Source: Cyanophora paradoxa CCMP329
Taxonomy: Eukaryota > Plantae > Glaucophyta
Assembly (NCBI GenBank): GCA_004431415.1
Contig: QPMI01000093.1
Span: 1 to 64,000, forward strand
Direction of reading: 5' to 3'
Length of the DNA: 64,000 nucleotides
Shown here: in pieces, positions 1-64,000 of the stretch
Layout: each line of letters starts with the position of its first letter
Position numbering within the stretch: the first letter of the stretch is position 1
The notes under the pieces: generated by a model
Databases searched by the model: none
What the model saw: only the letters and a program-made list of their open reading frames with translations
Told to the model about the DNA's origin: nothing
Translations under genes and position numbers: made by a program

Positions 1-3000
1 AACGCAGCTACCACGAATGCCGGCGCTCCTTATTCGCTCGATCCACCAGTCCGCAGGGCTCGGCGGCGGGGCCCTCAGGAAGCCTGCGCATGCGGTCCCG
101 CGGGGCCGTAACCCCCCGGGAAGGGCCGCCGGCCCGTCCGACCGCCGCACGGCGGCGGCGCTAGAAGACCGCAGGGCACGCCGCAGCGTCGCAAGCCTTA
201 CAGACGTGTCCCCGCGCGAGAGTCGCATCCTCGAACGCCTCGAAACTGGCTGGACCGCCCCTCGGAGACGGCGGCGCTGTGTACCCCCCTGACGCCGGGA
301 TTTCGATGCTGACGGAGGTGCCTCGGCCCGAACGCAGCCTACCACGAATGCCGGCGCTCCTTATTCGCTCGATCCCACCAGTCCGCAGGGCTCGGCGGCG
401 GGGGCCCCTCAGGAAGCCTGCGCATGCGTGTCCGCGGGGCCGTACCCCTCCGGGAAGGGCTCCGCCGGCCCGTCCGACCGCGCACGGCGGCGGCGCTAGA
501 CCCGCAGGGCACGCCCGCAGCGTCGCAAGCCTTACAGACGTGTCCCCGCGTCGAGAGTCGCGTCCTCGAACGCCTTCCAAACTTGGCTGGACCGCCCCTC
601 AAGAGGCGGCGGCGCTGTGTACCCCCCTGACGCCGGGATTTCGATGCTGACGGAGGCGCCCGGCCGCGAACGCAGCCTACCACGAATGCCGGCGCTCCTT
701 ATTCGCTCGATCCCACCAGTCCGCAGGGCTCGGCGGCGGGGCCCCTCAGGAAGCCTGCGCATGCGTGTCCGCGGGGCCGTACCCCTCCGGGAAGGGCTCC
801 GCCGGCCCGTCCGACCGCGCACGGCGGCGCGCTAGACCCGCAGGGCACGCCCGCAGCGTCGCAAGCCTTACAGACGTGTCCCCGCGCCGAGAGTCGCGTC
901 CTCGAACGCCTTCGAAAACTTGGCTGGACCGCCCCTCGAGCGGCGGCGCTGTTACCCCCCTGACGCCGGGATTTCGATGCTGACGGAGGCGCCCGGCCGA
1001 ACGCAGCCTACCACGAATGCCGGCGCTCCTTATTCGCTCGATCCCACCAGTCCGCAGGGCTCGGCGGCGGGGCCCCTCAGGAAGCCTGCGCATCGTGTCC
1101 GCGGGGACCCTCCGGGAAGGGCTCGCCGGCCCGTCCGACCGCGCACGGCGGCGGCGCTAGACCCGCAGGGCACGCCCGCAGCGTCGCAAGCCTTACAGAC
1201 GTGTCCCGCGCCGAGAGTCGCGTCCTCGAACGCCTTCGAAACTTGGCTGGACCGCCCCAAGAGCGGCGGCGCTGTGTACCCCCTGACGCCGGGATTTCGA
1301 TGCTGACGGAGGCGCCCGGCCCGAGCTACCACGAATGCCGGCGCTCCTTATTCGCTCGATCCCACCAGTCCGCAGGCTCGGCGCGGGGGGCCCTCAGGAA
1401 GCCTGCTGCTGCGTGCGTGTCCGCCGGGGCGCGTACCCCTCCGGGCCGCTCGCGCCGGCCCGTCGACGCGCACGGCGGCGGCGCTAGACCCGCAGGGCAC
1501 GCCCGCAGCGTCGCAAGCCTTACAGACGTGTCCCCGCGTCGAGAGTCGCATCCTCGAACGCCTTCGAAACTTGGCTGGACCGCCCTCAAGAGGCGGCGGC
1601 GCTGTGTACCCCCCTGACGCCGGGATTTCGATGCTGACGGAGGCGCCCCGGCCCGAACGCAGCCTACCACGAATGCCGGCGCTCCTTATTCGCTCGATCC
1701 CACCAGTCCGCAGGGCTCGGCGGCGGGGGCCCCTCAGGAAGCCTGCGCATGCGTGTCCGCGGGGCCGTACCCCTCCGGGAAGGGCTCCGCCGGCCCGTCC
1801 GACCGCGCACGGCGGCGGCGCTAGACCCGCAGGGCACGCCCGCAGCGTCGCAAGCCTTACAGACGTGTCCCCGCGTCGAGAGTCGCGTCCTCGAACGCCT
1901 TCCAAACTTGGCTGGACCGCCCCTCAAGAGGCGGCGGCGCTGTGTACCCCCCTGACGCCGGGATTTCGATGCTGACGGAGGCGCCCCGGCCCGAACGCAG
2001 CCTACCACGAATGCCGGCGCTCCTTATTCGCTCGATCCCACCAGTCCAGGCTCGGCGGCGGGGGCCCCTCAGGAAGCCTGCGCATGCGTGTCCGCGGGGC
2101 CGTACCCCCGGGAAGGGCTCCGCCGGCCCGTCCGACCGCGCACGGCGGCGGCGCTAGACCCAGGCACGCCCGCAGCGTCGCAAGCCTTACAGACGTGTCC
2201 CCGCGCCGAGAGTCGCGTCCTCGAACGCCTTCGAAACTTGGCTGGACCGCCCCTCGAGCGGCGGCGCTGTGTACCCCCTGACGCCGGGATTTCGATGCTG
2301 ACGGAGGTGCCCGGCCCGAACGCAGCCTACACGAATGCCGGCGCTCCTTATTCGCTCGATCCCACCAGTCCGCAGGGCTCGGCCGCGGGGGCCCCTCAGG
2401 AAGCCTGCGCATGCGTGTCCGCGGGGCCGTACCCCTCCGGGAAGGGCTCCGCCGGCCCGTCCGACCGCGCACGGCGGCGGCGCTAGACCCGCAGGGCACG
2501 CCCGCAGCGTCGCAAGCCTTACAGACGTGTCCCCGCGCCGAGAGTCGCGTCCTCGAACGCCTTCGAAACTTGGCTGGACCGCCCCTCAAGAGGCGGCGGC
2601 GCTGTGTACCCCCCTGACGCCGGGATTTCGATGCTGACGGAGGCGCCCCGGCCCGAACGCAGCCTACCACGAATGCCGGCGCTCCTTATTCGCTCGATCC
2701 CACCAGTCCGCAGGGCTCGGCGGCGGGGCCCCTCAGGAAGCCTGCGCATGCGTGTCCGCGGGGCCGTACCCCTCCGGGAAGGGCTCCGCCGGCCCGTCCG
2801 ACCGCGCACGGCGGCGGCGCTAGACCCGCAGGGCACGCCCGCAGCGTCGCAAGCCTTACAGACGTGTCCCGCGCCGAGAGTCGCGTCCTCGAACGCCTTC
2901 GAAACTTGGCTGGACCGCCCCTCAAGAGGCGGCGGCGCTGTGTACCCCCTGACGCCGGGATTTCGATGCTGACGGAGGCGCCCCGGCCCGAACGCAGCCT

Positions 3001-6000
3001 ACCACGAATGCCGGCGCTCCTTATTCGCTCGATCCCACCAGTCCGCAGGGCTCGGCGGCGGGGGCCCCTCAGGAAGCCTGCGCATGCGTGTCCGCGGGCC
3101 GTACCCCTCCGGGAAGGGCTCCGCCGGCCCGTCCGACCGCGCACGGCGGCGGCGCTAGACCCGCAGGGCACGCCCGCAGCGTCGCAAGCCTTACAGACGT
3201 GTCCCCGCGCCGAGAGTCGCGTCCTCGAACGCCTTCGAAACTTGGCTGGACCGCCCCTCAAGAGGCGGCGGCGCTGTGTACCCCCCTGACGCCGGGATTT
3301 CGATGCTGACGGAGGCGCCCCGGCCCGAACGCAGCCTACCACGAATGCCGGCGCTCCTTATTCGCTCGATCCCACCAGTCCGCAGGGCTCGGCGGCGGGG
3401 GCCCCTCAGGAAGCCTGCACATGCGTGTCCGCGGGGCCGTACCCCTCCGGGAAGGGCTCCGCCGGCCCGTCCGACCGCGCACGGCGGCGGCGCTAGACCC
3501 GCAGGGCACGCCCGCAGCGTCGCAAGCCTTACAGACGTGTCCCCGCGCCGAGAGTCGCGTCCTCGAACGCCTTCGAAACTTGGCTGGACCGCCCCTCAAG
3601 AGGCGGCGGCGCTGTGTACCCCCCTGACGCCGGGATTTCGATGCTGACGGAGGCGCCCCGGCCCGAACGCAGCCTACCACGAATGCCGGCGCTCCTTATT
3701 CGCTCGATCCCACCAGTCCGCAGGGCTCGGCGGCGGGGGCCCTCAGGAAGCCTGCGCATGCGTGTCCGCGGGGCCGTACCCCTCCGGGAAGGGCTCCGCC
3801 GGCCCGTCCGACCGCGCACGGCGGCGGCGCTAGACCCGCAGGGCACGCCCGCAGCGTCGCAAGCCTTACAGACGTGTCCCCGCGCCGAGAGTCGCGTCCT
3901 CGAACGCCTTCGAAACTTGGCTGGACCGCCCCTCGAGACGGCGGCGCTGTGTACCCCCTGACGCCGGGATTTCGATGCTGACGGAGGCGCCCCGGCCCGA
4001 ACGCAGCCTACCACGAATGCCGGCGCTCCTTATTCGCTCGATCCCACCAGTCCGCAGGGCTCGGCGGCGGGGGCCCCTCAGGAAGCCTGCGCATGCGTGT
4101 CCGCGGGGCCGTACCCCTCCGGGAAGGGCTCCGCCGGCCCGTCCGACCGCGCACGGCGGCGCCGCTAGACCCGCAGGGCACGCCCGCAGCGTCGCAAGCC
4201 TTACAGACGTGTCCCCGCGCCGAGAGTCGCGTCGAACGCCTTCGAAACTTGGCTGGACCGCCCCTCAAGAGGCGGCGGCGCTGTGTACCCCCCTGACGCC
4301 GGGATTTCGATGCTGACGGAGGCGCCCCGGCCCGAACGCAGCCTACCACGAATGCCGGCGCTCCTTATTCGCTCGATCCCACCAGTCCGCAGGGCTCGGC
4401 GGCGGGGGCCCCTCAGGAAGCCTGCGCATGCGTGTCCGCGGGGCCGTACCCCTCCGGGAAGGGCTCCGCCGGCCCGTCCGACCGCGCACGGCGGCGGCGC
4501 TAGACCCGCAGGGCACGCCCGCAGCGTCGCAAGCCTTACAGACGTGTCCCCGCGCCGAGAGTCGCGTCCTCGAACGCCTTCGAAACTTGGCTGGACCGCC
4601 CCTCAAGAGGCGGCGGCGCTGTGTACCCCCTGACGCCGGGATTTCGATGCTGACGGAGGTGCCCGGCCCGAACGCAGCCTACACGAATGCCGGCGCTCCC
4701 TTATTCGCTCGATCCCACCAGTCGCAGGCTCGGCGGCGGGGCCCTCAGGGCCTGCGCATGCGTGTCCGCGGGCCGTACCCTCCGGGAAGGGCTCCGCCGG
4801 CCCGTCGACCGCGCACGCGGCGCGCTAGACCCGAGGCACGCCCGCAGCGTCGCAAGCCTTACAGACGTGTCCCGCCGAGAGTCGCGTCTCGAACGCTTCC
4901 AAACTTGGCTGGACCGCCTCAGAGGCGGCGGCGCTGTGTACCCCCTGACGCCGGGATTTCGATGCTGCGGAGGTGCCTCGGCCGAAGCAGCTACACGAAT
5001 GCCGGCGCTCCTTATTCGCTCGATCCCACCAGTCCGCAGGCTCGCGGCGGGGGCCTCAGGAAGCTGCGCATGCGTGTCGCGGGGCCGTACCCTCCGGGAA
5101 GGGCTCGCCGGCCGTCCGACCGCGCACGGCGGCGGCGCTAGACCGCAGGCACCCGCAGCGTCGCAAGCCTTACAGACGTGTCCCGCCGAGAGTCGCGTCC
5201 TCGAACGCCTTCAAACTTGGCTGGACCGCCCTCAAGAGGCGGCGCGCTGTGTACCCCTGACGCCGGGATTTCGATGCTGACGGAGGCCCCGGCCGAAACG
5301 CGCTACACGAATGCGGCGCTCCTTATTCGCTCGATCCACAGTCCGCAGGGCTCGGCGGCGGGGCCTCAGGAAGCTGCGCATGCGTGTCCGCGGGCGTACC
5401 CTCGGGAAGGGCTCCGCGGCCGTCGACGCGCACGGCGGCGGCGCTAGACCGCAGGGCACGCCGCAGCGTCGCAAGCTTACAGACGTGTCCCGCGCGAGAG
5501 TCGCGTCCTCGAACGCTTCGAAACTTGGCTGGACGCCTCAGAGGCGCGGCGCTGTGTACCCCCTGACGCCGGGATTTCGATGCTGACGGAGGCGCCCGGC
5601 CGAACGCAGCCTACCACGAATGCGGGCTCCTTATTCGCTCGATCCCACCAGTCGCAGGGCTCGGCGGCGGGGCCCTCAGGAGCCTGCGCATGCGTGTCCG
5701 CGGGGCCGTACCCTCCGGGAAGGGCTCCGCGGCCGTCGACCGCGCACGGCGGCGGCGCTAGACCGCAGGGCACGCCGCAGCGTCGCAAGCCTTACAGACG
5801 TGTCCCGCGCGAGAGTCGCGTCCTCGAACGCCTTCGAAACTTGGCTGGGACCGCCCCTCAAGACGGCGGCGCTGTGTACCCCTGACGCCGGGATTTCGAT
5901 GCTGACGGAGGCGCCCGGCCGAACGCAGCCTACACGAATGCCGGCGCTCCTTATTCGCTCGATCCACCAGTCCGCAGGGCTCGGCGGCGGGGGCCTCAGG

Positions 6001-9000
6001 AAGCTGCGCATAGCGTGTCCGCGGGGCCGTACCTCGGGAAGGGCTCCGCCGGCCGTCCGACCGCGCACGGCGGCGGCGCTAGACCGCAGGGCACGCCGCA
6101 GCGTCGCAAGCCTTACAGACGTGTCCCGCGCGAGAGTCGCGTCCTCGAACGCCTTCCAAACTTGGCTGGACCGCCCTCAAGAGGCGGCGGCGCTGTGTAC
6201 CCCTGACGCGGATTTCGATGCTGACGGAGGCGCCCGGCCGACGCAGCCTACACGAATGCGGCGCTCCTTATTCGCTCGATCCACAGTCCGCAGGGCTCGG
6301 CGGCGGGGCCCTCAGGAAGCCTGCGATGCGTGTCGCGGGGCCGTACCCTCCGGGAAGGGCTCGCGGCCCGTCGACGCGCACGGCGGCGGCGCTAGACCCG
6401 CAGGCACCCGCAGCGTCGAAGCCTTACAGACGTGTCCCCGCCGAGAGTCGCGTCTCGAACGCTTCGAACTTGGCTGGACGCCCTCAGAGGCGCGGCGCTG
6501 TGTACCCCTGACGCCGGGATTTCGATGCTGACGGAGGCGCCCGGCCGAAGCAGCTACACGATGCCGGCGCTCCTTATTCGCTCGATCCACAGTCGCAGGG
6601 CTCGGCGGCGGGGCCCTCAGGAAGCCTGCGCATGCTGTCGCGGGCCGTACCCTCCGGGAAGGGCTCCGCGGCCGTCGACCGCGCACGGCGGCGGCGCTAG
6701 ACCGCAGGCACGCCCGCAGCGTCGCAAGCCTTACAGACGTGTCCCGCGCCGAGAGTCGCGTCCTCGAACGCCTTCAAACTTGGCTGGACGCCCTCAAGAG
6801 CGGCGGCGCTGTGTACCCCCTGACGCGGGATTTCGATGCTGACGGAGGCGCCCGGCCCGAACGCAGCCTACCACGAATGCCGGCGCTCCTTATTCGCTCG
6901 ATCCACAGTCCGCAGGGCTCGGCGGCGGGGCCCTCAGGAAGCTGCGCATGCGTGTCGCGGGCCGTACCTCCGGGAAGGGCTCCGCCGGCCGTCCGACCGC
7001 GCACGCGGGCGCTAGACCCGCAGGGCACGCCCGCAGCGTCGCAAGCCTTACAGACGTGTCCCCGCGCGAGAGTCGCGTCCTCGAACGCCTTCAAACTTGG
7101 CTGGACCGCCCTCAGAGACGGCGGCGCTGTGTACCCCCTGACGCGGATTTCGATGCTGACGGAGGCGCCCGGCCCGAACGCAGCCTACCAGAATGCCGGC
7201 GCTCCTTATTCGCTCGATCCACAGTCCGCAGGGCTCGGCGGCGGGGGCCCTCAGGAAGCCTGCGCATGCGTGTCGCGGGGCCGTACCCCTCCGGGAAGGG
7301 CTCGCCGGCCCGTCCGACCGCGCACGGCGGCGGCGCTAGACCCGCAGGGCACGCCCGCAGCGTCGCAAGCCTTACAGACGTGTCCCGCGCGAGAGTCGCG
7401 TCCTCGAACGCCTTCCAAACTTGGCTGACCGCCCCTCAAGACGGCGGCGCTGTGTACCCCTGACGCCGGGATTTCGATGCTGACGGAGGCCCCGGCCCGA
7501 ACGCAGCCTACACGAATGCGGCGCTCTTATCGCTCGATCCACCAGTCCGCAGGCTCGGCGGCGGGGCCCTCAGGAAGCTGCGCATGCGTGTCCGGGCCGT
7601 ACCCTCCGGGAAGGGCTCCGCCGGCCGTCCGACCGCACGCGGCGGCGCTAGACCGCAGGGCACGCCCGCAGCGTCGCAAGCCTTACAGACGTGTCCCGCG
7701 CCGAGAGTCGCGTCTCGAACGCCTTCAAACTTGGCTGACCGCCTCAGAGCGGCGGCGCTGTGTACCCCCTGACGCCGGGATTTCGATGCTGACGGAGGCG
7801 CCCCGGCCGAACGCAGCTACCACGAATGCGGCGCTCCTTATTCGCTCGATCCCACCAGTCCGCAGGCTCGGCGGCGGGGGCCCTCAGGAAGCCTGCGCAT
7901 GCGTGTCCGCGGGCCGTACCCTCCGGAAGGGCTCCGCCGGCCGTCCGACGCGCACGGCGGGGCGCTAGACCGCAGGGCACGCCGCAGCGTCGCAAGCCTT
8001 ACAGACGTGTCCCGCGCCGAGAGTCGCGTCCTCGAACGCCTTCGAAACTTGGCTGGACCGCCCTCAAGAGCGGCGGCGCTGTGTACCCCCTGACGCCGGG
8101 ATTCGATGCTGACGGAGGCGCCCCGGCCGAACGCAGCTACCACGAATGCCGGCGCTCCTTATTCGCTCGATCCACAGTCCGCAGGCTCGCGGCGGGGGCC
8201 TCAGGAAGCCTGGCATGCGTGTCCGCGGGCGTACCCTCCGGGAAGGGCTCCGCGGCCGTCCGACCGCGCACGCGGCGGCGCTAGACCGCAGGCACGCCCG
8301 CAGCGTCGCAAGCCTTACAGACGTGTCCCCGCGCCGAGAGTCGCGTCCTCGAACGCCTTCGAAACTTGGCTGGACCGCCCTCAAGAGGCGGCGGCGCTGT
8401 GTACCCCCTGACGCCGGGATTTCGATGCTGACGGAGGCGCCCGGCCCGAACGCAGCCTACACGAATGCCGGCGCTCCTTATTCGCTCGATCCCACCAGTC
8501 CGGGCTCGGCGGCGGGGGCCCTCAGGAAGCCTGCGCATGCGTGTCCGCGGGGCCGTACCCTCCGGGAAGGGCTCCGCCGGCCCGTCCGACCGCGCACGGC
8601 GCGGCGCTAGACCCGCAGGGCACGCCGCAGCGTCGCAAGCCTTACAGACGTGTCCCCGCGCCGAGAGTCGCGTCCTCGAACGCCTTCAAACTTGGCTGGA
8701 CCGCCCCTCAAGAGGCGGCGGCGCTGTGTACCCCTGACGCCGGGATTTCGATGCTGACGGAGGCGCCCGGCCGAACGCAGCCTACCACGAATGCCGGCGC
8801 TCCTTATTCGCTCGATCCACCAGTCGCAGGGCTCGGCGGCGGGGGCCCTCAGGAAGCCTGCGCATGCGTGTCCGCGGGCCGTACCCTCGGGAAGGGCTCC
8901 CGGCCGTCCGACCGCGCACGGCGGCGGCGCTAGACCGCAGGGCACGCCCGCAGCGTCGCAAGCCTTACAGACGTGTCCCGCGCGAGAGTCGCGTCCTCGA

Positions 9001-12000
9001 ACGCCTTCGAAACTTGGCTGGACCGCCCTCAGAGACGGCGCGCTGTGTACCCCCTGACGCCGGATTTCGATGCTGACGGAGGCGCCCGGCCCGAACGCAG
9101 CCTACCACGAATGCCGGCGCTCCTTATTCGCTCGATCCCACCAGTCGCAGGGCTCGGCGGCGGGGCCCTCAGGAAGCCTGCGCATGCGTGTCCGCGGGCC
9201 GTACCCTCCGGAAGGGCTCCGCCGGCCGTCCGACGCGCACGGCGGCGGCGCTAGACCCGCAGGGCACGCCCGCAGCGTCGCAAGCCTTACAGACGTGTCC
9301 CGCGCCGAGAGTCGCGTCCTCGAACGCCTTCGAAACTTGGCTGGACCGCCCTCAAGAGCGGCGGCGCTGTGTACCCCCTGACGCCGGGATTTCGATGCTG
9401 ACGGAGGCGCCCGGCCCGAACGCAGCCTACCACGAATGCGGCGCTCCTTATTCGCTCGATCCCACCAGTCGCAGGGCTCGGCGGCGGGGGCCCCTCAGGA
9501 AGCCTGCGCATGCGTGTCCGGGGCCGTACCCCTCCGGGAAGGGCTCCGCCGGCCCGTCCGACGCGCACGGCGGCGGCGCTAGACCCGCAGGGCACGCCCG
9601 CAGCGTCGCAAGCCTTACAGACGTGTCCCCGCGCCGAGAGTCGCGTCCTCGAACGCCTTCAAACTTGGCTGGACCGCCCCTCAAGAGGCGGCGGCGCTGT
9701 GTACCCCCTGACGCCGGGATTTCGATGCTGACGGAGGCGCCCCGGCCCGAACGCAGCCTACCACGAATGCCGGCGCTCCTTATTCGCTCGATCCCACCAG
9801 TCCGCAGGGCTCGGCGGCGGGGCCCCTCAGGAAGCCTGCGCATGCGTGTCCGCGGGGCCGTACCCCTCCGGGAAGGGCTCCGCCGGCCCGTCCGACCGCG
9901 CACGGCGGCGGCGCTAGACCGCAGGGCACGCCCGCAGCGTCGCAAGCCTTACAGACGTGTCCCCGCGCCGAGAGTCGCGTCCTCGAACGCCTTCAAACTT
10001 GGCTGGACCGCCCCTCAAGAGGCGGCGGCGCTGTGTACCCCCTGACGCCGGGATTTCGATGCTGACGGAGGCGCCCCGGCCCGAACGCAGCCTACCACGA
10101 ATGCCGGCGCTCCTTATTCGCTCGATCCCACCAGTCCGCAGGGCTCGGCGGCGGGGCCCTCAGGAAGCCTGCGCATGCGTGTCCGCGGGGCCGTACCCTC
10201 CGGGAAGGCTCCGCCGGCCCGTCCGACCGCGCACGGCGGCGGCGCTAGACCCGCAGGGCACGCCCGCAGCGTCGCAAGCCTTACAGACGTGTCCCCGCGC
10301 CGAGAGTCGCGTCCTCGAACGCCTTCGAAACTTGGCTGGACCGCCCTCAAGAGCGGCGGCGCTGTGTACCCCCTGACGCCGGATTTCGATGCTGACGGAG
10401 GGCCCCGGCCGAACGCAGCCTACCACGAATGCCGGCGCTCCTTATTCGCTCGATCCCACCAGTCCGCAGGGCTCGGCGGCGGGGGCCCCTCAGGAAGCCT
10501 GCGCATGCGTGTCCGCGGGGCCGTACCCCTCCGGGAAGGGCTCCGCCGGCCCGTCCGACCGCGCACGGCGGCGGCGCTAGACCCGCAGGGCACGCCGCAG
10601 CGTCGCAAGCCTTACAGACGTGTCCCCGCGCGAGAGTCGCGTCCTCGAACGCCTTCAAACTTGGCTGGACCGCCCCTCAAGAGGCGGCGGCGCTGTGTAC
10701 CCCCTGACGCCGGGATTTCGATGCTGACGGAGGCGCCCCGGCCCGAACGCAGCCTACCACGAATGCCGGCGCTCCTTATTCGCTCGATCCCACCAGTCCG
10801 CAGGGCTCGGCGGCGGGGCCCTCAGGAAGCCTGCGCATGCGTGTCCGCGGGGCCGTACCCCTCCGGGAAGGGCTCCGCCGGCCCGTCCGACCGCACACGG
10901 CGGCGGCGCTAGACCCGCAGGGCACGCCCGCAGCGTCGCAAGCCTTACAGACGTGTCCCCGCGCCGAGAGTCGCGTCCTCGAACGCCTTCGAAACTTGGC
11001 TGGACCGCCCTCAAGAGGCGGCGCGCTGTGTACCCCCTGACGCCGGGATTTCGATGCTGACGGAGGCGCCCCGGCCCGAACGCAGCCTACACGAATGCCG
11101 GCGCTCCTTATTCGCTCGATCCCACCAGTCCGCAGGGCTCGGCGGCGGGGCCCCTCAGGAAGCCTGCGCATGCGTGTCCGCGGGCCGTACCCCTCCGGGA
11201 AGGGCTCCGCCGGCCCGTCCGACCGCGCACGGCGGCGGCGCTAGACCCGCAGGGCACGCCCGCAGCGTCGCAAGCCTTACAGACGTGTCCCCGCGCCGAG
11301 AGTCGCGTCCTCGAACGCCTTCAAACTTGGCTGGACCGCCCCTCAAGAGGCGGCGGCGCTGTGTACCCCCCTGACGCCGGGATTTCGATGCTGACGGAGG
11401 CGCCCCGGCCCGAACGCAGCCTACCACGAATGCCGGCGCTCCTTATTCGCTCGATCCCACCAGTCCGCAGGGCTCGGCGGCGGGGGCCCCTCAGGAAGCC
11501 TGCGCATGCGTGTCCGCGGGGCCGTACCCCTCCGGGAAGGGCTCCGCCGGCCCGTCCGACCGCGCACGGCGGCGGCGCTAGACCCGCAGGGCACGCCCGC
11601 AGCGTCGCAAGCCTTACAGACGTGTCCCCGCGCCGAGAGTCGCGTCCTCGAACGCCTTCGAAACTTGGCTGGACCGCCCCTCGGAGGCGGCGGCGCTGTG
11701 TACCCCCTGACGCCGGGATTTCGATGCTGACGGAGGCGCCCGGCCCGAACGCAGCCTACCACGAATGCCGGCGCTCCTTATTCGCTCGATCCCACCAGTC
11801 CGCAGGGCTCGGCGGCGGGGCCCCTCAGGAAGCCTGCGCATGCGTGTCCGCGGGGCCGTACCCTCCGGGAAGGGCTCCGCCGGCCCGTCCGACCGCGCAC
11901 GGCGGCGGCGCTAGACCCGCAGGGCACGCCCGCAGCGTCGCAAGCCTTACAGACGTGTCCCCGCGCCGAGAGTCGCGTCCTCGAACGCCTTCGAAACTTG

Positions 12001-15000
12001 GCTGGACCGCCCTCAAGAGGCGGCGGCGCTGTGTACCCCCTGACGCCGGGATTTCGATGCTGACGGAGGCGCCCCGGCCCGAACGCAGCCTACCACGAAT
12101 GCCGGCGCTCCTTATTCGCTCGATCCCACCAGTCCGCAGGGCTCGGCGGCGGGGGCCCCTCAGGAAGCCTGCGCATGCGTGTCCGCGGGGCCGTACCCCT
12201 CCGGGAAGGGCTCCGCCGGCCCGTCCGACCGCGCACGGCGGCGGCGCTAGACCCGCAGGGCACGCCCGCAGCGTCGCAAGCCTTACAGACGTGTCCCGCG
12301 CCGAGAGTCGCGTCCTCGAACGCCTTCCAAACTTGGCTGGACCGCCCCTCAAGAGGCGGCGGCGCTGTGTACCCCCCTGACGCCGGGATTTCGATGCTGA
12401 CGGAGGCGCCCCGGCCCGAACGCAGCCTACCACGAATGCCGGCGCTCCTTATTCGCTCGATCCCACCAGTCCGCAGGGCTCGGCGGCGGGGCCCCTCAGG
12501 AAGCCTGCGCATGCGTGTCCGCGGGCCGTACCCCTCCGGGAAGGGCTCCGCCGGCCCGTCCGACCGCGCACGGCGGCGGCGCTAGACCCGCAGGGCACGC
12601 CCGCAGCGTCGCAAGCCTTACAGACGTGTCCCCGCGCCGAGAGTCGCGTCCTCGAACGCCTTCGAAACTTGGCTGGACCGCCCCTCAAGAGGCGGCGGCG
12701 CTGTGTACCCCCTGACGCCGGGATTTCGATGCTGACGGAGGCGCCCCGGCCCGAACGCAGCCTACCACGAATGCCGGCGCTCCTTATTCGCTCGATCCCA
12801 CCAGTCCGCAGGGCTCGGCGGCGGGGGCCCCTCAGGAAGCCTGCGCATGCGTGTCCGCGGGGCCGTACCCCTCCGGGAAGGGCTCCGCCGGCCCGTCCGA
12901 CCGCGCACGGCGGCGGCGCTAGACCCGCAGGGCACGCCCGCAGCGTCGCAAGCCTTACAGACGTGTCCCCGCGCCGAGAGTCGCGTCCTCGAACGCCTTC
13001 GAAACTTGGCTGGACCGCCCCTCAAGAGGCGGCGGCGCTGTGTACCCCCCTGACGCCGGGATTTCGATGCTGACGGAGGCGCCCCGGCCCGAACGCAGCC
13101 TACCACGAATGCCGGCGCTCCTTATTCGCTCGATCCCACCAGTCCGCAGGGCTCGGCGGCGGGGGCCCTCAGGAAGCCTGCGCATGCGTGTCCGCGGGCC
13201 GTACCCCTCCGGGAAGGGCTCCGCCGGCCCGTCCGACCGCGCACGGCGGCGGCGCTAGACCCGCAGGGCACGCCCGCAGCGTCGCAAGCCTTACAGACGT
13301 GTCCCCGCGCCGAGAGTCGCGTCCTCGAACGCCTTCGAAACTTGGCTGGACCGCCCCTCAAGAGCCGGCGGCGCTGTGTACCCCCCTGACGCCGGGATTT
13401 CGATGCTGACGGAGGCGCCCCGGCCCGAACGCAGCCTACCACGAATGCCGGCGCTCCTTATTCGCTCGATCCCACCAGTCCGCAGGGCTCGGCGGCGGGG
13501 GCCCCTCAGGAAGCCTGCGCATGCGTGTCCGCGGGGCCGTACCCCTCCGGGAAGGGCTCCGCCGGCCCGTCCGACCGCGCACGGCGGCGGCGCTAGACCC
13601 GCAGGGCACGCCCGCAGCGTCGCAAGCCTTACAGACGTGTCCCCGCGCCGAGAGTCGCGTCCTCGAACGCCTTCGAAACTTGGCTGGACCGCCCCTCAAG
13701 AGGCGGCGGCGCTGTGTACCCCCTGACGCCGGGATTTCGATGCTGACGGAGGCGCCCCGGCCCGAACGCAGCCTACCACGAATGCCGGCGCTCCTTATTC
13801 GCTCGATCCCACCAGTCCGCAGGGCTCGGCGGCGGGGGCCCCTCAGGAAGCCTGCGCATGCGTGTCCGCGGGGCCGTACCCCTCCGGGAAGGGCTCCGCC
13901 GGCCCGTCCGACCGCACACGGCGGCGGCGCTAGACCCGCAGGGCACGCCCGCAGCGTCGCAAGCCTTACAGACGTGTCCCCGCGCCGAGAGTCGCGTCCT
14001 CGAACGCCTTCCAAACTTGGCTGGACCGCCCTTTAAGAGGCGGCGGCGCTGTGTACCCCCCTGACGCCGGGATTTCGATGTTGACGGAGGCGCCCCGGCC
14101 CGGACGCCGCCTACTACGAATGCCGGCGCTCCTTATTCGCTCGATCCCACCAGTCCGCAGGGCTCGGCGGCGGGGGCCCCTCAGGAAGCCTGCGCATGCG
14201 TGTCCGCGGGGCCGTACCCCTCCGGGAAGGGCTCCGCCGGCCCGTCCGACCGCGCACGGCGGCGGCGCTAGACCCGCAGGGCACGCCCGCAGCGTCGCAA
14301 GCCTTACAGACGTGTCCCCGCGCCGAGAGTCGCGTCCTCGAACGCCTTCGAAACTTGGCTGGACCGCCCCTCAAGAGGCGGCGGCGCTGTGTACCCCCCT
14401 GACGCCGGGATTTCGATGCTGACGGAGGCGCCCCGGCCCGAACGCAGCCTACCACGAATGCCGGCGCTCCTTATTCGCTCGATCCCACCAGTCCGCAGGG
14501 CTCGGCGGCGGGGGCCCCTCAGGAAGCCTGCGCATGCGTGTCCGCGGGGCCGTACCCCTCCGGGAAGGGCTCCGCCGGCCCGTCCGACCGCGCACGGCGG
14601 CGGCGCTAGACCCGCAGGGCACGCCCGCAGCGTCGCAAGCCTTACAGACGTGTCCCCGCGCCGAGAGTCGCGTCCTCGAACGCCTTCGAAACTTGGCTGG
14701 ACCGCCCCTCGGAGGCGGCGGCGCTGTGTACCCCCTGACGCCGGGATTTCGATGCTGACGGAGGCGCCCCGGCCCGAACGCAGCCTACCACGAATGCCGG
14801 CGCTCCTTATTCGCTCGATCCCACCAGTCCGCAGGGCTCGGCGGCGGGGGCCCCTCAGGAAGCCTGCGCATGCGTGTCCGCGGGGCCGTACCCCTCCGGG
14901 AAGGGCTCCGCCGGCCCGTCCGACCGCGCACGGCGGCGGCGCTAGACCCGCAGGGCACGCCCGCAGCGTCGCAAGCCTTACAGACGTGTCCCCGCGCCGA

Positions 15001-18000
15001 GAGTCGCGTCCTCGAACGCCTTCCAAACTTGGCTGGACCGCCCCTCAAGAGGCGGCGGCGCTGTGTACCCCCCTGACGCCGGGATTTCGATGCTGACGGA
15101 GGCGCCCCGGCCCGAACGCAGCCTACCACGAATGCCGGCGCTCCTTATTCGCTCGATCCCACCAGTCCGCAGGGCTCGGCGGCGGGGCCCCTCAGGAAGC
15201 CTGCGCATGCGTGTCCGCGGGGCCGTACCCCTCCGGGAAGGGCTCCGCCGGCCCGTCCGACCGCGCACGGCGGCGGCGCTAGACCCGCAGGGCACGCCCG
15301 CAGCGTCGCAAGCCTTACAGACGTGTCCCCGCGCCGAGAGTCGCGTCCTCGAACGCCTTCGAAACTTGGCTGGACCGCCCCTCAAGAGGCGGCGGCGCTG
15401 TGTACCCCCCTGACGCCGGGATTTCGATGCTGACGGAGGCGCCCCGGCCCGAACGCAGCCTACCACGAATGCCGGCGCTCCTTATTCGCTCGATCCCACC
15501 AGTCCGCAGGGCTCGGCGGCGGGGGCCCCTCAGGAAGCCTGCGCATGCGTGTCCGCGGGGCCGTACCCCTCCGGGAAGGGCTCCGCCGGCCCGTCCGACC
15601 GCGCACGGCGGCGGCGCTAGACCCGCAGGGCACGCCCGCAGCGTCGCAAGCCTTACAGACGTGTCCCCGCGCCGAGAGTCGCGTCCTCGAACGCCTTCGA
15701 AACTTGGCTGGACCGCCCCTCAAGAGGCGGCGGCGCTGTGTACCCCCCTGACGCCGGGATTTCGATGCTGACGGAGGCGCCCCGGCCCGAACGCAGCCTA
15801 CCACGAATGCCGGCGCTCCTTATTCGCTCGATCCCACCAGTCCGCAGGGCTCGGCGGCGGGGGCCCCTCAGGAAGCCTGCGCATGCGTGTCCGCGGGGCC
15901 GTACCCCTCCGGGAAGGGCTCCGCCGGCCCGTCCGACCGCGCACGGCGGCGGCGCTAGACCCGCAGGGCACGCCCGCAGCGTCGCAAGCCTTACAGACGT
16001 GTCCCCGCGCCGAGAGTCGCGTCCTCGAACGCCTTCGAAACTTGGCTGGACCGCCCCTCAAGAGGCGGCGGCGCTGTGTACCCCCTGACGCCGGGATTTC
16101 GATGCTGACGGAGGCGCCCCGGCCCGAACGCAGCCTACCACGAATGCCGGCGCTCCTTATTCGCTCGATCCCACCAGTCCGCAGGGCTCGGCGGCGGGGG
16201 CCCCTCAGGAAGCCTGCGCATGCGTGTCCGCGGGGCCGTACCCCTCCGGGAAGGGCTCCGCCGGCCCGTCCGACCGCGCACGGCGGCGGCGCTAGACCCG
16301 CAGGGCACGCCCGCAGCGTCGCAAGCCTTACAGACGTGTCCCCGCGCCGAGAGTCGCGTCCTCGAACGCCTTCCAAACTTGGCTGGACCGCCCCTCAAGA
16401 GGCGGCGGCGCTGTGTACCCCCCTGACGCCGGGATTTCGATGCTGACGGAGGCGCCCCGGCCCGAACGCAGCCTACCACGAATGCCGGCGCTCCTTATTC
16501 GCTCGATCCCACCAGTCCGCAGGGCTCGGCGGCGGGGGCCCCTCAGGAAGCCTGCGCATGCGTGTCCGCGGGGCCGTACCCCTCCGGGAAGGGCTCCGCC
16601 GGCCCGTCCGACCGCGCACGGCGGCGGCGCTAGACCCGCAGGGCACGCCCGCAGCGTCGCAAGCCTTACAGACGTGTCCCCGCGCCGAGAGTCGCGTCCT
16701 CGAACGCCTTCCAAACTTGGCTGGACCGCCCCTCGGAGACGGCGGCGCTGTGTACCCCCCTGACGCCGGGATTTCGATGTTGACGGAGGTGCCCGGCCCG
16801 AACGCAGCCTACCACGAATGCCGGCGCTCCTTATTCGCTCGATCCCACCAGTCCGCAGGGCTCGGCGGCGGGGGCCCCTCAGGAAGCCTGCGCATGCGTG
16901 TCCGCGGGGCCGTACCCCTCCGGGAAGGGCTCCGCCGGCCCGTCCGACCGCGCACGGCGGCGGCGCTAGACCCGCAGGGCACGCCCGCAGCGTCGCAAGC
17001 CTTACAGACGTGTCCCCGCGCCGAGAGTCGCGTCCTCGAACGCCTTCGAAACTTGGCTGGACCGCCCCTCAAGAGGCGGCGGCGCTGTGTACCCCCTGAC
17101 GCCGGGATTTCGATGCTGACGGAGGCGCCCCGGCCCGAACGCAGCCTACCACGAATGCCGGCGCTCCTTATTCGCTCGATCCCACCAGTCCGCAGGGCTC
17201 GGCGGCGGGGGCCCCTCAGGAAGCCTGCGCATGCGTGTCCGCGGGGCCGTACCCCTCCGGGAAGGGCTCCGCCGGCCCGTCCGACCGCGCACGGCGGCGG
17301 CGCTAGACCCGCAGGGCACGCCCGCAGCGTCGCAAGCCTTACAGACGTGTCCCCGCGCCGAGAGTCGCGTCCTCGAACGCCTTCGAAACTTGGCTGGACC
17401 GCCCCTCAAGAGGCGGCGGCGCTGTGTACCCCCCTGACGCCGGGATTTCGATGCTGACGGAGGCGCCCCGGCCCGAACGCAGCCTACCACGAATGCCGGC
17501 GCTCCTTATTCGCTCGATCCCACCAGTCCGCAGGGCTCGGCGGCGGGGGCCCCTCAGGAAGCCTGCGCATGCGTGTCCGCGGGGCCGTACCCCTCCGGGA
17601 AGGGCTCCGCCGGCCCGTCCGACCGCGCACGGCGGCGGCGCTAGACCCGCAGGGCACGCCCGCAGCGTCGCAAGCCTTACAGACGTGTCCCCGCGCCGAG
17701 AGTCGCGTCCTCGAACGCCTTCGAAACTTGGCTGGACCGCCCCTCAAGAGGCGGCGGCGCTGTGTACCCCCTGACGCCGGGATTTCGATGCTGACGGAGG
17801 CGCCCCGGCCCGAACGCAGCCTACCACGAATGCCGGCGCTCCTTATTCGCTCGATCCCACCAGTCCGCAGGGCTCGGCGGCGGGGGCCCCTCAGGAAGCC
17901 TGCGCATGCGTGTCCGCGGGGCCGTACCCCTCCGGGAAGGGCTCCGCCGGCCCGTCCGACCGCGCACGGCGGCGGCGCTAGACCCGCAGGGCACGCCCGC

Positions 18001-21000
18001 AGCGTCGCAAGCCTTACAGACGTGTCCCCGCGCCGAGAGTCGCGTCCTCGAACGCCTTCGAAACTTGGCTGGACCGCCCCTCAAGAGGCGGCGGCGCTGT
18101 GTACCCCCCTGACGCCGGGATTTCGATGCTGACGGAGGCGCCCCGGCCCGAACGCAGCCTACCACGAATGCCGGCGCTCCTTATTCGCTCGATCCCACCA
18201 GTCCGCAGGGCTCGGCGGCGGGGGCCCCTCAGGAAGCCTGCGCATGCGTGTCCGCGGGGCCGTACCCCTCCGGGAAGGGCTCCGCCGGCCCGTCCGACCG
18301 CGCACGGCGGCGGCGCTAGACCCGCAGGGCACGCCCGCAGCGTCGCAAGCCTTACAGACGTGTCCCCGCGCCGAGAGTCGCGTCCTCGAACGCCTTCGAA
18401 ACTTGGCTGGACCGCCCCTCAAGAGGCGGCGGCGCTGTGTACCCCCTGACGCCGGGATTTCGATGCTGACGGAGGCGCCCCGGCCCGAACGCAGCCTACC
18501 ACGAATGCCGGCGCTCCTTATTCGCTCGATCCCACCAGTCCGCAGGGCTCGGCGGCGGGGCCCCTCAGGAAGCCTGCGCATGCGTGTCCGCGGGGCCGTA
18601 CCCCTCCGGGAAGGGCTCCGCCGGCCCGTCCGACCGCGCACGGCGGCGGCGCTAGACCCGCAGGGCACGCCCGCAGCGTCGCAAGCCTTACAGACGTGTC
18701 CCCGCGCCGAGAGTCGCGTCCTCGAACGCCTTCGAAACTTGGCTGGACCGCCCCTCAAGAGGCGGCGGCGCTGTGTACCCCCCTGACGCCGGGATTTCGA
18801 TGCTGACGGAGGCGCCCCGGCCCGAACGCAGCCTACCACGAATGCCGGCGCTCCTTATTCGCTCGATCCCACCAGTCCGCAGGGCTCGGCGGCGGGGGCC
18901 CCTCAGGAAGCCTGCGCATGCGTGTCCGCGGGGCCGTACCCCTCCGGGAAGGGCTCCGCCGGCCCGTCCGACCGCGCACGGCGGCGGCGCTAGACCCGCA
19001 GGGCACGCCCGCAGCGTCGCAAGCCTTACAGACGTGTCCCCGCGCCGAGAGTCGCGTCCTCGAACGCCTTCGAAACTTGGCTGGACCGCCCCTCAAGAGG
19101 CGGCGGCGCTGTGTACCCCCCTGACGCCGGGATTTCGATGCTGACGGAGGCGCCCCGGCCCGAACGCAGCCTACCACGAATGCCGGCGCTCCTTATTCGC
19201 TCGATCCCACCAGTCCGCAGGGCTCGGCGGCGGGGGCCCCTCAGGAAGCCTGCGCATGCGTGTCCGCGGGGCCGTACCCCTCCGGGAAGGGCTCCGCCGG
19301 CCCGTCCGACCGCGCACGGCGGCGGCGCTAGACCCGCAGGGCACGCCCGCAGCGTCGCAAGCCTTACAGACGTGTCCCCGCGCCGAGAGTCGCGTCCTCG
19401 AACGCCTTCCAAACTTGGCTGGACCGCCCCTCAAGAGGCGGCGGCGCTGTGTACCCCCTGACGCCGGGATTTCGATGCTGACGGAGGCGCCCCGGCCCGA
19501 ACGCAGCCTACCACGAATGCCGGCGCTCCTTATTCGCTCGATCCCACCAGTCCGCAGGGCTCGGCGGCGGGGGCCCCTCAGGAAGCCTGCGCATGCGTGT
19601 CCGCGGGGCCGTACCCCTCCGGGAAGGGCTCCGCCGGCCCGTCCGACCGCGCACGGCGGCGGCGCTAGACCCGCAGGGCACGCCCGCAGCGTCGCAAGCC
19701 TTACAGACGTGTCCCCGCGCCGAGAGTCGCGTCCTCGAACGCCTTCGAAACTTGGCTGGACCGCCCCTCAAGAGGCGGCGGCGCTGTGTACCCCCCTGAC
19801 GCCGGGATTTCGATGCTGACGGAGGCGCCCCGGCCCGAACGCAGCCTACCACGAATGCCGGCGCTCCTTATTCGCTCGATCCCACCAGTCCGCAGGGCTC
19901 GGCGGCGGGGGCCCCTCAGGAAGCCTGCGCATGCGTGTCCGCGGGGCCGTACCCCTCCGGGAAGGGCTCCGCCGGCCCGTCCGACCGCGCACGGCGGCGG
20001 CGCTAGACCCGCAGGGCACGCCCGCAGCGTCGCAAGCCTTACAGACGTGTCCCCGCGCCGAGAGTCGCGTCCTCGAACGCCTTCGAAACTTGGCTGGACC
20101 GCCCCTCGGAGACGGCGGCGCTGTGTACCCCCCTGACGCCGGGATTTCGATGCTGACGGAGGTGCCTCGGCCCGAACGCAGCCTACCACGAATGCCGGCG
20201 CTCCTTATTCGCTCGATCCCACCAGTCCGCAGGGCTCGGCGGCGGGGCCCCTCAGGAAGCCTGCGCATGCGTGTCCGCGGGGCCGTACCCCTCCGGGAAG
20301 GGCTCCGCCGGCCCGTCCGACCGCGCACGGCGGCGGCGCTAGACCCGCAGGGCACGCCCGCAGCGTCGCAAGCCTTACAGACGTGTCCCCGCGCCGAGAG
20401 TCGCGTCCTCGAACGCCTTCGAAACTTGGCTGGACCGCCCCTCAAGAGCGGCGGCGCTGTGTACCCCCTGACGCCGGGATTTCGATGCTGACGGAGGCGC
20501 CCCGGCCCGAACGCAGCCTACCACGAATGCCGGCGCTCCTTATTCGCTCGATCCCACCAGTCCGCAGGGCTCGGCGGCGGGGCCCCTCAGGAAGCCTGCG
20601 CATGCGTGTCCGCGGGGCCGTACCCCTCCGGGAAGGGCTCCGCCGGCCCGTCCGACCGCGCACGGCGGCGGCGCTAGACCCGCAGGGCACGCCCGCAGCG
20701 TCGCAAGCCTTACAGACGTGTCCCCGCGCCGAGAGTCGCGTCCTCGAACGCCTTCGAAACTTGGCTGGACCGCCCCTCAAGAGGCGGCGGCGCTGTGTAC
20801 CCCCTGACGCCGGGATTTCGATGCTGACGGAGGCGCCCCGGCCCGAACGCAGCCTACCACGAATGCCGGCGCTCCTTATTCGCTCGATCCCACCAGTCCG
20901 CAGGGCTCGGCGGCGGGGCCCCTCAGGAAGCCTGCGCATGCGTGTCCGCGGGGCCGTACCCCTCCGGGAAGGGCTCCGCCGGCCCGTCCGACCGCGCACG

Positions 21001-24000
21001 GCGGCGGCGCTAGACCCGCAGGGCACGCCCGCAGCGTCGCAAGCCTTACAGACGTGTCCCCGCGCCGAGAGTCGCGTCCTCGAACGCCTTCCAAACTTGG
21101 CTGGACCGCCCCTCAAGAGGCGGCGGCGCTGTGTACCCCCCTGACGCCGGGATTTCGATGCTGACGGAGGCGCCCCGGCCCGAACGCAGCCTACCACGAA
21201 TGCCGGCGCTCCTTATTCGCTCGATCCCACCAGTCCGCAGGGCTCGGCGGCGGGGCCCCTCAGGAAGCCTGCGCATGCGTGTCCGCGGGGCCGTACCCCT
21301 CCGGGAAGGGCTCCGCCGGCCCGTCCGACCGCGCACGGCGGCGGCGCTAGACCCGCAGGGCACGCCCGCAGCGTCGCAAGCCTTACAGACGTGTCCCCGC
21401 GCCGAGAGTCGCGTCCTCGAACGCCTTCGAAACTTGGCTGGACCGCCCCTCAAGAGGCGGCGGCGCTGTGTACCCCCCTGACGCCGGGATTTCGATGCTG
21501 ACGGAGGCGCCCCGGCCCGAACGCAGCCTACCACGAATGCCGGCGCTCCTTATTCGCTCGATCCCACCAGTCCGCAGGGCTCGGCGGCGGGGGCCCCTCA
21601 GGAAGCCTGCGCATGCGTGTCCGCGGGGCCGTACCCCTCCGGGAAGGGCTCCGCCGGCCCGTCCGACCGCGCACGGCGGCGGCGCTAGACCCGCAGGGCA
21701 CGCCCGCAGCGTCGCAAGCCTTACAGACGTGTCCCCGCGCCGAGAGTCGCGTCCTCGAACGCCTTCCAAACTTGGCTGGACCGCCCCTCAAGAGGCGGCG
21801 GCGCTGTGTACCCCCCTGACGCCGGGATTTCGATGCTGACGGAGGCGCCCCGGCCCGAACGCAGCCTACCACGAATGCCGGCGCTCCTTATTCGCTCGAT
21901 CCCACCAGTCCGCAGGGCTCGGCGGCGGGGGCCCCTCAGGAAGCCTGCGCATGCGTGTCCGCGGGGCCGTACCCCTCCGGGAAGGGCTCCGCCGGCCCGT
22001 CCGACCGCGCACGGCGGCGGCGCTAGACCCGCAGGGCACGCCCGCAGCGTCGCAAGCCTTACAGACGTGTCCCCGCGCCGAGAGTCGCGTCCTCGAACGC
22101 CTTCGAAACTTGGCTGGACCGCCCCTCAAGAGGCGGCGGCGCTGTGTACCCCCCTGACGCCGGGATTTCGATGCTGACGGAGGCGCCCCGGCCCGAACGC
22201 AGCCTACCACGAATGCCGGCGCTCCTTATTCGCTCGATCCCACCAGTCCGCAGGGCTCGGCGGCGGGGGCCCCTCAGGAAGCCTGCGCATGCGTGTCCGC
22301 GGGGCCGTACCCCTCCGGGAAGGGCTCCGCCGGCCCGTCCGACCGCGCACGGCGGCGGCGCTAGACCCGCAGGGCACGCCCGCAGCGTCGCAAGCCTTAC
22401 AGACGTGTCCCCGCGCCGAGAGTCGCGTCCTCGAACGCCTTCAAACTTGGCTGGACCGCCCCTCAAGAGGCGGCGGCGCTGTGTACCCCCCTGACGCCGG
22501 GATTTCGATGCTGACGGAGGCGCCCCGGCCCGAACGCAGCCTACCACGAATGCCGGCGCTCCTTATTCGCTCGATCCCACCAGTCCGCAGGGCTCGGCGG
22601 CGGGGGCCCCTCAGGAAGCCTGCGCATGCGTGTCCGCGGGGCCGTACCCCTCCGGGAAGGGCTCCGCCGGCCCGTCCGACCGCGCACGGCGGCGGCGCTA
22701 GACCCGCAGGGCACGCCCGCAGCGTCGCAAGCCTTACAGACGTGTCCCCGCGCCGAGAGTCGCGTCCTCGAACGCCTTCGAAACTTGGCTGGACCGCCCC
22801 TCAGAGCGGCGGCGCTGTGTACCCCCTGACGCCGGGATTTCGATGCTGACGGAGGCGCCCCGGCCCGAACGCAGCCTACCACGAATGCCGGCGCTCCTTA
22901 TTCGCTCGATCCCACCAGTCCGCAGGGCTCGGCGGCGGGGGCCCCTCAGGAAGCCTGCGCATGCGTGTCCGCGGGGCCGTACCCCTCCGGGAAGGGCTCC
23001 GCCGGCCCGTCCGACCGCGCACGGCGGCGGCGCTAGACCCGCAGGGCACGCCCGCAGCGTCGCAAGCCTTACAGACGTGTCCCCGCGCCGAGAGTCGCGT
23101 CCTCGAACGCCTTCGAAACTTGGCTGGACCGCCCCTCAAGAGGCGGCGGCGCTGTGTACCCCCCTGACGCCGGGATTTCGATGCTGACGGAGGCGCCCCG
23201 GCCCGAACGCAGCCTACCACGAATGCCGGCGCTCCTTATTCGCTCGATCCCACCAGTCCGCAGGGCTCGGCGGCGGGGGCCCCTCAGGAAGCCTGCGCAT
23301 GCGTGTCCGCGGGGCCGTACCCCTCCGGGAAGGGCTCCGCCGGCCCGTCCGACCGCGCACGGCGGCGGCGCTAGACCCGCAGGGCACGCCCGCAGCGTCG
23401 CAAGCCTTACAGACGTGTCCCCGCGCCGAGAGTCGCGTCCTCGAACGCCTTCGAAACTTGGCTGGACCGCCCCTCAAGAGGCGGCGGCGCTGTGTACCCC
23501 CCTGACGCCGGGATTTCGATGCTGACGGAGGCGCCCCGGCCCGAACGCAGCCTACCACGAATGCCGGCGCTCCTTATTCGCTCGATCCCACCAGTCCGCA
23601 GGGCTCGGCGGCGGGGCCCCTCAGGAAGCCTGCGCATGCGTGTCCGCGGGGCCGTACCCCTCCGGGAAGGGCTCCGCCGGCCCGTCCGACCGCGCACGGC
23701 GGCGGCGCTAGACCCGCAGGGCACGCCCGCAGCGTCGCAAGCCTTACAGACGTGTCCCCGCGCCGAGAGTCGCGTCCTCGAACGCCTTCAAACTTGGCTG
23801 GACCGCCCCTCAGAGGCGGCGGCGCTGTGTACCCCCCTGACGCCGGGATTTCGATGCTGACGGAGGTGCCTCGGCCCGAACGCAGCCTACCACGAATGCC
23901 GGCGCTCCTTATTCGCTCGATCCCACCAGTCCGCAGGGCTCGGCGGCGGGGCCCCTCAGGAAGCCTGCGCATGCGTGTCCGCGGGGCCGTACCCCTCCGG

Positions 24001-27000
24001 GAAGGGCTCCGCCGGCCCGTCCGACCGCGCACGGCGGCGGCGCTAGACCCGCAGGGCACGCCCGCAGCGTCGCAAGCCTTACAGACGTGTCCCCGCGCCG
24101 AGAGTCGCGTCCTCGAACGCCTTCGAAACTTGGCTGGACCGCCCCTCAAGAGGCGGCGGCGCTGTGTACCCCCCTGACGCCGGGATTTCGATGCTGACGG
24201 AGGCGCCCCGGCCCGAACGCAGCCTACCACGAATGCCGGCGCTCCTTATTCGCTCGATCCCACCAGTCCGCAGGGCTCGGCGGCGGGGGCCCCTCAGGAA
24301 GCCTGCGCATGCGTGTCCGCGGGGCCGTACCCTCCGGGAAGGGCTCCGCCGGCCCGTCCGACCGCGCACGGCGGCGGCGCTAGACCCGCAGGGCACGCCC
24401 GCAGCGTCGCAAGCCTTACAGACGTGTCCCCGCGCCGAGAGTCGCGTCCTCGAACGCCTTCGAAACTTGGCTGGACCGCCCCTCAAGAGCGGCGGCGCTG
24501 TGTACCCCCTGACGCCGGGATTTCGATGCTGACGGAGGCGCCCCGGCCCGAACGCAGCCTACCACGAATGCCGGCGCTCCTTATTCGCTCGATCCCACCA
24601 GTCCGCAGGGCTCGGCGGCGGGGGCCCCTCAGGAAGCCTGCGCATGCGTGTCCGCGGGGCCGTACCCCTCCGGGAAGGGCTCCGCCGGCCCGTCCGACCG
24701 CGCACGGCGGCGGCGCTAGACCCGCAGGGCACGCCCGCAGCGTCGCAAGCCTTACAGACGTGTCCCCGCGCCGAGAGTCGCGTCCTCGAACGCCTTCAAA
24801 CTTGGCTGGACCGCCCCCCGGAGGCGGCGGCGCTGTGTACCCCCCTGACGCCGGGATTTCGATGCTGACGGAGGCGCCCGGCCCGAACGCAGCCTACCAC
24901 GAATGCCGGCGCTCCTTATTCGCTCGATCCCACCAGTCCGCAGGGCTCGGCGGCGGGGCCCCTCAGGAAGCCTGCGCATGCGTGTCCGCGGGGCCGTACC
25001 CCTCCGGGAAGGGCTCCGCCGGCCCGTCCGACCGCGCACGGCGGCGGCGCTAGACCCGCAGGGCACGCCCGCAGCGTCGCAAGCCTTACAGACGTGTCCC
25101 CGCGCCGAGAGTCGCGTCCTCGAACGCCTTCGAAACTTGGCTGGACCGCCCCTCAAGAGGCGGCGGCGCTGTGTACCCCCCTGACGCCGGGATTTCGATG
25201 CTGACGGAGGCGCCCCGGCCCGAACGCAGCCTACCACGAATGCCGGCGCTCCTTATTCGCTCGATCCCACCAGTCCGCAGGGCTCGGCGGCGGGGCCCCT
25301 CAGGAAGCCTGCGCATGCGTGTCCGCGGGGCCGTACCCCTCCGGGAAGGGCTCCGCCGGCCCGTCCGACCGCGCACGGCGGCGGCGCTAGACCCGCAGGG
25401 CACGCCCGCAGCGTCGCAAGCCTTACAGACGTGTCCCCGCGCCGAGAGTCGCGTCCTCGAACGCCTTCGAAACTTGGCTGGACCGCCCTCAAGAGGCGGC
25501 GGCGCTGTGTACCCCCCTGACGCCGGGATTTCGATGCTGACGGAGGCGCCCCGGCCCGAACGCAGCCTACCACGAATGCCGGCGCTCCTTATTCGCTCGA
25601 TCCCACCAGTCCGCAGGGCTCGGCGGCGGGGGCCCCTCAGGAAGCCTGCGCATGCGTGTCCGCGGGGCCGTACCCTCCGGAAGGGCTCCGCCGGCCCGTC
25701 CGACCGCGCACGGCGGCGGCGCTAGACCCGCAGGGCACGCCCGCAGCGTCGCAAGCCTTACAGACGTGTCCCCGCGCCGAGAGTCGCGTCCTCGAACGCC
25801 TTCGAAACTTGGCTGGACCGCCCCTCAAGAGGCGGCGGCGCTGTGTACCCCCCTGACGCCGGGATTTCGATGCTGACGGAGGCGCCCCGGCCCGAACGCA
25901 GCCTACCACGAATGCCGGCGCTCCTTATTCGCTCGATCCCACCAGTCCGCAGGGCTCGGCGGCGGGGCCCCTCAGGAAGCCTGCGCATGCGTGTCCGCGG
26001 GGCCGTACCCCTCCGGGAAGGGCTCCGCCGGCCCGTCCGACCGCGCACGGCGGCGGCGCTAGACCCGCAGGGCACGCCCGCAGCGTCGCAAGCCTTACAG
26101 ACGTGTCCCCGCGCCGAGAGTCGCGTCCTCGAACGCCTTCGAAACTTGGCTGGACCGCCCCTCAAGAGGCGGCGGCGCTGTGTACCCCCTGACGCCGGGA
26201 TTTCGATGCTGACGGAGGCGCCCCGGCCCGAACGCAGCCTACCACGAATGCCGGCGCTCCTTATTCGCTCGATCCCACCAGTCCGCAGGGCTCGGCGGCG
26301 GGGCCCTCAGGAAGCCTGCGCATGCGTGTCCGCGGGGCCGTACCCCTCCGGGAAGGGCTCCGCCGGCCCGTCCGACCGCGCACGGCGGCGGCGCTAGACC
26401 CGCAGGGCACGCCCGCAGCGTCGCAAGCCTTACAGACGTGTCCCCGCGCCGAGAGTCGCGTCCTCGAACGCCTTCGAAACTTGGCTGGACCGCCCCTCAA
26501 GAGCGGCGGCGCTGTGTACCCCCTGACGCCGGGATTTCGATGTTGACGGAGGCGCCCCGGCCCGAACGCAGCCTACCACGAATGCCGGCGCTCCTTATTC
26601 GCTCGATCCCACCAGTCCGCAGGGCTCGGCGGCGGGGGCCCCTCAGGAAGCCTGCGCATGCGTGTCCGCGGGGCCGTACCCCTCCGGGAAGGGCTCCGCC
26701 GGCCCGTCCGACCGCGCACGGCGGCGGCGCTAGACCCGCAGGGCACGCCCGCAGCGTCGCAAGCCTTACAGACGTGTCCCGCGCCGAGAGTCGCGTCCTC
26801 GAACGCCTTCGAAACTTGGCTGGACCGCCCCTCAAGAGGCGGCGGCGCTGTGTACCCCCCTGACGCCGGATTTCGATGCTGACGGAGGCGCCCGGCCCGA
26901 ACGCAGCCTACCACGAATGCCGGCGCTCCTTATTCGCTCGATCCCACCAGTCCGCAGGGCTCGGCGGCGGGGGCCCCTCAGGAAGCCTGCGCATGCGTGT

Positions 27001-30000
27001 CCGCGGGCCGTACCCCTCCGGGAAGGGCTCCGCCGGCCCGTCCGACCGCGCACGGCGGCGGCGCTAGACCCGCAGGGCACGCCCGCAGCGTCGCAAGCCT
27101 TACAGACGTGTCCCGCGCGAGAGTCGCGTCCTCGAACGCCTTCGAAACTTGGCTGGACCGCCCCTCAAGAGGCGGCGGCGCTGTGTACCCCCTGACGCCG
27201 GGATTTCGATGCTGACGGAGGCGCCCCGGCCCGAACGCAGCCTACCACGAATGCCGGCGCTCCTTATTCGCTCGATCCCACCAGTCCGCAGGGCTCGGCG
27301 GCGGGGGCCCCTCAGGAAGCCTGCGCATGCGTGTCCGCGGGGCCGTACCCCTCCGGGAAGGGCTCCGCCGGCCCGTCCGACCGCGCACGGCGGCGGCGCT
27401 AGACCCGCAGGGCACGCCCGCAGCGTCGCAAGCCTTACAGACGTGTCCCCGCGCCGAGAGTCGCGTCCTCGAACGCCTTCGAAACTTGGCTGGACCGCCC
27501 CTCAAGAGGCGGCGGCGCTGTGTACCCCCCTGACGCCGGGATTTCGATGCTGACGGAGGCGCCCCGGCCCGAACGCAGCCTACCACGAATGCCGGCGCTC
27601 CTTATTCGCTCGATCCCACCAGTCCGCAGGGCTCGGCGGCGGGGGCCCCTCAGGAAGCCTGCGCATGCGTGTCCGCGGGGCCGTACCCCTCCGGGAAGGG
27701 CTCCGCCGGCCCGTCCGACCGCGCACGGCGGCGGCGCTAGACCCGCAGGGCACGCCCGCAGCGTCGCAAGCCTTACAGACGTGTCCCCGCGCCGAGAGTC
27801 GCGTCCTCGAACGCCTTCGAAACTTGGCTGGACCGCCCTCGGAGACGGCGGCGCTGTGTACCCCCCTGACGCCGGGATTTCGATGCTGACGGAGGGCCCC
27901 GGCCCGAACGCAGCCTACCACGAATGCCGGCGCTCCTTATTCGCTCGATCCCACCAGTCCGCAGGGCTCGGCGGCGGGGGCCCCTCAGGAAGCCTGCGCA
28001 TGCGTGTCCGCGGGGCCGTACCCCTCCGGGAAGGGCTCCGCCGGCCCGTCCGACCGCGCACGGCGGCGGCGCTAGACCCGCAGGGCACGCCCGCAGCGTC
28101 GCAAGCCTTACAGACGTGTCCCCGCGCCGAGAGTCGCGTCCTCGAACGCCTCCGAAACTTGGCTGGACCGCCCCTCGGAGACGGCGGCGCTGTGTACCCC
28201 CCTGACGCCGGGATTTCGATGCTGACGGAGGCGCCCCGGCCCGAACGCAGCCTACCACGAATGCCGGCGCTCCTTATTCGCTCGATCCCACCAGTCCGCA
28301 GGGCTCGGCGGCGGGGGCCCCTCAGGAAGCCTGCGCATGCGTGTCCGCGGGCCGTACCCCTCCGGGAAGGGCTCCGCCGGCCCGTCCGACCGCGCACGGC
28401 GGCGGCGCTAGACCCGCAGGGCACGCCCGCAGCGTCGCAAGCCTTACAGACGTGTCCCCGCGCCGAGAGTCGCGTCCTCGAACGCCTTCGAAACTTGGCT
28501 GGACCGCCCCTCAAGAGCGGCGGCGCTGTGTACCCCCTGACGCCGGGATTTCGATGCTGACGGAGGCGCCCCGGCCCGAACGCAGCCTACCACGAATGCC
28601 GGCGCTCCTTATTCGCTCGATCCCACCAGTCCGCAGGGCTCGGCGGCGGGGGCCCCTCAGGAAGCCTGCGCATGCGTGTCCGCGGGGCCGTACCCCTCCG
28701 GGAAGGGCTCCGCCGGCCCGTCCGACGCGCACGGCGGCGGCGCTAGACCCGCAGGGCACGCCCGCAGCGTCGCAAGCCTTACAGACGTGTCCCCGCGCCG
28801 AGAGTCGCGTCCTCGAACGCCTTCGAAACTTGGCTGGACCGCCCCTCAAGAGCGGCGGCGCTGTGTACCCCCTGACGCCGGGATTTCGATGCTGACGGAG
28901 GCGCCCGGCCCGAACGCAGCCTACCACGAATGCCGGCGCTCCTTATTCGCTCGATCCCACCAGTCCGCAGGGCTCGGCGGCGGGGGCCCCTCAGGAAGCC
29001 TGCGCATGCGTGTCCGCGGGGCCGTACCCCTCCGGGAAGGGCTCCGCCGGCCCGTCCGACCGCGCACGGCGGCGGCGCTAGACCCGCAGGGCACGCCCGC
29101 AGCGTCGCAAGCCTTACAGACGTGTCCCCGCGCCGAGAGTCGCGTCCTCGAACGCCTTCGAAACTTGGCTGGACCGCCCCTCGGAGACGGCGGCGCTGTG
29201 TACCCCCCTGACGCCGGGATTTCGATGCTGACGGAGGTGCCCCGGCCCGAACGCAGCCTACCACGAATGCCGGCGCTCCTTATTCGCTCGATCCCACCAG
29301 TCCGCAGGGCTCGGCGGCGGGGGCCCCTCAGGAAGCCTGCGCATGCGTGTCCGCGGGGCCGTACCCCTCCGGGAAGGGCTCCGCCGGCCCGTCCGACCGC
29401 GCACGGCGGCGGCGCTAGACCCGCAGGGCACGCCCGCAGCGTCGCAAGCCTTACAGACGTGTCCCCGCGCCGAGAGTCGCGTCCTCGAACGCCTTCGAAA
29501 CTTGCTGGACCGCCCTCAAGAGGCGGCGGCGCTGTGTACCCCCTGACGCCGGGATTTCGATGCTGACGGAGGCGCCCCGGCCCGAACGCAGCCTACCACG
29601 AATGCCGGCGCTCCTTATTCGCTCGATCCCACCAGTCCGCAGGGCTCGGCGGCGGGGGCCCTCAGGAAGCCTGCGCATGCGTGTCCGCGGGGCCGTACCC
29701 CTCCGGGAAGGGCTCCGCCGGCCCGTCCGACGCGCACGGCGGCGGCGCTAGACCCGCAGGGCACGCCCGCAGCGTCGCAAGCCTTACAGACGTGTCCCGC
29801 GCCGAGAGTCGCGTCCTCGAACGCCTTCAAACTTGGCTGGACCGCCCCTCAAGAGGCGGCGGCGCTGTGTACCCCCTGACGCCGGGATTTCGATGCTGAC
29901 GGAGGTGCCTCGGCCCGAACGCAGCCTACCACGAATGCCGGCGCTCCTTATTCGCTCGATCCCACCAGTCCGCAGGGCTCGGCGGCGGGGGCCCCTCAGG

Positions 30001-33000
30001 AAGCCTGCGCATGCGTGTCCGCGGGGCCGTACCCCTCCGGAAGGGCTCCGCCGGCCCGTCCGACCGCGCACGGCGGCGGCGCTAGACCCGCAGGGCACGC
30101 CCGCAGCGTCGCAAGCCTTACAGACGTGTCCCCGCGCCGAGAGTCGCGTCCTCGAACGCCTTCGAAACTTGGCTGGACCGCCCCTCAAGACGGCGGCGCT
30201 GTGTACCCCCCTGACGCCGGGATTTCGATGCTGACGGAGGGGCCCCGGCCCGAACGCAGCCTACCACGAATGCCGGCGCTCCTTATTCGCTCGATCCCAC
30301 CAGTCCGCAGGGCTCGGCGGCGGGGGCCCCTCAGGAAGCCTGCGCATGCGTGTCCGCGGGGCCGTACCCCTCCGGGAAGGGCTCCGCCGGCCCGTCCGAC
30401 CGCGCACGGCGGCGGCGCTAGACCCGCAGGGCACGCCCGCAGCGTCGCAAGCCTTACAGACGTGTCCCCGCGCCGAGAGTCGCGTCCTCGAACGCCTTCG
30501 AAACTTGGCTGGACCGCCCCTCAAGAGACGGCGGCGCTGTGTACCCCCCTGACGTCGGGATTTCGATGCTGACGGAGGTGCCCCGGCCCGAACGCAGCCT
30601 ACCACGAATGCCGGCGCTCCTTATTCGCTCGATCCCACCAGTCCGCAGGGCTCGGCGGCGGGGGCCCCTCAGGAAGCCTGCGCATGCGTGTCCGCGGGGC
30701 CGTACCCCTCCGGGAAGGGCTCCGCCGGCCCGTCCGACCGCGCACGGCGGCGGCGCTAGACCCGCAGGGCACGCCCGCAGCGTCGCAAGCCTTACAGACG
30801 TGTCCCGCGCCGAGAGTCGCGTCCTCGAACGCCTTCGAAACTTGGCTGGACCGCCCCTCAAGAGGCGGCGGCGCTGTGTACCCCCTGACGCCGGGATTTC
30901 GATGCTGACGGAGGCGCCCCGGCCCGAACGCAGCCTACCACGAATGCCGGCGCTCCTTATTCGCTCGATCCCACCAGTCCGCAGGGCTCGGCGGCGGGGG
31001 CCCTCAGGAAGCCTGCGCATGCGTGTCCGCGGGCCGTACCCTCCGGGAAGGGCTCCGCCGGCCCGTCCGACCGCGCACGGCGGCGGCGCTAGACCCGCAG
31101 GGCACGCCCGCAGCGTCGCAAGCCTTACAGACGTGTCCCCGCGCCGAGAGTCGCGTCCTCGAACGCCTTCGAAACTTGCTGGACCGCCCCTCAAGAGCGG
31201 CGGCGCTGTGTACCCCCCTGACGCCGGGATTTCGATGCTGACGGAGGCGCCCGGCCCGAACGCAGCCTACCACGAATGCCGGCGCTCCTTATTCGCTCGA
31301 TCCCACCAGTCCGCAGGGCTCGGCGGCGGGGGCCCTCAGGAAGCCTGCGCATGCGTGTCCGCGGGGCCGTACCCCTCCGGGAAGGGCTCCGCCGGCCCGT
31401 CCGACCGCGCACGGCGGCGGCGCTAGACCCGCAGGGCACGCCCGCAGCGTCGCAAGCCTTACAGACGTGTCCCGCGTCGAGAGTCGCATCCTCGAACGCC
31501 TTCGAAACTTGGCTGGACCGCCCCTCAGAGGCGGCGGCGCTGTGTACCCCCTGACGCCGGGATTTCGATGCTGACGGAGGCGCCCCGGCCGAACGCAGCC
31601 TACCACGAATGCCGGCGCTCCTTATTCGCTCGATCCCACCAGTCCGCAGGCTCGGCGGCGGGGGCCCTCAGGAAGCCTGCGCATGCGTGTCCGCGGGCCG
31701 TACCCCTCCGGAAGGGCTCCGCCGGCCCGTCCGACCGCGCACGGCGGCGGCGCTAGACCCGCAGGGCACGCCCGCAGCGTCGCAAGCCTTACAGACGTGT
31801 CCCCGCGCCGAGAGTCGCGTCCTCGAACGCCTTCGAAACTTGGCTGGACCGCCCCTCAAGAGGCGGCGCGCTGTGTACCCCCCTGACGCCGGGATTTCGA
31901 TGCTGACGGAGGCGCCCCGGCCCGAACGCAGCCTACCACGAATGCCGGCGCTCCTTATTCGCTCGATCCCACCAGTCCGCAGGGCTCGGCGGCGGGGGCC
32001 CCTCAGGAAGCCTGCGCATGCGTGTCCGCGGGGCCGTACCCCTCCGGGAAGGGCTCCGCCGGCCCGTCCGACCGCGCACGGCGGCGGCGCTAGACCCGCA
32101 GGGCACGCCCGCAGCGTCGCAAGCCTTACAGACGTGTCCCCGCGCCGAGAGTCGCGTCCTCGAACGCCTTCGAAACTTGGCTGGACCGCCCCTCAAGAGG
32201 CGGCGCGCTGTGTACCCCCCTGACGCGGGATTTCGATGCTGACGGAGGCGCCCCGGCCCGAACGCAGCCTACCACGAATGCCGGCGCTCCTTATTCGCTC
32301 GATCCCACCAGTCCGCAGGGCTCGGCGGCGGGGGCCCCTCAGGAAGCCTGCGCATGCGTGTCCGCGGGGCCGTACCCCTCCGGGAAGGCCTCCGCCGGCC
32401 CGTCCGACCGCGCACGGCGGCGGCGCTAGACCCGCAGGCACGCCCGCAGCGTCGCAAGCCTTACAGACGTGTCCCCGCGCCGAGAGTCGCGTCCTCGAAC
32501 GCCTTCGAAACTTGGCTGGACCGCCCCTCAGAGACGGCGGCGCTGTGTACCCCCTGACGCCGGGATTTCGATGCTGACGAGGTGCCTCGGCCCGAACGCA
32601 GCCTACCACGAATGCCGGCGCTCCTTATTCGCTCGATCCCACCAGTCCGCAGGGCTCGGCGGCGGGGGCCCCTCAGGAAGCCTGCGCATGCGTGTCCGCG
32701 GGGCCGTACCCCTCCGGGAAGGGCTCCGCCGGCCCGTCCGACCGCGCACGGCGGCGGCGCTAGACCCGCAGGGCACGCCCGCAGCGTCGCAGCCTTACAG
32801 ACGTGTCCCCGCGCCGAGAGTCGCGTCCTCGAACGCCTTCGAAACTTGGCTGGACCGCCCCTCGGAGACGGCGGCGCTGTGTACCCCCTGACGCCGGATT
32901 CGATGCTGACGGAGGCGCCCGGCCCGAACGCAGCCTACCACGAATGCCGGCGCTCCTTATTCGCTCGATCCACCAGTCCGCAGGGCTCGCGGCGGGGGCC

Positions 33001-36000
33001 CTCAGAAGCCTGCGCATGCGTGTCCGCGGGCCGTACCCCTCCGGGAAGGGCTCCGCCGGCCCGTCCGACCGCGCACGGCGGCGGCGCTAGACCCGCAGGC
33101 ACGCCCGCAGCGTCGCAGCCTTACAGACGTGTCCCCGCGCCGAGAGTCGCGTCCTCGAACGCCTTCGAAACTTGGCTGGACGCCCTCAGAGCGGCTGCGC
33201 TGTGTACCCCCCTGACGCCGGGATTTCGATGCTGACGGAGGCGCCCCGGCCCGAACGCAGCCTACCACGAATGCCGGCGCTCCTTATTCGCTCGATCCCA
33301 CCAGTCCGCAGGCTCGGCGGCGGGGCCCCTCAGAAGCCTGCGCATGCGTGTCCGCGGGCCGTACCCCTCCGGGAAGGGCTCCGCCGGCCCGTCGACCGCC
33401 ACGGCGGCGGCGCTAGACCGCAGGGCACGCCGCAGCGTCGCAAGCCTTACAGACGTGTCCCCGCGCCGAGAGTCGCGTCCTCGACGCCTTCGAAACTTGG
33501 CTGGACCGCCCCTCGAGGCGGCGGCGCTGTGTACCCCCTGACGCCGGGATTTCGATGCTGACGGAGGCGCCCGGCCGAACGCAGCCTACCACGAATGCCG
33601 GCGCTCCTTATTCGCTCGATCCCACCAGTCCGCAGGGCTCGGCGGCGGGGCCCTCAGGAAGCCTGCGCATGCGTGTCCGCGGGGCCGTACCCCTCCGGAA
33701 GGCTCCGCCGGCCCGTCCGACGCGCACGGCGGCGGCGCTAGACCCGCAGGCACGCCCGCAGCGTCGCAAGCCTTACAGACGTGTCCCCGCGCCGAGAGTC
33801 GCGTCCTCGAACGCCTTCGAAACTTGGCTGGACCGCCCTCAGAGGCGGCGGCGCTGTGTACCCCCTGACGCCGGGATTTCGATGCTGACGGAGGCGCCCC
33901 GCCCGAACGCAGCCTACCACGAATGCCGGCGCTCCTTATTCGCTCGATCCACCAGTCCGCAGGGCTCGGCGCGGGGGCCCCTCAGGAAGCCTGCGCATGC
34001 GTGTCCGCGGGCCGTACCCTCCGGAAGGCTCCGCCGGCCGTCCGACCGCGCACGGCGGCGGCGCTAGACCGCAGGGCACGCCGCAGCGTCGCAAGCCTTA
34101 CAGACGTGTCCCGCGCGAGAGTCGCGTCCTCGAACGCCTTCGAAACTTGGCTGACCGCCCCTCAAGAGCGGCGCGCTGTGTACCCCTGACGCCGGGATTT
34201 CGATGCTGACGGAGGGCCCCGGCCGAACGCAGCCTACACGAATGCCGGCGCTCCTTATTCGCTCGATCCCACCAGTCCGCAGGGCTCGGCGGCGGGGCCC
34301 TCAGGAAGCCTGCGCATGCGTGTCCGCGGGGCCGTACCCTCCGGGAAGGCTCCGCGGCCGTCCGACCGCGCACGGCGGCGGCGCTAGACCCGCAGGCACG
34401 CCCGCAGCGTCGCAAGCCTTACAGACGTGTCCCGCGCGAGAGTCGCTCTCGAACGCCTTCGAAACTTGGCTGACCGCCCTCAAGAGCGGCGGCGCTGTGT
34501 ACCCCCTGACGCCGGGATTTCGATGCTGACGGAGCGCCCGGCCCGAACGCAGCCTACCACGAATGCCGGCGCTCCTTATTCGCTCGATCCCACCAGTCCG
34601 CAGGCTCGGCGCGGGGCCCTCAGGAAGCCTGCGCATGCGTGTCCGCGGGGCCGTACCCTCGGGAAGGGCTCCGCCGGCCCGTCCGACCGCGCACGGCGGC
34701 GGCGCTAGACCCGCAGGGCACGCCCGCAGCGTCGCAAGCCTTACAGACGTGTCCCGCGCCGAGAGTCGCGTCCTCGAACGCCTTCGAAACTTGGCTGGAC
34801 CGCCCTCGAGACGGCGGCGCTGTGTACCCCCTGACGCCGGATTTCGATGCTGACGGAGGCCCCGGCCCGAACGCAGCCTACACGAATGCGGCGCTCCTTA
34901 TTCGCTCGATCCCACCAGTCCGCAGGGCTCGGCGGCGGGGCCCTCAGGAAGCCTGCGCATGCGTGTCCGCGGGGCCGTACCCTCCGGGAAGGCTCCGCGG
35001 CCCGTCCGACGCGCACGGCGGCGGCGCTAGACCGCAGGGCACGCCCGCAGCGTCGCAAGCCTTACAGACGTGTCCCCGCGCGAGAGTCGCGTCCTCGAAC
35101 GCCTTCGAAACTTGCTGGACCGCCCTCAGAGCGGCGGCGCTGTGTACCCCCTGACGCCGGATTTCGATGCTGACGGAGGCGCCCGGCCCGAACGCAGCCT
35201 ACCACGAATGCCGCGCTCCTTATTCGCTCGATCCCACCAGTCCGCAGGGCTCGGCGGCGGGGGCCCTCAGGAAGCCTGCGCATGCGTGTCGCGGGCCGTA
35301 CCCCTCCGGAAGGGCTCCGCCGGCCCGTCCGACGCGCACGGCGGCGGCGCTAGACCGCAGGGCACGCCGCAGCGTCGCAAGCCTTACAGACGTGTCCCGC
35401 GCCGAGAGTCGCGTCCTCGAACGCTTCGAAACTTGGCTGGACCGCCCTCGAGCGGCGGCGCTGTGTACCCCCTGACGCCGGATTTCGATGCTGACGGAGG
35501 CGCCCCGGCCGAACGCAGCCTACCACGAATGCCGGCGCTCCTTATTCGCTCGATCCCACAGTCCGCAGGGCTCGGCGGCGGGGCCCTCAGGAAGCCTGCG
35601 CATGCGTGTCCGCGGGCCGTACCCTCCGGAAGGGCTCCGCCGGCCCGTCCGACCGCGCACGGCGGCGGCGCTAGACCCGCAGGCACGCCCGCAGCGTCGC
35701 AAGCCTTACAGACGTGTCCCCGCGCGAGAGTCGCGTCCTCGAACGCCTTCGAAACTGGCTGGACCGCCCTCAAGAGCGGCGGCGCTGTGTACCCCCTGAC
35801 GCCGGGATTTCGATGCTGACGGAGGTGCCCGCCCGAACGCAGCCTACACGAATGCCGGCGCTCCTTATTCGCTCGATCCACCAGTCCGCAGGGCTCGGCG
35901 GCGGGGCCCTCAGGAAGCCTGCGCATGCGTGTCCGCGGGGCCGTACCCTCCGGAAGGGCTCCGCGGCCCGTCCGACGCGCACGGCGGCGCGCTAGACCGC

Positions 36001-39000
36001 AGGGCACGCCCGCAGCGTCGCAAGCCTTACAGACGTGTCCCGCGCCGAGAGTCGCGTCTCGAACGCCTTCGAAACTTGGCTGGACCGCCCTCGAGGCGGC
36101 GGCGCTGTGTACCCCCTGACGCCGGGATTTCGATGCTGACGGAGGCGCCCGGCCCGAACGCAGCCTACCACGAATGCCGGCGCTCCTTATTCGCTCGATC
36201 CCACCAGTCCGCAGGGCTCGGCGCGGGGCCCCTCAGGAAGCTGCGCATGCGTGTCCGCGGGGCCGTACCCTCCGGGAAGGGCTCCGCCGGCCGTCCGACC
36301 GCGCACGGCGGCGGCGCTAGACCCGCAGGGCACGCCGCAGCGTCGCAAGCCTTACAGACGTGTCCCCGCGCCGAGAGTCGCGTCCTCGAACGCCTCCGAA
36401 ACTTGGCTGGACCGCCCTCGAGACGGCGGCGCTGTGTACCCCTGACGCCGGATTTCGATGCTGACGGAGGCCCCGGCCGAACGCAGCCTACACGAATGCC
36501 GGCGCTCCTTATTCGCTCGATCCCACCAGTCCGCAGGGCTCGGCGGCGGGGCCCTCAGGAAGCCTGCGCATGCGTGTCCGCGGGCCGTACCCCTCCGGAA
36601 GGGCTCCCGGCCCGTCCGACGCGCACGCGGCGGCGCTAGACCGCAGGGCACGCCCGCAGCGTCGCAAGCCTTACAGACGTGTCCCCGCGCCGAGAGTCGC
36701 GTCCTCGAACGCCTTCGAAACTTGGCTGGACCGCCCTCAAGAGGCGGCGGCGCTGTGTACCCCCTGACGCCGGATTCGATGCTGACGGAGGCGCCCGGCC
36801 CGAACGCGCCTACCCGAATGCCGGCGCTCCTTATTCGCTCGATCCACCAGTCGCAGGGCTCGGCGGCGGGGCCCTCAGGAAGCCTGCGCATGCGTGTCGC
36901 GGGCCGTACCCTCGGGAAGGGCTCGCCGGCCGTCCGACGCGCACGCGGCGGCGCTAGACCCGCAGGGCACGCCCGCAGCGTCGCAAGCCTTACAGACGTG
37001 TCCCCGCGCGAGAGTCGCGTCCTCGAACGCCTTCAAACTTGGCTGGACCGCCCTCAGAGCGGCGGCGCTGTGTACCCCTGACGCCGGGATTTCGATGCTG
37101 ACGGAGGCGCCGGCCCGAACGCAGCCTACCACGAATGCCGGCGCTCCTTATTCGCTCGATCCACCAGTCCGCAGGGCTCGCGGCGGGGCCCTCAGGAAGC
37201 CTGCGCATGCGTGTCCGCGGGCCGTACCCTCCGGAAGGGCTCCGCCGGCCGTCCGACCGCGCACGCGGCGGCGCTAGACCCGCAGGGCACGCCCGCAGCG
37301 TCGCAAGCCTTACAGACGTGTCCCGCGCGAGAGTCGCGTCCTCGAACGCCTTCGAAACTTGGCTGGACGCCCTCGGAGCGGCGGCGCTGTGTACCCCCTG
37401 ACGCCGGGATTTCGATGTGACGGAGGGCCCGGCCCGAACGCAGCCTACACGAATGCCGGCGCTCCTTATTCGCTCGATCCACCAGTCCGCAGGGCTCGGC
37501 GGCGGGGCCCTCAGGAAGCCTGCGCATGCGTGTCCGCGGGCCGTACCCTCCGGAAGGGCTCCGCCGGCCCGTCCGACGCGCACGGCGGCGGCGCTAGACC
37601 CGCGGGCACGCCGCAGCGTCGCAAGCCTTACAGACGTGTCCCGCGCCGAGAGTCGCGTCCTCGAACGCCTTCGAACTTGGCTGGACCGCCCTCAAGAGGC
37701 GGCGCGCTGTGTACCCCCTGACGCCGGGATTTCGATGCTGACGGAGGGCCCCGGCCCGAACGCAGCCTACCACGAATGCCGGCGCTCCTTATTCGCTCGA
37801 TCCCACCAGTCCGCAGGGCTCGGCGGCGGGGGCCCTCAGGAAGCCTGCGCATGCGTGTCCGCGGGGCCGTACCCTCCGGGAAGGGCTCCGCCGGCCCGTC
37901 CGACCGCGCACGGCGGCGGCGCTAGACCGCAGGGCACGCCCGCAGCGTCGCAAGCCTTACAGACGTGTCCCCGCGCGAGAGTCGCGTCTCGAACGCCTTC
38001 AAACTTGGCTGGACCGCCCTCAAGAGGCGGCGGCGCTGTGTACCCCTGACGCCGGGATTTCGATGTGACGGAGGCGCCCGGCCCGAACGCAGCCTACCAC
38101 GAATGCCGGCGCTCCTTATTCGCTCGATCCCACCAGTCCGCAGGCTCGGCGGCGGGGCCCTCAGGAAGCCTGCGCATGCGTGTCCGCGGGCCGTACCCTC
38201 CGGAAGGGCTCCGCCGGCCGTCCGACCGCGCACGGCGGCGGCGCTAGACCCGAGGGCACGCCGCAGCGTCGCAAGCCTTACAGACGTGTCCCCGCGCCGA
38301 GAGTCGCGTCCTCGAACGCCTTCAAACTTGGCTGGACCGCCCTCAAGAGGCGGCGGCGCTGTGTACCCCTGACGCCGGGATTTCGATGCTGACGGAGGGC
38401 CCCGGCCCGAACGCAGCCTACCACGAATGCCGGCGCTCCTTATTCGCTCGATCCCACCAGTCCGCAGGCTCGGCGGCGGGGCCCCTCAGGAAGCCTGCGC
38501 ATGCGTGTCCGCGGGCCGTACCCCTCCGGGAAGGGCTCCGCCGGCCCGTCCGACCGCGCACGGCGGCGGCGCTAGACCGCAGGGCACGCCCGCAGCGTCG
38601 CAAGCCTTACAGACGTGTCCCCGCGCCGAGAGTCGCGTCCTCGAACGCCTTCGAAACTTGGCTGGACCGCCCCTCAGAGGCGGCGGCGCTGTGTACCCCT
38701 GACGCGGGATTTCGATGCTGACGGAGGGCCCCGGCCCGAACGCAGCCTACCACGAATGCCGGCGCTCCTTATTCGCTCGATCCCACCAGTCCGCAGGGCT
38801 CGGCGGCGGGGCCCCTCAGGAAGCCTGCGCATGCGTGTCCGCGGGGCCGTACCCCTCCGGGAAGGGCTCCGCCGGCCCGTCCGACGCGCACGGCGGCGGC
38901 GCTAGACCCGCAGGGCACGCCCGCAGCGTCGCAAGCCTTACAGACGTGTCCCGCGCCGAGAGTCGCGTCCTCGAACGCCTTCAAACTTGGCTGGACCGCC

Positions 39001-42000
39001 CCTCGGAGACGGCGGCGCTGTGTACCCCCTGACGCCGGGATTTCGATGTGACGGAGGGCCCGGCCCGAACGCAGCCTACCACGAATGCCGGCGCTCCTTA
39101 TTCGCTCGATCCCACCAGTCGCAGGGCTCGGCGGCGGGGGCCCTCAGGAAGCCTGCGCATGCGTGTCCGCGGGCCGTACCCTCCGGAAGGGCTCCGCCGG
39201 CCCGTCCGACCGCGCACGGCGGCGGCGCTAGACCCGCAGGGCACGCCCGCAGCGTCGCAAGCCTTACAGACGTGTCCCGCGCCGAGAGTCGCGTCCTCGA
39301 ACGCCTTCCAAACTTGGCTGGACCGCCCTCGAGACGGCGGCGCTGTGTACCCCCTGACGCCGGGATTTCGATGTTGACGGAGGTGCCCGGCCGAACGCAG
39401 CCTACCACGAATGCCGGCGCTCCTTATTCGCTCGATCCACCAGTCCGCAGGGCTCGGCGGCGGGGCCCTCAGGAAGCCTGCGCATGCGTGTCCGCGGGCC
39501 GTACCCTCCGGGAAGGGCTCGCCGGCCCGTCCGACCGCGCACGGCGGCGGCGCTAGACCCGCAGGGCACGCCCGCAGCGTCGCAAGCCTTACAGACGTGT
39601 CCCGCGCCGAGAGTCGCGTCCTCGAACGCCTTCAAACTTGGCTGGACCGCCCTCAAGAGGCGGCGGCGCTGTGTACCCCCTGACGCCGGGATTTCGATGT
39701 GACGGAGGCGCCCGGCCCGAACGCAGCCTACACGAATGCCGGCGCTCCTTATTCGCTCGATCCCACCAGTCCGCAGGCTCGGCGGCGGGGGCCCTCAGGA
39801 AGCCTGCGCATGCGTGTCCGCGGGCCGTACCCTCCGGGAAGGGCTCCGCCGGCCCGTCCGACCGCGCACGGCGGCGGCGCTAGACCCGCAGGGCACGCCC
39901 GCAGCGTCGCAAGCCTTACAGACGTGTCCCCGCGCGAGAGTCGCGTCCTCGAACGCCTTCGAAACTTGGCTGGACGCCCCTCAAGAGGCGGCGGCGCTGT
40001 GTACCCCCTGACGCCGGATTTCGATGTGACGGAGGCGCCCGGCCCGAACGCAGCCTACACGAATGCCGGCGCTCCTTATTCGCTCGATCCCACCAGTCCG
40101 CAGGCTCGGCGGCGGGGGCCCTCAGGAAGCCTGCGCATGCGTGTCCGCGGGCCGTACCCTCCGGGAAGGGCTCCGCCGGCCGTCCGACGCGCACGGCGGC
40201 GGCGCTAGACCCGCAGGGCACGCCCGCAGCGTCGCAAGCCTTACAGACGTGTCCCGCGCCGAGAGTCGCGTCCTCGAACGCCTTCAAACTTGGCTGGACC
40301 GCCCCTCAAGAGGCGGCGGCGCTGTGTACCCCCCTGACGCCGGATTTCGATGTTGACGGAGGTGCCCGGCCCGACGCCGCCTACACGAATGCCGGCGCTC
40401 CTTATTCGCTCGATCCCACCAGTCCGCAGGGCTCGGCGGCGGGGGCCCTCAGGAAGCCTGCGCATGCGTGTCCGCGGGGCCGTACCCTCCGGGAAGGGCT
40501 CCGCCGGCCCGTCCGACCGCGCACGGCGGCGGCGCTAGACCCGCAGGGCACGCCGGCAGCGTCGCAAGCCTTACAGACGTGTCCCCGCGCCGAGAGTCGC
40601 GTCCTCGAACGCCTTCCAAACTTGGCTGGACCGCCCCTCAGAGGCGGCGGCGCTGTGTACCCCCTGACGCCGGGATTTCGATGTGACGGAGGCGCCCGGC
40701 CCGACGCGCCTACACGAATGCCGGCGCTCCTTATTCGCTCGATCCCACCAGTCCGCAGGGCTCGGCGGCGGGGGCCCCTCAGGAAGCCTGCGGATGCGTG
40801 TCCGCGGGGCCGTACCCCTCCGGGAAGGGCTCCGCCGGCCCGTCCGACCGCGCACGGCGGCGGCGCTAGACCCGCAGGGCACGCCCGCAGCGTCGCAAGC
40901 CTTACAGACGTGTCCCCGCGCCGAGAGTCGCGTCCTCGAACGCCTTCCAAATTGGCTGGACCGCCCCTCAAGAGCGGCGGCGCTGTGTACCCCCTGACGC
41001 CGGGATTTCGATGTGACGAGGCGCCCGGCCCGAACGCAGCCTACCACGAATGCCGGCGCTCCTTATTCGCTCGATCCACCAGTCCGCAGGGCTCGCGGCG
41101 GGGCCCTCAGGAAGCCTGCGCATGCGTGTCCGCGGGCGTACCCTCCGGGAAGGGCTCCGCCGGCCCGTCCGACCGCGCACGGCGGCGGCGCTAGACCCGC
41201 AGGGCACGCCCGCAGCGTCGCAAGCCTTACAGACGTGTCCCCGCGCCGAGAGTCGCGTCCTCGAACGCCTTCGAAACTTGGCTGGACCGCCCTCAAGAGG
41301 CGGCGGCGCTGTGTACCCCCTGACGCCGGATTTCGATGTTGACGGAGGCGCCCGGCCCGACGCGCCTACACGAATGCCGGCGCTCCTTATTCGCTCGATC
41401 CCACCAGTCCGCAGGCTCGCGGCGGGGCCCCTCAGGAAGCCTGCGCATGCGTGTCCGCGGGGCCGTACCCCTCCGGAAGGGCTCCGCCGGCCCGTCCGAC
41501 CGCGCACGCGGCGGCGCTAGACCCGCAGGGCACGCCCGCAGCGTCGCAAGCCTTACAGACGTGTCCCCGCGCCGAGAGTCGCGTCCTCGAACGCCTTCAA
41601 ACTTGGCTGGACCGCCCCTCAAGAGGCGGCGGCGCTGTGTACCCCCTGACGCCGGATTTCGATGTGACGGAGGCGCCCGCCCGAACGCAGCCTACCACGA
41701 ATGCCGGCGCTCCTTATTCGCTCGATCCCACCAGTCCGCAGGGCTCGGCGGCGGGGGCCCTCAGAAGCCTGCGCATGCGTGTCGCGGGCCGTACCCCTCC
41801 GGAAGGGCTCCGCCGGCCCGTCCGACCGCGCACGGCGGCGGCGCTAGACCGCAGGGCACGCCCGCAGCGTCGCAAGCCTTACAGACGTGTCCCGCGCCGA
41901 GAGTCGCGTCCTCGAACGCCTTCGAAACTTGGCTGGACCGCCCTCAAGAGGCGGCGGCGCTGTGTACCCCCTGACGCCGGATTTCGATGTTGACGGAGGT

Positions 42001-45000
42001 GCTCCGGCCCGAACGCAGCCTACCACGAATGCCGGCGCTCCTTATTCGCTCGATCCCACCAGTCCGCAGGGCTCGGCGGCGGGGGCCCCTCAGGAAGCCT
42101 GCGCATGCGTGTCCGCGGGCCGTACCCTCCGGAAGGGCTCGCCGGCCCGTCCGACCGCGCACGGCGCGGCGCTAGACCCGCAGGGCACGCCCGCAGCGTC
42201 GCAAGCCTTACAGACGTGTCCCCGCGCCGAGAGTCGCGTCCTCGAACGCCTTCCAAACTTGGCTGGATCGCCCCTCAAGAGGCGGCGGCGCTGTGTACCC
42301 CCCTGACGCCGGGATTTCGATGTTGACGGAGGTGCCCCGGCCCGGACGCCGCCTACACGAATGCCGGCGCTCCTTATTCGCTCGATCCCACCAGTCCGCA
42401 GGGCTCGGCGGCGGGGGCCCCTCAGGAAGCCTGTGCATGCGTGTCCGCGGGGCCGTACCCCTCCGGGAAGGGCTCCGGCCGGCCCGTCCGACCGCGCACG
42501 GCGGCGGCGCTAGACCCGCAGGGCACGCCCGCAGCGTCGCAAGCCTTACAGACGTGTCCCCGCGCCGAGAGTCGCGTCCTCGAACGCCTTCAAACTTGGC
42601 TGGACCGCCCCTCAAGAGGCGGCGGCGCTGTGTACCCCTGACGCCGGATTTCGATGTTGACGGAGGCGCCCCGGCCCGAACGCAGCCTACCACGAATGCC
42701 GGCGCTCCTTATTCGCTCGATCCCACCAGTCCGCAGGGCTCGGCGGCGGGGCCCCTCAGGAAGCCTGCGCATGCGTGTCCGCGGGCCGTACCCTCCGGGA
42801 AGGGCTCCGCCGGCCCGTCCGACCGCGCACGGCGGCGGCGCTAGACCCGCAGGGCACGCCCGCAGCGTCGCAAGCCTTACAGACGTGTCCCCGCGCCGAG
42901 AGTCGCGTCCTCGAACGCCTTCGAAACTTGGCTGGACGCCCCTCAAGAGGCGGCGGCGCTGTGTACCCCCTGACGCCGGGATTTCGATGTTGACGGAGGC
43001 GCCCGGCCCGAACGCAGCCTACCACGAATGCCGGCGCTCCTTATTCGCTCGATCCCACCAGTCCGCAGGGCTCGGCGGCGGGGGCCCCTCAGGAAGCCTG
43101 CGCATGCGTGTCCGCGGGCCGTACCCTCCGGAAGGGCTCCGCCGGCCCGTCCGACCGCGCACGGCGGCGGCGCTAGACCCGCAGGGCACGCCCGCAGCGT
43201 CGCAAGCCTTACAGACGTGTCCCCGCGCCGAGAGTCGCGTCCTCGAACGCCTTCAAACTTGGCTGGACCGCCCCTCAGAGCGGCGGCGCTGTGTACCCCC
43301 TGACGCCGGGATTTCGATGTTGACGGAGGTGCCCGGCCCGGACGCAGCCTACCACGAATGCCGGCGCTCCTTATTCGCTCGATCCCACCAGTCCGCAGGG
43401 CTCGGCGGCGGGGCCCTCAGGAAGCCTGGCATGCGTGTCCGCGGGGCCGTACCCTCCGGAAGGGCTCCGCCGGCCCGTCCGACGCGCACGGCGGCGGCGC
43501 TAGACCCGCAGGGCACGCCCGCAGCGTCGCAAGCCTTACAGACGTGTCCCGCGCCGAGAGTCGCGTCCTCGAACGCCTTCGAAACTTGGCTGGACCGCCC
43601 CTCAAGAGGCGGCGGCGCTGTGTACCCCCTGACGCCGGGATTTCGATGTGACGGAGGCGCCCCGGCCCGAACGCAGCCTACCACGAATGCCGGCGCTCCT
43701 TATTCGCTCGATCCACCAGTCCGCAGGGCTCGCGGCGGGGGCCCCTCAGGAAGCCTGGCATGCGTGTCCGCGGGCCGTACCCTCCGGGAAGGGCTCCGCC
43801 GGCCCGTCCGACCGCGCACGGCGGCGGCGCTAGACCCGCAGGGCACGCCCGCAGCGTCGCAAGCCTTACAGACGTGTCCCGCGCCGAGAGTCGCGTCCTC
43901 GAACGCCTTCAAACTTGGCTGGATCGCCCTCAAGAGGCGGCGGCGCTGTGTACCCCCTGACGCCGGATTTCGATGTTGACGGAGGTGCCCCGGCCCGAAC
44001 GCGCCTACCACGAATGCCGGCGCTCCTTATTCGCTCGATCCCACCAGTCCGCAGGCTCGGCGGCGGGGGCCCCTCAGGAAGCCTGGCATGCGTGTCCGCG
44101 GGCCGTACCCCTCCGGAAGGGCTCCGCCGCCCGTCCGACCGCGCACGCGGCGGCGCTAGACCCGCAGGGCACGCCCGCAGCGTCGCAAGCCTTACAGACG
44201 TGTCCCGCGCCGAGAGTCGCGTCCTCGAACGCCTTCCAAACTTGGCTGGACCGCCCTCAAGAGGCGGCGCGCTGTGTACCCCCCTGACGCCGGGATTTCG
44301 ATGTTGACGGAGTGCCCCGGCCCGACGCGCCTACCACGAATGCCGGCGCTCCTTATTCGCTCGATCCCACCAGTCCGCAGGGCTCGGCGGCGGGGCCCCT
44401 CAGGAAGCCTGCGCATGCGTGTCCGCGGGGCCGTACCCCTCCGGGAAGGGCTCCGCCGGCCCGTCCGACCGCGCACGGCGGCGGCGCTAGACCCGCAGGG
44501 CACGCCCGCAGCGGCGCAAGCCTTACAGACGTGTCCCCGCGCCGAGAGTCGCGTCCTCGAACGCCTTCGAAACTTGGCTGGACCGCCCCTCAAGAGGCGG
44601 CGGCGCTGTGTACCCCCCTGACGCCGGGATTTCGATGTTGACGGAGGCGCCCCGGCCCGAACGCAGCCTACCACGAATGCCGGCGCTCCTTATTCGCTCG
44701 ATCCCACCAGTCCGCAGGGCTCGGCGGCGGGGGCCCCTCAGGAAGCCTGTGCATGCGTGTCCGCGGGGCCGTACCCCTCCGGGAAGGGCTCCGCCGGCCC
44801 GTCCGACCGCGCACGGCGGCGGCGCTAGACCCGCAGGGCACGCCCGCAGCGTCGCAAGCCTTACAGACGTGTCCCCGCGCCGAGAGTCGCGTCCTCGAAC
44901 GCCTTCGAAACTTGGCTGGACCGCCCCTCAAGAGGCGGCGGCGCTGTGTACCCCCCTGACGCCGGGATTTCGATGTTGACGGAGGCGCCCCGGCCCGGAC

Positions 45001-47758
45001 GCCGCCTACCACGAATGCCGGCGCTCCTTATTCGCTCGATCCCACCAGTCCGCAGGGCTCGGCGGCGGGGGCCCCTCAGGAAGCCTGTGCATGCGTGTCC
45101 GCGGGGCCGTACCCCTCCGGGAAGGGCTCCGCCGGCCCGTCCGACCGCGCACGGCGGCGGCGCTAGACCCGCAGGGCACGCCCGCAGCGTCGCAAGCCTT
45201 ACAGACGTGTCCCCGCGCCGAGAGTCGCGTCCTCGAACGCCTTCGAAACTTGGCTGGACCGCCCCTCAAGAGGCGGCGGCGCTGTGTACCCCCCTGACGC
45301 CGGGATTTCGATGTTGACGGAGGCGCCCCGGCCCGACGCAGCCTACCACGAATGCCGGCGCTCCTTATTCGCTCGATCCCACCAGTCCGCAGGCTCGGCG
45401 GCGGGGGCCCCTCAGGAAGCCTGCGCATGCGTGTCCGCGGGGCCGTACCCCTCCGGGAAGGGCTCCGCCGGCCCGTCCGACCGCGCACGCGGCGGCGCTA
45501 GACCCGCAGGGCACGCCCGCAGCGTCGCAAGCCTTACAGACGTGTCCCCGCGCCGAGAGTCGCGTCCTCGAACGCCTTCGAACTTGCTGCTGGACCGCCC
45601 TCAAGAGGCGGCGGCGCTGTGTACCCCCTGACGCCGGGATTTCGATGTGACGGAGGCGCCCCGGCCGAACGCAGCCTACCACGAATGCCGGCGCTCCTTA
45701 TTCGCTCGATCCCACCAGTCCGCAGGGCTCGCGGCGGGGGCCCCTCAGGAAGCCTGTGCATGCGTGTCCGCGGGGCCGTACCCCTCCGGGAAGGGCTCCG
45801 CCGGCCCGTCCGACCGCGCACGGCGGCGGCGCTAGACCCGCAGGGCACGCCCGCAGCGGCGCAAGCCTTACAGACGTGTCCCCGCGCCGAGAGTCGCGTC
45901 CTCGAACGCCTTCGAAACTTGGCTGGACCGCCCCTCAAGAGGCGGCGGCGCTGTGTACCCCCCTGACGCCGGGATTTCGATGTTGACGGAGGCGCCCCGG
46001 CCCGAACGCAGCCTACCACGAATGCCGGCGCTCCTTATTCGCTCGATCCCACCAGTCCGCAGGGCTCGGCGGCGGGGGCCCCTCAGGAAGCCTGCGCATG
46101 CGTGTCCGCGGGGCCGTACCCCTCCGGGAAGGGCTCCGCCGGCCCGTCCGACCGCGCACGGCGGCGGCGCTAGACCCGCAGGGCACGCCCGCAGCGTCGC
46201 AGCTTACAGACGTGTCCCCGCGCGAGATCGCGTCTCGAACGCCTTCAAATTGCTGGACGCCCCTCAGAGGCGCGGCGCTGTTACCCCCTGACGCCGGTTG
46301 ATGTTGCGAGGCCCCGGCCGACGCGCTACCGAATGCGGCTCTTTCGCTCGATCCACAGTCCGCAGTCGCGCGGCCCTCAGAGCTGGCATGCTGTCCGGCA
46401 CCTCGGAGGGCTCGCCGCCCGTCGACGCCACGGGCGGCGCTACCCGCAGGCCGCCGCAGCGTCGCAGCCTTACAGACGTGTCCGCGCCGAGGTCGCGTCT
46501 CGAACGCTTCGAATTGGTGGACCCCCTCGAGGCGCGCGTGGTACCCCTGACGCGGATTCATGTTGCGAGCCCCGGCCCGAACGCAGCCTACCACGATGCC
46601 GGCGCTCTTATTCGCTCGATCCACAGTCCGCAGGCTCGGCGCGGGGGCCCTCAGAAGCCTGCGCATGCGTGTCGCGGGCGTACCCTCCGGAAGGGTCCGC
46701 CGGCCCGTCGCTGCGCACGGCGACGCGCTAGACCCGCAGGGCACGCCCGCAGCGTCGCAAGCCTTACAGACGTGTCCCCGCCCGAGAGTCGGTCTCGAAC
46801 GCCTTCGAACTTGGCTGGACCGCCCTCGGAGGCGCGGCGCTGTGTACCCCCCTGACGCCGGATTTCGATGTTGACGGAGGCCCCGGCCGAACGCAGCCTA
46901 CCCGAATGCTGGCGCTCCTTATTGCTCGATCCACCAGTCCGCAGGCTCGGCGGCGGGGCCCTCAGGAAGCCTGCGCATGCGTGTCCGCGGGGCGTACCCT
47001 CGGGAAGGCTCCGCCGGCCCGTCGACCGCGCACGCGGCGCGCTAGACCCGCAGGGCACGCCCGCGTCGCAAGCCTTACAGACGTGTCCCCGCGCCGAGAG
47101 TCGCGTCCTCGAACGCCTTCCAAACTTGGCTGGACCGCCCCTCAAGAGGCGGCGGCGCTGTGTACCCCCTGACGCCGGGATTTCGATGTTGACGGAGTGC
47201 CCGGCCCAAACGCAGCCTACACGAATGCCGGCGCTCCTTATTCGCTCGATCCATCAGTCCGCAGGGCTCGGCGGCAGGGCCCTCAGGAAGCCTGTGCATG
47301 CATGCGTGTCCGCGGGGCCGTACCCCTCCGGGAAGGGCTCCGCCGGCCCGTCCGACCGCGCACGGCGGCGGCGCTAGACCCGCAGGGCACGCCCGCAGCG
47401 TCGCAAGCCTTACAGACGTGTCCCCGCGCCGAGAGTCGCGTCCTCGAACGCCTTCCAAACTTGGCTGGACCGCCCCTCAAGAGGCGGCGGCGCTGTGTAC
47501 CCCCCTGACGCCGGGGTTTCGATATCGATGTTGACGGAGGCGCCCCGGCCCGAACGCAGCCTACCACGAATGCTGGCGCTCCTTATTCGCTCGATCCCAC
47601 CAGTCCGCAGGGCTCGGCGGCGGGGGCCCCTCAGGAAGCCTGCGCATGCGTGTCCGCGGGGCCGTACGGTACCCCTCCGGGAAGGGCTCCGCCGGCCCGT
47701 CCGGCTGCGCACGGCGGCGGCGCTAGACCCGCAGGGCACGCCCGCAGCGTCGCAAGCC
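1..47758. repeat. Tandem satellite array, 338-bp unit (~73% GC), ~140-145 head-to-tail copies, truncated by the window's left edge; candidate centromeric/pericentromeric satellite
   Basis: The same unit (AACGCAGCCTACCACGAATGCC...TCGCAAGCCTTACAGACGTGTCC...GACGGAGGCGCCCCGGCCCG) recurs every 336-338 bp in clean stretches, e.g. identical ORF starts at 15400/15738 and 21806/22144. The array ends abruptly mid-unit at ...CGTCGCAAGCC (47758). Copy number is estimated from length; a centromeric role is inference. Confidence 0.98.
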
Positions 47759-47886
47759 GCGCGTACTGAAGGTTTTCGTGTACTTGCAAAAAGCATCCTA
47801 TATAGCTATGGCTTAGTGGATGCGATTGCATCCAAACTTCAGCTTCCAAGCTCAAAACCCGAGCGCCCTTCCTATGTTTCTGGCGC

Positions 47887-49685
47887 TCAAAGCCAGCCGC
47901 CCTTGATCTCTGCCCACGGCGTCCCGTCCCAGTACCCCTCCTCGTCCACCTTGTGTGCGCACGCCGGCAGGAGCTCCATCGCCAGCTCCGTGCCCGCCCA
48001 TGGCGCGCCGTCCCAGAATGCCCCTGGTCCCGCGTCCGCCCGGGCTGCCGTGGGGGCCACCCCCCGTGTCTCAGCGGCCTCCTCATCCTCGTCCGCCCAT
48101 GGCGCCCCGTCCCAGCAGCCTGCCGTTGCCTCGGTAACCCCGATGGCCGCTGGCGCCGCCATGGGGAGCGTCGCCGCCTCCTTCTCCACCCAGGGCAAGC
48201 CGTCCCAGCTCGCCTCCTCCGCTCCCTCAAAAGCCCCGGGCGCCCGGGGCCGTGTCGGCGCCGCCCGTGCCGACGCCACGGGGGCGTCCTCCGAGGGCTT
48301 CTGATGCCCCCCTGTCCGCGCTGCCTTGGCCCGGCGTCCCTCCTTCACGGCCACGGGCTCCGAGGCGGCGCGTTTGGCCGCCCGCTGGGTCCGCGCCGCT
48401 GCCGCCACTGCCACCCGCGTCGCCGCCTCGAGCGCCTCTGCCGCCGCCCTCGCCGTAGTCGCCGCCCGCGCTGCCCGCGCTGGCACCGGCGCCCCGACGG
48501 GCCGGGCCTCTCCCTCGACCTCGCCCTTCATGAAGACGGGCGCGCGGGCAGCCTGCGCCTGGCGCTCGCACAGGCGCCGGGTGCGGTCGTCCATGGGGAT
48601 CTTGTCGGGGTTGGTGTAGAGGCAGAGCGTGCCCGCCCGCACGCACCGCCAGAGCTTGGGGAAGAAGCCCCCGCCGTACGAAGTCAGGATGATCTGCGTC
48701 CCGGGTCCGACTGTCATTGGCGGGGCGGGGCGGAGCGTGATGGAAGAAGGGCGGAGACGAATAGAGGTGGGCGGGGCCCGCGCGCCGCGCACCTCTTCGC
48801 CGTCGTAGATGGGCCGGGTGGCGCGCAAGAGGCCCGTCTTCGTGCGGGGGTTCGTGACGAGCCGGGCGTTGGCCTTGCGGCCCGTCCGGTACGCGCAGTT
48901 GGCCCAGCGCCCCTCGTTCGTCGTCTTGCTCCCGTCGATGATGAACAGGCTCGTCACCGCCAGCGCCCACCTGCGCGCGCGGCGGGCGGGTCGCTCGCGG
49001 GGTGGGGCGGCGGGGCGGGGCGGGGCGGGGCGGGGCGAGGCGCGTGCACATCCAGAGCCCCGTGAGGTTGATCCGGTCCAGGTCGTGCGGAGAAGGGTTC
49101 TCGATCGGGTCCCTGGGGGCCCGGCCGGGCGGGGCGGGGCGTCGGACCGGGGCGCGCGGCGCGCGGGGCCGCGGAGGCGTTTGAACAGCGGCGCACCCAT
49201 CGTACTTGGCGACCTCGTCGCCCGGACGAAAGGCGATGGCCTTGGAGCCGCTCGGATCCACCTCGCCGGCCGCGATCCGCCGCTCGCGCTCCGCCGATGG
49301 GAGGGACGCCCAGAGACCTTTGCCACCGATCTCCGAAAGCCGCACCGCCAGCTGGCTTGCGCCGATGAGCCGGGGGCGCGCGCGGGCGGGGCGCGAGCTC
49401 GAGCGGGCGCGGTCGGCTCACGTGGCGCTCCTTCTCCAGGTGCTCAGGGCAGTGCTTGCACACCTTGGTCGTCTTCAAGCACCCCGGAGTCGCGCAGGAC
49501 ACAGCCGGCGTGGTCCGCTCCAGTCGATTGCCGAGCGCCGCGCAGAGCCGAGAACCCCTGGCAAAGACCTCATCGTCGTACGTGCCGGCCCGGCTTGGGA
49601 CCGCCGCCTTGACAGCCTTGTAGGCGATATCGACGGCGCGCCGCGCCACCGGCGGGCGCGGGCCGCGAAGCTTTGGCGGCGCCAT
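47887..49685 (-). CDS. SET-domain lysine methyltransferase-like protein (~488 aa, 5 exons: 49685-49422, 49351-49197, 49112-49050, 48970-48793, 48693-47887)
   Basis: Four GT-AG introns (70, 84, 79 and 99 nt) splice in frame and join the SET motifs in the correct order: LAVRLSEIGGKGLWA, FRPGDEVAKYDG, IIDGSKTTNEGRWANCA...NARL, LRATRPIYDGEE-IILTSYG. The N-terminus has a Cys/His cluster (CATPGCLKTTKVCKHCPEH). The start ATG is in CAAGATGG context. Confidence 0.88.
47910..48210 (-). repeat. Four WDGxPW peptide repeats in the C-terminal tail of the SET protein
   Basis: Translation gives SWDGLPWV, CWDGAPWA, FWDGAPWA and YWDGTPWA, spaced about 28-33 aa apart in an Ala/acidic low-complexity tail. Confidence 0.85.
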
Positions 49686-49745
49686 CTTGGGGGTATACGT
49701 ACGCCGTCGACGCGTACGCCATATAAGCTTCTGACGCCCGTCGCC
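49686..49745. promoter_or_regulatory. Putative 60-bp bidirectional promoter between divergent genes
   Basis: It lies between the SET ATG (49685, minus) and the GCCATGG start (49746, plus). It contains a near-dyad CGTACG-CC-GTCGAC-G-CGTACG (49698-49718), flanked by GTATAC and ATATAAG. Confidence 0.55.
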
Positions 49746-52140
49746 ATGGCCACGCCGGAGGCGCCCATTGCCATGGCGGCGCAGAGCTTCGGAATCGTGT
49801 TTGGAGACCCTTTTGCGATCCTTGGTGTGCCTGCTGACGCGAAGACGGAGCCTGAAGCGTACAAAGAGGCGGGACGCGCGCTAGCTGCGCGGCTCCGCGG
49901 AGAGTCGGTGCGCGCGCGCTACGCCCGTCTTTTCGCCCGGCGCGCCCCCACGCCGACGCCGGCCGCGTGACAGGTCTACGTCGGGGACGGCGACGCGCCT
50001 GGGAGCTCGCCGCTCGCCGCCCCGCAGCTCGAGATGCTCATCTGGCAGGCTGAGACAGGTGTGACATCGCCGCAGCTCCAGGCGCCCGCGCCGACCGCCC
50101 CGCGCCCCGCCCCGCATGCGCAGCCGGCGAGCTCGCGGCGATGTCGGCGGTTCGGGACGCGTTCCTGCACCGGCGACGGGGCGGGTCGATCGTCCTGCAC
50201 CTCGGCGCCGTGATGATCTTCCCGGGCCCCGAGGAGCTGCCGTACTGCGCCCGCTGCGCCGAGCGGGGGCGGGCGCGCGAGGACGTCACGTTTGCCACGC
50301 CGGCAGCTGCAGCGCGGTGCCGCGGCTGCAGCGCTTGGTGGAAGGTGGCCGAGGAGATCCCCGGCCTGCCGAAGAACGTCGCCGAGGCGCTCTCGATCGC
50401 GCCGGCGGGGAAGATGAAGGCTCCGCCGTCGGCGCAGCTACTCGGCGGGATCCCCCTCGGCGGCGACGCCCCGCCGGCCGCGGCGCCCGCCGAGCCGCCG
50501 GCAGAGGTCAAGGAAGCGGAGGAGCAGAAGGAGGAGGGGGACGACGAGGCGGCGAGGGCGGGGGCGGATTCGGAAGCGGCGCAGGAGGCCAACGCGGTGC
50601 TGCACGGGTGCGCGCCCCGCGCCTCCTCCCTCTGCAGCTTCCGCGCCGCGCGCCGTCGTCGCGTGTCCGAGTCCGGGCCTTGGAGCCGCGCAGGTTCGAT
50701 CTGGCGAAGGTCACAAAAAAGGCCTGCAAGGAGATCGGGGCAGTCCTGCGGAGCCCGACCGTCCGGCCGATGTCCGCGCTTCTCAAAGGCATCGGCGTGC
50801 CGTTGAAGCGGGACGCGAGAAAGGTGGTTCTCCTCGCGATTCTCCAGGAGATCGCCCGCAGGATCGGCCTCGACACGAGCCAGAGGTGCGTCCGCCGGCC
50901 TCGTCGCGCCCCACAGGGATCCGATCCCGCCCCCGCCGCGCAGCCAGGCCGCCGCCACCGTCGTGATCAAGAAAGAGTGCGCCGCGCCCGGCCCCGGCCC
51001 CACTCGACCCCGCGCCCCACTCCCGCTCTCGCTCTTGCCCTATCGTGCCGACGATCAGCGTGCAGGAAGGTTGTGTCAGAGGACGAGGCGGGGGGCGAGG
51101 CGGATGCGGACGGCATCACCCCAGCCCCCAAGCGGGCGCGGTGCTCGACGCCGACACAGGAGCCCAAGATCGAGCAGGCCGTCTCGTCGCCGAGCCGGTC
51201 CAGTGAGCCGTCCTCTGAGCTACCCGCCCGGTGCGCCGCCGGTTTTGTTCCCCCGCCCGACCGGCTTCGTCCTGTGACGCCCCACACGCGGCGGCGGACG
51301 CAGTGGCCGCAACGGTGGCAGCGGCAAGCCGGCGGGGGTCCCGGCGCGAGCGACGCGCACCTCGGGGCCTGCCTCGTCGAGGTAGGACCCTAACCGCCAG
51401 CCCTCGCCCGCCCGCCCGCCCGCCCGCGCGCCTCTGACGTGGGCGCAGCGAGGTCCCGGAGGGCCCCAAGACGAGCACCGGCACGCGCGGGGCCAGGTGA
51501 CTCGCGCCGCCTCGCTGGACTGGACCGGCTGACCGCCTGCCGACCCCCTCTCGTTTGTGCAGGGCCGCGGGGCGGGAGGCGGGCGAGGGCGAGGGAGACG
51601 CCTCTACCTCTTCCTCCGCAGCAGCCGGGGGCGGCCCGAAATCTGCAGCGTCCCGGCCGCCGGCACCTCCACCGCCGGCGCCGGCACCCCGGGCTCCTCG
51701 CCCCCACGCGCCCACCGCCGCCCACGCCGCCCCGGCCCCGGCTTCGGCCCCGGCCCGGCCCCCGCCCCTGCCCCTGCCCCTGCCCCTGCCTCGGGCCCCG
51801 TCGACAACGGCGAGCCGGTGATGAGCTCGGACGGCAAGGTGGTGCCCGCCAGCCTCGTGAGCCGCATCTCTGTGCGCCGCGCCCCCGGCCCCCGCCTGCC
51901 CCTCCCCCCGCCCCGACCTCCGCGCCCGGCCAGGCCGCAAAGCGGTGGTCCAGGGAGGATTTCGGTGCCTTTACGTACGAGGAGATCTTCGAGTACTGCC
52001 GTCATAGCAAGCCGTGCGCGCCGTCCGCCCCGCCCCGGCTAACAGCACCGCCCGCCCCGACGCCGCGCCTGTCGGAGCCACAGGACCCCGGCGGCGTGAC
52101 GGCGCGGGAGGGTCAGCAAGCGGCCGTCTCCGCCGTCTGG
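49746..52140 (+). CDS. Multi-exon protein of unknown function with a CxxC-x21-CxxC motif, acidic linker and SAP/HeH-like helix-extension-helix; 3' end unresolved
   Basis: Frame-compatible GT-AG exons: 49746-49907, 49974-50058, 50124-50607, 50694-50885, 50944-50976, 51066 onward, plus further exons to about 52.1 kb. Peptides include DPFAILGVPADA, YCARC...RCRGC, PTVRPMSALLKGIGVPLKRDARKVVLLAIL, an NLS-like PAPKRAR, and KRWSREDFGAFTYEEIFEYC. The domain calls are by eye. Confidence 0.7.
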
Positions 52141-53561
52141 AACCCCCCTCCCCCTCCCCCTCCCCCCCGCCCCTTCCCGCCTCCTCCTCCCCCCCCCCTT
52201 CCCCTCCGGTTCTCCCGCGCGTCTCCACGCTTGCGGCCCCGCGAACGTGCTCCATACACGTGCCGTGCGGGGTTGGGGGCTAGCGCCGCCCCTTCTGATC
52301 ACGGCGCCCCGGCGAGCGCAATTTCGGGCGCCGGCGAAATTTAAACGCGACTTATAATTAGGTTACAGCATCATACAGGGTAAATTGCTCAAGGATAAGA
52401 GACAAAATCGATCACGATAAACGCTACAGGGCCGGAGGTCGGGGCGGAGATCAGAATCTAGCTATAGAGGCGCCGGCGGACGTACGTATACGTCGCCACG
52501 GTCGGGGCGGAGATCGGAAGCTTTAAGCAGACATGTACCGTAGTCGCGGCATCGATATCAGAGTGCTGCAGCTGGCGCGCACGCCGGCCAACGCCGCAAG
52601 CTGAGTGCTGCCGGCGCCCCGCGGCGCGGCCATGTTGCGGCTGCGCGCGCGCATGCATGCGTACGCGTGCTAGCGCGCTGCGAGCTGAGGCAGCAGCTCC
52701 CACGCTGACTCAGTGAGGATCGCGGCACGCGCCGCGGGACGAACGCCGCTGGCGCGGGGTAGCCCGTCTTTTTTGACGTACCCCATTTGACCAAAGAGTG
52801 TACCCTCGCGCGTCCGACCAGTCCGGACCGGACCGTCCCTGATCCTGCAGCCCGCCGCTATAGGACTTCACAGGTGCGCCGCTCGCGCTCTTTGATCTAT
52901 GAAAAGCTGACCATGGGCTCGGCCCGTGCGCGACTCCCGCAGTCATGGCAAAATGGTCGTCGCGTTGCACGCCTGGCGGGCCGGGCGTGTTTGCTGGCCT
53001 TTGTGGCTCTCGCTCCACGCCCGATCGGCCCGCGCTCGCTCGGCGAGTTGCCGCGTGGCCGCCGGCGCGTCCCGCAAACGCACCGAGCTTCCGCCCGCCC
53101 TGCGCTGGCAAACGCTCTCCGTAAGATCGCAGGGTGCTCAGATGGCCTCAGGGGCGCCCTCCGGCCGGCAGAAGCCGCGCGGCAGCGACCCGGCGTCGTT
53201 TGAACGCATCTCGCGCGGCGCCGGAGCGGCGAAGACGCTTTTTTTTTAAACAAAGCGGGAAGACGAGCCCGATCGATCGGATGAGGTCTCAACGTCTGCC
53301 GGTACGCCCGCGGGCCGCTAGGGCGGATTGTTTGATCTCCCTCACCCGCCCCACAGCCCTCCGTCGACCTCCGTCGATCCAACGCTCGCAAGAAGGGGCG
53401 ATTGCTTGGGGGACTTGAGAGGACTTCTCCGGCCGCCCCTCCCCTTCCCGCCTCTCCTCGGTGGGGCCGCCCCGGGGCCCGCCCTCAGCACCCTCACGCC
53501 TTCTTTTCTACCCCCGAATTCATCCCCCCCCCCCCCCCCCCCCCCGCCGCTCCCCGGTGAG

Positions 53562-54297
53562 TCGCTTCGCGCGGGGGCGTCAAGAGGCCGCACAGGTGCG
53601 CCCAGAAGCGCGAGCGCGTCTCCGGCCCCTCTTCCCCCGCACCGCCTTACCCCCGTTGGCCCGCAGGTACCGCCGAGGTGCGCCGCCCCGATCCCCCCGC
53701 CGGGCCCCGCCGGCTCCGCGGCTGAGCGCTGAGGACGGTCGCCCCCATCCTCGTCCTCCTCGCCTCCCTCGTTCCTGACCCGGTCCCGCCCTCAGATCCG
53801 CAAGTACCAGAAGACCCTCAATCCCCTCATCGCCTACACGCCCTTCGATCGCCCTTCGGGCGCCCGCGCGGGGCGGTGCGGGGGGCGATGCCGACGGGGG
53901 CGCGCGGGGCGCAGGTCAAGGAGCTGGCCCAGGACGAGTTCAAGCGCCGGCGCGAGGCCGGCTTCACCTGCGAGGACCTGCGCTGGCAGAAGGAGGCAGA
54001 AGGAGGCGATCGAGGCGCTGCGCGAGGCGGCCGAGATGCACCTGATTTGAGGGGGCCAACCTCGCGGCGATCCACCGCATCCGCACGACCATCCAACCCA
54101 AGGCACGCCCCACCACCTCGCGCTCGCCCTCGCACGCGCCGGCGGCTGACGCCGCCCGCCGCTTACTAGTTACACACGCAGGATATTCAGGTGCCCCCGC
54201 CCCCTCTGCCCGCCGGCGGGCTCGATTCCCGTCCTCCCCCGACCGGCGGGATGCGCGATCGCAGCTCCGCCGCAAGATTCGCGGCGAGGACGAGTGA
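53562..54297 (+). pseudogene. Divergent histone H3 variant (CenH3/CENP-A-like signatures), intron-rich, disrupted in this copy
   Basis: H3 blocks appear collinearly, separated by introns: GGVKRPHR (to 53595) | YRRG (53667-53677) | TVA (53735-53743) | IRKYQKTLNPLIAYTPF(D/G)R (from 53796) | VKELAQDEFKRRREAGFTCEDLRWQKEA-IEALREAAEMHL..FEGANLAAIHRIRTTIQPK (53915-54102) | DIQ (54182-54190) | LRRKIRGEDE* (54265-54297). Lesions: LRE and two splice donors are missing, there are 11-bp and 10-bp tandem duplications, and an ~8-bp deletion near 54045. The N-terminal tail was not identified. Confidence 0.88.
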
Positions 54298-54687
54298 GGC
54301 GGGCTCGGCTACGGCGCGCGGCGAGGGGGCCGCGAGGCCCAGGGCCGGCTCGGCGGGTCCCCCGACGCCCTCGGGTCCTGCAGGCACTGAACGTTTCTGT
54401 CGAATCCGCCGAGCCCTCTGCGGTCGTCTCTGCCGAGCCGAGCGCTGGGGCGCGCATGCACGCACAAGAGGGCCGCGCCTCCTGAACCCAGCCCGCGGCG
54501 ATGAGACCGAGGGCGCACGAGTTGGCTGAGCTTGGCTCGTACATTCGTCGGCAGCACTCGAGCTCGGTGCACGTGGGCCTGCGAAAAGGAAAAGCAGCCG
54601 GTCCGGATCCCGAGCTCTCTCGTCGTCGTCGTCTCTAGATCTAGATCCGGCCTGAGCTGCGGGCGGCGGGTTCAAACGTCCCAACAG

Positions 54688-57291
54688 TCGCGTGAGACCT
54701 GGGCACCTTTCGATTCGGCACCAGCAAAAAGCGTCACCGCGGCCGTTTTCGGCGAGCTCACAGCAGAGTATGGGGGGGGTACCCATGGTAGCATTAGTTT
54801 GTATGGGACTGCGGCCCCCCCCCCTGACCATTCTGTGCAGTAACCATCAGCGCGCCGGGCGACGCGCTAGCACGCTCGTCGTCCTTAGCTAGGCCTTCCG
54901 GGCAGTGTGAAAGCAGTCCGGCCGACGGGGGCGCTCTGGCTCGGGAGATCGACTTGTAGCTAGTGCGGGTCGGCCGGGCCATCGGGGAGGCGCCCAGCGA
55001 CCAGCTCACCGCATCATTAGTGAGCCTGGCATGCCGCAGACGAGCGGGCGCGCCACGCCCCGCCGCCTCTGGTCCGCTGGACTCTCCGAAAAGGTAACCG
55101 CCGCGCACTGCGAACGAAGGATCGGCGGAAGCTGACCACCGGCGTCGCAGCGCCGACGCAGGACGTTACGAACGTAATGTGCATCTGATGAGAGTCTGCT
55201 GGTGCGCTGGGCTGGTCGCCGCGCGACCGGCCTGACCGACGCCCCCGCCAGGAGGCCGTGCACCAGCCGCGCATCTCGCCGGCGGGGCGCAGGTGCAGCC
55301 TCGCCTAGCATATGCGACTTAGCTAAGCTAACAGTGCTGATCAATGCTCGCAGCGCGCGCCGGGCGCCGCTCCTGGGCCGCCCGCTCTTGGTGGTGGTCG
55401 CCGCCCCTACGGAGTCGCCGTGGTGCGGGCGCGACCTTTTGCGTCCTTTCTTCAGCTTTGTTTTGATGTATACTACATGCAGGCAACCTGTGCGCACGGT
55501 GGGGCTCTTCGGGGCGGGCGTTTCTGGCGGAGAACGCCACCTGGTCCCCCTTCTGGGCCAGATCCCGCTGCTCCCCGTCGCTCTCCGCGTCTTCCTTGGA
55601 TAGCGCATCGTCTAGATGGTTATGTACAATGAATCTACGCGTTTCCCCGCTGCCGCGCCCGCGCCCCCGTCCCAGGATTTGGGTGTCACCACTGCACTGC
55701 TCCAGCAGAGCGCCCTGTGCGCCCAGCACGTCCTAGGGCGGCCGAGATGGATGGAAACATAGTATATTACATAGAAGCACATTCGGGAACGATCCAACGC
55801 GTCCGGGAAGCGCGGGCAAGGCCTAGGGGTCCGAGCCTGACCCCAAGTCCTTGCCACCACCACCGCCAGCCACCGAACGCAGCACGGCGCCCTGCACAGC
55901 GTGCGCGTGGTGCGAAACATAGTTAGTCTTGCGCAGGAACGCAGCTGGCGCGTGGGCTCTGCCGGGATGCGCACCGGAAGCGACCAGCACTGCGGCAGTG
56001 GCGGGCACCAAGCCAGAACGCGCGGCGGAGCCGCCCTGTGCTCCCGGCGTAAGCTGTTGACACAGCTGATGCCGCCTATGTGCTGCGGGCGACCGGCGAG
56101 GTCACAGGTGACCGGCGGCGGGCGAGCGGGCGGGCGCAGCGGGCGGACGGGACGGACTTCACTCCCGAGAGCGGACGATGGCGCCGATCGTCATGAAGCA
56201 TGTTCAACATCTAAGAACACTGTTGAAGCACGTTAGGCCCACGCAGCAAGAGCGCCCGGGTCGCCGCACCTTCGAGAGCACGCCGCTCGGCGGGCGAGCG
56301 GGGCGGGCGGGCTGTAGCACCGCCAGTGCTGTTTGTATGACCTATGCGTTGCTCCTGATACGCTGGCTGGTAGCCCGGCCGCCGCCGCCGCCATCCGACC
56401 TCGCTGGGCGCGCGACAAAGTCCGAAGTCCGACCCAGACGGACAGGGCTGAGAGCGGACGACCAACTAGAGCTCGACGCGCTACATGGAAAAGCGATGCT
56501 CGCCGGAAGCGCTGATGCAGGGGTTTCACGGCGGACGCTGCCGAAGTTGTTTTTTTCAGCCCACCGGGGGTGCCACTTTTCCCATACAAACTAATGCTAC
56601 CATGGGTACCCCCCCATACTCTGCTGTGGCTCGAGCTGCAAGACCGCGACGGAACTCGGTTCGCGGCAGCAACAGCCCCGACGGCTGCGGGCGCACCGCA
56701 AAAGCCCCCTGGCTCGTCTAGGGCTCTGGGCACGGCGGAGACGAGGTGCGCAAAGCGGACCGCGCGCCACGCGACCGATATCGAAAGCTAGCGCTCGCCG
56801 CCGCTTGCTCGAGCCCTGCGGCCGCCACCGCCGACACCTCGCCTTTGAATCCGCAGGTAGGGCACGCGTCCGAAGATCATACCGGGCGGCGGGCCCGGAA
56901 GCTCGCGCGTCGACGTCGGCTTGCTTGCGCGCGCGCACGGATCCGGACGGAGCTGGCCAAGGCCACCAAGGCGGCGAGAAAGGCGGCCACCAGGCTCCGC
57001 GGCATCGCCTTGCAGGCCTCGCAGAAGCGAAAGCGCGAGAACCGGAGGCCTCGCAGGCCCTGGCCGGGGAATTCGAACCGGAGCCGTCCGCTGCCTGGGC
57101 AGGCCCCGGCGGTCAGCCGGGCCGGGAAGAGGCGGAGGCAGCCCCGCGGCGTGTTCTCCCGCGCACTGCGGCAGGGGAGAGCGTCGGCAGCAAGAGCTGC
57201 CGCAGGAGCCGCCGGGGGCCGCCGCCGCGCGGCAGACGGTTCGCCGCCGCAGCGGCGGCGCGGCGCGCCGGCGCCGAGGCTTCCCCGTTAA
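54688..57291 (+). pseudogene. Possible low-complexity gene whose exon is interrupted by the TIR element
   Basis: Removing the element and one TSD restores a continuous frame, SRETWAPFDSAPAKSVTAAVFGEL-ELQDRDGTRFAAATAPT...GTAET. It is bounded by a CAG acceptor (54685-54687) and a GTGCGC donor (56746), followed by a Lys/Arg-rich frame. No homology was recognised. Confidence 0.3.
54759..56628. mobile_element. Non-autonomous TIR DNA transposon (1870 bp), CACAG...CTGTG termini, 3-bp TSD GCT; EnSpm/CACTA-Chapaev (CMC)-like
   Basis: TIRs at 54759-54808 (CACAGCAGAGTATG8TACCCATGGTAGCATTAGTTTGTATGGGA) and 56580-56628 are identical apart from G8 versus C7. GCT flanks both ends directly. No transposase ORF is recognisable inside. 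Confidence 0.9.
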
Positions 57292-57949
57292 CGTTATAAT
57301 AACGTTACGTATTGGCCATGGTGTTGCCCGGCCGCCACCCCGCGGTCCCCGCCGCTGGGTGGTCGCGATGCTGATAGTTGTACTCTTTACTCTGTTTTCC
57401 TCTGCTTTTCTTTTGGATCTCGGCGCCCTGCCACCTTGAATCTGTTCACGCCCCCGAGGGGCGCCTCTTTCAATTTCTATTTCAATTTCCCTGGCTTGAT
57501 AGATAGATATATTATAGATATCGATGTAACGTAATTAATTCTGATCGCGGCCCGCTGATCGCGCGCGCCCTCGGGGGCAAAGTTCAAATCTGAAGAAAAG
57601 CGCCAGCGACCGGCCTGACGGCTCCTTGAGGCCGGGGGGGGGAGGGGGGGGGGGGGGGGGCCTGGGGAATCCCCCATTCACCCCCCTGAAACACCCCCTG
57701 CAGCCCCAAGCTCCAGGAGGGAACTTCGGAATTCAATGATCCACACTAGTACTCGGAGGAATGTGGCACGTGCCGCAGTGCGTGCACGTGCATAGTTGTT
57801 ATCCTTGTACATGTTCAGTTTCTCGCCAATATTAATGTCCCTGGAATGTCCGCTTTTCGAGTTGCAATGAATACGGACATTTTCTGAAGATGGCTCGAGC
57901 TCAGCTCGTGGGCCGCGGCCGGGCTCGTGATCAGGATCCGCAAATGCAG

Positions 57950-58240
57950 CTGGCATGATATATCGATCATGCATTAGTATGATTCAAATGATTAATGTGT
58001 TAAATTAGACGTCACACTGCCGCGTAGCATATGCATGATCATACGTAGCTATAATATTCATCCGATGATATCGATCATGATCATATGCATAGCATGATCA
58101 TGATATCGATGTGCGACAGGCCTAGCGGCCAAATTATTTTAAAAGCCCGGCAGCTGCAGCCTGGCCGTGCGCTAGCTATACATACAGCTGCCTGCCGAGT
58201 TTTGAATTTTCTAGCTTATATATATCGATATATCATTGTA
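57950..58240. other. AT-rich tract saturated with short palindromes (CATG, GATC, ATAT, TCGA, TGCA)
   Basis: For example GATGATATCGATCATGATCATATGCATAGCATGATCATGATATCGAT at about 58063-58110. Confidence 0.7.
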
Positions 58241-58369
58241 GTCGGCGTCTCGGAGTCTCAGCTGCAGAGCCCCCGCGCTGCGGGAGCGCGTCTGTTAGCC
58301 CAGACGCGTGCACGTCTCTCACGTCAACCATCTGGATCGTAATCTGTGGCTCTAGACGAGCTTGAGCGT

Positions 58370-59921
58370 ATGCCGCGATCAGAGCAGAACCGGGCGACAG
58401 CCAACTTCGACCTTGCCCCGCTGCAGGCGGAGTGGCAGCGGCTGTTTCCGACTAGCGCTGTGCCATTGACAGTGCTCACGCTTGTTACTGTTGCGACCGT
58501 CGCCCAGCTCTATCCGCCAACCTTCAGTTATGCTAGCATCATTCCTCCGACTGCTTGGACCTTCTACACGCAGCCGGCCTTCGATGCGCTACAGCAGCTG
58601 ATCACTGAGCGTGTGAGCGCTCTTACCAGCGAGCCAGCGCATTCGGTCGCGCGCTGGGGTCGCGGTTTTCTTGTGATCTTCAGTAGTACTGCGCATTGTG
58701 AGCGGTTCCTGACATCGGTCGGTGCAGCTGGCCTCCAGTTGGCCGTTCCAGCCCTTGGCATTCTTGCGGCCGCTTGGATTGTCGGCCGTGAGCCGACGCC
58801 GCCGGCGGGCGGTCTGCCTCCTGACCCTGGCCAGCCGCCGCTTCAGCGCCCGCAGGGCCAGGATCACTGGATCTGGCTTGAGAAGTTTCAGCATCGGCCC
58901 GATGAGGACCCTATCCGCCATTGGCTGGCGCAGCGCGGCCTGAAAGTCCGGCACATTCATTATCAGCAGCGGGGCATGCCAGCCGGGATTATGAAGATCT
59001 ATCTCTCTGAGCTGCCCCCGCTCGATGTGCAAGTTGCTCTTCCTAATACGGTTACCTTTGGCGACGGGCTTGAGCTTCGTGTGGCGGCCAGCTGGCGGGA
59101 CTGCCGCCTGTATGGTTGCGGAGGCCGGCCTCACCTTCCTCATCCCCTAGCTGACCATCACCCCTCTCTCTCTGAATTTCATACCTCCAAACTCTCCGCC
59201 GCGTCCACTCCGTCCTCAGCGTCCCGGCCTCAGAAGGCGGCCCGCAAGGAGACAGCCGCAGCTGGGCCCAGCGCAGCTGCAGATAAGCCTGCAGCTGATC
59301 AGTTTACTTATTCTTACCCAGCAACTGGCCCGCGTTGGACAGAGGCAACTGGTCCTATGGGCCTTGAGCTCTCCGCCCCGCCAGGGCCTGACGGACAGCT
59401 CTCCAAGCCTGCCCACCGCATTGTCTTCCCCCTTCAGGCCATTCTCCAAGCCCGGGCCGGGAAGGCCTCTGCCGCACCTCCCGCCCCCTCTGGCTCCGCT
59501 GGCGGCCCTTCGGACATGGCTATAGACCCGGTGAGCTCTTTCTTTTTGTTCAGATCTAATAGGGGTGTACAGTTGGTGGCCCCCCCGGCTGCGCTGCAGT
59601 TGGGGTTGTGGACTGCCAAAGCTGCACTGCAGCTGCGGCATGATGCCAAGGCTGCGCTGCAGCTGCGGCACCTTGAACTTGCAATTGTTCTGATCTGGGC
59701 TTTAAAACTGGATTACTGTTTAAATACGATGCATAGACATCTCATAAATTGGCACTCTTATTACTTTTTTCAACTCGCCCTCACCTTGTTTCTGAGCGCA
59801 GCCCGCTGGCCTGCCCACGGAGATGACGAACATGCAGATCGCTGCCGCCGGCCGTACAATTCCAACACGCGTTCGGGGTGCCGGTTCTGGCACTGGTGCC
59901 GGTTCTGGCACTGGCAAGTAG
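58370..59921 (+). CDS. LINE ORF1 (RRM-like region, degenerate Cys/His knuckle, Pro/Ala-rich tail); probable intron 59531-59801
   Basis: A long ORF lies directly upstream of ORF2. It includes GFLVIFSSTAHCERFL, WIWLEKF...PIRHWL...LPNTVTFG and CRLYGCGGRPH. Splicing GTGAG(59531)..GCAG(59801) gives DMAIDP|PAGLPTEM...GSGTGK*. The unspliced frame stays open to 59995. Confidence 0.75.
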
Positions 59922-60002
59922 GGTCGTCTCGTATTTTGCCCTTCTTCAATTTAAGCTTGTACATAGTTTTCTCTGGATTCTTTAAACCACCGTGATCATA
60001 CT

Positions 60003-63000
60003 ATGGCCATCAATATTGTCTCCCTGAACGTTGCAGGGAAATTAGTAGGAGACACAAGCTTCTGTGCTTCACTTGGTATGCACCACGTTGATTATCTCCT
60101 TAAGTGTGCTCGTGAACAGTCTCGCAAATCCATAGTTTGTTTACAGGAAACTCACGTATCGAGTAAAGTAGACGCTGCTTTTCTGAAAGGCAAGTGGGGG
60201 GCTACCCTTCGTACTGGGCTTTCAATCCAGAAGTTGCCAGTCAAGGTGTAGCTACTCTCTTCCCTAATAAGCGATTTAGCATTACCTCGCTAGCTCCTGC
60301 ACAGAGTTCCCGGCTGCAGCTGTTCCTGTTGCGCTCTGGAACTGTAAATATTTACCTGTGCAACATTTACGCACCTGTTCAGGATGCTGAACGGTTAGGC
60401 TTCTACGAGACATTGTGTCATACTCTGGAGTCGGTCGTTCCTGTGGGGTCCCATTTAATCTTATGTGGTGATTTTAACTTTCACCTTTTGCCTTCTGACG
60501 CGAACAGTACTTCGGGGCGGGTGTCGCCCCCTGCATCCTTTGAAGCGGTTTGCTCGCAATATCAACTCCAGGATGTTGCATCGCTTTGTACGGATGAGCG
60601 CCGGTCTAATCGATTTAAAACGTTTTATCGGACTAATGCCCAGGCAGCCTCGGGGGCCGTCGAATCTCGTCTAGATTATTTCTTTGTCTCTCAATCCCTA
60701 CTCGCATGGAACCCAGTGCTCGTCCCATGGATGAAATACACTTCCAGACATCTTGATAGGCCTCTTTCTGATCACATTGGAATTCAACTCACGCTGTCCC
60801 CTCCAGTTCATCAGCGTGGGCCGGGTCGCTGGAAGATGCGATGGGACCTTTATGGGAAGAACCCAGCGTATCTCGCTGAAATTCGGAAGGTTTTTCAGAT
60901 GTGGCGTGCTGAGTGGCCTTCGCCTGCATCCGATTCTATTCTTCGCTTCGAAGCTCTTAAACGGTATCTACAGACTGCTCTCTCTGCGTGGGAGTCGACT
61001 GAGCGGCGCAAGAATAAGTCGGCTTACTGGTCTGCCATGAAACGTCTCGAACGTCTCATCACCGCCTATTCGCAGGGCGAGATCTTACGGGACAGTTTCT
61101 TGAGTGGCCGCTCTGCTCTTTATAGAGAGCTGCGGGAGCGCATGCCTCAAGTGTGTAGGGCTGCCGTTCAAGCTGACTCGCTATTCTCAAGTCAGAACGA
61201 GGCCACATCGAGGCGGGAGTTTTTCACTCATTATTTCGGAACTGCTGAGCAGGAGACCGGATGTGAGAATAAACTCCGGCCGGCCAACACCCCGGATCCC
61301 TCTTATGCTTCTGATAATCCCTTTGTGCTTATGACGTTGTCGGCAGCTCATTTCGCTGATTTATACGATGGTCAGCAAGCTCAAAGTGTGGTGGCGGCGC
61401 ATCGTGATGAACGGGCTGAATGTGCGTCACTGTATGCGCCTTATAAACTCATTCCGCGGGAGGCCGTGGATCTCGATACCCCACTGGCCGCCTATGAATT
61501 GTTGCAATCGTTTAAGGATATATCTGGGCTTAGAAAATCCCCTGGACTTGATGGTTTAGTACCTGAATTTTATAGTACTTTCTGGGGCGACATTGGTCCA
61601 GATTTTATGGAATACCTTAAGGCTATGCATAATCGGAAGGCGGCCCCTGGCTCGCTACGAGATATCCTCATTGTCCCAATTCCGAAACCTGGTACGGATG
61701 CGACTTTGGTCACTAACCGTCGGCCTATCGCTCTATCGAATGTAGAGGAGCGAGCAGTCGAGCGGGCATTATCTAACCGCTTGACCCCTATCATGCCCCG
61801 CTTAATATCAAAATATCAGTCGGGTTTTATCACCAAACGTTCTGCGGTGCATCAATTTATGCTCGTATATTTATTGATGTATTATGAGGGGATAATCCCG
61901 ATCTCGAGGAACTTTGTTTGGGGTTCCTTGATTTCTCCAAAGCCTATGATCGGGTGAATTGGGAGTTTCTTTTCTGGACCTTGAATCAATATGGATTTGG
62001 GTCATACTTTACTGACTGGGTCCGTCTTTTGTATTCTGATCTGTCGGGATGATCCATATTAATGGCTGGACAACGCCTCGGTTTCCCATCCGGTGCGGAG
62101 TCCGGCAGGGTGGTCCTCTATCGCCATATCTATATAATTTGTGTGCGCATCTATTAATCATGTTAATCGATACTGAACCCCGTATACGCGGGGTGCAAAT
62201 TTCTGGGCGGTCCATATGCAAGGTCCTCCAGTTTGCTGATGATACTGTTCCCCTTATTGCCTCCTTTGCGGAATTCCCCATTTGGGACGCTCTCATTAAG
62301 AAATTTCAACGGTTAACAGGGGCGAAAATTAATCTCGAAAAATCGCATATACTACCCATGCACTCAAATTTATCTCTTCCACCTGATTGTCCTTTTGAGC
62401 GTATGAAGGTTGATCCTTCTGAGATTTCCGCAGATGCCAAGATCGCCAAATATCTCGGGTTCCCTCTGGAGCTAGTGCATGACCGGTTTTGGAATAAAAA
62501 GACTGCTGCTCTCGTTCTGCGCGCACAGTCAGTTAACCGGAATCGGATGCCTCTACGCTCTGGTGTTTTACTTGCGTGGGCTGCTATTGTGGGATCACTA
62601 CATTATCCGCTGTATATTTTAGAACCGGGAGGTGATCGTTATAAAGCTTGGAGTAATTTAATCCGCAACTTTTCGGGTGTACGCGGCTCCGTATCTACAT
62701 ATGTTACGGCGCTTCCGTTTAAAGACGGTGGATTAAATTGCCCAGATATTGTTACGTTTTCGCTGGCTTTAAAATCTAAATGGCTTGCCTTCCTTAACGA
62801 CCCGGCCTGTTCAGCTCCTTGGAAGGAATATATTCAATACCAAATAGACCGTCAGTTGGCTCCATTCTCTTATGCTAATGTCATTTTGGGGCTTGATGTG
62901 TCTGCCATCTTGCCAAGATTGCATTTGCCACCGCTTTGGCAGATGCTGTTTGAGGCGTGGCGAGATCGTCAAGCCGTTGCATCTCCTACAACCGTGCATC

Positions 63001-64000
63001 AAATTTTGACCCAGCCTATTTTTCTTAATCCTTTATATGTTCTTCCTAGTGACATTGCAGCACAGACACATACTGAGTTTGCGAGAGCCGGTGTACAGCG
63101 CGTCGCTGACATTTGGGATGTACAGTTGCACCGATTTCGTGCTCCCCCTGCAATGCTAGTTGATTATACTGCTGCCTTTGATCAAATTTGTCGTGCCCTG
63201 CCATCCAGTTGGCTTACAACGCTTACTGCTAATGCCGTACTGGAACGTTTCTTATGGTATAAATCGAAAGATGATAAATATGTGTATCTGAGGGGTCCCT
63301 CGGGCTTTTTTGTGGCCTTCCCTCTTTTTGAAGGTGAGATTGTCCCACGGGTGTTGGATTTCGTCCCGTGGCCCCGTGGCCGCCCTCCAGATCCGCTCTT
63401 GTACCCTGGCGTACCAGCTGGCCTCTTGCCGCTTCATGTGCTCTCCTCCCAGTATTTTATTTCTTTGCGCAGAGGTTCGCGTCCAATTCTGGTTTCGCTT
63501 GGCACGGGTTCGACAGCTACGCTTTCCTACAGCAATTTTGCTTTCACATTCGATAAGATGCTCACGCTTCAGGGCTTTTCTGTTCGGCGCTTTTACCAGC
63601 TCGAGGTACAGCGACTGTGGCGGGTGCGGAGTAGGGCTAAGATGCCTTCAGAACACTGGGGTCTGGATCTCCCTCTTAATCGCGTGTCTCAGCTCGTCGC
63701 CCTTCGTGCCTTTCCTATGCTGTGGCTCGATGTCCTCTTCCGTCTCCGATATAAGGCTTTCCCATCTTTACAACGGCCGCCGGTCGCGGCTATTTTCTGC
63801 CGCGCTTGTAATGATGGGCAGCATCGTTCAGTGCGGCACGTTTTCTTTGATTGCCCTGTGGTGCAGGGTTTTTGGCGGGCCATGCATGCTGAGCTCACAT
63901 CCTTAGCAGAGGCTTTGCCCGAGGACGTGCAGCCCTCTTTACCATTGCCTCCTATTACGTTCTCCGCTATTCTAGATCCACAAGTTCCCGGTGTTGCGGG
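60003..64000 (+). CDS. LINE ORF2: APE endonuclease + reverse transcriptase + C-terminal CCHC; three -1 frameshifts in G runs (~60200, ~61890, ~62048); incomplete at window end
   Basis: APE motifs: SLNV, CLQETH, NIYAP, GDFN, SRLDYFF, SDH. RT motifs: KSPGLDG..EFY, RRPIALSN, LDFSKAYDRV, GVRQGGPLSP, FADD (62232-62243), KYLG, LPFKDGGLNCPD..KW. The knuckle CRAC-x9-H-x4-C is at 63798-63854. The frame is stop-free from about 62049 to 64000. Confidence 0.95.

Follow-up and report, generated by a model that had tools for sequence, protein, structure and literature searches.

Within 6.5 kb of the edge of a large satellite array in Cyanophora paradoxa lie three genes of chromatin type: an intact gene for a SET-domain methyltransferase, a partner gene in divergent orientation and a damaged histone H3 variant. 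We tentatively favour the view that they are what remains of genes for chromatin control carried by a large element of virus-derived or transposon type, which is now immobile and decaying. The first-pass annotation of the stretch analysed here (64 kb in total, referred to as the window) had described the same anatomy, which was confirmed, and had suggested that the three genes form a satellite-linked module. The latter suggestion held in part: the relatives of the SET protein and the multiple copies of the H3 variant give the cluster the look of mobile-element cargo, whereas joint spread of the genes as a unit was not borne out. The coordinates of all features are listed in Table 1.

Table 1. 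Features of the window
Feature	Position	Strand	Description
338-bp tandem array	1..47758	.	GC-rich (73%), ~145 copies, nearly homogeneous
Array/unique junction	47729..47790	.	array breaks off mid-unit
SET-domain gene	47887..49685	-	intact, 488 aa; five exons, single-copy, spliced, expressed
SET exons	49685-49422, 49351-49197, 49112-49050, 48970-48793, 48693-47887	-	GT-AG introns, 488 codons
Interval between divergent ATGs	49686..49745	.	60 nt, 7-bp inverted repeat; presumed bidirectional promoter
Partner gene	49746..52152	+	single-copy, spliced, expressed
Partner exons	49746-49907, 49974-50058, 50124-50607, 50694-50885	+	third exon CxxC..CxxC, fourth HeH-like by eye
Partner exons, continued	50944-50976, 51066-51230, 51304-51381, 51449-51496, 51563-	+	
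Upstream/5' region shared with H3 sisters	52570..53330	+	left edge of multi-copy segment
Broken histone H3 variant	53573..54297	+	lesions; 3' exons appear transcribed and spliced
Non-autonomous CACTA-type DNA transposon, nested	54759..56628	.	1870 nt, ~50-nt TIRs starting CACAG, 3-nt target duplication GCT
L1/Tx1-type LINE	58346..64000	+	ORF1-like frame, endonuclease + reverse transcriptase, frameshifted

The presence of a large array next to the gene cluster was confirmed. It comprises 144.6 copies of the unit and deviates from the reference unit by 0.25% substitutions and 1.75% gaps. Its length, at least 47.8 kb, is a lower bound because the array is already under way at window position 1, its left end running off the window edge. 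The array shares no similarity with the rest of the window. The possibility that the satellite codes for a protein or a structured RNA was rejected: all six frames of the unit contain stops, no tRNA was found in the 64-kb window, and the last few satellite units, which were searched against Rfam, gave no match. The array ends 129 nt from the SET stop codon. Own-copy DNA contigs from two runs reach, by their length, positions 47730 and 47729, that is 29-30 nt into the array, and a k=31 graph is expected to break at about this distance (~29-30 nt). Judged by the lengths of these short-read contigs, misassembly of the array-SET junction is unlikely and the junction is probably real. The RNA contigs of the SET gene end, again by length, 24-43 nt short of the array.

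The SET gene was found to be intact, as had been claimed, on the grounds of its exon structure, its agreement with the published model tig00000382_g24547 and fold comparisons. The protein consists of a Cys/His pre-SET motif, a SET core (approximately aa 88-230) and a disordered C-terminus with W-D-G-x-P-W repeats. Its match to Pfam was weak (E 0.06); Foldseek recognized the fold with E 8e-7, and the family profile matched MLL1 with E 4.6e-14. EZH2, SETD8 and PRDM9 were tied as structure matches (Z ~11), and H3K4, H3K27 and H4K20 enzymes thus tie in this comparison. Residues G98/G100 (GxG), Y138 (first Tyr), R182/N185 (RxxNH) and E220/Y226 (E..Y) are conserved across the family; the His of the NH motif is replaced in nearly all members, by Cys in the window gene. 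The gene product has the SET fold with the cofactor and catalytic motifs. All seven Cyanophora SETs group in a single clade (SH-aLRT 92), and the nearest paralogs share only 32-42% identity over the domain. Relatives occur as domains within the polyproteins of Ty3 chromoviruses and as genes of small virus-like contigs that also carry Dam, capsid-like or DVNP genes, and in the viral library giant-virus SETs were among the best predicted-structure matches.

The partner gene and the SET gene are both expressed and spliced; both have single-copy depth and no sister at >=85%. Of what had been said about the partner, the divergent pairing and the CxxC..CxxC motif stood, whereas the SAP/HeH motif is a by-eye resemblance for which no profile match was obtained. 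SAP, HeH or LEM domains were detected neither in Pfam (E<=5) nor in PDB or PHROG (E<=10, E<=2), short domains being easily missed in such searches, and NCBIfam gave no match to SAP/HeH. The closest Atlas clusters were small Zn-ribbon-like proteins (0.89-0.91), which is a lead only. Neither searches of Pfam, NCBIfam, PHROG, PDB and Atlas nor a structure predicted from the single sequence (pLDDT 42) yielded anything firm on the identity of the protein. The resemblance of exon 1 to a J domain could not be confirmed, and no paralog of the partner was found downstream in the window. The nine exons are in phase; there is a possible frameshift in the C/G repeats at 51715-51856, and further candidate exons lie beyond. 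In these searches the partner and the window H3 were used exon by exon, and SET and H3 through published models.

The H3 gene was confirmed to be broken. It is a real H3 variant: 95 of 102 compared residues are identical to those of an intact sister, tig00020801_g13931, found elsewhere as the annotation had anticipated. In total it has ~8-12 sister copies at ~92% identity, one of them intact. The window copy has lost the end of a micro-exon with its donor (near 53745) and ~11 nt at a donor (near 53854-53857). In the assembled sequence it also appears to lack residues 1-32 and 8 nt near 54045, the latter loss leading to a stop, and to carry a 10-nt duplication near 53985-54004. This duplication is absent from the short-read contigs at the site, all of which may represent sister copies. 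Read errors were rejected as the source of all the breaks, because the lesions at 53745 and 53854 are located in zero-difference own-copy short-read contigs from two runs.

In the favoured reading, SET and the Zn-ribbon-like partner would be co-transcribed from the 60-nt interval, whose promoter function is presumed, and the partner would serve as a DNA or chromatin adaptor. The SET enzyme would methylate a histone lysine and thereby keep the chromatin of the element permissive. The H3 variant would be supplied by intact sisters. In the tail of the intact sister R8 is replaced by K and K9 by R, with K4, K27 and K36 kept, and nucleosomes containing the variant would be unable to carry H3K9 methylation because of the Arg at position 9. 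SET, partner and K9-less H3 together could thus act as an anti-silencing kit, and the array might lie within such an element or mark the site at which it landed. The mobile-element relatives of the SET protein, the SET clade, the H3 clade with its sisters and the R8K/K9R tail make this the best reading. The tight packing of the genes (60 nt between the starts, 129 nt to the array) also counts for it, as does an unrelated AT-rich metagenome contig on which a SET gene lies 1 kb from an H3 variant.

Several observations argue against it. Termini or a target duplication enclosing the cluster were not found in the window, the left side being hidden by the array; the sole TIR pair is that of the nested CACTA element (1.87 kb), whose internal ORFs had no Pfam match. 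Apart from the LINE, the region 47758-64000 contains no integrase, recombinase, transposase, polymerase or capsid gene. The K9 change is known from the sister only, because the window copy lost its tail. Finally, co-occurrence of the genes at several loci, which the annotation had predicted for a module, was not found: single-copy SET and partner stand against ~8-12 copies of H3, the annotated SET paralogs and annotated H3 variants have no contig in common, and multiple copies of the whole SET, partner and H3 unit were not found, the H3 segment alone being multi-copy. Because SET and partner are single-copy, the H3 sisters lack them, and the trio is therefore not a recently multiplying unit.

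The main rival is a patchwork, which we consider a serious though rather doubtful possibility. It assumes that an old single-copy SET and partner pair, perhaps domesticated, an H3 cassette, the satellite, the CACTA element and the LINE accumulated next to one another in a region poor in genes and rich in repeats. The H3 cassette would come from a younger repeat family and would have inserted independently; the SET pair would work alone, with the H3 copy as a dead passenger. The copy number changes sharply near 52550, to the left of which 52130-52530 is single-copy, and the ~92%-identity sisters are without the window SET and partner. The low identity of the closest SET paralogs and the other mobile DNA nested right beside the cluster point in the same direction. 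What the patchwork does not readily accommodate is that three chromatin-type genes lie so close together with no host gene between them.

The two remaining explanations invoke a centromere and depend on how the H3 variant is classified. CenH3s are defined by an H3 fold, an extended loop 1, replacement of Q68, F84 and T107 and a divergent, unalignable N-terminal tail, and further by grouping with CenH3s and by centromere localisation with kinetochore recruitment (PMC4359364). The variant has the H3-family fold (62% identity to that of canonical H3), a loop 1 that is 10 aa longer (16 versus 6 residues over the same span), also in the window copy, and D, W and A in place of Q68, F84 and T107, residues that are present in the window exons as well. 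In contrast to CenH3, the tail of the intact sister is 83% identical to that of canonical H3, and the family is multi-copy and dispersed. Thus, the earlier designation CenH3-like applies to the fold and, because the tail of the family is H3-like, is limited to it. Fold scores differed between subfamilies: that of the window H3 scored best with canonical H3, its first 60 matches including no CENP-A, whereas another matched S. pombe Cnp1 best (73.6 vs 68.6 bits). The top Atlas cluster is auto-named CSE4; with 32,102 members it looks like a general H3 cluster. In trees constructed without verified CenH3, the variants group in a clade confined to Cyanophora (SH-aLRT 93-95); the family is intron-rich, and its many copies are dispersed and fall into four subfamilies. 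A viral origin of the H3 variant was not supported by the tree. A viral scan run with a single protein gave no match.

A selfish centromere or segregation module, i.e. an episome or B-chromosome-like element with its own satellite, CenH3-like histone, DNA binder and writer, in which the histone marks the satellite and recruits the kinetochore or drives the element's own segregation, is improbable. The size and homogeneity of the array, the divergent fold with its long loop and all three substitutions, and the Cnp1 match of the sister subfamily would suit it. Against these stand the near-canonical tail, the scores of the window's own subfamily, the finding of F84W and long loops in metagenome histones that have H3 tails and are unrelated, the broken state of the local H3, and the presence of the locus in all 14 DNA runs listed, with ordinary single-copy depth in two, runs that may represent one strain. 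Just as improbable is the wider proposal of a family of large Cyanophora elements that segregate as episomes or hijack kinetochores, the present locus being a decayed copy; their centromere-like kit would consist of a macrosatellite, a chimeric histone that joins an H3 tail to a CenH3-type fold, a lysine-methylating enzyme and an adaptor that binds DNA. A host centromere, with the array as ordinary centromeric satellite, the H3 family as a host CenH3 (or a chimera of CenH3 and H3) that was amplified, and the genes as pericentromeric neighbours, is very unlikely: the CenH3-type fold features, the large homogeneous array and the fact that a separate conventional Cyanophora CenH3 was not identified are outweighed by the H3-like tail, the dispersed copies in four subfamilies and a SET of mobile-element type outside the host KMT families. 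No result of this analysis marks the locus as a centromere.

SET enzymes in mobile elements and histones in viruses are already known. In the literature searched, no description was found of an amplified, intron-rich family of H3 genes whose products combine a CenH3-like fold with an H3 tail that has no K9, accompanied by a mobile-type SET clade specific to the lineage. If the anti-silencing kit is real, an early-branching alga provides an example, open to experiment, of selfish DNA that sets its own chromatin state. The window locus is partly decayed, and the intact H3 sister is the better object of study. Such H3 variants also call for caution, as loop 1 and the Q/F/T criteria can mislabel them as CenH3.

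Among known systems, the closest to the window SET are the SETs of mobile elements and viruses, such as the Ty3 chromovirus fusions and chlorovirus vSET, a small viral SET protein through which host genes are repressed via H3K27. Like these, the window SET is compact and has no post-SET cysteines; unlike them, it is a stand-alone, intron-rich gene of 488 aa with a pre-SET Cys/His motif, a long disordered tail and Cys for the His of the NH motif. Giant viruses (L005-L007, L089-L109) likewise represent selfish DNA with its own H3 and a near-canonical tail, and on one contig (L050) H3 is beside a SET gene; however, the viral H3 genes lack introns, nearly all of the proteins retain Q68/F84 and the short loop, and they fall outside the Cyanophora clade. 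In Arabidopsis, VANDAL transposons encode VANC proteins, which oppose silencing and co-evolve with the element's tandem repeats (PMC12859917). Here the likeness is an analogy of action, with no sequence relationship claimed: the target of VANC is DNA methylation, whereas the kit proposed here would work through a histone-modifying enzyme and a variant histone.

The first-pass annotation had described a chromatin gene cluster abutting a satellite, and this was borne out: array, expressed SET gene, divergent partner gene and broken H3 copy are all present. The most likely reading of the three genes, still a tentative one, is that a large mobile element once carried them as chromatin-control cargo, which has since decayed. 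The C. paradoxa assembly consists of 712 PacBio RSII contigs, and the genome is probably haploid (PMC6704402). Nothing resembling human sequence was encountered.

Features of the window and their coordinates
Feature	Position	Strand	Characteristics
Satellite array	1-47758		338-bp unit, 144.6 copies; GC 73%
SET gene	47887-49685	-	5 exons, GT-AG introns, 488 codons
SET C-terminal tail	47887-48210	-	Five W-D-G-x-P-W-like repeats, disordered region
Partner gene	49746-52152	+	Nine in-phase exons; CxxC..CxxC
C/G repeats in partner gene	51715-51856		Short-read contigs break here
H3 variant	53573-54297	+	Broken copy
Apparent new TAG acceptor of H3	54167-54190	+	12 nt upstream of ancestral CAG
Candidate fourth gene	54300-57290	-	Exon-like stretches, GT-AG borders, Cys pairs flanking CACTA-type element on both sides
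Non-autonomous CACTA-type element, nested	54759-56628		1.87 kb; CACAG ends, about 50-nt TIRs, GCT target duplication
AT-rich spacer	57290-58340		Many short palindromes; directly upstream of LINE
L1/Tx1-type LINE	58346-64000		GC lower, about 49%; 549-aa ORF1-like frame, frameshifted endonuclease-RT frame

Against a reference unit, the array has 0.25% substitutions and 1.75% gaps, the gaps being chiefly losses with the look of long-read consensus errors. The array is young or undergoing active homogenisation, and its copy number is a minimum, as the array begins at the window edge. No tRNA or Rfam match was found in the array, nor any similarity between it and the remaining window sequence. In two DNA runs, short-read contigs from the window's own copy that carry the SET 3' end reach, by length, 47730 and 47729, i.e. 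29-30 nt inside the array. A graph with k=31 has to break at this point, and the junction between array and SET gene is therefore probably genuine.

The SET gene matches the EukProt model tig00000382_g24547 exon by exon. Spliced contigs were present in the RNA-type runs X15 and X17; the 219 nt separating two of the displayed pieces correspond to exons 2 and 3 with one extra base, and by length the contigs stop 24-43 nt short of the array. The Pfam match was weak. The predicted model is confident across the domain and resembles SET structures (E 8e-7), with EZH2, SETD8 and PRDM9 tied at a Z of about 11, and the family profile matched MLL1 (E 4.6e-14). The catalytic motifs are retained apart from the NH motif, in which nearly all family members have another residue in place of the His. 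The gene would encode an active enzyme, and the structural matches point to no single substrate. Six paralogs from Cyanophora, spread over as many other contigs (32-42% identity over the domain), form one clade with the SET gene in a quick tree (SH-aLRT 92), and the next relatives are SET domains within Ty3 chromovirus polyproteins and small genes on virus-like contigs, where the neighbours are Dam, capsid-like or DVNP genes. The gene is of mobile-element type and not a member of a host KMT family. The tail repeats, absent from most paralogs, are possibly linear interaction motifs. On one virus-like contig (L003, 6580-10570) a relative of the window's SET lies together with a DVNP gene, an EsV-1-7 repeat gene and a weak match to a capsid protein; the Klebsormidium nitens genome has a SET near-identical to that relative.

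The start codons of the SET gene and the partner gene are 60 nt apart, the partner lying on the opposite strand. A spliced RNA contig backs exons 1-6, of which four were displayed directly and two follow from the intervening lengths. The Atlas clusters closest to the partner consist of small Zn-ribbon-like proteins, which is no more than a lead as to its class, and the SAP/HeH-like domain proposed by eye was confirmed by none of the libraries, which were searched exon by exon. The C/G repeats may contain a frameshift, which may be an assembly error.

An intact H3 copy was found elsewhere, the 146-aa model tig00020801_g13931 on another contig, to which the window copy is identical at 95 of 102 residues compared exon by exon. 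Residues 1-32 are missing from the window copy, as are the end of a micro-exon and two splice donors; in addition, 10 nt are duplicated and 8 nt lost. The copy is truly broken, because zero-difference own-copy contigs of both DNA runs contain the lesions near 53745 and 53854. An RNA contig bears its private letters at 54065, 54080 and 54279 and the coverage rows have no counts in introns, so that its 3' part seems to be transcribed and spliced. From the same rows a new TAG acceptor seems to be used, in an intron stretch where one sister lacks 7 nt.

Downstream, no recognisable gene was found within the CACTA-type element and no Pfam match for the ORF1-like frame of the LINE. The stretches flanking the former may be parts of a fourth gene that runs towards H3 and was interrupted by the insertion; neither a Pfam match nor similarity to the partner gene was found for this candidate. 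The spacer may represent the end of an element, or else a promoter.

The contigs covering SET and partner show no differences from the window and have depths of 47-53 (DNA run X1) and 79-83 (DNA run X9), matching those of single-copy contigs unrelated to them (51-57 and 80-105). The H3 sisters, at about 92% identity, reach about 8-12 times the own-copy depth, and depth gives no more than an approximate copy number. In the DNA runs no SET or partner sister was found at 85% identity or above, and similarity to the H3 sisters starts only near 52570; the recent H3 sisters therefore lack the window's SET and partner. No contig was common to an annotated SET paralog and an annotated H3 variant, many H3 copies being unannotated, and no termini or mobilising gene enclosing the trio were found in the window. 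H3 stood beside SET in one of about 100 H3 loci examined, a single case and no enrichment; this locus (L050, 607-2797), on an unrelated, AT-rich and probably viral metagenome contig, has an intronless divergent H3 with a SET gene 1 kb away. The proposal of a satellite-linked module is supported in part: the SET relatives and the multi-copy H3 family fit mobile-element cargo, and the H3 sisters speak against a trio spreading as one unit. The main rival of the cargo reading, a patchwork of pieces arriving separately, is possible, if rather unlikely.

Three further, more diverged H3-variant subfamilies exist, and together the subfamilies form a Cyanophora-only clade (SH-aLRT 93-95). Literature searches, in an incomplete collection, gave no account of this family or of the Cyanophora SET clade. 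In one sister family, at a depth of about two copies, 36 other letters stand at 53828-53831, which shows that the sisters differ in the alpha-N/alpha-1 region as well. Judged by the CenH3 criteria quoted in PMC4359364, the variant shows a lengthened loop 1 and has Q68, F84 and T107 replaced, but the tail of the intact sister is 83% canonical rather than divergent; the separate clade was seen in trees built without any verified CenH3. We do not file it as a CenH3. A selfish centromere kit, which loop 1 and the replacements would suit and the tail would not, is improbable, and a host centromere more so.

If the trio is mobile-element cargo, writer (SET) and adaptor (partner) would be co-transcribed and joined by a histone without K9, and together they would resist silencing. 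The intact sister tail keeps K4, K14, K23, K27 and K36 and has the changes R8K/K9R, T3M, K18R and K37R. Enzyme activity, substrate, DNA binding and any link to the array we infer. Such a kit would be comparable to the VANC proteins (PMC12859917) in logic, not in sequence.
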